Source: Escherichia phage N30. From it: a DNA stretch of 39,266 nucleotides. The DNA lies in the sequence record NC_048078.1. One strand, written 5' to 3'. Each line of letters begins with the position of its first letter. Positions within the stretch are counted from its first letter, which is position 1. Below the pieces are notes generated by a model. The model saw only the letters and a program-made list of their open reading frames with translations. It had not been told where the DNA came from and did not search any database. Below are positions 1 to 39,266 of this stretch, one piece after another. The translations under genes and the position numbers were made by a program.

Positions 1-159
1 TCTCACAGTTTAAGAACCCAAAGTTCCCCCCATAGGGGTCCCTAAAGCCCAGCCAATCACCTAAAGCCAACCGAAGGTTGACCTTGAGGGTTCCCTAAGG
101 GTTGGGATGACCCTTTAGTTGTCTCTTTGGGTTTACCTTGAGTGTCTCTTCTTGTCCCT
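1..159. repeat. Left direct terminal repeat (DTR)
   Basis: Bases 1-159 recur at 39107-39266 (identical except one extra G in a G-run of the right copy); T7-type genomes carry ~160-bp DTRs. Confidence 0.9.
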
Positions 160-350
160 ATCTGTTACAGCCTCCTAAAGTATCCTCCTAAAGTCACCTC
201 CTAAAGTCATTCCTACCGTCTACAACCTAAAGACTACACTTAAAGACACCATGAGTCAACGCCTATCTTAAAGTATCCTTAAAGACCAGACCTAAAGACC
301 AGACCTAAAGCCTATTCCTAAAGATGCCTTGTCGTTACCTATAAAGTGAT
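160..350. repeat. Array of short CCTAAAG-type repeats adjacent to left DTR (concatemer-junction/packaging region)
   Basis: Many copies of cctaaag / acctaaag / ccttaaag within ~190 bp; same position as the T7 left-end repeat array. Confidence 0.6.
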
Positions 351-369
351 AATCTTTATTCATTGTCTT

Positions 370-392
370 TAATACGACTCACTATAGGGGAG
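370..392 (+). promoter_or_regulatory. Phage RNAP promoter phiOL
   Basis: TAATACGACTCACTATAGGGGAGA, +1 G at 387. Confidence 0.85.
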
Positions 393-444
393 ACTACTTA
401 AAGAGGACTTAAAAGGGAGAAATTAAAGAATTTAAAAAAGAGTA

Positions 445-480
445 TTGACTTAAAGAGTCCTAGGGTTTACTATTCACATC
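445..480 (+). promoter_or_regulatory. Host sigma70 early promoter A1
   Basis: -35 TTGACT (445-450), 17-nt spacer, -10 TACTAT (468-473); position matches T7 A1. Confidence 0.6.
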
Positions 481-572
481 GTCAACGGGACAACGGCCTT
501 AAAGCCACTCCCTGAGATACCGGAGTCAACCGGATAAGTAGACAGCCTGATAAGTCATACGAAAAACAGGCA

Positions 573-609
573 TTGACAACATGAAGTAACATGCAGTAAG
601 ATGTATCAC
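573..609 (+). promoter_or_regulatory. Host sigma70 early promoter A2
   Basis: -35 TTGACA (573-578), 18-nt spacer, -10 TAAGAT (597-602). Confidence 0.65.
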
Positions 610-684
610 ATAGCGTCAACCAACTGATGCGGTGTCTTCTAGGTGACTTAAGCGCACCACGGCACATAAGGTGAAACAAAACGG

Positions 685-720
685 TTGACAACACGAAGTA
701 AACACGGTAAGATGTACCAC
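685..720 (+). promoter_or_regulatory. Host sigma70 early promoter A3
   Basis: -35 TTGACA (685-690), 17-nt spacer, -10 TAAGAT (708-713). Confidence 0.65.
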
Positions 721-794
721 GAAATGACGGAACAGTGAGTCACCACACTGAAAGGTGATGCGGCCTAACGAAACCTGACCAAAGACGCTCTTTA

Positions 795-880
795 ACAATC
801 TGGTAAACGGCTCTTGAGTGTACACACGTAGCGGATAACTCAAGGGTATCGCAAGGTGCCCTTTATGATATCCACTAACA
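795..880 (+). promoter_or_regulatory. RNase III processing hairpin R0.3 (approximate bounds)
   Basis: Imperfect hairpin ...ctcttgagtg.../...actcaagggtatcgcaaggtgccctttatga upstream of gene 0.3, the same motif family as the other T7 RNase III sites. Confidence 0.4.
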
Positions 881-900
881 ACACTATGAGGTAACACACA

Positions 901-1251
901 ATGGCTATGTCTAACATGACTTATAACAACGTTTTCGATCACGCTTACGAAATGCTGAAAGAAAACATCCGTTATGATGACATCCGTGACACTGATGACC
1001 TGCACGATGTAGTACACATGGCAGCCGATAGCGCCGTTCCGCACTATTACAGCGACATTTTCAGCGTAATGGCAAGCGAGGGCATTGACCTTGAGTTCGA
1101 AGACTCTGGTCTGATGCCGGACACCAAGGACGTAATCCGTATCCTGCAAGCGCGTATCTATGAGCAACTCACGATTGACCTCTGGGAAGACGCTGAGGAC
1201 TTACTGAACGAGTACCTTGAGGAAGTCGAAGCAGAAGAGGACGAAGAGTAA
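901..1251 (+). CDS. 0.3: Ocr, DNA-mimic anti-restriction protein (gp0.3)
   Basis: 116-aa acidic protein [22 protein letters not shown]...[10 protein letters not shown], near-identical to T7 Ocr as I recall it; first gene after the A promoters. Confidence 0.95.
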
Positions 1252-1406
1252 TGACTAACAACACCACGCAATACGGTCTGACCGCTCAAACTGTACTGTT
1301 CTATAGCGACATGGTGCGCTGTGGCTTTAACTGGTCGCTCGCAATGGAACACCTTAAGGAACTGTACGAAAACAACAAGGCAATAGCCTTGGAGTCTGCC
1401 GAGTGA
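1251..1406 (+). CDS. 0.4: gp0.4, small FtsZ-inhibitor-like protein
   Basis: 51-aa ORF ([51 protein letters not shown]) translated by hand; start overlaps the 0.3 stop (TAATG). Below the ORF-track length cut-off. Confidence 0.8.
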   Translation: MTNNTTQYGLTAQTVLFYSDMVRCGFNWSLAMEHLKELYENNKAIALESAE

Positions 1407-1455
1407 TAGGCTCAAGGTCGCTCGATATGAGTGGCCTTTATGATTATCACTTTAC
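1407..1455 (+). promoter_or_regulatory. RNase III site R0.5 (approximate)
   Basis: ctcaaggtcgctcgatatgagtggcctttatga hairpin motif. Confidence 0.4.
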
Positions 1456-1474
1456 TTGAATGGGAGTAATGCAC

Positions 1475-1603
1475 ATGCTTACTATCGGTCTACTCACCGC
1501 TCTAGGTCTAGCTGTAGGCGCATCCTTTGGGAAGTCCTTAGGCGTAGCTGTAGGCGCTTACTTGGTCGCTTGTATCATTACGGGAGCACTGCGCAAATGC
1601 TGA
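1475..1603 (+). CDS. 0.5: gp0.5, small hydrophobic protein
   Basis: Hand-translated MLTIGLLTALGLAVGASFGKSLGVAVGAYLVACIITGALRKC; GGGAG 8 nt upstream; an in-frame ATG at 1469 is an alternative start. Confidence 0.6.
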   Translation: MLTIGLLTALGLAVGASFGKSLGVAVGAYLVACIITGALRKC

Positions 1604-1758
1604 AACACTACGTTATGCCTATCCACACATCCAACGGGTCTACAGTATGCACACCTGATGGGTTCGCAATGAAACAACGAATCGAACGCCTTAAGCGTGA
1701 ACTGCGCATCAACCGCAAGATTAACAAGATAGGTTCCAGCTATGACAGAACTCACTGA
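1597..1758 (+). CDS. 0.6: gp0.6A
   Basis: MLKHYVMPIHTSNGSTVCTPDGFAMKQRIERLKRELRINRKINKIGSSYDRTH (53 aa), i.e. the internal Met of track ORF 1456..1758; overlaps the 0.5 stop. Confidence 0.75.
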   Translation: MLKHYVMPIHTSNGSTVCTPDGFAMKQRIERLKRELRINRKINKIGSSYDRTH

Positions 1759-1981
1759 TGGCTTAAAGAAAGGTTACATGACCAACGGTACACTATACGC
1801 TGCAAATAGGCGAATAGTGAGAACTTGGCGAGAGAACAACCTTGAACGCCGTAAGGCCCAAGAAAGGGCGGCATGGCATCGGCGAAAGGAAAAGGTTAAA
1901 GCCAAGAAACTCGCCGCACTTGAAAAGGCACTAGCCAATACACTGAACGCTATCTCATAACGAACTAAAGGACACACTGAA

Positions 1982-3061
1982 ATGAACATTACCGACATCA
2001 TGAACGCTATCGACGCAATCAAAGCACTGCCAATCTGTGAACTTGACAAACGTCAAGGTATGCTTATCGACTTACTGGTCGAGATGGTCAACAGCGAAAC
2101 ATGCGATGGCGAAATTACAGAACTGAATCAGGCACTTGAGCATCAAGATTGGTGGACTACCTTGAAGTGTCTCACGGCTGACGCAGGGTTCAAGATGCTT
2201 GGTAATGGTCACTTCTCGGCTGCTTACAGTCACCCGCTGCTACCTAACAGAGTGATTAAGGTGGGCTTTAAGAAAGAGGACTCAGGCGCTGCGTATACCG
2301 CATTCTGCCGCATGTATCAGGGCCGTGCAGGTATCCCTAACGTCTACGATGTACAGCGCCACGCTGGGTGCTATACGGTGGTACTTGATGCGCTGAATGA
2401 TTGCGAGCGTTTCGACAACGATGAGCACTATAAATACGCTGAGATTGCAAGCGACATCATTGACTACAAATCCAATGAGCACGATATGTTAACTGGGTGG
2501 GATGGCGAGTTCGTCGAGACTTGTAAGCTAATCCGCAAGTTCTTTGAGGGCATCGCTTCGTTCGACATGCACAGCGGTAACATCATGTTCGGTGCTAATG
2601 ATGTACCGTACATTACCGACCCTGTGTCATTCTCACAGAAGAAAGATGGTGGCGCATTCAGTATTGACCCTGAGGAACTCATCAAGGAAGTCGAAGAGGT
2701 CGCACACCAGAGAGCAATCGACCGCGCTAAGGAACGTAAAGAACGTCATGTGGGCCGATTGGAGGCACGCAAAGTAAAACGCCGTAACCGTAAGGCACGT
2801 AAAGCACACCAAGAGAAGCACAAGCGAATGGTTGCTGCGTGGCGTATGGCTGAGCGTCAAGAACGACGTAACCATGAGGTAGCTGTAGACGTACTGGGAA
2901 GAACCAATAACGCTATGCTCTGGGTCAACATGTTCGCTGGGGACTTTAAGGCTCTTGAGGAACGAATTGCGGCGCACTGGTTTCAAGCTGACCGAATGGC
3001 TATCGCTAACGGTCTTCCGCTCAACATCGACAAGCAACTTGACGCAATGCTAATGGGCTGA
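1982..3061 (+). CDS. 0.7: Ser/Thr protein kinase and host transcription shut-off protein (gp0.7)
   Basis: 359-aa [29 protein letters not shown]... matching T7 gp0.7 in length and sequence. Confidence 0.95.
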
Positions 3062-3125
3062 TAGTCTTATCTTACAGGTCATCTGCGGGTGGCCTGAATA
3101 GATACGATTTACTAACTGGAAGAGG
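3062..3125 (+). promoter_or_regulatory. RNase III site R1 (approximate)
   Basis: tcttatcttacaggtcatctgcgggtggcctgaatagatacgatttactaactggaagagg upstream of gene 1. Confidence 0.4.
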
Positions 3126-3131
3126 CACTAA

Positions 3132-5783
3132 ATGAACACGATTAACATCGCTAAGAACGACTTCTCTGACATCGAACTGGCTGCTATCCCGTTCAATACT
3201 CTGGCTGACCATTACGGTGAGCGTTTGGCTCGCGAACAGTTGGCCCTTGAGCATGAGTCTTACGAAATGGGTGAAGCACGATTCCGCAAGATGTTTGAGC
3301 GTCAACTTAAAGCTGGTGAGGTTGCGGATAACGCTGCCGCTAAGCCTCTCATTACTACCCTGCTCCCTAAGATGATTGCACGCATCAACGACTGGTTTGA
3401 GGAAGTGAAAGCTAAGCGCGGCAAACGCCCGACAGCCTTCCAGTTCCTGCAAGAAATCAAGCCGGAAGCGGTAGCGTACATCACCATTAAGACCACTCTG
3501 GCTTGCCTAACCAGTGCAGACAATACAACCGTTCAGGCTGTAGCAAGCGCAATCGGTCGAGCCATTGAGGATGAGGCTCGCTTCGGTCGCATCCGTGACC
3601 TTGAGGCCAAGCACTTCAAGAAAAACGTTGAGGAACAACTCAACAAGCGTGTAGGTCACGTCTACAAGAAAGCATTCATGCAGGTTGTCGAAGCGGACAT
3701 GCTCTCTAAGGGTCTACTCGGTGGCGAGGCGTGGTCTTCGTGGCATAAGGAAGACTCCATTCACGTAGGGGTTCGCTGCATTGAGATGCTCATTGAGTCA
3801 ACTGGAATGGTTAGCTTGCATCGTCAAAATGCTGGCGTAGTAGGTCAAGACTCTGAGACTATCGAACTCGCGCCAGAATACGCTGAGGCTATCGCAACCC
3901 GTGCAGGTGCGCTGGCTGGCATCTCTCCGATGTTCCAACCTTGCGTAGTTCCTCCTAAGCCGTGGACTGGTATTACTGGTGGCGGCTATTGGGCTAACGG
4001 TCGTCGTCCTCTGGCGCTGGTGCGCACTCACAGTAAGAAAGCACTGATGCGCTACGAAGATGTTTACATGCCTGAGGTGTACAAGGCGATTAACATTGCG
4101 CAAAACACCGCATGGAAAATCAACAAGAAAGTCCTAGCGGTCGCCAACGTAATCACCAAGTGGAAGCACTGCCCTGTAGAGGACATCCCTGCGATTGAAC
4201 GTGAAGAACTCCCGATGAAACCGGAAGACATCGACACGAATCCTGAGGCTCTCACCGCTTGGAAACGTGCTGCCGCTGCTGTGTACCGCAAGGACAAGGC
4301 TCGCAAGTCTCGCCGTATCAGCCTTGAGTTCATGCTTGAGCAAGCCAATAAGTTCGCTAACCATAAGGCCATCTGGTTCCCTTACAACATGGACTGGCGC
4401 GGTCGTGTTTACGCTGTGTCAATGTTCAACCCGCAAGGTAACGATATGACCAAAGGTCTGCTGACACTGGCGAAAGGTAAACCAATCGGTAAGGAAGGTT
4501 ACTACTGGTTGAAAATCCACGGTGCAAACTGTGCGGGTGTCGATAAGGTTCCGTTCCCTGAGCGCATCAAGTTCATTGAGGACAACCACGAGAACATCAT
4601 GGCTTGCGCTAAGTCTCCACTGGAGAACACTTGGTGGGCTGAGCAAGATTCTCCGTTCTGCTTCCTTGCGTTCTGCTTTGAGTACGCTGGGGTACAACAC
4701 CACGGCCTTAGCTACAACTGCTCTCTTCCGCTGGCGTTCGATGGGTCTTGCTCTGGTATTCAGCACTTCTCCGCGATGCTCCTTGACGAGATAGGTGGTC
4801 GTGCGGTTAACCTGCTGCCTAGTGAAACCGTTCAGGACATCTACGGGATTGTCGCTAAGAAAGTAAATGTGATTCTGCAAGAAGATGTAATCAACGGGAC
4901 AGACAACGAAGTAGTTACCGTGACCGATGAGAACACGGGTGAAATCTCTGAGAAAGTCAAGCTGGGCACCAAGGCTCTGGCTGGTCAATGGCTGGCCTAC
5001 GGTGTTACTCGCAGCGTGACTAAGCGTTCAGTCATGACGCTGGCTTACGGGTCCAAAGAGTTCGGCTTCCGTCAACAAGTGCTGGAAGATACCATTCAAC
5101 CAGCTATTGATTCCGGTAAGGGTCTAATGTTTACTCAACCGAATCAGGCTGCTGGGTACATGGCTAAACTGATTTGGGAAGCTGTGAGCGTCACGGTGGT
5201 GGCTGCGGTTGAAGCAATGAACTGGCTTAAGTCTGCCGCTAAGCTGCTGGCTGCTGAGGTCAAAGATAAGAAGACTGGAGAGATTCTTCGCAAGCGTTGC
5301 GCTGTGCATTGGGTAACTCCTGATGGCTTCCCTGTGTGGCAGGAATACAAGAAGCCCATTCAGACTCGCTTGAACCTGATGTTCCTCGGTCAGTTCCGCT
5401 TACAGCCAACCATTAACACTAACAAGGATAGCGAGATTGATGCACACAAACAGGAGTCCGGTATTGCCCCTAACTTTGTACACAGCCAAGACGGTAGCCA
5501 CCTACGTAAGACTGTAGTGTGGGCGCATGAGAAGTACGGAATCGAATCATTTGCGTTGATTCACGACTCCTTCGGGACAATTCCTGCTGATGCTGCCAAC
5601 TTATTCAAAGCTGTGCGCGAAACTATGGTTGACACCTATGAATCCTGTGATGTACTGGCTGACTTCTACGACCAGTTCGCTGACCAGTTGCACGAGTCTC
5701 AATTGGATAAAATGCCAGCACTTCCGGCTAAGGGTAACTTGAATCTCCAAGACATCCTTAAGTCAGACTTCGCGTTTGCGTAA
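3132..5783 (+). CDS. 1: Single-subunit DNA-dependent RNA polymerase (T7 RNAP type)
   Basis: 883 aa, MNTINIAKNDFSDIELAAIPFNTLADHYGERLAREQLALEHESYEMGEARFRKMFERQ...; near-identical to T7 RNAP along its length. Confidence 0.98.
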   Translation: MNTINIAKNDFSDIELAAIPFNTLADHYGERLAREQLALEHESYEMGEARFRKMFERQLKAGEVADNAAAKPLITTLLPKMIARINDWFEEVKAKRGKRPTAFQFLQEIKPEAVAYITIKTTLACLTSADNTTVQAVASAIGRAIEDEARFGRIRDLEAKHFKKNVEEQLNKRVGHVYKKAFMQVVEADMLSKGLLGGEAWSSWHKEDSIHVGVRCIEMLIESTGMVSLHRQNAGVVGQDSETIELAPEYAEAIATRAGALAGISPMFQPCVVPPKPWTGITGGGYWANGRRPLALVRTHSKKALMRYEDVYMPEVYKAINIAQNTAWKINKKVLAVANVITKWKHCPVEDIPAIEREELPMKPEDIDTNPEALTAWKRAAAAVYRKDKARKSRRISLEFMLEQANKFANHKAIWFPYNMDWRGRVYAVSMFNPQGNDMTKGLLTLAKGKPIGKEGYYWLKIHGANCAGVDKVPFPERIKFIEDNHENIMACAKSPLENTWWAEQDSPFCFLAFCFEYAGVQHHGLSYNCSLPLAFDGSCSGIQHFSAMLLDEIGGRAVNLLPSETVQDIYGIVAKKVNVILQEDVINGTDNEVVTVTDENTGEISEKVKLGTKALAGQWLAYGVTRSVTKRSVMTLAYGSKEFGFRQQVLEDTIQPAIDSGKGLMFTQPNQAAGYMAKLIWEAVSVTVVAAVEAMNWLKSAAKLLAAEVKDKKTGEILRKRCAVHWVTPDGFPVWQEYKKPIQTRLNLMFLGQFRLQPTINTNKDSEIDAHKQESGIAPNFVHSQDGSHLRKTVVWAHEKYGIESFALIHDSFGTIPADAANLFKAVRETMVDTYESCDVLADFYDQFADQLHESQLDKMPALPAKGNLNLQDILKSDFAFA

Positions 5784-5791
5784 CGTCAAAT

Positions 5792-5814
5792 CAATACGAC
5801 TCACTATAGAGGGA
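5792..5814 (+). promoter_or_regulatory. Phage promoter phi1.1A
   Basis: CAATACGACTCACTATAGAGGGA, +1 G at 5809. Confidence 0.85.
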
Positions 5815-5862
5815 CAAACTCAAGGTCACTTAATGAGTGGCCTTTATGATTGACCTTCCGGT
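5815..5862 (+). promoter_or_regulatory. RNase III site R1.1 (approximate)
   Basis: caaggtcacttaatgagtggcctttatgattgacc hairpin between phi1.1A and phi1.1B. Confidence 0.4.
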
Positions 5863-5885
5863 TAATACGACTCACTATAGGAGAA
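5863..5885 (+). promoter_or_regulatory. Phage promoter phi1.1B
   Basis: TAATACGACTCACTATAGGAGAA, +1 G at 5880. Confidence 0.9.
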
Positions 5886-5963
5886 CCTTAAGGTTTAACT
5901 TTAAGACCCTTAAGTGTTAATTAAAGATTTAAATTAAAGAATTACTAAGAGAGGACTTTAAGT

Positions 5964-6092
5964 ATGCGTAACTTCGAAAAGATGACCAAACGTTCTACCC
6001 GTAATGCTCATGACTTCGAGGTAACTAAAGGTCGCAAGTTGAATAAGACTAAGCGTGACCGTTCCCATAAGCGTAGCTGGGAGGGTCAGTAA
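5964..6092 (+). CDS. 1.1: gp1.1, small basic protein
   Basis: Hand-translated MRNFEKMTKRSTRNAHDFEVTKGRKLNKTKRDRSHKRSWEGQ (42 aa). Confidence 0.8.
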   Translation: MRNFEKMTKRSTRNAHDFEVTKGRKLNKTKRDRSHKRSWEGQ

Positions 6093-6093
6093 G

Positions 6094-6351
6094 ATGGGAC
6101 GTTTATACAGTGGGAACTTGAATGACCTCAAGGATGCTTGCAACAGGCTCTACCAGTTAGACTTTGCTGTTATTTGTGATGAATGGCACGATGCTTACAA
6201 ACGCCTTGCGTGTATGCGTCTACGCGTAGAGGACAGGGCTGGAAACCTGATTGATGTTAATACGTTCTGCCACCACGATGAAGACGTCTTGTACAATACG
6301 TGTACTGAATGGCTGAACCATATGTACGACCAGTTGAAGGACTGGAAGTAA
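6094..6351 (+). CDS. 1.2: gp1.2, inhibitor of host dGTPase
   Basis: MGRLYSGNLNDLKDACNRLYQLDFAVICDEWHDAYKRLACMRLRVEDRAGNLIDVNTFCHHDEDVLYNTCTEWLNHMYDQLKDWK (85 aa); internal Met of track ORF 6055..6351. Confidence 0.9.
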   Translation: MGRLYSGNLNDLKDACNRLYQLDFAVICDEWHDAYKRLACMRLRVEDRAGNLIDVNTFCHHDEDVLYNTCTEWLNHMYDQLKDWK

Positions 6352-6371
6352 TACGACTCAGTACAGGGACA
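6349..6371 (+). promoter_or_regulatory. Phage promoter phi1.3 (variant: G at -5, C at -2)
   Basis: TAATACGACTCAGTACAGGGACA, overlapping the gene 1.2 stop codon. Confidence 0.7.
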
Positions 6372-6410
6372 ATGCTTAAGGTCGCTCATTGAGTGGCCTT
6401 AGTCATTTAA
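6372..6410 (+). promoter_or_regulatory. RNase III site R1.3 (approximate)
   Basis: cttaaggtcgctcattgagtggccttag hairpin. Confidence 0.4.
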
Positions 6411-6429
6411 CCAATAGGAGATAAACATT

Positions 6430-7455
6430 ATGATGAACATTAAGACCAACCCATTCAAAGCCGTGTCTTTCGTAGAGTCTGCCATTAAGAAGGCTCTGGA
6501 TAACGCTGGGTATCTTATTGCTGACATTAAGTACGATGGTGTGCGTGGTAACATCTGCGTAGACAATACCGCTAACTGCTGCTGGCTCTCTCGTGTATCC
6601 AAACCGATTCCGGCACTGTCTTACCTTAATGGGTTCGACGCACGTTGGCAGCGTCTACTAAAGGATGACCGTTGCTTCTACCCTGATGGCTTCATGCTGG
6701 ATTGCGAACTTATGGTCAAGGGAGTGGACTTCAACACTGGCTCCGGCCTTCTGCGGACCAAGTGGCTCAACAAGAAGAACATGCAGTTCGATATTGGCGG
6801 TCCGTATGAATCGTGGGACGTGAGCCTGAAGGGACTTCCTTTCGGTATTGACCCGAACTTACTAACAGTTAAACTCTACGCTATCCTTCCGTACCACATT
6901 GTGGAATCTGGGGAAGACTGTGATGTCATGACGTTGCTCATGCAGGAACACGTTAAGAACATGCTGCCTCTGCTACAGGAATACTTTCCTGAAATCGAAT
7001 GGCAAGCGGCTGAGTCTTACGAGGTTTACGACATGGTAGAACTACAGCAACTGTACGAGAAGAAGCGTGAAGAAGGGCATGAGGGTCTCATTGTGAAAGA
7101 CCCTATGTGCATCTATAAGCGCGGTAAGAAGTCCGGCTGGTGGAAACTTAAGCCAGAGAATGAGGCTGACGGTATCATTCAGGGTCTTGTGTGGGGAACA
7201 GAAGGTTTAGCCAATGAAGGTAAAGTAATCGGATTTGAGGTGCTTCTTGAGAGTGGTCGTGTAGTTAATGCCACAAACATCTCTCGCACCTTAATGGATG
7301 AATTTACTAGCACAGTTAACATCGAAGGCGAAACCTACTACAACGGACACGCTTGTCAGATTGCGTACATGGAGGAAACACCTGATGGCTCTCTGCGTCA
7401 CCCATCGTTCGTAATGTTCCGTGGCACAGAGGACAACCCTCAAGAGAAAATGTAA
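6430..7455 (+). CDS. 1.3: ATP-dependent DNA ligase
   Basis: 341 aa; adenylation motif KYDGVRG near the N-terminus and a conserved C-terminus (MEETPDGSLRHPSFVMFRGTEDNPQEKM). Confidence 0.95.
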   Translation: MMNIKTNPFKAVSFVESAIKKALDNAGYLIADIKYDGVRGNICVDNTANCCWLSRVSKPIPALSYLNGFDARWQRLLKDDRCFYPDGFMLDCELMVKGVDFNTGSGLLRTKWLNKKNMQFDIGGPYESWDVSLKGLPFGIDPNLLTVKLYAILPYHIVESGEDCDVMTLLMQEHVKNMLPLLQEYFPEIEWQAAESYEVYDMVELQQLYEKKREEGHEGLIVKDPMCIYKRGKKSGWWKLKPENEADGIIQGLVWGTEGLANEGKVIGFEVLLESGRVVNATNISRTLMDEFTSTVNIEGETYYNGHACQIAYMEETPDGSLRHPSFVMFRGTEDNPQEKM

Positions 7456-7457
7456 CC

Positions 7458-7492
7458 ACACTGGCTCACCGAAAGGTGGGCCTTTCTGCGTT
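7458..7492 (+). terminator. Early transcription terminator TE (intrinsic)
   Basis: GC-rich hairpin GGCTCACC-GAAA-GGTGGGCC followed by TTTCTGCGTTT, immediately after the ligase stop. Confidence 0.8.
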
Positions 7493-7515
7493 TAATACGA
7501 CTCACTATAGGAGAT
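7493..7515 (+). promoter_or_regulatory. Phage promoter phi1.5
   Basis: TAATACGACTCACTATAGGAGAT, +1 G at 7510. Confidence 0.9.
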
Positions 7516-7522
7516 ACACCTT

Positions 7523-7615
7523 ATGATGTATTTAATGCCATTACTGATTATTATCATTGGATGTCTTGTGCTTCACTTTAAGGATGACGATGACATGCCC
7601 GATGGTCACGCTTAA
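7523..7615 (+). CDS. 1.5: gp1.5, small hydrophobic protein
   Basis: Hand-translated [30 protein letters not shown] (30 aa); stop overlaps phi1.6. Confidence 0.7.
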
Positions 7616-7635
7616 TACGACTCACTATAGGAGAC
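7613..7635 (+). promoter_or_regulatory. Phage promoter phi1.6
   Basis: TAATACGACTCACTATAGGAGAC, +1 G at 7630. Confidence 0.9.
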
Positions 7636-7640
7636 ACTAT

Positions 7641-7901
7641 ATGTTCCGACTTCACTTCAACAAAAGCCTTAAGAATTTCACGGTTCGCCGTGCTGACCGT
7701 TCAATCGTATGTGCGAGCGAACGCCGAGCTAAGTTACCTCTTATTGGTAATACAGTTCCTTTGGCACCGAGCGTCCACATCATTATCACTCGAGGTGACT
7801 TCGAGAAAGCAATAGACAAGAAACGTCCGGTTCTTAGCGTGGCAGTGACCCGCTTCCCGTTCGTCCGTCTGTTACTCAAACGAATCAAGGAGGTGTTCTG
7901 A
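7641..7901 (+). CDS. 1.6: gp1.6
   Basis: [41 protein letters not shown]... (86 aa); internal Met of track ORF 7557..7901, 11 nt after the phi1.6 start site. Confidence 0.85.
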
Positions 7902-8435
7902 TGTCTGGTTGCATAGCTTGCTTAGAGAAAGACGACCGTTATCCACATACCTGTAATAAAGGAGCTAACGATATGACCGAACGTGAACAAGAGATGATCA
8001 TTAAGTTGATAGACAACAACGAAGGTCGCCCAGATGATTTGAATGGCTGCGGACTTCTCTGCTCTAATGTCCCTTGTCACCTCTGCCCAGCAAATAACGA
8101 TCAAAAGATAACCTTAGGTGAAATCCGAGCGATGGACCCACGTAAGTCTAAGTCGGATAAACCAGAGGTAACTCCTACAGATGACCAACCTTCCACTGAG
8201 TCAATCGAAGGTGTCACGAAGCCATCTCATTACATGCTGTTCGACGACATTGAGGCTATCGAAGTGATTGCCCGTTCGATGACCCGTGAGCAGTTCAAAG
8301 GGTATTGCTTCGGGAACATCCTTAAGTACCGCCTACGTGCTGGTAAGAAATCCGAACTGGCTTACTTAGAGAAGGACATGGCGAAAGCTGGGTTCTACGG
8401 TGAACTGTACGAGAAACATAAGGATAAGTGCTACG

Positions 8436-8443
<8 letters not shown>
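7901..8443 (+). CDS. 1.7: gp1.7, nucleotide (dGMP/dTMP) kinase
   Basis: 180 aa, [51 protein letters not shown]...; start overlaps the 1.6 stop (TGATG). Confidence 0.9.
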
Positions 8444-8748
<305 letters not shown>

Positions 8749-8751
<3 letters not shown>

Positions 8752-8771
8752 TACGACTCACTATTGGGGAA
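8749..8771 (+). promoter_or_regulatory. Phage promoter phi2.5
   Basis: TAATACGACTCACTATTGGGGAA; T at -1, +1 G at 8766. Confidence 0.8.
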
Positions 8772-8816
8772 GACTCCCTCTGAGAAACTAAACGAAACCT
8801 AAAGGAGATTAACATT

Positions 8817-9515
8817 ATGGCTAAGAAGATTTTCACCTCTGCGCTGGGTACTGCTGAACCTTACGCTTACCTCTCTAAGCCGGACTACGGCAACGAAGAG
8901 CGTGGCTTTGGGAACCCTCGTGGTGTCTACAAAGTTGACCTGACTATTCCCAACAAAGACCCGCGCTGCCAGCGTATGGTCGATGAAATCGTGAAGTGCC
9001 ACGAAGAGGCTTATGCTGCTGCCGTTGAGGAATACGAAGCGAACCCGCCTGCTGTAGCTCGTGGTAAGAAACCACTGAAACCGTATGAAGGAGACATGCC
9101 GTTCTTCGATAACGGTGACGGTACGACTACCTTTAAGTTCAAATGCTACGCGTCTTTCCAAGACAAGAAGACCAAAGAGACCAAGCACATTAATCTGGTT
9201 GTGGTTGACTCCAAAGGTAAGAAGATGGAAGACGTTCCGATTATTGGTGGTGGTTCTAAACTGAAAGTCAAATACTCGCTGGTTCCGTACAAGTGGAACA
9301 CAGCTGTAGGTGCGAGCGTTAAGCTGCAACTGGAATCCGTAATGCTGGTCGAACTGGCTACCTTTGGTGGCGGTGAAGATGATTGGGCTGACGAAGTTGA
9401 AGAGAACGGCTATGTTGCCTCTGGTTCTGCCAAAGCGAGCAAACCACGCGACGAAGAAAGCTGGGACGAAGACGACGAAGGGTCCGAGGAAGCAGACGAA
9501 GACGGAGACTTCTAA
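8817..9515 (+). CDS. 2.5: Single-stranded DNA-binding protein (gp2.5)
   Basis: 232 aa with acidic C-terminal tail ending ...DEDDEGSEEADEDGDF. Confidence 0.97.
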   Translation: MAKKIFTSALGTAEPYAYLSKPDYGNEERGFGNPRGVYKVDLTIPNKDPRCQRMVDEIVKCHEEAYAAAVEEYEANPPAVARGKKPLKPYEGDMPFFDNGDGTTTFKFKCYASFQDKKTKETKHINLVVVDSKGKKMEDVPIIGGGSKLKVKYSLVPYKWNTAVGASVKLQLESVMLVELATFGGGEDDWADEVEENGYVASGSAKASKPRDEESWDEDDEGSEEADEDGDF

Positions 9516-9971
9516 GTGGCTGGCGCATACGCTGCGCGTGGTATCAGAAAGGTCGGGACATTCCGTTCCGGCCTAGAAGATAAGGTCTCTAAGCAGCTAG
9601 AGGGTAAGGGCATTAAGTTCGACTATGAACTGTGGAAAATCCCTTACGTTGTCCCTGCGAGCAACCATGTGTATACTCCAGACTTCCTGCTGCCTAACGG
9701 AATCTTTATTGAAACCAAAGGTTTATGGGAGAGTGACGACCGAAAGAAACACTTATTGATTCGCGAACAGTTTCCTGAACTGGACATCCGTCTGGTGTTC
9801 TCAAGTTCGCGCACCAAGCTGTACAAAGGGTCTCCGACCAGTTACGGTGAATGGTGCGAGAAGCACGGTATCCTGTTTGCTGACAAATTAATTCCTGTAG
9901 AATGGCTCAAAGAACCCAAAAAGGAGGTGCCATTTGACAAGCTGAAACAATCGAAGGGAGGAAAGAAATAA
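9516..9971 (+). CDS. 3: Endonuclease I (Holliday-junction resolvase, gp3)
   Basis: 151 aa (MAGAYAARGIRKVGTFRSGLEDKVSKQLEGKGIKFDYELWKIPYVVPASNHVYTPDFLLPNGIFIETKGLWESDDRKKHLLIRE...); GTG start directly after the 2.5 stop. Confidence 0.9.
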   Translation: MAGAYAARGIRKVGTFRSGLEDKVSKQLEGKGIKFDYELWKIPYVVPASNHVYTPDFLLPNGIFIETKGLWESDDRKKHLLIREQFPELDIRLVFSSSRTKLYKGSPTSYGEWCEKHGILFADKLIPVEWLKEPKKEVPFDKLKQSKGGKK

Positions 9972-10426
9972 TGGCTCGTGTACAGTTTAAACAACGTGAA
10001 TCTACTGACGCAATCTTTGTTCATTGCTCGGCTACCAAGCCAAGTCAGAATGTAGGTGTCCGTGAGATTCGCCAGTGGCATAAAGAGCAAGGTTGGCTTG
10101 ATGTCGGGTATCACTTTATCATCAAGCGCGATGGCACAGTAGAGGAAGGTCGAGATGAGATGGCTGTAGGCTCTCACGCTAAGGGTCACAACCACAACTC
10201 TATTGGTGTCTGCCTTGTAGGTGGTATCGACGATAAAGGCAAGTTTGACGCTAACTTTACGCCAGCCCAAATGCAATCCCTCCGCTCACTGCTTGTCACA
10301 CTGCTGGCTAAGTACGAAGGCGCTGTGCTTCGCGCACATCACGATGTGGCACCTAAGGCTTGCCCATCGTTCGACCTTAAGCGTTGGTGGGAGAAGAACG
10401 AACTGGTCACTTCTGACCGTGGATAA
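9971..10426 (+). CDS. 3.5: Lysozyme (N-acetylmuramoyl-L-alanine amidase, RNAP inhibitor; gp3.5)
   Basis: 151 aa, MARVQFKQRESTDAIFVHCSATKPSQNVGVREIRQWHKEQGWLDVGYHFIIKRDGTVEEGRDEMAVGSHAKGHNHNSIGVCLVGG... Confidence 0.97.
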   Translation: MARVQFKQRESTDAIFVHCSATKPSQNVGVREIRQWHKEQGWLDVGYHFIIKRDGTVEEGRDEMAVGSHAKGHNHNSIGVCLVGGIDDKGKFDANFTPAQMQSLRSLLVTLLAKYEGAVLRAHHDVAPKACPSFDLKRWWEKNELVTSDRG

Positions 10427-10427
10427 T

Positions 10428-10470
10428 TAATTGAACTCACTAAAGGGAGACCACAACGGTTTCCCTTTGT
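10428..10470 (+). promoter_or_regulatory. Phage promoter phi3.8-type with downstream leader hairpin
   Basis: TAATTGAACTCACTAAAGGGAGA (+1 G at 10445) followed by GGGAGACCACAACGGTTTCCC stem-loop. Confidence 0.8.
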
Positions 10471-10482
10471 TCGCATTGTTGA

Positions 10483-12201
<1,719 letters not shown>

Positions 12202-12218
12202 ATGATACGTGATGATAT

Positions 12219-12241
12219 TAATTAGACTCACTAAAGGAGGT
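12219..12241 (+). promoter_or_regulatory. Phage promoter (phi4.3-type)
   Basis: TAATTAGACTCACTAAAGGAGGT, +1 G at 12236; the AAAGGAGG doubles as the Shine-Dalgarno for the ATG at 12248. Confidence 0.7.
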
Positions 12242-12247
12242 AGCCAC

Positions 12248-12667
12248 ATGAGCACTGACTTAGAGAGACTTGAAAGATTCTTGAAGATTGAGGGCGATTG
12301 CTGGCTGTTCACTGGCGGCAAGTCACATGCCTACGGAGTGTTCTGGATGGGTGGTAAGAATCACAAGGCACATAGGGCTGCCTTCGAACTTTATAATGGG
12401 AGGAAACCTAATGGTGTTATATTACACTCTTGTGATAATCCTTTGTGCTGCAATCCCGCTCATCTATCTGAGGGAACTCAGCTTGATAATATGGTGGACA
12501 TGGTTAGAAAGGGACGCTCGTTAAAGGGTACGAAGAATCCCGCATGTAAGTTTACCGATGAGGATGTCAAGTTCATTCAGGAGTCTACCATGAAGGTCAA
12601 AGATTTAGCCACTCTATTCGGAGTGACGCGCCAAACAATAACCAGATGGAGGAAACACCATGTTTAA
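12248..12667 (+). CDS. HNH (homing-type) endonuclease with C-terminal helix-turn-helix-like tail
   Basis: 139 aa; HSCDNPLCCNPAHLSEGTQLDN matches the HNH H-x-CDNP-x-C-x-NP-x-HL pattern; clear paralogy with the ORF at 38108. The ATG at 12248 has a strong SD; the track start at 12209 lies inside the promoter. Confidence 0.85.
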   Translation: MSTDLERLERFLKIEGDCWLFTGGKSHAYGVFWMGGKNHKAHRAAFELYNGRKPNGVILHSCDNPLCCNPAHLSEGTQLDNMVDMVRKGRSLKGTKNPACKFTDEDVKFIQESTMKVKDLATLFGVTRQTITRWRKHHV

Positions 12668-12872
12668 ACTGATTAAGAAGTTGGGCAAACTGCTGGTTCG
12701 TTTGTATAACGTGGAAGCCAAGCGACTGAACGACGAGGCCCGTAATGAAGCCACACAGTCCCGCGCTCTGGCTATCCGCTCTAACGAACTGGCTGACAGC
12801 GCATCAAATAAAGTTACCGAGGCAGCTCGCGTAGCCAACCAAGCTCAACAACTTTCCAAATTCTTTGAGTAA
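12660..12872 (+). CDS. 4.3: gp4.3
   Basis: 70 aa, MFKLIKKLGKLLVRLYNVEAKRLNDEARNEATQSRALAIRSNELADSASNKVTEAARVANQAQQLSKFFE; start overlaps the HNH ORF end. Confidence 0.9.
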   Translation: MFKLIKKLGKLLVRLYNVEAKRLNDEARNEATQSRALAIRSNELADSASNKVTEAARVANQAQQLSKFFE

Positions 12873-12891
12873 TCAAACAGGAGAAACCATC

Positions 12892-13161
12892 ATGTCTAAC
12901 GTAGCTGAAACTATCCGTCTATCCGATACCGCTGACCAGTGGAACCGTCGAGTCCACATCAACGTTCGCAACGGTAAGGCGACTATGGTTTACCGCTGGA
13001 AGGACTCTAAGTCCTCTAAGAATCACACTCAGCGTATGACATTGACTGACGAGCAAGCACTGCGTCTGGTCAATGCGCTTACCAAAGCTGCCGTGACCGC
13101 AATTCATGAGGCTGGTCGCGTTGATGAAGCTATGGCTATCCTCGACAAGATTGACAGCTAA
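12892..13161 (+). CDS. 4.5: gp4.5 (Lon protease inhibitor in T7)
   Basis: MSNVAETIRLSDTADQWNRRVHINVRNGKATMVYRWKDSKSSKNHTQRMTLTDEQALRLVNALTK... (89 aa); internal ATG of track ORF 12865, with GGAGA upstream. Confidence 0.85.
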   Translation: MSNVAETIRLSDTADQWNRRVHINVRNGKATMVYRWKDSKSSKNHTQRMTLTDEQALRLVNALTKAAVTAIHEAGRVDEAMAILDKIDS

Positions 13162-13164
13162 GAG

Positions 13165-13205
13165 TGGTATGCTCAAGGTCGCCCAAGCGGTGGCCTTCAT
13201 GAATA
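13165..13205 (+). promoter_or_regulatory. RNase III site R4.7 (approximate)
   Basis: gctcaaggtcgcccaagcggtggccttcatga hairpin. Confidence 0.4.
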
Positions 13206-13228
13206 CTATTCGACTCACTATAGGAGAT
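13206..13228 (+). promoter_or_regulatory. Phage promoter phi4.7
   Basis: TACTATTCGACTCACTATAGGAGA, +1 G at 13223. Confidence 0.8.
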
Positions 13229-13234
13229 ATGACC

Positions 13235-13642
13235 ATGCGTGACCCTAAAGTTATCCAAGCAGAAATCGCTAAACTGGAAGCTGAACTTGAGGACGTTAAG
13301 TACCATGAAGCCAAGACTCGCTCCGCTGTTCACATTTTGAAGAACTTAGGGTGGACTTGGACACGACAGACTGGCTGGAAGAAGCCGGAAGTTTACAAGT
13401 TGAGCCACAAGGTGTTCGATAAGGACACTATGACCCACATCAAGGCTGGTGATTGGGTTAAGGTTGACATGGGAGTTGTTGGTGGGTACGGCTATGTCCG
13501 CTCAGTGAGTGGCAAATACGCACAAGTGTCATACATCACTGGCGTTACTCCGCGAGGAGCAATCGTTGCAGACAAGACCAACATGATTCACACAGGCTTC
13601 TTGACAGTTGTCTCGTATGAAGAGATTGTTAAGTCACGATAA
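13235..13642 (+). CDS. 4.7: gp4.7
   Basis: MRDPKVIQAEIAKLEAELEDVKYHEAKTRSAVHILKNLGWTWTRQTGWKKPEVYKLSHKVF... (135 aa); internal Met of track ORF 13106. Confidence 0.85.
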   Translation: MRDPKVIQAEIAKLEAELEDVKYHEAKTRSAVHILKNLGWTWTRQTGWKKPEVYKLSHKVFDKDTMTHIKAGDWVKVDMGVVGGYGYVRSVSGKYAQVSYITGVTPRGAIVADKTNMIHTGFLTVVSYEEIVKSR

Positions 13643-13660
13643 TCAATAGGAGAAATCAAT

Positions 13661-15775
13661 ATGATCGTTTCTGACATCGAAGCTAACGCCCTCTTAGAGA
13701 GCGTCACTAAGTTCCACTGCGGGGTTATCTACGACTACTCCACCGCTGAGTACGTAAGCTACCGTCCGAGTGACTTCGGTGCGTATCTGGATGCGCTGGA
13801 AGCCGAGGTTGCACGAGGCGGTCTTATTGTGTTCCACAACGGTCACAAGTATGACGTTCCCGCATTGACCAAACTGGCAAAGCTACAATTGAACCGAGAG
13901 TTCCACCTTCCTCGTGAGAACTGTATCGACACCCTTGTGCTGTCACGCTTGATTCACTCTAACCTAAAGGACACCGATATGGGTCTTCTGCGTTCCGGTA
14001 AACTGCCTGGGAAACGCTTTGGGTCTCACGCTCTGGAGGCGTGGGGTTATCGCTTAGGAGAGATGAAGGGTGAATACAAGGATGACTTTAAGCGTATGCT
14101 TGAAGAGCAAGGTGAAGAATACGTTGACGGAATGGAGTGGTGGAACTTCAACGAAGAGATGATGGACTATAACGTTCAGGACGTTGTTGTCACTAAGGCT
14201 CTCCTTGAGAAGCTACTCTCTGACAAACATTACTTCCCTCCTGAGATTGACTTTACGGACGTAGGTTACACTACGTTCTGGTCAGAATCCCTTGAGGCCG
14301 TTGATGTTGAACATCGCGCTGCATGGCTACTCGCTAAGCAAGAGCGCAATGGATTCCCGTTTGACACTAAAGCAATCGAAGAGTTGTACGTAGAGTTAGC
14401 TGCTCGACGCTCTGAGTTGCTCCGTAAATTGACCGAAACGTTCGGCTCGTGGTATCAGCCTAAAGGTGGCACAGAAATGTTCTGCCATCCGAGGACTGGT
14501 AAGCCATTGCCTAAATACCCTCGCATTAAGACACCTAAAGTTGGTGGTATCTTTAAGAAGCCTAAGAACAAGGCACAGCGAGAAGGCCGTGAGCCTTGCG
14601 AACTGGATACCCGCGAGTACGTTGCTGGTGCTCCGTATACTCCAGTTGAGCACGTAGTGTTTAACCCTTCGTCTCGTGACCACATCCAGAAGAAACTCCA
14701 AGAGGCTGGATGGGTCCCAACCAAGTACACCGATAAGGGCGCTCCTGTGGTGGACGATGAGGTACTCGAAGGAGTGCGTGTGGATGACCCTGAGAAGCAA
14801 GCTGCTATCGACCTCATTAAAGAATACTTGATGATTCAGAAGAGAATCGGACAGTCCGCTGAGGGAGACAAGGCTTGGCTTCGCTATGTTGCCGAGGACG
14901 GTAAGATTCATGGTTCTGTTAACCCTAATGGAGCAGTTACGGGTCGTGCTACCCATGCGTTCCCCAACCTTGCGCAAATTCCGGGTGTACGTTCTCCTTA
15001 TGGAGAGCAGTGTCGCGCTGCTTTTGGCGCTGAGCACCATTTGGATGGGATAACTGGTAAGCCTTGGGTGCAGGCAGGTATCGACGCATCCGGTCTGGAG
15101 CTACGCTGCTTGGCTCACTTCATGGCTCGCTTTGATAACGGCGAGTACGCTCACGAGATTCTTAATGGTGACATTCACACTAAGAACCAGATGGCTGCTG
15201 AATTGCCTACCCGTGATAACGCTAAGACGTTCATCTATGGGTTCCTTTATGGGGCTGGCGATGAGAAGATTGGGCAGATTGTCGGTGCTGGTAAAGAGCG
15301 CGGTAAGGAACTCAAGAAGAAATTCCTTGAGAACACCCCTGCGATTGCAGCACTACGTGAGTCTATCCAACAGACCCTTGTTGAGTCCTCTCAGTGGGTG
15401 GCTGGTGAACAGCAAGTCAAGTGGAAACGCCGCTGGATTAAAGGTCTGGATGGTCGTAAGGTACACGTCCGTAGTCCTCACGCTGCCTTGAATACCCTAC
15501 TACAATCTGCTGGTGCTCTCATCTGCAAACTGTGGATTATCAAGACCGAAGAGATGCTCGTAGAGAAAGGCTTGAAGCACGGCTGGGATGGGGACTTTGC
15601 GTACATGGCATGGGTACATGATGAAATCCAAGTAGGTTGCCGTACCGAAGAGATTGCTCAGGTTGTCATTGAGACAGCACAAGAAGCAATGCGCTGGGTT
15701 GGAGACCACTGGAACTTCCGGTGTCTTCTGGATACCGAAGGTAAGATGGGTCCTAATTGGGCCGTATGTCACTAA
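13661..15775 (+). CDS. 5: DNA polymerase (family A, thioredoxin-binding type)
   Basis: 704 aa, [76 protein letters not shown]... Confidence 0.98.
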
Positions 15776-15794
15776 TTCTATAGGAGAAATTATT

Positions 15795-16091
15795 ATGGCT
15801 ATCACGAAGAAATTTAAAGTGTCCTTTGATGTTACCCTTAAGCTGGACAGCGAGACCGAAGAACTTATGCGAGAAAAGATTCTGGACTTAGCTCATCGTG
15901 CTGGCGCTGGTGAGGAGATTGGTCCTATGGACCGAGAGTTGTTAGTTCAGGCCCTGACACGCGGCCCAGATGGTGCTGCTGCATTTGCTGTACGACAAGG
16001 TATCCGTAATGCTGTCAAGGAGATGTTCGAAGATTCTAGTGATAAAGCACTGTTCAAACAGTCTCCTGCAACTGTACGGGAGGTGTTCTGA
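15795..16091 (+). CDS. 5.5: gp5.5 (H-NS-binding protein in T7)
   Basis: MAITKKFKVSFDVTLKLDSETEELMREKILDL...FKQSPATVREVF (98 aa); internal Met of track ORF 15654, with GGAGA upstream. Confidence 0.85.
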   Translation: MAITKKFKVSFDVTLKLDSETEELMREKILDLAHRAGAGEEIGPMDRELLVQALTRGPDGAAAFAVRQGIRNAVKEMFEDSSDKALFKQSPATVREVF

Positions 16092-16300
16092 TGTCTGACT
16101 ATCTGAAAGTGCTGCAAGCAATCAAAGGTTGCCCTAAGACTTTCCAGTCCAACTATGTACGGAACAACGCGAGCCTCGTAGCGGAGGCCGCTTCCCGTGG
16201 TCACATCTCATGTCTGACTACAAGCGGACGAAACGGTGGTGCTTGGGAAATCACTGCTTCTGGTACTCGCTTTCTGAAACGAATGGGAGGGTGTGTCTGA
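16091..16300 (+). CDS. 5.7: gp5.7
   Basis: 69 aa, MSDYLKVLQAIKGCPKTFQSNYVRNNASLVAEAASRGHISCLTTSGRNGGAWEITASGTRFLKRMGGCV. Confidence 0.9.
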   Translation: MSDYLKVLQAIKGCPKTFQSNYVRNNASLVAEAASRGHISCLTTSGRNGGAWEITASGTRFLKRMGGCV

Positions 16301-16458
16301 TGGTGCGTGACACTGTAACAATTCCTCGTGATGCGTGGAACGATATGCAGGGTTATATTGATTCTCTGGAACGTGAGAACGATAGCCTTAAGAACCAACT
16401 TATGGAAGCTGACGAATACGTGGCTGAGCTAGAGGAGAAACTTAATGGCGCTTCTTGA
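16300..16458 (+). CDS. 5.9: gp5.9 (RecBCD inhibitor in T7)
   Basis: MVRDTVTIPRDAWNDMQGYIDSLERENDSLKNQLMEADEYVAELEEKLNGAS (52 aa); ATG overlaps the 5.7 stop. Confidence 0.85.
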   Translation: MVRDTVTIPRDAWNDMQGYIDSLERENDSLKNQLMEADEYVAELEEKLNGAS

Positions 16459-17347
16459 CCTTAAACAATTCTACGAGTTACGTGAAGGCTGTAACGACAA
16501 GGGTATCCTTGTGATGGATGGTGACTGGCTGGTCTTCCAAGCTATGAGTGCTGCCGAGTTTGATGCCTCTTGGGAGGAAGAGATTTGGCACCGCTGCTGC
16601 GACCACGCTAAGGCCCGTAAGATTCTGGATGATTCCATCAAGTCCTATGAGACCCGTAAGAAGGCTTGGGTAGGTGCTCCGATTGTCCTTGCGTTCACAG
16701 ATAGTGTCAACTGGCGTAAAGAACTGGTGGACCCGAACTACAAGGCTAACCGTAAGGCCACGAAGAAACCTGTAGGTTACTTTGAGTTCCTTGATGCTCT
16801 CTTTGAGCGTGAAGAGTTCTACTGCATTCGTGAGCCTATGCTTGAGGGAGATGACGTTATGGGAGTGATTGCTTCCAATCCGTCTGCCTTCGGTGCCCGT
16901 AAGGCGGTAATCATCTCGTGTGATAAGGACTTCAAGACCATCCCTAACTGTGACTTCTTGTGGTGTACCACTGGTAACATCCTGACTCAGACCGAAGAGT
17001 CCGCTGACTGGTGGCACCTATTCCAGACAATCAAGGGTGATATTACCGATGGTTACTCAGGGATTGCCGGATGGGGTGATACCGCTGAGGACTTCTTGAA
17101 TAACCCGTTCATTACCGAGCCTAAGACCTCTGTGCTTAAGTCTGGTAAGAACAAAGGGCAGGAGGTAACTAAGTGGGTTAAACGCGACCCTGAGCCTCAT
17201 GAGACGCTTTGGGACTGCATTAAGTCCATTGGTGCGAAGGCTGGTATGACCGAAGAGGATGTCATCAAGCAGGGCCAAATGGCTCGCATCCTACGGTTCA
17301 ATGAGTACAACTTTATTGACAAGGAGATTTACCTGTGGAGACCGTAG
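16445..17347 (+). CDS. 6: 5'-3' exonuclease (gp6)
   Basis: 300 aa, MALLDLKQFYELREGCNDKGILVMDGDWLVFQAMSAAEFDASWEEEIWHRCCDHAKARK... Confidence 0.97.
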   Translation: MALLDLKQFYELREGCNDKGILVMDGDWLVFQAMSAAEFDASWEEEIWHRCCDHAKARKILDDSIKSYETRKKAWVGAPIVLAFTDSVNWRKELVDPNYKANRKATKKPVGYFEFLDALFEREEFYCIREPMLEGDDVMGVIASNPSAFGARKAVIISCDKDFKTIPNCDFLWCTTGNILTQTEESADWWHLFQTIKGDITDGYSGIAGWGDTAEDFLNNPFITEPKTSVLKSGKNKGQEVTKWVKRDPEPHETLWDCIKSIGAKAGMTEEDVIKQGQMARILRFNEYNFIDKEIYLWRP

Positions 17348-17448
17348 CGTATATTGGCATTGGTCTTTGTGTCCTCGGAATTGGCCTCATTGCGTGGGGC
17401 CTTTGGGACTTAGCCCGAATAATCAAGTCCTTACACGACACTAAGTGA
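17335..17448 (+). CDS. 6.3: gp6.3, small hydrophobic protein
   Basis: Hand-translated GTG-initiated 37-aa ORF (V/M)ETVAYIGIGLCVLGIGLIAWGLWDLARIIKSLHDTK, overlapping the gene 6 end by 13 nt as in T7. Confidence 0.55.
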   Translation: METVAYIGIGLCVLGIGLIAWGLWDLARIIKSLHDTK

Positions 17449-17468
17449 TAAACTCAAGGTCCCTAAAT

Positions 17469-17491
17469 TAATACGACTCACTATAGGGAGA
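17469..17491 (+). promoter_or_regulatory. Phage class III promoter phi6.5 (inside RNase III hairpin R6.5)
   Basis: TAATACGACTCACTATAGGGAGA, +1 G at 17486; flanked by ctcaaggtccc ... ggggcctttatga. Confidence 0.9.
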
Positions 17492-17545
17492 TAGGGGCCT
17501 TTATGATTATTACTTTAAGATTTAACTCTAAGAGGAATCTTTATC

Positions 17546-17800
17546 ATGTTAACACCTATTAGCCAATTACTTAAGAACCCTAACGATATTCCAGACGTGC
17601 CTCGTGCAACCGCTGAGTATCTACAGGTTCGATTCAACCATGCGTATCTCGAAGCGTCTGGTCATATAGGATTTATGCGTGCTAGTGGTTGTAGTGAAGC
17701 CCACATCTTGGGTTTCATTCAGGGCCTACAGTATGCCTCTAACATCATTGACGAGATTGAGTTGCGCAAGGAACAACTAAGAGAAGATGGGGAGGATTGA
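17546..17800 (+). CDS. 6.5: gp6.5
   Basis: 84 aa, [48 protein letters not shown]... Confidence 0.9.
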
Positions 17801-17804
17801 CCTT

Positions 17805-18071
17805 ATGTGTTTCTCACCGAAAGTTAAAGTTCCGAAGATGGATACCAATCAGATTCGAGCCGTTGAGCCAGCGCCACTGACACAAGAAGTGTCAAGCGTG
17901 GAGTTCGGTGGGTCTTCTGATGAGACGGATACCGAAGGCACCGAAGTGTCTGGACGCAAAGACCTCAAGGTCGAACGCGATGATTCCGTAGCGAAGTCTA
18001 AAGCCGCTGGCACTGGCTCCGCTCGTATGAAATCTTCAATCCGTAAGTCTGCATTCGGAGGTAAGAAGTAA
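17805..18071 (+). CDS. 6.7: gp6.7, virion protein
   Basis: MCFSPKVKVPKMDTNQIRAVEPAPLTQEVSSVEFGG...SIRKSAFGGKK (88 aa); internal ATG of track ORF 17787, with GGGGAGGA upstream. Confidence 0.8.
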   Translation: MCFSPKVKVPKMDTNQIRAVEPAPLTQEVSSVEFGGSSDETDTEGTEVSGRKDLKVERDDSVAKSKAAGTGSARMKSSIRKSAFGGKK

Positions 18072-18472
18072 TGCCTGAGTTCACATGTGTGGAAGCCAAA
18101 AGCCGCTTCCGTGCAATCCGGTGGACTGTAGAGCACCTTGGGTTGCCTAAGGGATTCGAAGGACACTTTATTGGTTACAGCCTCTACGTTGACGAAGTTA
18201 TGGACATGTCTGGTTGTCGTGAAGAGTACATTCTGGACTCTACCGGAAAACATGTAGCGTACTTCGCGTGGTGCGTAAGCTGTGACATTCACCACAAGGG
18301 AGACATTCTGGACGTTACGTCAGTTGTCATTAATCCAGAGGCAGACTCTAAAGGCTTACAGCGATTCTTAGCGAAACGCTTTAAGTACCTTGCAGAACTC
18401 CACGATTGCGATTGGGTGTCCCGCTGCAAACATGAAGGCGAGACAATGCGTGTATACTTTAAGGAGGTATAA
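18071..18472 (+). CDS. 7: gp7, host-range/virion protein
   Basis: 133 aa, MPEFTCVEAKSRFRAIRWTVEHLGLPKGFEGHFIGYSLYVDEVMDMSGCREEY... Confidence 0.9.
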   Translation: MPEFTCVEAKSRFRAIRWTVEHLGLPKGFEGHFIGYSLYVDEVMDMSGCREEYILDSTGKHVAYFAWCVSCDIHHKGDILDVTSVVINPEADSKGLQRFLAKRFKYLAELHDCDWVSRCKHEGETMRVYFKEV

Positions 18473-18475
18473 GTT

Positions 18476-18778
18476 ATGGGTAAGAAAATTAAGAAGGCCG
18501 TGAAGAAAGTCACTAAGTCCGTTAAGAAAGTCGTTAAGGAAGTGGCCCGTCCGGTTAAACAGGTTGCCAGTGGTCTGGCTGGCGGTGCAGGTGAAGCACA
18601 AGTAGTGGAAGTACCACAAGCTGCTGCAACTCCTGCTGCACAGATTGTTGATGTACCTGAGAAAGAGGTTTCCACTGAGGACGAAGCACAGACCGAAAGC
18701 GGACGCAAGAAAGCCCGTGCTGGTGGTAAGAAGTCCTTAAGTGTTGCCCGTAGCTCCGGTGGCGGCATCAATATTTAA
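18476..18778 (+). CDS. 7.3: gp7.3, tail/adsorption protein
   Basis: 100 aa, Lys-rich N-terminus MGKKIKKAVKKVTKSVKKVVKEVARPVKQ... Confidence 0.9.
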   Translation: MGKKIKKAVKKVTKSVKKVVKEVARPVKQVASGLAGGAGEAQVVEVPQAAATPAAQIVDVPEKEVSTEDEAQTESGRKKARAGGKKSLSVARSSGGGINI

Positions 18779-18792
18779 TCAGGAGGTGACAC

Positions 18793-20403
18793 ATGGCTGA
18801 GAAGCGTACAGGTCTAGCCGAGGAAGGTGCAAAGTCGGTCTATGAGCGATTAAAGAATGACCGCGCTCCTTATGAGACTCGTGCTCAAAACTGCGCTCAG
18901 TACACCATTCCGTCCCTCTTCCCTAAGGATTCCGATAACTCATCCACAGACTACACAACTCCGTGGCAAGCTGTGGGTGCTCGCGGTCTCAATAACTTGG
19001 CCTCTAAGCTCATGCTGGCTCTCTTCCCGATGCAAACGTGGATGAAACTAACCATCTCTGAGTTCGAGGCCAAACAGTTACTGAATGACCCCGATGGACT
19101 CGCTAAGGTCGATGAGGGTCTCTCAATGGTAGAGCGCATCATTATGAACTACATTGAGTCTAACAGCTACCGAGTGACTCTCTTTGAGGCTCTCAAACAG
19201 TTAGTCGTAGCGGGTAATGTCCTGCTGTACCTACCGGAACCGGAAGGGTCAAACTATAATCCCATGAAGCTGTACCGATTGTCTTCTTATGTGGTCCAAC
19301 GAGACGCATTCGGCAACGTTCTGCAAATGGTGACTCGTGACCAAATAGCTTTCGGTGCTCTCCCTGAGGACATCCGTAAGGCTGTAGAAGGTCAAGGTGG
19401 TGAGAAGAAAGCTGATGAGACCATCGACGTGTACACTCACATCTATCTGGATGAGGACTCAGGTGAATACCTCCGGTACGAAGAGGTCGAGGGTATGGAA
19501 GTTCAAGGCTCCGATGGGTCTTACCCTAAAGAGGCTTGCCCATACATCCCGATTCGAATGGTTCGGCTTGACGGTGAATCCTATGGTCGTTCGTACATTG
19601 AGGAATATTTAGGCGACTTACGGTCACTTGAGAATCTCCAAGAGGCCATCGTTAAGATGTCAATGATTAGCTCTAAGGTTATCGGCTTAGTGAATCCTGC
19701 TGGTATCACCCAGCCACGCCGACTGACCAAAGCTCAGACTGGTGACTTCGTTACTGGTCGCCCAGAAGACATCTCGTTCCTCCAACTGGAGAAGCAAGCA
19801 GACTTTACCGTAGCCAAGGCTGTCAGTGACGCTATTGAGGCTCGCCTTTCGTTTGCCTTTATGTTGAACTCTGCTGTTCAGCGCACAGGTGAACGAGTGA
19901 CCGCCGAAGAGATTCGGTATGTCGCTTCTGAACTTGAAGATACTTTAGGTGGTGTCTACTCAATCCTTTCTCAAGAATTACAATTGCCTCTGGTACGAGT
20001 GCTCTTGAAGCAACTACAAGCCACGCAACAGATTCCTGAGTTACCTAAGGAAGCCGTAGAGCCAACCATTAGTACAGGTCTGGAAGCAATCGGTCGTGGT
20101 CAAGACCTTGATAAGCTGGAGCGGTGTGTCACTGCGTGGGCTGCTCTAGCACCGATGCGTGATGACCCTGACATCAACCTTGCGATGATTAAGTTGCGCA
20201 TTGCGAACGCTATTGGTATTGACACTTCTGGTATTCTACTCACCGAAGAACAGAAGCAACAGAAGATGGCCCAACAGTCTATGCAAATGGGTATGGATAA
20301 TGGTGCTGCTGCTCTGGCTCAAGGTATGGCTGCACAAGCTACAGCTTCACCTGAGGCTATGGCTGCTGCCGCTGATTCCGTAGGTTTACAGCCGGGAATT
20401 TAA
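18793..20403 (+). CDS. 8: Portal (head-tail connector) protein
   Basis: 536 aa, MAEKRTGLAEEGAKSVYERLKNDRAPYETRAQNCAQYTIPSLFPKDSDNSSTDYTTPWQAVGARG... Confidence 0.97.
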   Translation: MAEKRTGLAEEGAKSVYERLKNDRAPYETRAQNCAQYTIPSLFPKDSDNSSTDYTTPWQAVGARGLNNLASKLMLALFPMQTWMKLTISEFEAKQLLNDPDGLAKVDEGLSMVERIIMNYIESNSYRVTLFEALKQLVVAGNVLLYLPEPEGSNYNPMKLYRLSSYVVQRDAFGNVLQMVTRDQIAFGALPEDIRKAVEGQGGEKKADETIDVYTHIYLDEDSGEYLRYEEVEGMEVQGSDGSYPKEACPYIPIRMVRLDGESYGRSYIEEYLGDLRSLENLQEAIVKMSMISSKVIGLVNPAGITQPRRLTKAQTGDFVTGRPEDISFLQLEKQADFTVAKAVSDAIEARLSFAFMLNSAVQRTGERVTAEEIRYVASELEDTLGGVYSILSQELQLPLVRVLLKQLQATQQIPELPKEAVEPTISTGLEAIGRGQDLDKLERCVTAWAALAPMRDDPDINLAMIKLRIANAIGIDTSGILLTEEQKQQKMAQQSMQMGMDNGAAALAQGMAAQATASPEAMAAAADSVGLQPGI

Positions 20404-20423
20404 TACGACTCACTATAGGGAGA
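20401..20423 (+). promoter_or_regulatory. Phage class III promoter phi9
   Basis: TAATACGACTCACTATAGGGAGA overlapping the gene 8 stop codon. Confidence 0.9.
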
Positions 20424-20502
20424 CCTCATCTTTGAAATGAGCGATGACAAGAGGTTGGAGTCCTCGGTCTTCCTGTAGTTCAACTTTAAGGAGACAAGAA
20501 TA

Positions 20503-21426
20503 ATGGCTGAATCTAATGCAGACGTATATGCATCTTTTGGCGTGAACTCCGCTGTGATGTCTGGTGGTTCCGTTGAGGAACATGAGCAGAATATGCTGGC
20601 TCTTGATGTTGCTGCCCGTGATGGCGATGATGCAATCGAGTTAGCGTCCGACGAAGTGGAAACTGAACGTGACCTGTATGATAACTCTGACCCATTCGGT
20701 CAAGAGGACGATGAGGGCCGCATTCAGGTTCGTATTGGTGATGGCTCTGAGCCAACCGATGTGGACACTGGAGAAGAAGGCTTTGAGGGCACCGAAGGTT
20801 CCGAAGAGTTTACCCCACTGGGTGAGACTCCAGAAGAACTGGTAGCTGCCTCTGAGCAACTTGGTGAGCACGAAGAGGGCTTCCAAGAGATGATTAACAT
20901 TGCTGCCGAGCGTGGCATGAGCGTCGAGACCATCGAGGCCATCCAGCGTGAGTACGAGGAGAACGAAGAGTTGTCCGCTGAGTCCTACGCTAAGCTGGCT
21001 GAAATTGGTTACACGAAGGCTTTCATCGACTCGTACATTCGTGGTCAAGAAGCTCTGGTGGAGCAGTACGTAAACAGTGTCATTGAGTACGCTGGTGGTC
21101 GTGAGCGTTTTGACGCACTGTATACTCACCTTGAGACGCACAACCCTGATGCTGCACAGTCTCTGGACAATGCGTTGACCAATCGTGACTTAGCGACAGT
21201 TAAAGCTATCATCAACTTGGCTGGTGAGTCTCGCGCTAAGGCGTTCGGTCGTAAGCCAACTCGTAGTGTGACTAATCGTGCTATTCCGGCTAAACCTCAG
21301 GCTACCAAGCGTGAAGGCTTTGCGGACCGTAGCGAGATGATTAAAGCTATGAGCGACCCTCGGTATCGCACAGATGCCAACTATCGTCGTCAAGTCGAAC
21401 AGAAAGTAATCGATTCGAACTTCTGA
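20503..21426 (+). CDS. 9: Capsid assembly (scaffolding) protein
   Basis: 307 aa, highly acidic, MAESNADVYASFGVNSAVMSGGSVEEHEQNMLALDVAARDGDDAIELASDEVETERD... Confidence 0.95.
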   Translation: MAESNADVYASFGVNSAVMSGGSVEEHEQNMLALDVAARDGDDAIELASDEVETERDLYDNSDPFGQEDDEGRIQVRIGDGSEPTDVDTGEEGFEGTEGSEEFTPLGETPEELVAASEQLGEHEEGFQEMINIAAERGMSVETIEAIQREYEENEELSAESYAKLAEIGYTKAFIDSYIRGQEALVEQYVNSVIEYAGGRERFDALYTHLETHNPDAAQSLDNALTNRDLATVKAIINLAGESRAKAFGRKPTRSVTNRAIPAKPQATKREGFADRSEMIKAMSDPRYRTDANYRRQVEQKVIDSNF

Positions 21427-21439
21427 TAGACTCTGAAAT

Positions 21440-21480
21440 TAATACGACTCACTATAGGGAGACCACAGCGGTTTCCCTCT
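21440..21480 (+). promoter_or_regulatory. Phage class III promoter phi10 with leader hairpin
   Basis: TAATACGACTCACTATAGGGAGACCACAGCGGTTTCCCTCTAGAAAT, then strong SD AAGAAGGAGA before gene 10. Confidence 0.95.
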
Positions 21481-21524
21481 AGAAATCATTCTTTGTTTAA
21501 CTTTCTTAAGAAGGAGACATACAT

Positions 21525-22556
21525 ATGGCTAACATGACTGGTGGACAGCAACTGGGTACTAACCAAGGTAAAGGTCAAAGTGCTGGTGATAAACTGGCGT
21601 TGTTCTTGAAGGTATTTGGCGGTGAAGTTCTGACTGCATTCGCTCGTACCTCTGTGACCACTTCTCGCCACATGGTCCGTTCCATCTCCAGCGGTAAATC
21701 CGCTCAGTTCCCTGTTCTGGGTCGAACTCAGGCAGCGTATCTGGCTCCGGGTGAGAACCTCGATGATAAACGTAAAGACATCAAACACACCGAGAAGACC
21801 ATCACCATTGATGGCCTCCTGACGGCAGACGTTCTGATTTACGATATTGAGGATGCGATGAACCACTATGACGTTCGCTCTGAGTATACCTCTCAGTTGG
21901 GTGAGTCTCTGGCGATGGCTGCGGATGGTGCGGTTCTGGCTGAGATTGCTGGCCTGTGTAACTTGGCGAGCACCTATAACGAGAACATCGAGGGCTTAGG
22001 TACTGCTACCGTAATTGAGACCACTCAGTTAAAATCTGCACTTACCGACCAAGTTGCGCTGGGTAAGGAGATTATTGCAGCACTGACCAAGGCTCGTGCG
22101 GCTCTGACCAAGAACTACGTTCCGGCTGCTGACCGTGTGTTCTACTGCGACCCAGATAGCTACTCTGCGATTCTGGCAGCACTGATGCCGAACGCGGCAA
22201 ACTACGCTGCGCTGATTGACCCTGAGAAGGGTTCTATCCGTAACGTTATGGGCTTTGAGGTTGTAGAGGTTCCTCACCTCACTGCTGGTGGCGCTGGCAC
22301 CTCGCGCGAGGATACTTCCGGTCAGAAGCACGCCTTCCCTACCACTAAGAGCGGTAATGACAAGGTAGCTAAGGACAACGTTATCGGCCTGTTCATGCAC
22401 CGCTCTGCGGTAGGTACCGTTAAGCTGCGTGACTTGGCTCTGGAGCGCGCTCGCCGTGCTAACTTCCAAGCAGACCAGATTATCGCTAAGTACGCAATGG
22501 GCCACGGTGGTCTGCGCCCAGAAGCTGCTGGTGCAGTGGTTTTCAAGACGGAGTAA
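21525..22556 (+). CDS. 10A: Major capsid protein 10A
   Basis: 343 aa, MANMTGGQQLGTNQGKGQSAGDKLALFLKVFGGEVLTAFARTSVTTSRHMVRSISSGKSAQFPVLGRTQAAYL... Confidence 0.98.
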   Translation: MANMTGGQQLGTNQGKGQSAGDKLALFLKVFGGEVLTAFARTSVTTSRHMVRSISSGKSAQFPVLGRTQAAYLAPGENLDDKRKDIKHTEKTITIDGLLTADVLIYDIEDAMNHYDVRSEYTSQLGESLAMAADGAVLAEIAGLCNLASTYNENIEGLGTATVIETTQLKSALTDQVALGKEIIAALTKARAALTKNYVPAADRVFYCDPDSYSAILAALMPNAANYAALIDPEKGSIRNVMGFEVVEVPHLTAGGAGTSREDTSGQKHAFPTTKSGNDKVAKDNVIGLFMHRSAVGTVKLRDLALERARRANFQADQIIAKYAMGHGGLRPEAAGAVVFKTE

Positions 22557-22714
22557 TGCTGGGAGTGGCCTCAACGGTCGCTGCTAGTCCCGAAGAGGTG
22601 AGTGTTACTTCAACCGAAGAAACCTTAACGCCAGCACAGAAGGCTGCACGCACCCGCGCTGCTAACAAGGCCCGAAAGGAAGCTGAGTTGGCCGCTGCCA
22701 CCGCTGAGCAATAA
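21525..22714 (+). CDS. 10B: Minor capsid protein 10B (programmed -1 ribosomal frameshift near 22538-22544)
   Basis: Slippery G GTT TTC heptamer 12 nt before the 10A stop; the -1 frame stays open to TAA at 22712-22714, as for T7 10A/10B. Confidence 0.7.
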
Positions 22715-22763
22715 CTAGCATAACCCCTTGGGGCCTCTAAACGGGTCTTGAGGGGTTTTTTGC
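22715..22763 (+). terminator. Late transcription terminator Tphi
   Basis: ctagcataaccccttggggcctctaaacgggtcttgaggggttttttg: GC-rich hairpin plus U-tract. Confidence 0.95.
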
Positions 22764-22781
22764 TTTAATGGGAGGAACTAT

Positions 22782-23372
22782 ATGCGCTCATATGATATGA
22801 ACGTTGAGACTGCCGCTGAGTTATCCGCTGTGAACGACATTCTGGCATCTATCGGAGAACCTCCGGTATCAACGCTGGAAGGTGACTCTAACGCAGACGT
22901 AGCGAACGCTCGGCGTATTCTCAACAAGATTAACCGACAGATTCAATCTCGCGGATGGACGTTCAACATTGAGGAGGGCATAACGCTATTACCCGATGTT
23001 TACTCCAACCTGATTGTATACAGTGATGATTATCTGTCCCTAATGGCTACATCCGGTCAATCCATCTACGTTAACCGAGGTGGATATGTGTATGACCGAA
23101 CGAGTCAATCAGACCGCTTTGACTCTGGCATTACCGTGAACATTATTCGTCTCCGAGACTACGATGAGATGCCTGAGTGCTTCCGTTACTGGATTGTCAC
23201 CAAGGCTTCCCGTCAGTTCAACAACCGATTCTTTGGGGCACCAGAAGTAGAGGGTGTACTCCAAGAAGAGGAAGATGAGGCTAGACGTCTCTGTATGGAG
23301 TACGAAGTGGACTACGGTGGGTACAATATGCTGGACGGTGACGCGTTCACTTCTGGTCTACTGACTCGCTGA
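22782..23372 (+). CDS. 11: Tail tubular protein A (gp11)
   Basis: 196 aa, [62 protein letters not shown]... Confidence 0.97.
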
Positions 23373-23393
23373 TTAATCAATAAGGAGGCTCTA

Positions 23394-25784
23394 ATGGCAT
23401 TCATTAGCCAATCAATCAAGAACTTGAAGGGTGGTATCAGTCAACAGCCTGACATCCTTCGTTATCCCGACCAAGGGTCACGCCAAGTTAACGGTTGGTC
23501 TTCGGAGACCGAGGGCCTCCAAAAGCGTCCACCTATGGTTTTTCTCAAGACGCTGGGAGGAAGTGGTGACTTGGGACAAGCACCTTTAATTCACCTGATA
23601 AACCGTGATGAGTACGAGCGGTACTACGCAGTGTTTACCGGAAGTACCATCCGAGTTTTTGATTTAGCTGGTAACGAGAAACAAGTGCGTTTCCCTTCAG
23701 GGGCAGCGTATGTACAGACAGCTAACCCAAGGAATGACCTTAGGATGGTAACAGTTGCAGACTACACGTTTGTCGTTAACAGAAACGTCACAGTAACCGA
23801 GTCAACCGAAATTTCAACTGGTGGTAACTTTCGGGATAAAGGTGACGCTCTGATTAACGTGCGAGGTGGTCAATATGGAAGAACATTGAAGGTTCTGATT
23901 AATGGTACAGTATATGCATCATACACAATCCCCAACGGGTCCGCTCCAGAACACGTCAATAACACAGATGCTCAATGGCTTGCTAACGAGTTGGCTAAAA
24001 ATCTTAGGAACACCCTAGGACCCCACGGGTGGACATTCAACGTTGGTCAAGGGTTCATTCATGTGATAGCTCCTGCCAACGGCGAGATAGTCAACATATC
24101 AACCGAGGATGGATACGCAGACCAGCTAATTAACCCCGTCACGCACTACGCTCAGTCGTTCTCTAAGTTGCCACCAAACGCTCCAGACGGCTACATGGTT
24201 AAGATTGTTGGAGATTCCTCAAAGTCCGCTGACCAGTATTACGTTCAGTATGATGCCAGTCGTAAGGTATGGAAGGAAGTTGTTGGGTGGAACACCAAGC
24301 TGCACTACACTCATGCTACGATGCCTCACGCTCTCATTAGGGCCTCTGATGGTAACTTTGAATTCCAGACCATCTCGTGGAACCCTAGGGTGTGCGGTGA
24401 TGCTGATACTAACCCGTATCCTTCATTCGTAGGCTCTACGATTAATGATGTCTTCTTCTTCCGTAACCGTTTAGGATTCCTTAGCGGAGAGAATATCATA
24501 TTGAGTCGTACTGCAAAATACTTCAACTTCTTCCCAGCGTCGGTTGCTAACCTAAGTGATGATGACCCTATCGACGTAGCTGTGAGTACCAACCGAATCG
24601 CAATCCTTAAGTACGCCGTTCCGTTCTCAGAAGAGTTACTCATCTGGTCCGACGAAGCACAGTTCGTTCTTACAGCGTCAGGCACCCTTACATCAAAGTC
24701 AGTTGAGTTGAACCTAACGACTCAGTTTGACGTACAGGACCGAGCGAGACCTTTTGGGATTGGACGAAATGTCTACTTTGCTAGTCCGAGGTCCAGCTTC
24801 ACGTCCATCCACAGATACTATGCTGTGCAGGACGTAAGTTCCGTTAAGAACGCTGAGGACATTACAGCACACGTTCCTAACTACATTCCAAATGGTGTGT
24901 TTAGTATTTGTGGTAGTGGTACCGAAAACTTCTGTTCTGTACTATCTCACGGGGACCCTAGCAAAATCTTCATGTACAAATTCCTGTACCTTAACGAAGA
25001 GCTAAGGCAACAGTCGTGGTCTCACTGGGACTTTGGGGCAAACGTGCAGGTTTTGGCATGTCAGAGCATCAACTCAGATATGTTCATTATTCTACGTAAC
25101 GAGTTCAATACGTTCCTTGCGAGAGTTTCCTTTACGAAGAACGCCATTGACTTACAGGGAGAACCATATCGGGCCTTTATGGATATGAAGATTCGCTACA
25201 CGATTCCAAGCGGAACGTACAACGATGACACCTACGAAACTTCCATTCACATACCAACCATTTATGGTGCTAACTTCGGGAGGGGCAAAATCACTGTATT
25301 GGAGCCTGATGGTAAGATAACCGTATTTGAGCAACCAACTGCTGGGTGGAACAATGACCCATGGCTGAGGCTTAGTGGTAACTTAGAGGGACGAACGGTA
25401 TACATTGGGTTCAATATTAACTTCGTCTATGAGTTCTCTAAGTTTCTCATCAAGCAGACTGCCGACGATGGGTCAACCTCAACGGAAGACATTGGTCGCT
25501 TGCAGTTACGCCGAGCGTGGGTTAACTATGAGGAGTCTGGTACGTTTGACATTTATGTTGAGAACCAATCATCCAACTGGAAGTATACGATGGCTGGTGC
25601 TCGCTTAGGCTCTAACACTCTGAGGGCTGGGAGATTGAACTTAGGGACAGGACAATACCGATTCCCTGTGGTTGGTAACGCCAAGTTCAATACCGTGTCT
25701 ATCTTGTCTGACGAGACTACCCCGCTGAACATCATTGGGTGTGGCTGGGAAGGTAACTACTTACGGAGAAGTTCCGGTATTTAA
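23394..25784 (+). CDS. 12: Tail tubular protein B (gp12)
   Basis: 796 aa, MAFISQSIKNLKGGISQQPDILRYPDQGSRQVNGWSSETEGLQKRPP... Confidence 0.97.
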   Translation: MAFISQSIKNLKGGISQQPDILRYPDQGSRQVNGWSSETEGLQKRPPMVFLKTLGGSGDLGQAPLIHLINRDEYERYYAVFTGSTIRVFDLAGNEKQVRFPSGAAYVQTANPRNDLRMVTVADYTFVVNRNVTVTESTEISTGGNFRDKGDALINVRGGQYGRTLKVLINGTVYASYTIPNGSAPEHVNNTDAQWLANELAKNLRNTLGPHGWTFNVGQGFIHVIAPANGEIVNISTEDGYADQLINPVTHYAQSFSKLPPNAPDGYMVKIVGDSSKSADQYYVQYDASRKVWKEVVGWNTKLHYTHATMPHALIRASDGNFEFQTISWNPRVCGDADTNPYPSFVGSTINDVFFFRNRLGFLSGENIILSRTAKYFNFFPASVANLSDDDPIDVAVSTNRIAILKYAVPFSEELLIWSDEAQFVLTASGTLTSKSVELNLTTQFDVQDRARPFGIGRNVYFASPRSSFTSIHRYYAVQDVSSVKNAEDITAHVPNYIPNGVFSICGSGTENFCSVLSHGDPSKIFMYKFLYLNEELRQQSWSHWDFGANVQVLACQSINSDMFIILRNEFNTFLARVSFTKNAIDLQGEPYRAFMDMKIRYTIPSGTYNDDTYETSIHIPTIYGANFGRGKITVLEPDGKITVFEQPTAGWNNDPWLRLSGNLEGRTVYIGFNINFVYEFSKFLIKQTADDGSTSTEDIGRLQLRRAWVNYEESGTFDIYVENQSSNWKYTMAGARLGSNTLRAGRLNLGTGQYRFPVVGNAKFNTVSILSDETTPLNIIGCGWEGNYLRRSSGI

Positions 25785-25814
25785 TTAAGTGTTCTCCCTG
25801 TGGTGGTTCGAAAT

Positions 25815-25837
25815 TAATACGACTCACTATAGGGAGA
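25815..25837 (+). promoter_or_regulatory. Phage class III promoter phi13
   Basis: TAATACGACTCACTATAGGGAGA, +1 G at 25832. Confidence 0.9.
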
Positions 25838-25864
25838 ACAATACGACTACGGGAGGGTTTTCTT

Positions 25865-26281
25865 ATGATGACAATAAGACCTACTAAAAGTACAGACTTT
25901 GAGGTATTCACTCCGGCTCACCATGACATTCTTGAAGCTAAGGCTGCTGGTATTGAGCCGAGTTTCCCTGATGCTTCCGAGTGTGTCACGTTGAGCCTAT
26001 ATGGGTTCCCTCTAGCCATTGGTGGTAATTGTGGGGACCAGTGCTGGTTCGTTACGAGTGACCAAGTGTGGAGACTTAGTGGAAAGGCTAAGCGAGAGTT
26101 CCGTAAGTTAATCATGGAGTATCGCGATAAGATGCTTGAGAAGTATGATACTCTTTGGAATTACGTGTGGGTAGGCAATACGTCTCACATTCGTTTCCTC
26201 AAGACTATCGGTGCGGTATTTCATGAGGAGTACACACGCGATGGTCAATTTCAATTATTCACAATAACGAAAGGAGGGTGA
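25865..26281 (+). CDS. 13: Internal virion protein A (gp13)
   Basis: 138 aa, MMTIRPTKSTDFEVFTPAHHDILEAKAAGIEPSFPDASECVTLSLYGFPLAIGG... Confidence 0.95.
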   Translation: MMTIRPTKSTDFEVFTPAHHDILEAKAAGIEPSFPDASECVTLSLYGFPLAIGGNCGDQCWFVTSDQVWRLSGKAKREFRKLIMEYRDKMLEKYDTLWNYVWVGNTSHIRFLKTIGAVFHEEYTRDGQFQLFTITKGG

Positions 26282-26285
26282 TTAT

Positions 26286-26876
26286 ATGTGTTGGCCTGCT
26301 GCAATACCAATCGCACTAGCGGGTGCTCAGGCTATCGGTAGCCAGAACGCTCAAGCTAAAATGATAGCTTCGCAGACCGCCGCTGGTCGTCGTCAAGCAA
26401 TTGAACTTATGAAGCAGACGAACATCCAGAATGCTGACCTATCGTTGCAAGCTCGAAGTAAACTTGAGGAAGCGTCCGCTGAGTTGACCTCGCAGAACAT
26501 GCAGAAGGTCCAAGCTATGGGGTCTATCCGAGCGGCTATCGGAGAAAGTATGCTTGAAGGTTCCTCAATGGACCGAATTAAGCGAGTTACCGAGGGACAG
26601 TTCATTCGGGAAGCCAATATGGTAACTGAGAACTACCGCCGTGACTACCAAGCAATCTTCGCACAGCAACTTGGTGGCACTCAAAGTGCTGCAAGTCAGA
26701 TTGACGAAATCTACAAGGGCGAACAGAAACAGAAGAGTAAGCTACAGATGGTTCTTGACCCACTGGCTATCATGGGGTCATCTGCTGCTAGTGCTTATGC
26801 GTCTGGGGCGTTCGACTCTAAGCCAACCACTAAGGCACCTATTGTTGCCGCCAAAGGAACTAAGACGGGGAGGTAA
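26286..26876 (+). CDS. 14: Internal virion (core) protein B (gp14)
   Basis: 196 aa, MCWPAAIPIALAGAQAIGSQNAQAKMIASQTAAGRRQAIELMKQTNIQNADLSLQARSK... Confidence 0.95.
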   Translation: MCWPAAIPIALAGAQAIGSQNAQAKMIASQTAAGRRQAIELMKQTNIQNADLSLQARSKLEEASAELTSQNMQKVQAMGSIRAAIGESMLEGSSMDRIKRVTEGQFIREANMVTENYRRDYQAIFAQQLGGTQSAASQIDEIYKGEQKQKSKLQMVLDPLAIMGSSAASAYASGAFDSKPTTKAPIVAAKGTKTGR

Positions 26877-26882
26877 TATTAT

Positions 26883-29126
26883 ATGAGCAAGATTGAATCT
26901 GCCCTTCAAGCCGCACAGCCGGGACTCTCTCGGTTACGTAGTGGCGCTGGTGGTATGGGCTACAGGGCAGCCTCAACGCAAGCTGAGCAACCTAAGTCCA
27001 GCCTATTGGACACCATTGGTCGGTTCGCTAAGGCCGGAGCCGATATGTATACCGCTAAGGAACAACGTGCTCGTGACCTAGCAGATGAACGCTCTAACGA
27101 GATTATCCGTAAGTTGACTCCTGAGCAACGCCGAGAGGCATTGAATAATGGGACTCTTCTGTATCAGGACGACCCATACGCTATGGAAGCACTTCGAGTC
27201 AAGACTGGTCGTAACGCTGCGTACCTAGTTGATGATGACGTTATGCAGAAGGTAAAAGAGGGTGTCTTCCGTACTCGTGAAGAGATGGAACAGTATCGCC
27301 ACAGTCGTCTTCAAGAGGGCGCTAAGGCTTACGCTGAGCAGTTTGGGATTGACCCTGAGGACGTTGATTATCAGCGTGGTTTCAACGGGGACATCACTGA
27401 GCGTAACATCTCGCTGTATGGCGCACATGATAACTTCTTGAGTCAACAAGCTCAGAAGGGTGCCATCATGAATAGCCGAGTGGAACTCAACGGTGTCCTT
27501 CAAGACCCTGATATGCTTCGCCGCCCAGACTCTGCTGACTTCTTTGAGAAGTATATCGACAATGGTCTGGTTACTGGGGCAATCCCATCTGATGCTCAAG
27601 CCACACAGCTTATAAGCCAAGCGTTCAGTGACGCTTCTAGCCGTGCTGGTGGTGCTGACTTCCTGATGCGAGTCGGTGATAAGAAGGTAACACTTAACGG
27701 AGCCACGACTACTTACCGAGAGTTGATGGGTGAAGAACAATGGAATGCTCTTATGGTAACAGCACAACGTTCTCAATTTGAGAATGACGCTAAGCTGAAC
27801 GAGCAGTATCGCTTGAAGATTAACTCTGCGCTGAACCAAGAGGACCCTCGTACTGCGTGGGAGATGCTTCAAGGTATCAAGGCTGAACTCGATAAGGTTC
27901 AACCTGATGAGCAGATGACACCGCAACGCGAGTGGCTAATCTCGGCACAGGAACAAGTTCAGAATCAGATGAACGCATGGACGAAGGCTCAAGCCAAAGC
28001 TCTGGATGACTCAATGAAGTCTATGAACAAACTTGACGTAATCGACAAGCAGTTCCAGAAGCGAATCAACGGTGAGTGGGTATCAACGGACTTCAAGGAC
28101 ATGCCAACAAACGAGAACACTGGTGAGTTCAAACATAGCGATATGGTTAACTACGCCAATAAGAAGCTCGCGGAGATTGACCGCATGGACATCCCAGATA
28201 GCGCCAAGGACATGATGAAGTTGAAATACCTTCAAGCTGACTCTAAGGACGGTGCATTCCGTACAGCAATCGGGACTATGGTAACAGATGCTGGTCAAGA
28301 GTGGTCTGCCGCTGTGATTAACGGTAAGTTACCTGACAATACCCCAGCTTTGGATGCTCTACGTAGAATCCGTAATGCCGACCCTCAGTTGATTGCTGCG
28401 CTATACCCAGACCAAGCTGAGTTATTCCTGACGATGGACATGATGGACAAGCAAGGTCTCGACCCTCAGCTTCTTCTTGATGCCGACCGACTGACTGTTA
28501 AGCGGTCCAAAGAGCAACGCTTTGAGGACGATAAAGCATTTGAGTCTGCACTGAATGCGTCTAAGGCTCCTGAGATTGCCCGTATGCCAGCGTCACTGCG
28601 CGAATCTGCACGTAAGATTTATGACTCGGTTAAGTATCGCTCAGGGAACGAAAGCATGGCTATGGAGCAGATGACCAAGTTCCTTAAGGAATCTACCTAC
28701 ACGTTCACTGGTGACGATGTGGACGGTGATACCATTGGTGTAATTCCGAAGAACATGATGCAAGTCAACTCTGACCCGAAATCATGGGAGCAAGGTCGTG
28801 ATATTCTGGAGGAAGCACGTAAGGGAATCATTGCGAGCAACAATTGGATAGCCAACAAGCAACTGACCATGTATTCTCAAGGTGACTCCATTTACCTCAT
28901 GGACACCACTGGTCAAGTCCGCGTCCGTTATGATAAAGAGTTACTCTCGAAGGTCTGGAGTGAGAACCAGAAGAAACTCGAAGAGAAAGCTCGTGAGAAG
29001 GCTCTGGCTGATGTGAACAAGCGAGCACCTATAGTTGCCGCTACGAAGGCCCGTGAAGCTGCTGCTAAACGAGTCCGAGAGAAACGTAAACAGACTCCTA
29101 AGTTCATCTACGGACGTAAGGAGTAA
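26883..29126 (+). CDS. 15: Internal virion (core) protein C (gp15)
   Basis: 747 aa, collinear with T7 gp15. Confidence 0.95.
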   Translation: MSKIESALQAAQPGLSRLRSGAGGMGYRAASTQAEQPKSSLLDTIGRFAKAGADMYTAKEQRARDLADERSNEIIRKLTPEQRREALNNGTLLYQDDPYAMEALRVKTGRNAAYLVDDDVMQKVKEGVFRTREEMEQYRHSRLQEGAKAYAEQFGIDPEDVDYQRGFNGDITERNISLYGAHDNFLSQQAQKGAIMNSRVELNGVLQDPDMLRRPDSADFFEKYIDNGLVTGAIPSDAQATQLISQAFSDASSRAGGADFLMRVGDKKVTLNGATTTYRELMGEEQWNALMVTAQRSQFENDAKLNEQYRLKINSALNQEDPRTAWEMLQGIKAELDKVQPDEQMTPQREWLISAQEQVQNQMNAWTKAQAKALDDSMKSMNKLDVIDKQFQKRINGEWVSTDFKDMPTNENTGEFKHSDMVNYANKKLAEIDRMDIPDSAKDMMKLKYLQADSKDGAFRTAIGTMVTDAGQEWSAAVINGKLPDNTPALDALRRIRNADPQLIAALYPDQAELFLTMDMMDKQGLDPQLLLDADRLTVKRSKEQRFEDDKAFESALNASKAPEIARMPASLRESARKIYDSVKYRSGNESMAMEQMTKFLKESTYTFTGDDVDGDTIGVIPKNMMQVNSDPKSWEQGRDILEEARKGIIASNNWIANKQLTMYSQGDSIYLMDTTGQVRVRYDKELLSKVWSENQKKLEEKAREKALADVNKRAPIVAATKAREAAAKRVREKRKQTPKFIYGRKE

Positions 29127-29152
29127 CTAAAGGCTACATAAGGAGGCCCTAA

Positions 29153-32100
29153 ATGGATAAGTACGATAAGAACGTACCAAGTGATTATGATGGTCTGTTC
29201 CAAAAGGCGGCTGATGCCAACGGGGTCTCTTATGACCTTTTACGTAAAGTCGCTTGGACAGAATCACGATTTGTACCCACAGCAAAATCTAAGACTGGAC
29301 CATTAGGTATGATGCAGTTCACTAAGGCAACCGCTAAGGCCCTTGGTCTGCGAGTCACCGATGGTCCAGATGACGACCGACTGAACCCTGAGTTAGCTAT
29401 CAACGCTGCTGCTAAGCACCTTGCAGGTCTGGTTGGTAAATTCGATGGTGATGAACTCAAAGCTGCCCTTGCGTATAACCAAGGCGAGGGACGCTTGGGT
29501 AATCCTCAACTTGAGGCGTACTCAAAGGGAGACTTCGCGTCCATCTCTGAGGAGGGGCGTAATTACATGCGTAGCCTTCTGGATGTTGCTAAGTCACCTA
29601 TGGCTGGACAGTTGGAAACTTTTGGAGGTATCACCCCAAAGGGTAAAGGCATTCCGGCTGAGGTAGGATTGGCTGGAATTGGTCATAAGCAGAAGGTGAC
29701 ACAGGAACTACCTGAGTCCACAAGTTTTGACGTTAAGGGTATCGAACAGGAGGCTCCGGCGAAACCATTCGCCAAGGACTTTTGGGAGACCCACGGAGAA
29801 ACGCTTGACGAATACAACAATCGTTCAACCTTCTTCGGATTCAAAAATGCTGCCGAAGCTGAACTCTCCAACTCAGTCGCTGGGATGGCTTTCCGTGCTG
29901 GTCGTCTCGATAATGGTTTTGACGTGTTTAAAGACACCATTACGCCGACTCGCTGGAACTCTCACATCTGGACTCCAGAAGAGTTAGAGAAGATTAGAAC
30001 AGAGGTTAAGAACCCTGCGTACATCAACGTGGTAACTGGTGGTTCCCCTGAGAATCTTGATGACCTTATTAAGCTGGCTAACGAGAACTTTGAGAATGAC
30101 TCACTAGCTGCCGAAGCTGGTCTAGGTGCAAAACTGAGTGCTGGTATTATTGGCGCTGGTGTGGACCCTCTTAGCTATGTCCCTATGGTCGGTGTCACTG
30201 GTAAGGGCTTTAAGTTAATCAATAAGGCTCTTGTAGTTGGTGCAGAAAGTGCTGCTCTGAACGTTGCATCCGAAGGTCTCCGTACCTCCGTAGCTGGTGG
30301 TGACGCAGACTACGCTGGTGCGGCCTTAGGTGGCTTTGTGTTTGGCGCTGGTATGTCTGCAATCAGTGACGCTATAGCTGCTGGACTTAAACGCAGTAAA
30401 CCAGAAGCTGAGTTCGATAATGAGTTCATCGGCCCTATGATGCGGATGGAAGCCCGTGAGACAGCACGCAACGCCAACTCTGCTGACCTCTCTCGGATGA
30501 ACACTGAGAACATGAAGTTTGAAGGTGAACATAATGGTGTCCCTTATGAGGACTTATCAACCGAGAAAGGTGCCGTGGTGTTACATGATGGCTCCGTTAT
30601 AAGTGCAAGCAACCCAATCAACCCTAAGACCCTCAAAGAGTTCTCTGAGGTTGACCCTGAGAAGGCTGCGCGAGGAATCCAGCTTGCTGGGTTCACCGAG
30701 ATTGGATTGAAGACCTTGGGGTCTGATGATGCTGATATTCGTAGAGTGGCTATCGACCTTGTTCGCTCCCCGACTGGCATGCAGTCTGGTGCCTCAGGTA
30801 AGTTCGGTGCAACAGCTTCTGACATCCATGAGAGACTGCATGGTACTGACCAGCGTACCTATAATGACCTGTACAAAGCTATGTCTGACGCTATGAAAGA
30901 CCCTGAGTTCTCCACTGGCGGTGCTAAGATGTCCCGCGAAGAAACTCGCTACACTATCTATCGTAGAGCGGCACTAGCTATTGAGCGTCCAGAGTTGCAG
31001 AAGGTACTCACGCCATCTGAGAGAATCGTCATGGACATTATTAAGCGCCACTTTGACACCAAGCGTGAACTTATGGAGAATCCTGCAATCTTCGGCAATA
31101 CGAAGGCTGTTAGTATTTTCCCTGAGAGTCGCCACAAAGGGACTTACGTTCCTCACGTTTACGACCGTCATGCTAAAGCACTGATGATTCAACGCTACGG
31201 TGCCGAAGGTTTACAGGAAGGTATTGCTCGTTCGTGGATGAACAGCTACGTCTCCAGACCTGAGGTCAAGGTCAGAGTTGATGAGATGCTGAAGGAATTA
31301 CACGGGGTGAAGGAAGTAACGCCAGAGATGGTAGAGAAGTACGCTATGGATAAGGCTTATGGTATCTCCCATTCAGACCAGTTCACCAACAGTTCCATCA
31401 TTGAAGAGAACATTGAGGGCTTAGTAGGTATCGAGAACAACTCATTCCTTGAGGCACGTAACTTGTTTGATTCGGACCTATCTATCACTATGCCAGACGG
31501 ACAGCAATTCTCGGTGAACGACCTAAGGGACTTCGATATGTTCCGCATCATGCCAGCGTATGACCGCCGTATTAATGGTGACATCGCCATCATGGGGTCT
31601 ACTGGTAAAACCACTAAGGAACTTAAGGATGAGATTTTGGCTCTCAAAGCGAAAGCTGAGGGTGACGGTAAGAAGACTGGCGAGGTTCATGCTCTAATGG
31701 ATACCGTTAAGATTCTTACTGGTCGTGCTCGACGCAATCAGGACACTGTGTGGGAAACCTCACTGCGTTCCATCAATGACCTAGGGTTCTTCGCTAAGAA
31801 CGCCTACATGGGTGCTCAGAACCTTACGGAGATTGCTGGTATGATTGCCACGGGCAACGTTCGTGCTCTAGGCCACGGTATCCCAATTCTGCGTGATACA
31901 CTCTACAAGTCTAAACCAGTTTCCGCTAAGGAACTCAAGGAACTACATGCGTCTCTGTTCGGGAAGGAGGTGGACCAGTTGATTCGCCCTAAACGTGCTG
32001 ACATTGTGCAGCGCCTAAGGGAAGCAACTGATACTGGACCTGCTGTGGCGAACATCGTAGGGACCTTGAAGTATTCCACACAGGAACTGGCTGCTCGCTC

Positions 32101-33109
32101 TCCGTGGACTAAGATGCTGAACGGGACCACTAACTACCTTCTGGATGCGGCACGTCAAGGTATGCTAGGGGACGTTATTAGTGCCACCCTAACAGGTAAG
32201 ACTACCCGCTGGGAGAAAGAAGGATTCCTTCGTGGCGCCTCCGTAACTCCTGAGCAGATGGCTGGCATCAAGTCTCTCATCAAGGAACATATGGTCCGTG
32301 GCGAGGACGGGAAGTTTACCGTTAAGGACAAGCAAGCGTTCTCTATGGACCCCCGCGCTATGGACTTATGGCGACTTGCTGACAAGGTAGCTGATGAGGC
32401 AATGCTGCGTCCACATAAGGTGTCCTTACAGGATTCCCATGCATTCGGAGCATTAGGTAAGATGGTTATGCAGTTTAAGTCTTTCACTATCAAGTCCCTT
32501 AACTCTAAGTTCCTGCGAACCTTCTATGATGGATACAAGAACAACCGAGCGATTGACGCTGCGCTGACTGGTATCATCTCTATGGGTCTCGCTGGGGGTT
32601 ACTACGCTATGGCTGCACACGTCAAAGCGTATGGGATGCCTAAGGAGAAACGTAAGGAGTACTTGGAGAGAGCACTGGACCCAACCATGATTGCCCACGC
32701 TTCGTTGTCTCGTAGTTCTCAATTGGGTGCTCCTTTGGCTATGGCTGACCTAGTTGGTGGTGTCTTAGGGTTCGAGTCCTCCAAGATGGCTCGCTCTACG
32801 ATTCTACCTAAGGACACCATGAAGGAACGTGACCCAAACAAACCGTACACCTCTAGAGAGGTAATGGGAGCTATGGGTTCAAACCTTCTGGAACAGATGC
32901 CTTCTGCTGGCTTTGTGGCTAACGTAGGGGCTACCTTAATGAATGCTGCTGGCGTGGTAAACTCACCTAACAAAGCAACCGAGCAGGACTTCATGACTGG
33001 CTTGATGAACTCTACCAAGGAGTTAGTACCTAACGACCCTCTTACTCAACAGCTTGTGATTAAGATTTATGAGGCCAATGGTGTTAACTTGAGGGAGCGT
33101 AGGAAATAA
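29153..33109 (+). CDS. 16: Internal virion (core) protein D with N-terminal lytic transglycosylase domain (gp16)
   Basis: 1318 aa; N-terminal LT-like segment (...VAWTESRFVPTAKSKTGPLGMMQF...ALAYNQGEG...). Confidence 0.95.
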   Translation: MDKYDKNVPSDYDGLFQKAADANGVSYDLLRKVAWTESRFVPTAKSKTGPLGMMQFTKATAKALGLRVTDGPDDDRLNPELAINAAAKHLAGLVGKFDGDELKAALAYNQGEGRLGNPQLEAYSKGDFASISEEGRNYMRSLLDVAKSPMAGQLETFGGITPKGKGIPAEVGLAGIGHKQKVTQELPESTSFDVKGIEQEAPAKPFAKDFWETHGETLDEYNNRSTFFGFKNAAEAELSNSVAGMAFRAGRLDNGFDVFKDTITPTRWNSHIWTPEELEKIRTEVKNPAYINVVTGGSPENLDDLIKLANENFENDSLAAEAGLGAKLSAGIIGAGVDPLSYVPMVGVTGKGFKLINKALVVGAESAALNVASEGLRTSVAGGDADYAGAALGGFVFGAGMSAISDAIAAGLKRSKPEAEFDNEFIGPMMRMEARETARNANSADLSRMNTENMKFEGEHNGVPYEDLSTEKGAVVLHDGSVISASNPINPKTLKEFSEVDPEKAARGIQLAGFTEIGLKTLGSDDADIRRVAIDLVRSPTGMQSGASGKFGATASDIHERLHGTDQRTYNDLYKAMSDAMKDPEFSTGGAKMSREETRYTIYRRAALAIERPELQKVLTPSERIVMDIIKRHFDTKRELMENPAIFGNTKAVSIFPESRHKGTYVPHVYDRHAKALMIQRYGAEGLQEGIARSWMNSYVSRPEVKVRVDEMLKELHGVKEVTPEMVEKYAMDKAYGISHSDQFTNSSIIEENIEGLVGIENNSFLEARNLFDSDLSITMPDGQQFSVNDLRDFDMFRIMPAYDRRINGDIAIMGSTGKTTKELKDEILALKAKAEGDGKKTGEVHALMDTVKILTGRARRNQDTVWETSLRSINDLGFFAKNAYMGAQNLTEIAGMIATGNVRALGHGIPILRDTLYKSKPVSAKELKELHASLFGKEVDQLIRPKRADIVQRLREATDTGPAVANIVGTLKYSTQELAARSPWTKMLNGTTNYLLDAARQGMLGDVISATLTGKTTRWEKEGFLRGASVTPEQMAGIKSLIKEHMVRGEDGKFTVKDKQAFSMDPRAMDLWRLADKVADEAMLRPHKVSLQDSHAFGALGKMVMQFKSFTIKSLNSKFLRTFYDGYKNNRAIDAALTGIISMGLAGGYYAMAAHVKAYGMPKEKRKEYLERALDPTMIAHASLSRSSQLGAPLAMADLVGGVLGFESSKMARSTILPKDTMKERDPNKPYTSREVMGAMGSNLLEQMPSAGFVANVGATLMNAAGVVNSPNKATEQDFMTGLMNSTKELVPNDPLTQQLVIKIYEANGVNLRERRK

Positions 33110-33129
33110 TACGACTCACTATAGGGAGA
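33107..33129 (+). promoter_or_regulatory. Phage class III promoter phi17
   Basis: TAATACGACTCACTATAGGGAGA overlapping the gene 16 stop; followed by hairpin gggagaggcgaaataatcttctccc. Confidence 0.9.
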
Positions 33130-33181
33130 GGCGAAATAATCTTCTCCCTGTAGTCTCTTAGATTTACTTTAAGGAGGTCAA

Positions 33182-34843
33182 ATGGCTAACGTAATTAAGA
33201 CAGTTTTGACTTACCAGTTAGATGGCTCCAATCGCGATTTTAATATTCCGTTTGAGTATCTAGCCCGTAAGTTCGTAGTGGTAACTCTTATTGGTGTAGA
33301 CCGCAAGGTCCTTACGATTAATACAGACTACCGTTTTGCTACTCGCACCACTATCTCATTAACCAAGGCTTGGGGTCCAGCTGACGGGTATACTACCATC
33401 GAGTTGCGACGAGTAACCTCCACGACCGACCGCTTGGTTGACTTTACGGACGGCTCAATCCTCCGTGCGTATGACCTTAACGTAGCTCAGATTCAAACAA
33501 TGCATGTGGCAGAAGAGGCCCGTGACTTAACTGCTGATACTATTGGTGTCAACAACGATGGTCACTTGGATGCCCGTGGTCGTCGAATCGTTAACCTAGC
33601 AAACGCTGTGGATGACCGTGATGCTGTTCCACTTGGTCAACTTAAGGTCATGAACCAGAACTCTTGGCAAGCACGAAATGAAGCCTTACAGTTCCGTAAT
33701 GAGGCTGAGACTTTCCGAAACCAAGCGGAAGGCTTTAAGAACGAGTCTGGTACCAACGCTGCTAATACGAAGCAGTGGCGCGATGAGACTAATGGGTTCC
33801 GTAATGAGGCTGAACAGTTCAAGAATACTGCTGGTCAATATGCGACATCTGCTGGGAACTCTGCTACTGCTGCACACCAATCTGAGGTAAACGCTGGAAA
33901 CTCAGCTACGGCCTCAGCGGATTCTGCGGCTTCTTCAAAACAGCAAGCAGACCGAGCGAAGCAGGAAGCAGACAAGCTGGGAAACTGGAACGCCCTTGCT
34001 GGTACTGTAGATAGCGTTCAGGGTGATAGTGTATTCTGGAAAGGAGGAGGCTATTGGGTTGGAGGTCCCGTATACCAACTACAAACGAACCACGCGTTTA
34101 GGTTCCGTATGGGTCTTTGGGAAGAAGGCGACTTCCTTAAGTCTGACTTCGCTATGGACCGACCGGACGGTATAGGGTTCATAGAGTATGCAGCGGACAA
34201 GACTGGGCAACATCGTCACCAGATTCGACTTAATCAGTTAACAATAGCTGGCGGTGTATTAGAGTCAGATGCTGATGATCGCATAGCTCACGCTTTCGCT
34301 GACCAGTACAACACTAAAGCTCCTTTCTTCCAACAGATTCATGTACAGTCTACAAGCTCATATCACCCAATAATAAAGCAACGAACTTACCAATCTGGAC
34401 GGTGGGCAGGATGCTGGTCTATCGGTACATTACTGACTAGTACGTCTCCGTCATTCCACGTACATATGAAAGACGAAGGGGCAGGTGATAAACTTTGGAC
34501 GTTCAATACCAATGGAGACTTCCGCGTCCCTGGGGAGATTTGGGCCGATGGTGGACGTGTGGTTGTACGGAATGGCTCTTTTGACCCTGAGGGTAGAGTT
34601 TGGGGTAATGTGTATGATACCGGATACCTAGATGACTGGGTTCGAAGACATTTCATAGGGGATGTCTACCTAGGTCCTCAATCGTGGCAACAACAAACTG
34701 GAGGTTATCAGGACATTATAGCACCAGCTGGGCATGTGCAAACAGGTACAACCGCTAGTAATGGAGCCGTTGCGGGTATCTTTGTAAGACCGGTATGGCT
34801 TGGTTTCCATAACGGCACAAGAAGAATCATTGCGTCACAGTAA
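33182..34843 (+). CDS. 17: Tail fibre protein (gp17) with conserved N-terminal half and divergent C-terminal receptor-binding half
   Basis: 553 aa; N-terminus MANVIKTVLTYQLDGSNRDFNIPFEYLARKFVVVTLIGVDRKV... and coiled-coil rod are T7-like; C-terminal ~290 aa contain HxH motifs (QHRHQ, FHVHM). Confidence 0.95.
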   Translation: MANVIKTVLTYQLDGSNRDFNIPFEYLARKFVVVTLIGVDRKVLTINTDYRFATRTTISLTKAWGPADGYTTIELRRVTSTTDRLVDFTDGSILRAYDLNVAQIQTMHVAEEARDLTADTIGVNNDGHLDARGRRIVNLANAVDDRDAVPLGQLKVMNQNSWQARNEALQFRNEAETFRNQAEGFKNESGTNAANTKQWRDETNGFRNEAEQFKNTAGQYATSAGNSATAAHQSEVNAGNSATASADSAASSKQQADRAKQEADKLGNWNALAGTVDSVQGDSVFWKGGGYWVGGPVYQLQTNHAFRFRMGLWEEGDFLKSDFAMDRPDGIGFIEYAADKTGQHRHQIRLNQLTIAGGVLESDADDRIAHAFADQYNTKAPFFQQIHVQSTSSYHPIIKQRTYQSGRWAGCWSIGTLLTSTSPSFHVHMKDEGAGDKLWTFNTNGDFRVPGEIWADGGRVVVRNGSFDPEGRVWGNVYDTGYLDDWVRRHFIGDVYLGPQSWQQQTGGYQDIIAPAGHVQTGTTASNGAVAGIFVRPVWLGFHNGTRRIIASQ

Positions 34844-34852
34844 GGAGGGACC

Positions 34853-35230
34853 ATGAGAGTATTTTCTAACTGGAAGTGGACCGAAGGGTCTTACTTTGGA
34901 AAACCAATCTATGAGATTCGTGACCACAGTAACGTTGATTGGTACACCTTAATGGATGAACTAGATGAGCGCCAAGAAACATGGGTGGTAGGTATTGGAC
35001 CTAGCGGCGACGTTATGTGGTTCACTGATGGACCCGTGTCTGGACTGTACGTGCCTGTAGATGGGGGGACCGTTGTAGTAACTGATTCTTTCGAGTTCTC
35101 TGACAACTGGAGAGGGTGCACATGGGACGGTAAGAAATTCCATGCACCAGAAGAAGTCCAGAAGCGAACTAAGGAGGACATTGAGCAGGACTTACTGAAA
35201 CTCATGGCTGAGTTGAAGGGTCTGGAATAA
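34853..35230 (+). CDS. Hypothetical acidic protein; candidate tail-fibre assembly chaperone/accessory (no counterpart at this position in T7)
   Basis: 125-aa ORF with strong SD TAAGGAGGG overlapping the gene 17 stop and ATG 9 nt later (translational coupling); T7 has only a short intergenic gap here. Confidence 0.7.
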   Translation: MRVFSNWKWTEGSYFGKPIYEIRDHSNVDWYTLMDELDERQETWVVGIGPSGDVMWFTDGPVSGLYVPVDGGTVVVTDSFEFSDNWRGCTWDGKKFHAPEEVQKRTKEDIEQDLLKLMAELKGLE

Positions 35231-35283
35231 TCATGTCAAGGAAAGACGTGTAGTCCACGGAAGGACTCTCACAAGGAGGACAC

Positions 35284-35487
35284 ATGCTGTCTTTAGATTT
35301 TAACAATGAGTTAGTCAAGGCTGCACCTATTGTTGGCACAGGTGTGGCTGATGGCGCTGCGAGGCTTTTCTTCGGGCTGAGTCTTAATGAGTGGTTCTAC
35401 GTTGCCGCTATTGCCTACACAGTGGTTCAGATTGGTGCCAAGGTAGTCGATAAGATGATTGACTGGAAGAAAGCCAATAAGGAGTGA
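35284..35487 (+). CDS. 17.5: Holin (class II, gp17.5)
   Basis: 67 aa, MLSLDFNNELVKAAPIVGTGVADGAARLFFGLSLNEWFYVAAIAYTVVQIGAKVVDKMIDWKKANKE; hydrophobic segments plus charged C-terminus. Confidence 0.95.
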   Translation: MLSLDFNNELVKAAPIVGTGVADGAARLFFGLSLNEWFYVAAIAYTVVQIGAKVVDKMIDWKKANKE

Positions 35488-35492
35488 TGTAT

Positions 35493-35762
35493 ATGGAAAA
35501 GGATAAGAGCCTTATTACGTTCTTAGAGATGTTGGACACTGCGATGGCTCAGCGTATGCTTGCTGATTTATCCAATGATGAGCGTCGGACTCCTCAACTC
35601 TATAATGCTATTAACAAACTGTTAGACCGCCACAAGTTCCAGATTGGCAAGTTGCAGCCGGATGTTCACATCTTGGGTGGCCTTGCTGGTGCTCTTGAAG
35701 AGTACAAAGAGAAAGTCGGTGATAACGGTCTTACGGATGACGATATTTACACATTACAGTGA
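35493..35762 (+). CDS. 18: Terminase small subunit (DNA maturase A, gp18)
   Basis: MEKDKSLITFLEMLDTAMAQRMLADLSNDERRTPQLYNAINKLLDRHKFQIGKLQPDVHILGGLAGALEEYKEKVGDNGLTDDDIYTLQ (89 aa); AAGGAG 8 nt upstream. Confidence 0.9.
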   Translation: MEKDKSLITFLEMLDTAMAQRMLADLSNDERRTPQLYNAINKLLDRHKFQIGKLQPDVHILGGLAGALEEYKEKVGDNGLTDDDIYTLQ

Positions 35763-35763
35763 T

Positions 35764-35805
35764 ATACTCAAGGCCACTACATATAGTGGTCTTTATGGAT
35801 GTCAT
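35764..35805 (+). promoter_or_regulatory. RNase III site R18.5 (approximate)
   Basis: actcaaggccactacatatagtggtctttatgga hairpin. Confidence 0.4.
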
Positions 35806-35856
35806 TGTCTACACGAGATGCTCCTACGTGAAATCTGAAAGTTAACGGGAGGCATT

Positions 35857-36300
35857 ATGCTGCAATTTTTACGTAAGCTAATCCCTTGGGTTCTCGCTGG
35901 GATGTTATTCGGATTAGGATGGCATCTAGGGTCGGACTCAACGGACGCTAAATGGAAACAGGAGGTACACAATGAGTACGTTAAGAGAGTTGAGGCTACG
36001 GCGAGCACTCAAAGAGCAATCAATGAAATATCGGCTAAGTATCAAGAAGACCTTGCCGCGCTGGAAGGGAGCACTGATAGGATTATTTCTGATTTGCGTA
36101 GCGACAATAAGCGGCTGCGTGTCAGAGTCAAAACTACCGGAGCCTCCGATGGTCAGTGTGGATTCGAGCCTGATGGTCGAGCCGAACTTGACGACCGAGA
36201 TGCTAAACGTATTATCGCAGTGACCCAGAAGGGTGACGCATGGATTCGTGCGTTACAGGATACTATTCGTGAACTGCAACGTAAGCAGGAAACCAAGTAA
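35857..36300 (+). CDS. 18.5: Rz-like i-spanin (gp18.5)
   Basis: 147 aa with N-terminal TM segment (LIPWVLAGMLFGLGWHLG) and coiled-coil periplasmic domain. Confidence 0.9.
   Translation: MLQFLRKLIPWVLAGMLFGLGWHLGSDSTDAKWKQEVHNEYVKRVEATASTQRAINEISAKYQEDLAALEGSTDRIISDLRSDNKRLRVRVKTTGASDGQCGFEPDGRAELDDRDAKRIIAVTQKGDAWIRALQDTIRELQRKQETK
35972..36223 (+). CDS. 18.7: Rz1-like o-spanin lipoprotein embedded in 18.5 (+1 frame)
   Basis: 83 aa; lipobox-like LICVATISGC followed by a Pro-rich segment; fully nested in gene 18.5 as in T7. Confidence 0.85.
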   Translation: MSTLRELRLRRALKEQSMKYRLSIKKTLPRWKGALIGLFLICVATISGCVSESKLPEPPMVSVDSSLMVEPNLTTEMLNVLSQ

Positions 36301-36309
36301 GGAGGTAAT

Positions 36310-38070
36310 GTGTCTACTCAATCCAATCGTAATGCGCTCGTAGTGGCGCAACTGAAAGGAGACTTTGTGGCGTTCCTGTTCGTCTTATGGAAGGCGTTAA
36401 ACCTTCCGGTGCCCACTAAGTGTCAGATTGACATGGCTAAGGTGCTGGCGAATGGGGAGAACAAGAAGTTCATCTTACAGGCTTTCCGTGGTATCGGTAA
36501 GTCGTTCATCACGTGTGCGTTCGTTGTGTGGTCCTTATGGAGAGACCCTCAGTTGAAGATACTTATCGTATCAGCCTCTAAGGAACGTGCAGACGCTAAC
36601 TCCATCTTCATCAAGAACATCATTGAACTGCTGCCGTTTCTCAGTGAGTTGAAGCCGAGACCCGGACAGCGTGATTCTGTAATCAGCTTTGATGTTGGTC
36701 CTGCTAATCCAGACCACTCGCCGAGCGTGAAGTCAGTAGGTATCACTGGTCAGTTAACAGGTAGCCGTGCTGATATTATCATTGCGGATGACGTTGAGGT
36801 TCCGTCTAACAGTGCGACTATGGGTGCCCGTGAGAAGCTATGGACTCTCGTTCAGGAGTTCGCTGCGTTACTTAAGCCACTGCCGTCTTCTCGCGTTATC
36901 TACCTTGGAACACCTCAGACTGAGATGACTCTCTATAAGGAACTTGAGGATAACCGTGGGTATACCACTATCATCTGGCCTGCCTTGTACCCAAGGACGC
37001 GTGAAGAGAACCTCTATTACTCTCAGCGTCTGGCACCAATGCTCCGTGCGGAGTACGAGGAGAATCCTGAGGCGCTGGCTGGAACTCCTACAGACCCTGT
37101 GCGCTTTGACCGTGATGACCTTCGTGAGCGTGAATTGGAATATGGTAAGGCTGGTTTCACACTACAGTTCATGCTTAACCCGAACCTGAGTGATGCCGAG
37201 AAGTACCCTCTGAGGCTCCGTGACGCTATCGTAGCGGCCTTAGACTTAGAGAAGGCACCAATGCATTACCAATGGCTTCCGAACCGTCAGAACATCATTG
37301 AGGACCTTCCTAACGTGGGCCTTAAGGGTGACGACCTGCATACATACCATGAGTGCTCGAATAACTCTGGTCAGTATCAACAGAAGATTCTGGTCATTGA
37401 CCCAAGTGGTCGTGGTAAGGATGAGACAGGTTACGCTGTACTGTACACCCTCAACGGTTATATCTACCTCATGGAAGCTGGAGGTTTCCGTGATGGTTAC
37501 TCCGATAAGACCCTTGAGTTGCTCGCTAAGAAAGCTAAGCAATGGGGAGTCCAGACGGTTGTCTACGAGAGTAACTTCGGTGACGGTATGTTTGGTAAGG
37601 TATTCAGTCCTATCCTTCTTAAACACCACAACTGTGCTATGGAAGAGATTCGCGCCCGTGGTATGAAGGAGATGCGTATTTGTGATACCCTTGAGCCAGT
37701 CATGCAGACTCACCGCCTTGTCATTCGTGATGAGGTCATTAGGGCAGACTATCAGTCCGCTCGTGACATAGACGGTAAGCATGACGTTAAGTATTCACTG
37801 TTCTACCAGATGACTCGCATCACTCGTGAGAAAGGCGCTCTGGCCCATGATGACCGATTGGATGCCCTTGCGTTAGGCATTGAGTATCTCCGTGAGTCCA
37901 TGCAACTGGATTCCGTTAAGGTCGAAGGTGAAGTGCTTGCTGACTTCCTTGAGGAACACATGATGCGTCCTACGGTTGCCGCTACGCACATCATTGAGAT
38001 GTCTGTAGGAGGAGTTGATGTGTACTCTGAGGACGATGAGGGTTACGGTACGTCTTTCATTGAGTGGTGA
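36310..38070 (+). CDS. 19: Terminase large subunit (DNA maturase B, gp19)
   Basis: 586 aa, GTG start after GGAGGTAAT; [66 protein letters not shown]... (Walker A-like GIGKS). Confidence 0.97.
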
Positions 38071-38107
38071 TTTATGAGGCCAAGGAAGGCCGCTTTAAGG
38101 AGGTAAT

Positions 38108-38551
38108 ATGATAAGCAAGAAGAAGTATGTTGTCGATAAGGAGACTGGTTGCTGGAACTTTAAGGGATGTAAGACGAAGACTGGTTATGGTCGTATTCGT
38201 GTGAATGGGGTACATTGGATGGCCCACAGGTATTCCCTGAGTTGTCACCTAGGTAGACCGATAGCTGACGGAATGGTTGTGATGCACCTGTGTGATAACC
38301 CTTCATGTGTTAACCCTGAGCACCTTAAGGAAGGGACTCAGAAGGAGAACATAGAGGACTGCATCCAGAAAGGTCGCGCAACAAAGGCCACAGGTAAACG
38401 CGATGTGTCTAAGAGAGACCCTAGCGAGGAACGTAAGGCTATCGTTATTCGCAGATACCATAAAGGCTGGACAGCAACGTCCATAGCCAGATACCATAAG
38501 CTCTCTGTGGCGTGGGTCAAGAGTGTAATTGAGGCTTACCTAAGTGATTGA
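38108..38551 (+). CDS. HNH (homing-type) endonuclease, paralog of the 12248 ORF
   Basis: 147 aa; HLCDNPSCVNPEHLKEGTQKEN HNH core; preceding GYGRIRVNGVHWMAHR aligns with AYGVFWMGGKNHKAHR of the other copy; SD AAGGAGGT upstream. Confidence 0.85.
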   Translation: MISKKKYVVDKETGCWNFKGCKTKTGYGRIRVNGVHWMAHRYSLSCHLGRPIADGMVVMHLCDNPSCVNPEHLKEGTQKENIEDCIQKGRATKATGKRDVSKRDPSEERKAIVIRRYHKGWTATSIARYHKLSVAWVKSVIEAYLSD

Positions 38552-38602
38552 TATTTGAAATTAGTGATACAGGTCTAAGTATATGATTCTAGACCGTTAT
38601 TC

Positions 38603-38625
38603 TAATTCGACTCACTATAGGGAGA
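38603..38625 (+). promoter_or_regulatory. Phage promoter phiOR
   Basis: TAATTCGACTCACTATAGGGAGA, +1 G at 38620. Confidence 0.85.
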
Positions 38626-38716
38626 AGCCTACCTAAAGATAACTATAAGACTTAAAGTGTCCTATAAGGTAGGTTGTTATTATTGTTAATACAACCAACA
38701 TAAAGGGAGGAGACTC

Positions 38717-38866
38717 ATGTTCCGCTTATTGTTGAACCTACTGCGGCATAGAGTCACCTACCGCTTTCTTATGGTACTTTGTGCTGCCATTGGTTATGCA
38801 GCTTTTAGTGGGGACCTCAGTTCGCTGGAGTCTACCGTTTGCTCTTTACTCACTTGTGTTGATTAG
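38717..38866 (+). CDS. 19.5: gp19.5, small hydrophobic protein
   Basis: Hand-translated MFRLLLNLLRHRVTYRFLMVLCAAIGYAAFSGDLSSLESTVCSLLTCVD (49 aa); SD AAAGGGAGGAG upstream. Confidence 0.8.
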   Translation: MFRLLLNLLRHRVTYRFLMVLCAAIGYAAFSGDLSSLESTVCSLLTCVD

Positions 38867-38869
38867 GGT

Positions 38870-39106
38870 CTTACTGACCGACTGATGGCTCACCGAGGGA
38901 TTCAGCGGTATGATTGCATCACACCACTTCATCCCTATAGAGTCAAGTCCTAAGGTATACCCATAAAGAGCCTCTAATGGTCTATCCGTAAGGTCTATAC
39001 CTAAAGATAGGCCATCATATTAGTGTCACCTAAAGAGGGTCTTAGAGAGGTCCTGAGGAGTCCCTAGAGGGTCCTTTAAAATATACCATAAAAATCTGAG
39101 TGACTA
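38870..39106. repeat. Right-end short-repeat region adjacent to DTR (concatemer junction/packaging region)
   Basis: Repeated cctaaag/ccataaag/ccgtaagg-type elements, mirroring the left-end array. Confidence 0.5.
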
Positions 39107-39266
39107 TCTCACAGTTTAAGAACCCAAAGTTCCCCCCATAGGGGTCCCTAAAGCCCAGCCAATCACCTAAAGCCAACCGAAGGTTGACCTTGAGGGGTTC
39201 CCTAAGGGTTGGGATGACCCTTTAGTTGTCTCTTTGGGTTTACCTTGAGTGTCTCTTCTTGTCCCT
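39107..39266. repeat. Right direct terminal repeat (DTR)
   Basis: Copy of bases 1-159 with one additional G in the G-run at 39194-39197. Confidence 0.9.

Follow-up and report, generated by a model that had tools for sequence, protein, structure and literature searches.

Why does a small HNH endonuclease open reading frame (ORF) stand between the primase/helicase gene 4 and gene 4.3 of a T7-like coliphage, and how did it come to be there? The window analysed here, meaning the whole 39,266-nt stretch of DNA, is the genome of Escherichia phage N30 (NC_048078.1), a member of the genus Teseptimavirus, with the gene order gp2.5, gp3, gp3.5, gp4, gp4.3, gp4.5, gp4.7 and gp5 around the HNH locus. The initial annotation had read the ORF as a free-standing homing endonuclease gene, and this reading gained support from the sporadic presence of the gene, from intact empty sites and from a pair of filled and empty loci. 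It is indeed quite probable that the ORF is a free-standing homing-endonuclease gene of the HNH/His-Me-finger class, a paralogue of T7 gene 2.8, and that it belongs to a lineage specialised for the interval 3' of the primase/helicase gene in T7-like phages.

No entry of the phage collection matches the window exactly. With Escherichia phage C5 (NC_048079) it shares 99% identity over 707-18796 and 100% over 1.5 kb round the HNH locus, but only ~90% in the structural region, and whole-gene differences separate the two genomes. We therefore rejected the idea that the window is phage C5 itself, given that the 99% identity covers only 707-18796 with ~90% elsewhere; judged from these alignments, it is a mosaic relative of C5. 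Compared with C5, the window lacks gene 7.7 and carries an extra HNH gene after gene 19. The C5 gp7.7 HNH endonuclease gene (NC_048079 19134-19526) is precisely absent at a window junction at about 18793-18796, up to which identity remains 99%. The extra gene is a second HNH_3 paralogue (38108-38551, plus strand, 147 aa, 44% identical to the first over aa 15-95) that sits just 3' of the large terminase gene 19 (36310-38070); it is missing in C5 and occurs in 27 of 183 related records, some of which label it 'HNH endonuclease'. Two of three HNH loci thus differ between these near-identical phages.

All features of the locus lie on the plus strand. Gene 4 (10498-12201), a 567-aa primase/helicase in the ORF list whose 99% identical C5 counterpart is annotated as DNA primase/helicase, ends with TAA at 12199-12201. 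It is followed by a 17-nt spacer (12202-12218), several positions of which differ from the spacer of HNH-less phages, and by a 23-bp phi4.3-type T7 RNA polymerase promoter, TAATTAGACTCACTAAAGGAGGT (12219-12241, -17 to +6, with +1 at G12236), collinear with the annotated T7 phi4.3. The 139-aa HNH ORF reported between gene 4 and gene 4.3 is present in the sequence, where it extends from ATG 12248 to TAA 12665-12667 (12248-12667) and contains HSCDNPLCCNPAHLSEGTQLDN. Its length had been given correctly, but not its start: position 12209 is merely the mechanical GTG of a 152-aa open frame, which we rejected as a start codon because it has no Shine-Dalgarno sequence and would run through the promoter. 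The ATG at 12212 used by the C5 RefSeq record was rejected on the same two grounds and because this ATG is not conserved in phage Q5 (GTGACG). The annotated C5 CDS (NC_048079 12544-12999, equivalent to window 12212-12667) spans the phi4.3 promoter and has no ribosome-binding site; the records of Q5, JB01 and Bas102 start at the equivalent of window 12248. The Shine-Dalgarno sequence of the HNH gene is GGAGG at 12236-12240, 7 nt 5' of its ATG, as the initial annotation had recognised; rather than lying downstream of the promoter, it consists of the promoter's own +1 to +5. The homologous GGAG serves gene 4.3 in insert-free phages. The cassette is the first cistron of the phi4.3 transcript and captures the Shine-Dalgarno sequence embedded in the promoter.

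The fit at the 3' end is equally close. The HNH ORF runs 8 nt into gene 4.3 (12660-12872; 70 aa; DUF5471, Pfam E 9e-47), and the overlap of its last codons with the gene 4.3 ATG at 12660 proved to be as first described, the bases common to both genes being ATGTTTAA. Having no stop codon of its own, the HNH gene uses an out-of-frame TAA from gene 4.3 codons 2-3 (TT[TAA]A), and its codons W-R-K supply a replacement GGAGG (12648-12652), 7 nt before ATG 12660, so that the last codons of the cassette rebuild the Shine-Dalgarno sequence of gene 4.3 as GGAGG-AAACACC-ATG. The GGAAACA motif is also found in Berlinvirus homologues and therefore belongs to the HNH coding sequence. Because the stop is borrowed out of frame within gene 4.3, the arrangement indicates that downstream expression would be kept by translational coupling. 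In homologues whose gene 4.3 opens with ATGTTC, not ATGTTT, the HNH frame reads on to GATTAA and encodes 140-142 aa. In the window and in the homologues of L003-L006 and L079, a synonymous TTT/TTC change in gene 4.3 codon 2 hence alters the HNH C-terminus, which ends in ...HHV in the window versus ...HHVQTD in Q5 and JB01. No sigma-70 promoter was found in the region, and terminator-like matches were at chance level only and on the opposite strand.

The assignment to the HNH class rests on several profile searches. The protein matched Pfam HNH_3 (PF13392) with 46.3 bits against a gathering cut-off of 24.8 bits (E 3.2e-12), aa 40-83 covering profile positions 2-46 of 46, so that the HNH family match on which the first reading had been made to depend was found; PF13392 is also precomputed on all close homologues. 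PHROG endonuclease/HNH families matched as well (best E 2e-29). Below threshold, Pfam returned zf-His_Me_endon and a cluster of helix-turn-helix (HTH) families at aa 108-137, and an NCBIfam search gave only sub-threshold HTH matches. In an alignment of 61 homologous sequences, H60, C62, D63, C67, H72 and N81 were invariant, and C18, H42, N64, N69 and others were at least 90% conserved. The AlphaFold model (pLDDT 90.8) comprises a beta-rich N-terminal part and then a beta-beta-alpha unit (strands 57-60 and 73-76, helix 78-88), the beta-beta-alpha-metal fold of HNH/His-Me fingers being present in this predicted structure; beyond the core follow a linker and three short helices within 104-135. 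Pfam, the alignment and the predicted secondary structure together define the catalytic core (aa 40-83; 12365-12496), and the helices form a predicted C-terminal three-helix HTH module (aa 104-135; 12557-12652). By analogy, H60 at the end of strand 1 would be the catalytic histidine and N81 in the helix the metal-ligand asparagine. The top Foldseek match, I-HmuI, was non-significant (E 0.066), and a PDB sequence search returned noise only (Spire, and one HNH entry at E 0.15). We conclude that the protein is predicted to combine a His-Me-finger nuclease domain, bearing a Cys/His metal cluster, with a C-terminal HTH, a standard layout among small phage HNH homing endonucleases.

The gene has a GC content of 45.0%, compared with 48-50% in its neighbours. 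Relative to homologues, dN/dS was 0.06-0.26, also where dS exceeded 2, and all ten of the ten copies compared were intact; on these ratios, the HNH gene is under purifying selection. Together with the Pfam HNH_3 and PHROG matches, they indicate that the ORF is not due to chance. Strong purifying selection over deep divergence (dN/dS 0.06-0.10 at dS above 2) would also be expected of a domesticated, beneficial nuclease directed against competing phages (exclusion), host DNA or intermediates of replication or recombination, and whose position simply reflects the DNA-metabolism module; the gene is constantly found in the class II replication module beside gene 4, and HNH genes resembling homing endonuclease genes can be co-opted, as exemplified by HK97 gp74 (PMC10448857). 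We nevertheless regard domestication as improbable, since a prevalence of ~1-3% among close relatives is hard to square with a useful core function, and since two phages that are 99% identical here differ in other HNH genes, which is the pattern of mobile elements. Nor would it exclude homing, since a homing endonuclease by its nature cuts competitors.

Evidence for the favoured reading, that of a homing endonuclease gene, came from the comparison of filled and empty sites. A megablast search with window 11700-13200 as the query matched 243 phage records, and the ORF is carried by only six of these from five phages, namely C5 (two records), AH67C600_Q5, JB01, vB_EcoP_LNA7 and MeretOppenheim_Bas102; the gene is thus far from universal at this locus, and the ancestral, universal presence that the initial annotation had named as contrary evidence was not what we found. 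Among the matches listed, the non-carriers aligned in two pieces with a record span of 1085-1088 nt, which means that ~415 nt are missing in HNH-less records. We compared 16 insert-free loci, including T7, phiA1122, HZ2R8, WX1 and IMG/VR contigs. The empty junction, CACTAAAGGAG-ACACACC-ATG (in general form CACTAAAGGAG-ACAC(A)(C/T)C-ATGTT), was near-identical and intact in 16 of 16 loci, reading ...GACTCACTAAAGGAG-ACAC(A)(C/T)C-ATGTT(T/C)AAACTG. The carrier junctions read ...GACTCACTAAAGGAG-(G/A/C)TA(G/A)CCAC-ATG...HNH...TGGAGGA(A/G)ACA(C/T)C-ATGTT, and the insert is bounded by a short GGAG...ACAC(C) repeat. Aligning the window with T7 and its relatives, the check proposed at the outset for defining the insertion boundaries, places the ~415-nt cassette between the Shine-Dalgarno GGAG embedded in phi4.3 and the start codon of gene 4.3. 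The initial annotation gave T7 only a promoter and a short leader here; the short promoter-to-4.3 leader (GGAGACACACC) is indeed what T7 has, but the interval itself is 86 nt long and includes the tail of gene 4.2. JB01 and an IMG/VR locus (L072) form a filled/empty pair that has in common an unusual long left spacer after gene 4, and the insert is found as well in phages with the short spacer, a background of which many empty examples exist. Presence or absence at one locus with an intact empty site, as seen here, is the polymorphism characteristic of a free-standing homing endonuclease gene.

The cassette is also discordant with its flanks. When the window is compared with Q5 or JB01, identity is 98% in the HNH gene, 89-95% in the adjacent 500 nt of gene 4 and 89-91% in gene 4.3; the group B alleles of LNA7 and Bas102 show no such excess of similarity to the window over that of their flanks. 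A 60-nt sliding nearest-neighbour comparison was used to locate the breakpoints. Upstream to roughly 12130, the nearest neighbour of the window is the HNH-less phage WX1 (100%). From ~12130 to the HNH gene, the nearest sequences are those of HNH carriers only, identity to HNH-less phages being 0.71-0.77, and from the first base of gene 4.3 (12660) onward they are again HNH-less phages, of the HZ2R8 type (0.95-0.97). These switches delimit a co-inherited block at ~12130-12659 that comprises the last ~70 nt of gene 4 (12130-12201, encoding the acidic C-terminal tail, a haplotype co-inherited with the HNH gene), the spacer, the promoter and the HNH gene, with no linked block to the right of the HNH gene. 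The boundaries of the HNH gene coincide with the recombination breakpoints deduced in this way, and an element discordant with its flanks and attached to a linked tract is what a homing endonuclease gene is expected to present. Both the discordance and the linked tract may be due to co-conversion, although shared ancestry of the cassette could instead account for the left linked block.

Homologues of at least 70% identity all adjoin gene 4 on its 3' side, whether in Teseptimavirus, in Berlinvirus or in metagenomic T7-like contigs; this locus-faithful set comprises the five GenBank carrier phages, the Berlinviruses Kvp1 (a Kluyvera phage) and pO103 (an Escherichia phage), and the contigs L074-L079. 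Three fine arrangements were distinguished. In arrangement (a), gene 4, promoter, HNH gene and gene 4.3 follow one another. In arrangement (b), the HNH gene already starts within the 3' end of gene 4, and its stop codon makes up positions -14 to -12 of the next promoter. In arrangement (c), the HNH gene occupies the entire interval from gene 4 to gene 4.3, which contains no recognisable promoter. Of 224 Berlinvirus-type records, 3 contain a homologue of ~70% identity (two records of Kvp1, and pO103). In a more distant T7-like contig (L074, ENA ERZ27257833; region 2449-3031), a 77%-identical homologue follows a diverged promoter-like TAATACTACTCGCTTATAGGAAG; gene 4.3 is not called there, and only a 105-nt gap precedes gene 4.5.

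The presence of 70-77%-identical homologues after gene 4 in different genera shows that the lineage is old at this locus, as would be expected if the gene were ancestral there and had been lost repeatedly, the HNH-less state being derived; L072 could likewise be a deletion derivative of a JB01-like phage. This scenario would, however, require many independent, base-precise deletions, each recreating one and the same leader, GGAGACACACC-ATG, which 16 of 16 empty loci have despite their divergent backgrounds, and no HNH remnants were seen at the empty sites. Moreover, the HNH gene has diverged less between backgrounds than its flanks have (98% versus 89-95% identity), the phylogenetic breakpoints coincide with the cassette ends, and the three different fine arrangements argue for separate insertions. 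Repeated loss of an ancestral gene is therefore very unlikely.

Other observations mark the module from gene 3.5 to gene 5 as a hot spot for HNH genes. A Logan contig (L076, SRR15674886) has three HNH_3 genes, located before gene 4, after gene 4 and before gene 5, and in Yersinia phage WX1 an 'endonuclease' CDS separates gene 4.5 from gene 5. In Bas102, the DNA polymerase CDS is annotated as a join of two pieces that extends over 2716 nt, suggesting that gene 5 is interrupted by an intervening element.

The promoter in front of the HNH gene, which we identified as phi4.3 because it is a 23-bp T7 RNA polymerase promoter at the homologous position, has T at -13 and A at -12, where T7 phi4.3 has AC; these are the two positions at which it differs from T7. 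Other promoters in the window read TAATACGACTCACTA, and five match the consensus exactly (TAATACGACTCACTATAGGGAGA). The window's phi4.3 reads TAATTAGACTC..., compared with TAATACGACTC in its other promoters. Besides the window, we found -13T/-12A in C5, LNA7, Bas102 and L079, HNH carriers without exception; it is missing in the carriers Q5 and JB01 and in 16 of 16 HNH-less loci. A scan of IMG/VR for exact matches to the -13T/-12A promoter returned C5 only. In Kvp1 and pO103, the promoter beside the HNH gene reads AAGACTCAC, compared with AGAACTCAC for phi4A. We considered whether a T7-type promoter fragment had travelled with the gene into the Berlinviruses and dropped this as evidence, since there the HNH stop codon supplies the -12A as its final base, and class II promoters are variable in any case.

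The -13T/-12A variant adjacent to the gene in most carriers, the predicted C-terminal HTH, and the fact that in arrangements (a) and (b) a phage promoter adjoins or overlaps the gene could together be taken to indicate a nuclease-dead HTH regulator, derived from an HNH enzyme and acting on the neighbouring promoter. Such a regulator would be expected to have lost its catalytic residues, whereas H60, N81 and the Cys/His cluster are invariant in the 61 homologues, and in arrangement (c) there is no promoter beside the gene; we regard this as the most improbable of the explanations considered. Instead, the phi4.3 transcript of a small minority of T7-group phages has as its first cistron a functional-looking gene for the HNH and HTH modules.

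If the gene is a homing endonuclease gene, as we prefer, its spread might proceed as follows. During mixed infection, the enzyme would nick or cut an HNH-less allele near the locus, and recombinational repair would transfer a copy of the gene to the recipient, along with the stretch that separates it from the cut. Since linkage extends leftward only and ends exactly at the 3' end of the HNH gene, the cut would most likely fall not at the insertion point but in the conserved 3' end of gene 4 or in the spacer. Protection of the carrier would come from the divergent sequence of its own gene 4 tail, which would act as an immune allele. Cleavage at a distance with copying of flanking DNA is a known behaviour of free-standing phage endonuclease genes. 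Alternatively, it is possible that the enzyme cleaves at the insertion point and that the insert disrupts its site. The flanks give no unambiguous target: L072 has a JB01-like gene 4 tail without the HNH gene, so that no single flanking polymorphism is fully diagnostic, and this locus fits either a resistant allele left behind after loss of the element or the ancestral background. We therefore put forward only tentatively, as a proposal with perhaps less chance of being right than wrong by some distance, that the target is the conserved 3' end of the helicase gene, encoding the acidic gp4 C-terminal tail, rather than the element's own insertion point, and that homing drags along a resistant, divergent gp4 tail (instead of ...GEEESHSESTDWSNDTDF) and the variant -13T/-12A phi4.3 promoter. 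In T7, the acidic C-terminal tail of gp4 contacts the DNA polymerase.

The identical gene of C5 is annotated 'putative HNH endonuclease', and relatives are variously labelled 'HNH endonuclease' (C5, Bas102), 'Gp2.8/Gp7.7 HNH motif protein' (Q5) and 'gene 2.8' (Kvp1). The closest named relative is T7 gp2.8, with ~43-46% identity over 89-93% of the protein and a similar size, tblastn matches in T7 records covering residues 8-136 of the 139-aa query. T7 gene 2.8 likewise has an HNH_3 core and is free-standing in the class II region of a T7-like genome, but its locus differs: the T7 match lies ~4 kb upstream of the gene 4/4.3 interval, at the site that separates genes 2.5 and 3 in T7. This site is empty in the window, where gp2.5 (8817-9515) is followed immediately by gp3 (9516-9971). 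We therefore rejected orthology with T7 gene 2.8, given an identity of only ~44% and a position between genes 4 and 4.3; the adjacency of gp2.5 and gp3 together with that position points to a paralogue with its own insertion site. The Berlinvirus homologues, the Kvp1 'gene 2.8' and its pO103 counterpart, are closer (~70% amino acid identity) and likewise lie immediately 3' of gene 4; unlike the window gene, which is downstream of its promoter, they are inserted upstream of a promoter and have their start codon inside the 3' end of gene 4. Kvp1 lacks genes 4.3 and 4.5. In the pO103 record (OR204651), an intact 147-aa HNH homologue at 2474-2917 is unannotated, and just a 40-aa 'hypothetical protein' is called at 2795-2917. 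The Kvp1 genome paper merely lists '4.7-2.8' as a region of dissimilarity (PMC2579914), and our literature search found no paper on this HNH lineage, this locus or the activity of the enzyme.

Among characterised enzymes, I-HmuI of phage SPO1 (PDB 1u3e) is larger (174 versus 139 aa) and only 16-18% identical in sequence. Both I-HmuI and I-TslI of the T7-like phages PhiI/W31 (PMC3428280) reside in group I introns of DNA polymerase genes, whereas the window gene is intergenic, and the window protein further differs from this type by its Cys/His cluster with the sub-threshold Pfam zf-His_Me_endon match. An intron-encoded enzyme of the I-HmuI/I-TslI type was rejected because the gene is intergenic, genes 4 and 4.3 are intact, and neither an intron nor another structured RNA matched any Rfam family at threshold in 11800-13300. 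The free-standing homing endonuclease genes of T4-like phages and ICP1 (seg, mob, HNH-3) are more alike in setting, being intergenic, sporadic and situated beside conserved essential genes, and they mark recombination boundaries between related phages (PMC10448857). The asymmetric linked flank in the window is the expected product of cleavage at a distance with co-conversion. The enzymes of T4-like phages and ICP1 belong to different nuclease subfamilies or have different DNA-binding modules; the window gene, known from its sequence, differs also in lying between a phage RNA polymerase promoter and the first cistron of that promoter.

Taken together, the locus is an ordinary kind of phage insertion, already annotated as an HNH endonuclease; it is a tidy, unsurprising example whose practical value is modest and which leaves current understanding unchallenged. 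It explains two annotation discrepancies, the C5 RefSeq start that runs through the promoter and the intact but unannotated pO103 gene. Should the enzyme be active and its site be mapped, it would add another small (139-aa) rare-cutting or nicking HNH enzyme. For the T7 group, whose members serve phage engineering and therapy, the HNH gene marks a recombination boundary in the replication module, and T7 genetics would offer a compact and readily tested system in which to study how free-standing homing endonuclease genes are accommodated with expression left intact. If the gp4 tail does prove to be the target, a selfish element would be driving allele replacement at a replisome contact and retuning a phage promoter.

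Follow-up and report, generated by a model that had tools for sequence, protein, structure and literature searches.

Exchange of the distal part of the tail fibre is textbook knowledge for T7-like phages, in which it is the ordinary route to a change of host. Modular T7-like fibres with a Mu-like assembly protein encoded downstream have already been described; a Teseptimavirus fibre and its downstream Mu-like Tfa are predicted to form a 3:3 complex (PMC11990801, S7 Fig). Tfa proteins combine a variable fibre-binding N-domain with a helical C-domain, and the Tfa of phage Mu is retained on mature fibres and is reported to contribute to receptor recognition (PMC9608196). Here these systems are compared with the tail fibre gene of Escherichia phage N30 and the small gene that follows it. 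The window is the whole stretch of DNA analysed, 39 266 nucleotides of record NC_048078.1, and all of the features described below lie on its + strand.

Gene 17 and its break with T7

Gene 17 (33182..34843; YP_009813804.1) is an open reading frame for a tail fibre protein of 553 amino acids and, as in T7, is located between gene 16 and the holin gene 17.5 (35284..35487; Pfam PF10746, E=1e-35). A T7-type class III promoter, the equivalent of phi17, is present at 33107..33129, with a perfect match (23/23) to TAATACGACTCACTATAGGGAGA, for which 0 matches are expected by chance; according to the T7 annotation, phi17 occupies the same position in that phage. No second phage promoter was found between this promoter and the holin gene, and the numbers of terminator-like and of sigma-70 promoter-like sites in the gene 17–holin region are at chance level. 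Late transcription from the phi17 equivalent would take in gene 17, the small ORF downstream of it and the holin gene.

The initial annotation, made from the sequence alone, proposed that gene 17 is a mosaic, in which roughly the first 255 residues match T7 gp17 almost exactly and the distal part does not. Alignment with T7 gp17 (NC_001604) bears out the mosaic: ungapped protein identity falls from 93.7% in aa 1–255 to 7.2%, which is chance level, in aa 289–553. The likeness is indeed almost exact in aa 1–150 (99.3% identity), but was somewhat overstated for the rod (85.7% in aa 151–255). The T7-type tail-attachment domain extends over aa 1–162 (33182..33667), where Pfam PF03906 (Phage_T7_tail) is matched over the full length of the model (E=1.4e-73), and the N-terminus also matches 7boz, 8e4g and 8dsp in a sequence search of the PDB. 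The coiled-coil rod that follows (aa 163–268; 33668..33985) is T7-like but more diverged. Together, aa 1–268 would fix the fibre to the tail. That the protein has precisely the length of T7 gp17 is a coincidence, as the annotation had allowed; close relatives have 553–558 residues.

At the end of the rod, the likeness to T7 fades. Ungapped identity is 77% in aa 256–268 and 55% in aa 269–288; BLASTP finds 260/288 identities in residues 1–288 and no significant similarity to T7 gp17 beyond residue 288, the next best match having E=0.11. At the DNA level, gene 17 is 90% and then 84% identical to T7 up to nt 803 but only 26% identical after nt 865, and the megablast alignments to about 40 T7 records all stop at gene nt 800–803. 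Nucleotide 803 of the gene corresponds to position 33984 of the window, at the 3' end of the coiled-coil rod. Here the proximal recombination boundary is marked by a conserved junction (aa 262–288, EADKLGNWNALAG...VFWKG; 33965..34045), the motif of which, EADKLGNWN.LAG...V.WKG, is present in 30 of 30 aligned fibres with wholly different downstream parts. Thus, the break coincides with a module boundary, as had been supposed. The interval given in the initial annotation starts at 33950, which is codon 257 of gene 17.

The distal half of T7 gp17 contains PF12604 and PF20744. In the distal half of N30 gp17, searches of Pfam, NCBIfam and PDB sequences gave no match, and the Pfam models of the T7 C-terminal pyramid and tip domains (PF12604/PF20744; PDB 4a0t) were likewise not matched there. 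When the distal half alone was used as the query, an indexed protein search returned only two partial matches, and full-length gp17 served as the query instead. The distal part of the structural model resembles the T7 gp17 C-terminal domain (4a0t/4a0u) weakly in Foldseek (E~5e-3, TM ~0.2). It is reasonable to infer that the host-receptor specificity of N30 is unlike that of T7.

Shaft-like middle and Mu-like tip

The distal ~290 residues had been regarded as a single exchanged block. Instead, they comprise at least two nested modules, aa ~289–473 and ~474–553, which have different nearest relatives. The middle, shaft-like module (aa 289–473; 34046..34600) is of the phage C5 type, with 97–100% identity to C5 and ~30% to Serratia phage Pila. 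It shows weak similarity (~30% identity, E down to 3e-10) to stretches inside the shafts of T-even gp37 and gp34, for example to about aa 616–772 of the 1312-aa gp37 of Kha5h, and weak similarity also to phrog_1699. Residues ~289–473 would form a beta-rich shaft of the C5 type, distantly like the shafts of T-even long tail fibres. The AlphaFold model of the fibre, a monomer of a trimeric protein, is poor in this module and unreliable for aa 290–390, where pLDDT is <50.

Both HxH motifs to which the initial annotation drew attention exist (HRH at aa 344 and HVH at aa 426) and lie within the middle module, but they have no weight as a feature. Two are present in gp17 versus 0.38 expected in shuffled sequences (P=0.05), and in the alignment of Pila-type relatives the sites are replaced (RTYHVR, WNIMF). 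The idea of metal binding was dropped because the count is at the edge of chance and the motifs are absent from these relatives. A needle-type tip like that of T4 gp37, with its iron-binding HxH repeats, was also rejected, since there are only two HxH motifs, they are unconserved, and the gp37 similarity is limited to the internal shaft.

The tip module (aa 474–553, ~80 aa; 34601..34840) is, by sequence similarity and predicted fold, homologous to the C-terminal domain of the Mu fibre protein S (gp49). BLASTP aligns it with aa 439–490 of S at 38% identity over 55 aa (E=4e-5), and the best folds found by Foldseek are 5yvq_A (E=5e-6) and 8ju3 (E=2e-3), each with probability 1.0. The tip is modelled with pLDDT ~90; against the Mu fibre, the fibre model reaches TM-scores of only 0.2. 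Furthermore, the tip aligns end to end with the C-terminal end of the distal long-tail-fibre protein of Cronus, a T4-like Erwinia phage (28% identity, E=2e-9). It is presumed to be both the receptor-binding end and the docking site of a chaperone. Similar tips occur in relatives whose hosts are E. coli and Serratia.

The small downstream gene and its inheritance with the tip

The initial annotation ended the exchanged unit with gene 17, but the unit runs on into the downstream gene, which co-varies with the tip. This small ORF (34853..35230; YP_009813805.1, 'hypothetical protein' in RefSeq) encodes 125 aa, and T7 is without a counterpart according to a comparison of annotations. A Shine–Dalgarno sequence, AGGAGG (34844..34849), is located directly 3' of the gene 17 stop codon, and the ORF would be translated from this strong ribosome-binding site of its own. 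In four Studiervirinae groups the ORF is invariably flanked by the fibre gene on one side and the holin gene on the other, and its position just 3' of the fibre gene is conserved in 12 phages, Cronus among them.

The AlphaFold model of the small protein (pLDDT 89.5) has one significant fold match in the PDB, 5yvq_B, the Mu fibre chaperone (E=2.6e-3, probability 1.0, TM 0.58/0.69, rmsd 3.0 A over 110 columns); the runner-up has E=2.4. In BFVD, the matches beyond its own family include annotated Tfa proteins at TMq 0.53–0.58 (Ro1, CBB and pEp_SNUABM_01) and at only 0.43 (Eowyn), and proteins at TMq 0.63–0.65 that are unnamed or labelled 'tail fibers protein'. At the sequence level, phrog_136, 'tail fiber assembly protein', matches the N30 ORF with E=8.4e-5 and 18 of the 25 members of the small-ORF family (best E=4e-16); the Pfam Tfa model (Caudo_TAP) matches none of the 25 at E<=1. 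Comparison by hhalign gave a colinear but weak alignment of the family with residues 25–103 of Mu U (E=0.003, probability 10%) and no significant one with lambda Tfa (E=0.19), and PDB sequence searches with the ORF and with the family profile found no match. The C-terminal segment of Mu U, Mu U' and lambda Tfa (...ATDEE..LE.W..Y..L..VDT...WP) is absent from the N30 protein, which is shorter than typical Tfa proteins by 50–70 residues and ends in one helix (aa 107–124) bearing the family's own motif, RTKEDI.ADL.KL..EL. In the family alignment this helix is invariant and the N-terminal part is variable. By analogy, the product would be a short Tfa-type chaperone, composed of the fibre-binding N-domain fold of TfaMu plus a single helix. 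More tentatively, and with considerable doubt on our part, the ~125-aa proteins encoded downstream of gene 17 in N30 and some 50 further phage genomes might constitute a distinct minimal subclass of chaperones that has kept the Mu-type fibre-binding domain, with the canonical Tfa trimerisation domain replaced by the single helix; with the ~80-aa tip they would make up a compact cassette that moves between podoviruses (four Studiervirinae groups) and T4-like myoviruses, and they might stay on the virion as a component of its receptor-binding tip.

The tip and the small ORF are inherited together. Their identities correlate with r=0.87 (Mantel p=1e-4), compared with only 0.46 for the middle module and the ORF. 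Between N30 and phage C5, its nearest relative, identity is 97% for the middle module, 58% for the tip and 47% for the small ORF, whereas the corresponding values for Pila are 30%, 80% and 85%; the tip of CQ615 is 91% identical. In 60-nt windows, identity to C5 falls from 92–100% to 22–68% between ~34604 and 35400, where identity to CQ615 is mostly 90–100% (0.77–0.88 in four windows). Relative to C5, the exchanged block (34600..35400) is of the CQ615/Pila type; it takes in the tip and the small ORF and reaches into the holin gene at its 5' end, the holin gene marking the distal end of the cassette.

We consider it quite likely that gp17 is a modular trimeric fibre recombined from at least three sources, and that its tip moves with the gene of a Tfa-type chaperone that aids its folding. 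By analogy with Mu and Pam3, three copies of the chaperone would engage three nascent gp17 chains at their C-terminal ends and would align them in register, whereupon folding of the trimer would start at the tip and proceed towards the N-terminus. Once complete, the tip would bind a receptor on the host surface; our surmise is that this might most likely be lipopolysaccharide or another glycan, with an epitope that would not be that of T7.

Alternative explanations and comparison with known systems

The small protein could, beyond helping the fibre to fold, be a structural adhesin that stays on the fibre tip and itself touches the receptor, like gp38 of T2/T6-type phages. Its homologue in Cronus is located exactly at the gene 38 position, between the distal fibre gene and the holin gene, Mu Tfa is reported on mature fibres and to aid receptor recognition (PMC9608196), and a variable N-terminal part joined to an invariant C-terminal helix would also suit an adhesin. 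However, similarity to gp38 is absent in Pfam, PHROG and the PDB, the family alignment contains no glycine-rich or hypervariable segments, the protein has only 125 aa, and its 85% identity between an E. coli and a Serratia phage is more than would be expected of a receptor-contacting surface. An adhesin is therefore unlikely in our estimation.

The mosaic relationship to C5 has in principle another source, namely a chimeric contig assembled from a mixed lysate of C5-like and CQ615-like phages. Around 20 kb of the window are 100.0% identical to C5, broken by CQ615-like patches of 95–99%, and the taxids and locus-tag prefixes of N30 and C5 are adjacent, which suggests one laboratory and sample series. 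Such an artefact is nevertheless very improbable: every junction is in frame and the genes are intact, the tip changes type along with its matching ORF, a full-length fibre with 97% identity and small ORFs with 94% identity are found on independent metagenome contigs, and CQ615 and AV103 have the same combination of middle, tip and ORF. The mosaicism relative to T7 is, moreover, independent of the assembly question. We give hardly any credence to the last alternative, that the distal half is an orthologue of that of T7, its divergence having arisen in situ through strong diversifying selection, with no exchange of modules. The weak Foldseek matches to 4a0t/4a0u leave room for a very old common fold, but nucleotide identity drops abruptly from 84% to 26%, each module has its own closest relative and sharp boundaries, the tip has closer counterparts in Mu S and a T4-like fibre than in T7, and the extra gene is missing from T7.

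With gp17 read as a recombined fibre whose tip travels with a putative chaperone, the annotation 'short Mu-type tail fibre assembly protein' can be given to YP_009813805.1 and to homologous proteins of ~50 phage genomes. A minimal host-range cassette of ~800 nt is defined (34600–35400), comprising the tip, the putative chaperone gene and the start of the holin gene; therefore, whoever transfers such a T7-type tip should transfer its chaperone gene as well. Long blocks of 100% identity are common to N30 and C5, which in the fibre region differ only in the tip and the small ORF; elsewhere, they are set apart by genes 15/16 and by two smaller patches, at about 7500–9000 and 17500–21500. The two phages are thus a useful natural pair, with which receptor specificity could be mapped to ~80 residues once the other differences are controlled. 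General biology is unchanged by the N30 finding.

No paper naming N30 was found, nor were fibre or receptor data in the literature on N30, CQ615, AV103 and Pila. The small ORF also has a match in Escherichia phage ST2 (171 kb, labelled Kagunavirus), but this match was set aside, because the genes around the ORF are T7-like and the record therefore looks mixed or chimeric. Phage vB_EcoP_S37A (PMC13611991) was likewise set aside, being a different phage with a different fibre.

EmilieLinder (Bas103) of the BASEL collection (PMC11990801) belongs to the genus of N30 and has the same architecture, in which a T7-type N-terminus is joined to an exchangeable distal part and the adjacent downstream gene encodes a Mu-like Tfa, with a predicted 3:3 complex. 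The homologues recovered for the N30 small ORF did not include Bas103, the Tfa of which is thus probably of a different lineage. Bas104 has the N30 middle module but a C5-type tip and ORF, the ORF being annotated 'hypothetical'; its fibre is not discussed individually in the BASEL paper. C5 itself agrees with N30 in its backbone (98.3% over 25 kb) and in residues 1–473 of gp17, but has another tip and another ORF allele. The complete fibre and the ORF of N30 recur in CQ615 and AV103 at 90–92% nucleotide identity, whereas Pila shares the tip and the ORF but has a different middle module (30%).

The gene position, promoter, length, attachment domain (99%) and rod (86%) of T7 gp17 (PDB 7boz/7ey7, 4a0t) are common to N30, but there is no sequence similarity past residue ~288, and in the T7 record gene 17 is followed directly by 17.5, whereas N30 has its extra putative chaperone gene there. 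In Cronus (Roskildevirus), the tip homologue is followed by a homologue of the small protein (44%, E=2e-31) and then by the holin gene, and the tip and ORF pair occupies the gene 37/38 position; however, Cronus is a myovirus with a long tail fibre of several proteins, the remainder of which is unrelated to that of N30. The gp38 adhesins of T2 and T6 are analogous only by gene position, in Cronus. Mu S (gp49; PDB 5yvq, 8ju3) shares with N30 the tip motifs DV.LG.QS..GG..D..AP.GHV.TG...RPV and the tip fold, Mu U (gp50, TfaMu) shares the fold of its fibre-binding N-domain, and the order of genes, from fibre to chaperone, is the same. In contrast, identity is only ~38% over 55 residues in the tip and ~13% in the chaperone, Mu U has 175 aa and the N30 protein 125 without the C-terminal Tfa segment, and N30, unlike Mu, is without an invertible G segment and carries its Mu-like module on the fibre of a podovirus.

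The mosaic tail fibre gene

The ORF at 33182..34843 encodes a 553-residue protein (gp17) identical to the 'tail fiber protein [Escherichia phage N30]' YP_009813804.1. The initial annotation had taken its N-terminal half to be close to T7 gp17 and its distal half to be unlike it, and alignment bears out both statements. BLASTP found 260 identities with T7 gp17 over residues 1–288 and no significant match beyond residue 288. Identity is 99.3% in residues 1–150, 85.7% in 151–255, 77% in 256–268 and 55% in 269–288, then 7.2% in 289–553; at the nucleotide level gene 17 passes from 84% to 26%. Megablast matches to all T7 records end at nucleotides 800–803 of the gene. The position proposed for the break, 33950, is codon 257, and the real transition lies within about 30 codons of it. 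The N-terminal domain is recognized by Pfam PF03906 (E=1.4e-73) and has sequence relatives in the PDB; outside it, Pfam and PDB searches returned no model and no sequence relative. Thirty aligned fibres with wholly different downstream parts all retain the motif EADKLGNWN.LAG...V.WKG where the coiled coil ends, and thus the break is a genuine module boundary, as had been suggested. That the N30 and T7 proteins are equally long, at 553 residues, is coincidence. The proposed domain swap holds as to the mosaic and its boundary but gives an incomplete anatomy, because the distal half is itself composite and an extra gene follows it; the suggested change of receptor specificity relative to T7 would be a putative consequence.

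Within the conserved N-terminal domain, nucleotide differences are clustered at 33300–33540 (codons ~40–120), at identical positions against Escherichia phages C5 and CQ615, with the protein nearly invariant. The best match there is phage Bas104 (92.8%), and the segment looks like an extra small patch from a third lineage.

Residues ~309–498, which include most of the middle module, resemble T-even gp37 and gp34 proteins in the interior of the shaft, not at the tips (~30% identity, E down to 3e-10); the structure model over this module is unreliable. The two HxH motifs that had been singled out both lie here, but they are of little account as a feature, with 0.38 expected (P=0.05) and replacement in relatives of the Serratia phage Pila type. 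A gp37-like metal site at these motifs is not supported, and the HxH idea was rejected, their number being near chance and the motifs not being kept in the Pila-type relatives.

Joint exchange of the tip and a small downstream gene

In T7 the holin gene, 17.5, comes next after gene 17. N30 has between them a 125-residue ORF (34853..35230, plus strand; RefSeq 'hypothetical protein HOU33_gp39'), with AGGAGG in front of it, immediately behind the stop codon of gene 17. Upstream of gene 17 stands a perfect T7 class III promoter (33107–33129, plus strand), and no phage promoter or above-chance terminator was found between gene 17, the small ORF and the holin gene. The small ORF always occupies this position in T7-like phages of Teseptimavirus, Teetrevirus, Berlinvirus and unclassified Erwinia/Yersinia Studiervirinae. 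Promoter-like sites for T7 RNA polymerase number eleven in the genome, every one of them on the plus strand (370–392, 5792–5885, 6349–6371, 8749–8771, 17469–17491, 20401–20423, 21440–21462, 25815–25837, 33107–33129 and 38603–38625); five are perfect class III consensus sequences, and none is expected by chance.

The middle (residues ~289–473) and the tip (the last 80 residues) have different nearest relatives. Identities to N30 in the middle, the tip and the small ORF are, respectively, 97, 58 and 47% in C5, 30, 80 and 85% in Pila, 93, 91 and 97% in CQ615, and 93, 80 and 89% in phage AV103. Nucleotide identity to C5 drops at ~34600 and returns at ~35400, inside the holin gene; against CQ615 the same stretch is mostly 90–100%, with 77–88% in four 60-nt windows. 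Among 12 phages, tip identities covary with those of the small ORF (r=0.87, Mantel p=1e-4), compared with 0.46 for the middle. Since the two covary in this way and switch together against C5, the tip and the small ORF are inherited as one cassette. The exchanged block runs ~40 codons into gene 17.5, and the distal crossover is therefore inside that gene, the 5' part of which (35284–35400) is 75–85% identical to C5 and 98–100% to CQ615.

The sequence is a complete T7-like genome of 39,266 bp, and N30 is unmentioned in the papers of the literature searched. Of the genomes in the phage collection, C5 (species Teseptimavirus C5) comes nearest, with 98.3% identity along the first 25 kb. Relative to C5 the genome is a patchwork, with ~20 kb at 100.0% identity (blocks 1001–7000, 9001–17500 and 21501–27000). 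Because N30 and C5 have neighbouring taxids and locus-tag prefixes, this points either to recombination that took place very recently within a single phage population or to a chimeric assembly. Positions 7500–9000 (gene 1.3–1.7 region; 88–94% to C5, with partial coverage gaps at ~7500–8000) and 17500–21500 (gene 6.5–9 region; 91–97%) are probably further exchanged patches or indels. Genes 15 and 16, for internal virion proteins (~27000–33300), are 68–88% identical to C5 versus 95–99.6% to CQ615.

Resemblance to Mu fibre and chaperone

Among 1.84 billion proteins the small-ORF family amounts to a compact 24 representative clusters, almost all 113–136 residues long. The confident AlphaFold model (pLDDT 89.5) has one meaningful PDB match, chain B of 5yvq, the Mu chaperone bound to its fibre (probability 1.0, TM 0.58/0.69, rmsd 3.0 Å; next match E=2.4). 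Beyond the family, the predicted viral structures that matched include annotated tail fibre assembly (Tfa) proteins of 157–199 residues; others are unnamed or go by 'tail fibers protein' or 'baseplate protein'. Of 25 family members, 18 match PHROG 136 ('tail fiber assembly protein'; best E=4e-16) and none a Pfam Tfa model. The family profile matches Mu U weakly (E=0.003, probability 10%), and profile comparison with lambda Tfa gave no match. The protein ends after a single helix (residues 107–124; family motif RTKEDI.ADL.KL..EL) and, unlike Mu U, Mu U' and lambda Tfa, lacks their common conserved C-terminal segment. On its predicted structure, which has the fold of the domain by which Tfa binds the fibre, it is most likely a short and atypical Tfa-like protein.

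Homologues already carry the label 'tail fiber assembly protein' in a few GenBank records. In others (Klebsiella phage vB_KpnP-VAC1, Escherichia phage HZP2) they are named 'ssDNA-binding protein', which, in view of the gene position and the Tfa-like fold, is almost certainly an annotation error. In OM982647.1 ('Escherichia phage ST2', Kagunavirus, a 171-kb 'partial genome'), the interval 162593–171086 holds a T7-like small ORF, a class II holin and a terminase small-subunit fragment beside unrelated genes; the assembly behind this record looks mixed or chimeric.

The gp17 tip is 38% identical to residues 439–490 of the Mu fibre protein S (E=4e-5). The model of the distal half, which can be relied on in the tip alone (pLDDT ~90), has as its best folds 5yvq_A (E=5e-6) and another Mu fibre structure, 8ju3. 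The model also gave weak Foldseek matches to the T7 gp17 C-terminal domain (4a0t/4a0u; E ~5e-3, probability 0.84–0.94), to which its sequence identity is no better than chance; tips of the Mu and T7 types may have a very old fold in common.

Proposed assembly and known systems

Tfa proteins are described as attaching to the fibre tip by a variable N-terminal domain and trimerising through a helical C-terminal part, and Mu Tfa stays on the mature fibre (PMC9608196). Alongside the observed gene order, signals, homology and co-inheritance, we infer by analogy that the N30 small protein would most likely dock at the C-terminus of each of three gp17 chains and, as a chaperone, nucleate trimer folding from the tip; it might also be retained in the virion. 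The T7-type N-terminal domain would mount the fibre on the tail, and the tip would probably recognise a surface glycan; Teseptimavirus isolates of related kind depend on LPS core or O-antigen (PMC11990801).

By the standard description, routinely reported (e.g. PMC13611991), T7-like fibres combine a conserved N-terminus and a C-terminus that is exchangeable, and the N30 fibre is an undescribed member of this known kind. Only two aspects are new, and these mildly so: the truncation seen in the chaperone's architecture, and a clean exchange of tip and chaperone between N30 and C5. The T4-like Erwinia phage Cronus carries a homologous tip (E=2e-9) on its last long-tail-fibre protein; the next gene, in the position of gene 38, encodes a small-protein homologue (44% identity, E=2e-31), and the holin gene comes after it.

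Follow-up and report, generated by a model that had tools for sequence, protein, structure and literature searches.

A probable free-standing HNH homing endonuclease gene in a replaceable cassette between genes 19 and 19.5 of Escherichia phage N30

The interval between the large-terminase gene and gene 19.5 of Escherichia phage N30 is best explained as a 617-nt mobile cassette that carries a free-standing HNH homing endonuclease gene (HEG), a reading that we consider likely. The open reading frame (ORF) within this cassette is real, and it very probably encodes a working, selfish homing nuclease. It encodes a small modular nuclease with a sequence-reading domain, lies between two conserved genes, is optional, has sharp junctions, and varies independently of its flanks, a combination that is the standard signature of free-standing homing endonuclease genes. 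The same gene is already known from the same slot: it is annotated as gene 19.4 in Escherichia phage 13a and is present in about 30 T7-like phages.

The window, i.e., the whole stretch of DNA that we analysed, is the N30 record (39,266 nt; NC_048078.1). It is the complete genome of a T7-like phage (Teseptimavirus), bounded by terminal repeats (the final 160 nt match the first ~160 nt) and with eleven T7-type promoters. The record nearest to it is that of Escherichia phage C5, also a Teseptimavirus. The identity between the two is 99.6% over 699-7615, 99.0% over 8442-18796, 89% over the structural genes (18793-34874), and 94.7% over 35284-38075. This mosaicism, with early and DNA-metabolism genes (699-18796) that are 99.0-99.6% identical except at 7613-8443 (87-96%) and structural genes that are only 89% identical, implies a large recent recombination. 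The point where the identity drops from 99% to 89% is also a further optional HNH slot: C5 has an HNH endonuclease gene 7.7 there (NC_048079 19134-19526, between genes 7.3 and 8), which is missing from N30 (18793-18796). Another difference from T7 is a 125-aa ORF at 34853-35230 (+), between the tail-fibre gene 17 and the holin gene 17.5, where the gap in T7 is of ~59 nt. A diverged homologue is present in C5 (35587-35970, annotated as 'hypothetical'); Pfam gives no match, and PHROG 136, 'tail fiber assembly protein', gives a weak one (E 8e-5).

We aligned the gene 19 to gene 19.5 locus of N30 with those of T7, C5, and 13a. Gene 19 (36310-38070, on the + strand like all N30 features described below) encodes the large terminase of 586 aa, which matches PF22530 (T7 terminase RNaseH-like; E 5.5e-40) and Terminase_6N. 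It ends with a TGA codon at 38068-38070 and forms the left homology arm of the cassette. The right arm is gene 19.5 (38717-38866), an ORF of 49 aa that Pfam assigns to DUF5465. Homology with T7 and C5 ends 6 nt past the gene 19 stop, at TGATTTATG, and restarts at ACCAACATAAAGGGAGGAG / ACCAACATAAAGGGAGGAGACTCATG, 23 nt upstream of the gene 19.5 ATG. The 617 nt in between (38077-38693) have the same order in N30 and 13a: ribosome-binding site, HNH gene, 51-nt spacer, phiOR variant, and 68-nt leader. The slot of T7 and C5 holds instead an unrelated 229 nt (T7 39137-39365) with a canonical phiOR and no ORF. An earlier reading, made from the sequence alone, had described a 147-aa HNH ORF between gene 19 and the phiOR promoter and gene 19.5, in a slot where T7 has a short gap. 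The ORF is confirmed at 38108-38551, the 38071-38602 interval given for it being the whole space from the gene 19 stop to phiOR. The second part of the description holds insofar as T7 and C5 have no ORF in the slot, but simple insertion into the T7 gap is ruled out: the entire spacer, including phiOR and leader, is non-homologous between the two types of allele. As judged from the alignments, the difference is thus a replacement, by a cassette equipped with a phiOR variant and a leader of its own.

The promoter within the cassette (38603-38625) is a phiOR-type T7 RNA polymerase promoter whose variant sequence, TAATTCGACTCACTATAGGGAGA, has one mismatch to the T7 consensus. The promoter scan gave no match in 100 shuffles, and phiOR is annotated at the same place in 13a. 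The 68-nt leader that separates it from the gene 19.5 ribosome-binding site (38626-38693) is cassette-specific and non-homologous to the T7 leader. We found the phiOR variant and leader (38549-38700) at full length in 30 phage records, all of which also carry the HNH gene, and no HEG-less version of them among 50,697 phage records. Because they are confined to HNH-carrying records, the cassette behaves as a single unit. The identity of this segment is mostly 94-99% among N30-type HEG+ records and 78-86% in the 13a, Vi06, and Rambo types.

The HNH gene itself (38108-38551, 147 aa) starts with ATG, contains HLCDNPSCVNPEHLKEGTQKEN, and is preceded by a Shine-Dalgarno sequence, AAGGAGGT (38097-38104), which is visible in the sequence and makes a strong ribosome-binding site. 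We detected no significant RNA fold that would occlude this site (z 0.17), nothing above chance that resembled a sigma-70 promoter or a terminator specific to the gene, and no promoter between phi17 (33107) and the gene. Lacking its own promoter, the gene would be read late, on transcripts from phi17 and the promoters upstream of it that pass through gene 19, and translated from its own ribosome-binding site.

The protein belongs to the HNH / His-Me finger nuclease superfamily, on the joint evidence of domain score, conserved residues, and fold similarity. It matches HNH_3 (PF13392) above the curated threshold (E 9.4e-9, 35.2 bits for a Pfam cutoff of 24.8), and Pfam also detects a zf-His_Me_endon loop and no other HNH-type family at E <= 0.1. 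PHROG 6254, 'HNH endonuclease', covers the protein end to end (E 3.6e-59), and the NCBIfam search gave no meaningful match. In an alignment of 49 homologues, the invariant residues are C15, G28, H40, H60, C62, C67, N69, P70, H72, L73, and N81, and they include the HNH His and Asn residues and a Cys/His cluster. Eight of them (H40, H60, C62, C67, N69, P70, H72, and N81) lie in the HNH_3 / His-Me finger catalytic core, which Pfam and the invariant columns place at residues 39-81 (38222-38350); H60, N69, H72, and N81 provide the general-base His and the metal-binding Asn/His of a beta-beta-alpha-metal motif. The helix-turn-helix-like C-terminus described from the sequence alone is borne out by a match to HTH_23 at residues 104-145 that falls just under the Pfam cutoff (E 2.4e-5, 24.5 bits for a cutoff of 24.6) and by three helices in the structural model; a three-helix HTH DNA-binding domain is therefore predicted there (38417-38542).

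This model, built with AlphaFold2 on the alignment, has a mean pLDDT of 86.9. From the N-terminus onwards, it consists of a beta-rich part, a beta-beta-alpha unit at residues 56-87 (strands 56-60 and 73-77, then helix 78-87), a disordered linker (97-103), and three C-terminal helices (105-118, 123-129, and 134-146). A Foldseek comparison with the PDB returned the homing endonuclease I-HmuI as the top match (probability 1.00, with a modest E of 6e-3 and a TM of 0.46), followed by I-PpoI (probability 0.98) and then by Smad MH1 domains. A profile search reached the solved structures of I-PpoI and I-HmuI weakly, and a search of solved structures with the single sequence found no relative.

The gene is intact and retains all the HNH/His-Me catalytic and zinc-ligand residues, and the purifying selection on it is strong. 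Its dN/dS against six N30-type homologues is 0.088-0.104 (~0.09) at a dS of 0.25-0.40, from which we conclude that the frame is translated and constrained, as the earlier reading required. These values bear on whether the ORF could be in decay or have lost its activity, and be retained through its linkage to the phiOR and leader, of which each phage needs one version or another. Once fixed, HEGs are expected to degenerate, and among N30-type records the phiOR and leader (mostly 94-99%) are better conserved than the ORF (90-95%), which would fit such a remnant. Yet the ORF is intact in all 9 copies examined, its catalytic residues are invariant, and its dN/dS is low, which makes a remnant highly improbable.

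The comparison of the gene 19 to 19.5 interval across T7-like phages, which had been named beforehand as a check, showed the cassette to be optional. Among the 206 phage records matching 37500-39266, 28 (those covering at least 80% of the query) carry the cassette, and the HEG- records among the matches listed (e.g., T7 and NC-A) cover ~65% of the query, i.e., only the flanks. About 85% of the matching phage records are thus without the HNH gene, and both C5, the nearest relative of N30, and T7 are without the cassette. This is a presence/absence polymorphism at a single locus in close relatives, with sharp junctions, as expected of a homing gene. The flanks do not follow it. HEG+ and HEG- phages are intermingled in a neighbour-joining tree built from the final 1000 nt of gene 19 (star-like, without support values): the nearest neighbour of N30 is C5 (HEG-), and that of HZ2R8 is also a HEG- genome. 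Across phages of the T7 group with and without the HNH gene, the C-termini of gp19 are 96-99% identical.

We searched the flanks for traces of past homing by comparing 9 HEG+ with 9 HEG- phages. Over the final ~1950 nt of gene 19, no column fully separates the two sets, and on the right flank only two columns do so, both at the junction. Hence, a HEG-linked co-conversion tract and protective substitutions in genes 19 and 19.5 were both rejected, and the only consistent difference between the 9 and 9 phages is the replaced spacer. The divergence of the HEG is similar to that of its flanks (~94% nucleotide identity), such that recent horizontal spread is not directly visible. C5 is 94.7% identical to N30 to the left of the cassette and 93.4% to the right, with no change in the mosaic pattern at that point. 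An equally patchy distribution would result from ordinary homologous recombination within the conserved flanks.

The slot is also occupied further afield. The Yersinia phages Berlin and Yep-phi (Berlinvirus) and one IMG/VR genome have homologues that are 49-51% identical to the N30 protein directly after gene 19; the gp19 of the IMG/VR genome is ~80% identical to that of N30. Berlin has a phiOR-like promoter 3' of its gene 19.4-like HNH gene. Downstream of this promoter, at ~3198-3301 of the examined locus, it also has eight tandem copies of CTTAGTGACTACT, in what the record annotates as a repeat region. Remoter homologues of the N30 protein occur in unrelated genomic contexts.

We propose that the cassette spreads by homing, as follows. 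In a mixed infection, the HNH protein would bind through its HTH and N-terminal region and nick or cut the HEG-less (T7/C5-type) allele. Related monomeric HNH homing enzymes are nickases, e.g., I-PfoP3I of a T7-like cyanophage (PMC3428280). Since genes 19 and 19.5 have no HEG-linked protective substitutions, the target is predicted within the 229-nt T7-type spacer or across its edges, so that the cut would fall inside the spacer or across the spacer junctions (predicted region, T7 39131-39370). Repair from the HEG+ genome, anchored in genes 19 and 19.5, would then copy the whole cassette, including phiOR, and the carrier genome would be immune because the target sequence is missing from it.

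Two alleles of the gene can be distinguished. N30-type copies encode proteins that are 92-97% identical to that of N30, and counterparts in the same slot, with the same cassette junctions and phiOR variant, include those of IME390, CICC 80001, HZ2R8, 3A_8767, JeanTinguely, Yanou, vB_YpYeO9, and others. The second allele, found in 13a (37645-38106) and Vi06, is 89-92% identical to that of N30 in the nuclease part and 37% in the C-terminal DNA-binding part (N30 38378-38551). From this comparison, the two-allele pattern has the look of a domain swap, which could alter the choice of target. The Salmonella phage Vi06 has another peculiarity: its gene 19 matches the N30 gp19 in two blocks ~800 nt apart (846-1651 of the examined locus), a pattern suggesting that an intron, an intein, or a HEG interrupts the terminase gene.

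The divergent DNA-binding parts also fit another use of the nuclease, as a weapon of exclusion or otherwise co-opted function that mainly harms co-infecting HEG-less relatives, or host or foreign DNA, and that is kept because it benefits the phage; its HTH could also regulate. With 37% identity in the DNA-binding part for 89-92% in the nuclease part, the alleles suggest a diversifying choice of targets, and the strong purifying selection (dN/dS 0.09) and the occupation of the slot across genera point the same way. Nuclease genes situated at the boundaries of exchange, as well as competition through HEGs, have been described in other phages (PMC10055350). However, such a mechanism overlaps that of homing and the sequence cannot separate the two, any benefit must be conditional since ~85% of the matching records are without the gene, and the mosaic pattern relative to C5 (94.7% on the left, 93.4% on the right) does not change at the cassette. 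We regard this alternative as unlikely.

A bolder version of the homing model considers the function of the replaced sequence. The phiOR/right-end region of T7 is a secondary origin, and we take it to be part of the right-end packaging signal as well. The cassette might then be a self-sufficient unit of nuclease and replacement phiOR and leader that targets the T7-type phiOR/right-end region of co-infecting relatives. Homing would in this case also cripple a replication and packaging signal of the rival while swapping in the promoter variant of the cassette, and the two alleles would correspond to different targeting specificities. This is rather improbable in our opinion.

The sequence-only reading had speculated on a role of the HNH gene in DNA packaging, given its position. 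In such a scenario, the protein would be an accessory factor, assisting the terminase during DNA maturation as gp74 of HK97 does in cos phages. The gene directly follows the large-terminase gene, with which it would be co-transcribed, and, as that reading had noted, HNH genes beside terminase genes are a described arrangement in other phages (Kala et al. 2014, summarized in PMC8861465; PMC3592412). These sources also describe terminase-assisting HNH proteins for HK97-like phages, and the summary of Kala et al. 2014 in PMC8861465 ties the dependence on an HNH partner to large terminases of the Terminase_1 family. In N30, gp19 matches only PF22530 and Terminase_6N, not Terminase_1, and the nuclease domain is HNH_3 (PF13392), with no other HNH-type Pfam family at E <= 0.1. 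T7, C5, NC-A, and other phages have gp19 C-termini that are 98-99% identical and no HNH gene, unlike what is expected if the protein were a required partner. Finally, the layout of a nuclease with a sequence-reading HTH fits intron-encoded and free-standing homing enzymes. The speculation found no support, phages whose terminase C-termini are 96-99% identical being without the gene, and we rejected the packaging role, which is extremely unlikely given that near-identical terminases occur without the HNH gene, that the terminase is of the T7 type, and that the domain is HNH_3.

A second HNH gene of N30 lies just after gene 4 (12248-12667), and BLASTP, phmmer, Pfam, and PHROG identify it as a distant paralogue with HNH_3 and HTH. 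It had been taken for a clear paralogue of the gene after gene 19, and as evidence that one family of endonucleases populated two sites of the genome. The two proteins, whose alignment had been put forward as a check, are significantly similar (by BLASTP, 44% identity over 84 aa with E 3e-20; by phmmer, E 2e-19), and their homology is real. Nevertheless, it is old and confined to the catalytic core, their best PHROGs differ (1872 for the 12248 protein and 6254 for the 38108 protein), and gp7.7 of 13a and C5 matches the 38108 protein equally well (44-46% identity, E ~1e-20). Because the 12248 protein is no closer than gp7.7, the two N30 ORFs are old members of a family and not products of a recent duplication. 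The family does occupy more than one site: on these similarities, a broad gp7.7-like HNH_3 family of the T7 group appears in several slots, and a recent intragenomic spread is not the case. Searches with both proteins by phmmer, together with a motif scan, revealed no third ORF of the HNH type in N30. The 12248 gene is also polymorphic for presence and absence, since C5 encodes an identical protein (100%) and 13a none, phi4.3 and gene 4.3 lying directly 3' of gene 4 in the latter. In T7, the HNH-type genes 3.8, 5.3, and 7.7 are dispensable, and 7.7 can be deleted (PMC12153263).

Prior annotation of the gene after gene 19 agrees with a homing function: the RefSeq/GenBank records of about 30 phages label it 'HNH endonuclease', 'homing endonuclease', or 'putative homing endonuclease'. 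A literature search found no paper on gp19.4 itself, and PMC8861465 reports an optional HEG adjoining gene 19 in a Kayfunavirus. The significance of our results is mainly one of annotation. They confirm that optional HNH homing-endonuclease cassettes occupy several intergenic slots of the T7 group, and that the one after gene 19 travels with its own phiOR. The variant phiOR in the cassette and the two alleles that differ in the DNA-binding domain are details of modest interest. For phylogenies of T7-like phages and for engineered phages, the 19/19.5 interval is useful as a natural, dispensable, and replaceable cassette site.

Among known systems, the packaging HNH proteins of the HK97 gp74 type resemble the N30 protein in being HNH proteins encoded beside a terminase gene. 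They differ from it in the HNH Pfam family and in the family of the associated terminase, and the N30 protein, dispensable in near-identical phages, does not appear to act in the way that they do. The best structural match, I-HmuI (PDB 1u3e), is an intron-encoded HNH nicking homing endonuclease of the Bacillus phage SPO1. It has in common with the N30 protein an N-terminal beta region, the HNH motif, and a C-terminal helix-turn-helix. The two are 24% identical, and the N30 gene is free-standing whereas I-HmuI is intron-encoded. Furthermore, the N30 family has a Cys/His zinc site (C15, C62, C67, and H72) that resembles the I-PpoI / zf-His_Me_endon loop. The gp7.7-like proteins of the T7 group (gp7.7 of 13a and C5, and the HNH protein encoded after gene 4 in N30 and C5) have the same architecture, with an HNH_3 core and a C-terminal HTH in 130-150 aa, and their genes are likewise free-standing between essential genes and optional; they differ in that the identity of 44-46% extends only over the catalytic core, and in their PHROG families and slots. 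Gene 19.4 of Escherichia phage 13a (YP_002003987.1) is the counterpart in this very slot. Its protein is 70% identical overall to that of N30, and its locus has the same order of elements (gene 19, HNH gene, phiOR, gene 19.5), the same cassette junctions, and the same phiOR variant.

Follow-up and report, generated by a model that had tools for sequence, protein, structure and literature searches.

A one-base difference between the two terminal repeats of the T7-like Escherichia phage N30 genome, probably an error in the right copy

The stretch of DNA analyzed here, hereafter called the window, is the whole of record NC_048078.1 (39,266 nucleotides, Escherichia phage N30). This record is the complete genome of a T7-like phage, with a short direct terminal repeat of the ordinary T7 type. 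The T7 proteins map on it collinearly and on the plus strand by tblastn, among them gp1, the RNA polymerase (98.9% identity), and gp16 (97.9%). The same search found full-length homologues, each in one frame, of the replication and packaging proteins gp2.5 (98.7%), gp4A (92.3%), gp5, the DNA polymerase (99.6%), and gp6 (98.0%); the window therefore carries both a T7-type terminase and the T7-type genes involved in concatemer formation (gp18, gp19, gp2.5, gp4, gp5 and gp6). It also displays the features expected of a Teseptimavirus-like phage, i.e., a collinear gene order on one strand, a single-subunit RNA polymerase and T7-type promoters (15 matches, six of which are perfect to the 23-base consensus). 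The top whole-genome matches in INPHARED are all Teseptimavirus records with 93-96% identity, namely CQ615, Serratia phage UFV01, JB01 and AV103, the best of them reaching 95.5%; the phage itself is absent from this collection. The features of the genome ends and of the packaging region are the following:

1-159 (no strand assigned): left direct terminal repeat, G3 form, 87-92% identical to the repeats of T7, NC-A and EFA-2, with a right boundary homologous to that of T7.
88-90 (plus strand): GGG run of the left copy, the form conserved in relatives, with the three-G length found in the relatives examined.
160-330 (plus strand): short repeats of the CCTAAAG type, arrayed immediately inward of the left terminal repeat, with seven copies at 174-317.
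370-392 (plus strand): T7-type promoter, TAATACGACTCACTATAGGGGAG, in the position of T7 phiOL, which the T7 annotation places at 405.
35493-35762 (plus strand): homologue of gene 18, the small subunit of the terminase, involved in processing the concatemer junction, 96.6% identical to T7 gp18, full length and in one frame.
36310-38070 (plus strand): homologue of gene 19, the large terminase subunit, 99.0% identical to T7 gp19 over 586 of 586 amino acids, in one frame.
38603-38625 (plus strand): T7-type promoter with one mismatch to the consensus, in the position of T7 phiOR, which is annotated at 39229, upstream of gene 19.5.
38949-39106 (plus strand): short CCTAAAG-like repeats, arrayed immediately inward of the right terminal repeat, with CCTAAAG at 39000 and 39029 and degenerate copies at 38949 and 39052.
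39107-39266 (no strand assigned): right direct terminal repeat, 160 bp, G4 form, preceded by 30 bases identical to those that precede the right repeat of T7.
39194-39197 (plus strand): GGGG run of the right copy, the odd one out and a probable error, without exact match elsewhere in the collections searched.

The short-repeat arrays are concentrated at the genome ends, since 13 of the 20 plus-strand copies of CCTAAAG in the whole genome fall in 1-330 or 39000-39172. We take them to be the equivalent of the repeat series known to flank the terminal repeat of T7.

The likeness to the T7 terminal repetition, which is exact and 160 bp long (V01146 / NC_001604), goes well beyond these arrays. Both genomes carry a direct repeat at each end (159 and 160 bp in the window), about 87% identical over its full length, and the boundary contexts match those of the experimentally determined T7 ends: the repeat of the window begins with TCTCACAG and ends with TGTCCCT, and the flanks are identical or nearly so, with ATCTGTTACAG on the left and 30 identical bases out of 30 on the right. 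Furthermore, the CCTAAAG arrays lie inside both copies, promoters occupy the positions of phiOL and phiOR, and gp18 and gp19 are conserved at 97-99% identity. Two differences were observed. The repeat of the window diverges from that of T7 at about 13% of positions, with small indels, and its two copies differ from each other by one G whereas those of T7 are identical.

Several other genes of the window differ from their T7 counterparts. Two ORFs on the plus strand (38108-38551 and 12209-12667) encode proteins with HNH_3 endonuclease and helix-turn-helix domains (Pfam E = 9e-9 and 4e-12) that are 35-45% identical to T7 gp2.8 and gp7.7. The first is located near the right end, between the large terminase gene and phiOR, and the other one between gene 4 and gene 4.3, two sites at which T7 has no gene. 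Conversely, no homologue of the T7 HNH genes 3.8 and 5.3 was found in the window and the slots of 2.8 and 7.7 are empty. As judged from the sequences, this distribution is consistent with mobile homing endonucleases. The homologue of the tail fibre protein gp17 (33182-34843, plus strand) resembles T7 gp17 over residues 1-288 (90%) whereas no T7 match was obtained for its C-terminal half, suggesting that the receptor specificity is not that of T7. It is followed by an extra ORF of 125 amino acids without Pfam match (34853-35230, plus strand), located between gene 17 and gene 17.5. Lastly, the homologue of gp5.5 (15795-16088, plus strand), the H-NS-binding protein of T7, shows only 48% identity whereas the flanking gp5 and gp5.7 reach 99%, suggesting that this gene was locally replaced or evolves fast.

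Global alignment of the left (1-159, 159 bp) and right (39107-39266, 160 bp) terminal repeats gave 159 identical columns and a single one-base gap, located in a G run: GGG at 88-90 in the left copy (ACCTTGA-GGG-TTCCC) and GGGG at 39194-39197 in the right copy (ACCTTGA-GGGG-TTCCC). The single-base difference is thus present in the sequence as given; it had been reported by the first-pass annotation, and the alignment bore out its coordinates, the strings quoted for it and the lengths of the two copies (159 and 160). The window starts with TCTCACAGTTTAAGAACCC, and its first 30 bases are found again at 39107 only. The left repeat ends exactly at 159, where ATCTGTTACAG follows, and the right one begins exactly at 39107, preceded by CTGAGTGACTA. 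Since a near-perfect identity over 159 bases cannot be due to chance, the terminal repeat is real. Its size and its direct orientation at both ends, with 159 of 160 aligned columns identical, are those of T7-type repeats (roughly 130-230 bp). The copies are not exact (G3 vs G4), but this mismatch, most likely a fault of the record, counts against the membership of the record, not of the phage, in the class of exact repeats. A shorter true repeat stopping at the G run was rejected, because the copies match perfectly on either side of the run, all the way to the boundaries shared with T7.

Nothing suggests that the extra base has any functional importance. The T7 annotation has no feature inside the terminal repeat, the first one being promoter A0 at 224. 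A relevance of the extra G to a local hairpin was considered and dropped, since the single-strand folds of the 65-66 bases around the run have similar structures and energies (-19.8 vs -21.5 kcal/mol with RNA parameters) and the T7 annotation shows no functional element there.

Comparison with related phages indicates which of the two forms is the conserved one. The left-copy form, GAGGGTTCCC, is present in ten relatives: T7, T7 mutant 270L, NC-A, EFA-2, phiA1122, YpsP-G, pO111, 3A_8767, CQ615 and vB_Yep_15. At the same site, vB_YpYeO9 has GAGGGGTCCC, i.e., four G in a row that result from a T-to-G substitution leaving the length unchanged. The repeat of EFA-2 equals the left copy of the window through this site and over roughly 85 bases before it, save for one extra C. 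The exact 22-mer with GGGG had no match in IMG/VR, in JGI metagenome contigs or in GTDB genomes. A 27-base pattern of the GGG form had five matches in IMG/VR, only from T7, phiA1122 and 3A_8767, and the right-copy pattern had none in this database; searches covering both forms yielded no match in JGI metagenome contigs or GTDB genomes. In INPHARED, a 57-base query spanning the right-copy site matched 157 records, none of them at 100%, the best being EFA-2 with one difference in 53 bases. Judged by these matches, GGG is the conserved state, and GGGG, absent from the four public collections searched, is unique to the record of the window.

The closest repeats in INPHARED are those of Escherichia phage NC-A (MK310182, 92%) and 'Enterococcus' phage EFA-2 (MT350293, 89%), which both carry GGG and both have identical copies. 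They differ in length from the repeat of the window: 158 bp for NC-A and 150 bp for EFA-2, in which an internal deletion and a C7 run are seen. The EFA-2 record has its repeats on the reverse strand, separated from the two record ends by 109 and 142 bp. MT350293 is labelled as an Enterococcus faecalis phage, yet it is T7-like and about 92% identical to the window, so that its host label looks doubtful for a member of an enterobacterial-phage group.

The two repeat copies are identical in nine of ten related records, two of which (CQ615 and vB_Yep_15) are assembler overlaps, identical by construction and uninformative on copy identity, although they still inform on the G3 state. Indeed, the terminal overlaps of PQ010280 (CQ615) and PV596791 (vB_Yep_15) measure exactly 127 bp and start within the T7-type repeat, a pattern typical of k-mer overlaps left by an assembler and not of true genome ends; the real termini are probably not shown in these two records. 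The length of a homopolymer of the repeat (C5 to C7, repeat positions 26-31) varies among phages but is the same in both copies of each record, and poly-C stretches of variable length have been described in the terminal repeats of T3-like Yersinia phages (PMC5923468). T7 mutant 270L (MZ375285) provides another example of such variation. Its repeat is 161 bp long and departs from wild-type T7 at two places: the runs around ATA are C6/G4 (C5/G5 in the wild type), and CCCTAAGGG replaces CCCT-TGGG. The two copies share these changes, as a homogenisation model predicts, and C6/G4 also occurs in phiA1122, in YpsP-G and in the window.

The exception is the record of Yersinia phage YpsP-G (JQ965703, 1-500 and 37462-38126 compared). 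Like the window, it is a deposited T7-like genome whose two copies of the repeat region show a one-base homopolymer difference (C4 vs C3). Unlike in the window, the duplicated overlap, of about 660 bases, runs past the terminal repeat into left-end sequence, and its copies further show several point differences and an (AG)n tract of unequal length after a phiOL-like promoter. This record clearly contains an assembly overlap left unresolved, not curated ends. This duplication is evidently an assembly artefact, and such discrepancies do reach public records.

The T7 replication and packaging cycle bears directly on whether the two ends of one phage could differ. T7 repeats are exact and are produced by extension synthesis at staggered nicks (PMC5557969; PMC5923468; PMC13600099). 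During replication, the repeats overlap and genomes are joined into concatemers via a shared repeat, which packaging has to duplicate (PMC5923468); by means of staggered nicks and extension synthesis, the single junction repeat is put on the right end of one genome and on the left end of the next one (PMC5557969). The following scheme is drawn from this established T7 biology, two of its steps being backed by the literature (PMC5923468, PMC5557969). Replication of linear T7 DNA would leave single-stranded 3′ ends, and the right end of a molecule would anneal via the repeat to the left end of a second one, so that every concatemer junction would be a single repeat to which both molecules contribute. 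From a G3/G4 genome, heteroduplex junctions would arise, which the next replication would resolve to G3 junctions and G4 junctions. As packaging would copy each junction repeat to two neighbouring genomes, each end of a progeny genome would bear G3 or G4. The assignment of the forms to left and right would be lost in one cycle, and drift would then fix one of them.

Under such a cycle, a fixed difference between the left and right repeats cannot be heritable. An end-specific difference would be scrambled within one infection cycle because the junction repeat is a hybrid of both ends that is then copied to neighbours. A different mechanism is not expected in this phage since its genes for replication, recombination and packaging form the complete T7 set, at 92-99% identity. 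The first-pass annotation had explained the usual identity of the copies by the duplication of one copy during concatemer processing. That the copies are normally identical holds for nine of the ten related records, but the reason given needs one refinement, which leaves the conclusion unchanged: the duplicate is passed to the neighbouring genome instead of the opposite end of its own (PMC5557969). A genome would have matching ends because, in every cycle, a right and a left end together rebuild each junction repeat, and the population is homogenised in this way.

Taken as a whole, these results indicate that the extra G at 39194-39197 is probably an error in the right copy, the two ends having been determined or edited independently. 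It could originate from a homopolymer miscall, from gel or trace compression, or from a slip during consensus building or curation, and the true repeat would then be 159 bp long with GGG in both copies. In support of this, the difference is a single-base change in homopolymer length within 159 otherwise identical bases. The earlier ranking of an artefact as most likely, ahead of real heterogeneity, is supported by the left-copy length found in relatives, by the absence of GGGG from the four collections and by the normal identity of copies in related records. It should also be emphasized that a generally indel-prone assembly or a noisy platform is not supported: all 37 T7 proteins that have a full-length homologue in the window align with it end to end and in a single frame by tblastn, without any frameshift in about 36 kb of coding sequence, and since no conserved gene is frameshifted, errors are not widespread in the assembly. 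Runs of at least five identical bases are few in this genome. If the extra G is an error, it is therefore local to the genome end. Errors can survive at non-coding ends because no reading frame exposes them and because coverage or trace quality is poorest there. Some points nevertheless argue against an error, namely the otherwise clean assembly and the fact that a G3 vs G4 run is short for a platform homopolymer error. Moreover, homopolymer lengths vary among related repeats, so that a real mutation from G3 to G4 could plausibly occur.

This last point leads to the main alternative, which we consider unlikely: a real polymorphism of the phage stock, in which G3 and G4 forms would each occur at both ends and the consensus of the two ends would have been called from different forms. 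Such a consensus could arise if, at each end, an assembler followed a single branch of a bubble in its graph. The variation of homopolymers between phages in T7-like repeats (C5 to C7; poly-C, PMC5923468) implies that slippage mutations arise and persist, a one-base change should be nearly neutral in a non-coding repeat, and indel errors are not otherwise apparent in the assembly. In addition, any new form must go through a mixed stage under the T7 concatemer cycle. However, a polymorphism requires both forms to be at intermediate frequency in a stock that is normally plaque-purified, as well as opposite calls at the two ends by chance, and the G4 form is absent from the other records and contigs of the collections searched.

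The reverse error, i.e., a wrong left copy and a true repeat with GGGG at both ends, is very improbable. The sequence alone cannot tell which copy errs, and vB_YpYeO9 does have four G at this site, but by substitution. Every relative, EFA-2 included, keeps the spacing of the left copy, and the GGGG-TT form is absent from the four collections. An error in the right copy is thus far more likely than an error in the left one. Weakest of all, and hardly credible, is a stable end-specific difference, with virions carrying G3 on the left and G4 on the right generation after generation: only the record itself speaks for it and nothing in the analysis points to it, whereas it cannot be reconciled with the way in which T7 replicates and packages its DNA (PMC5557969, PMC5923468) and has against it the T7 gene set at 92-99% (gp2.5, gp4, gp5, gp6, gp18 and gp19), the junction sequences identical to those of T7 and the identical copies of relatives.

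In practice, the error in the right copy that we favour leaves one base of the right repeat to be checked, with a probable correction of GGGG to GGG giving a genome of 39,265 bp with an exact 159-bp repeat. Its biological weight is small, as the feature is most likely not biological. A stable end-specific difference, if true, would mean that the repeats are not homogenised via single-repeat junctions as in T7 and would challenge the accepted packaging model. If the stock were a true G3/G4 mixture, the G run would be a small natural marker for tracking the homogenisation of T7-type repeats between genome ends.
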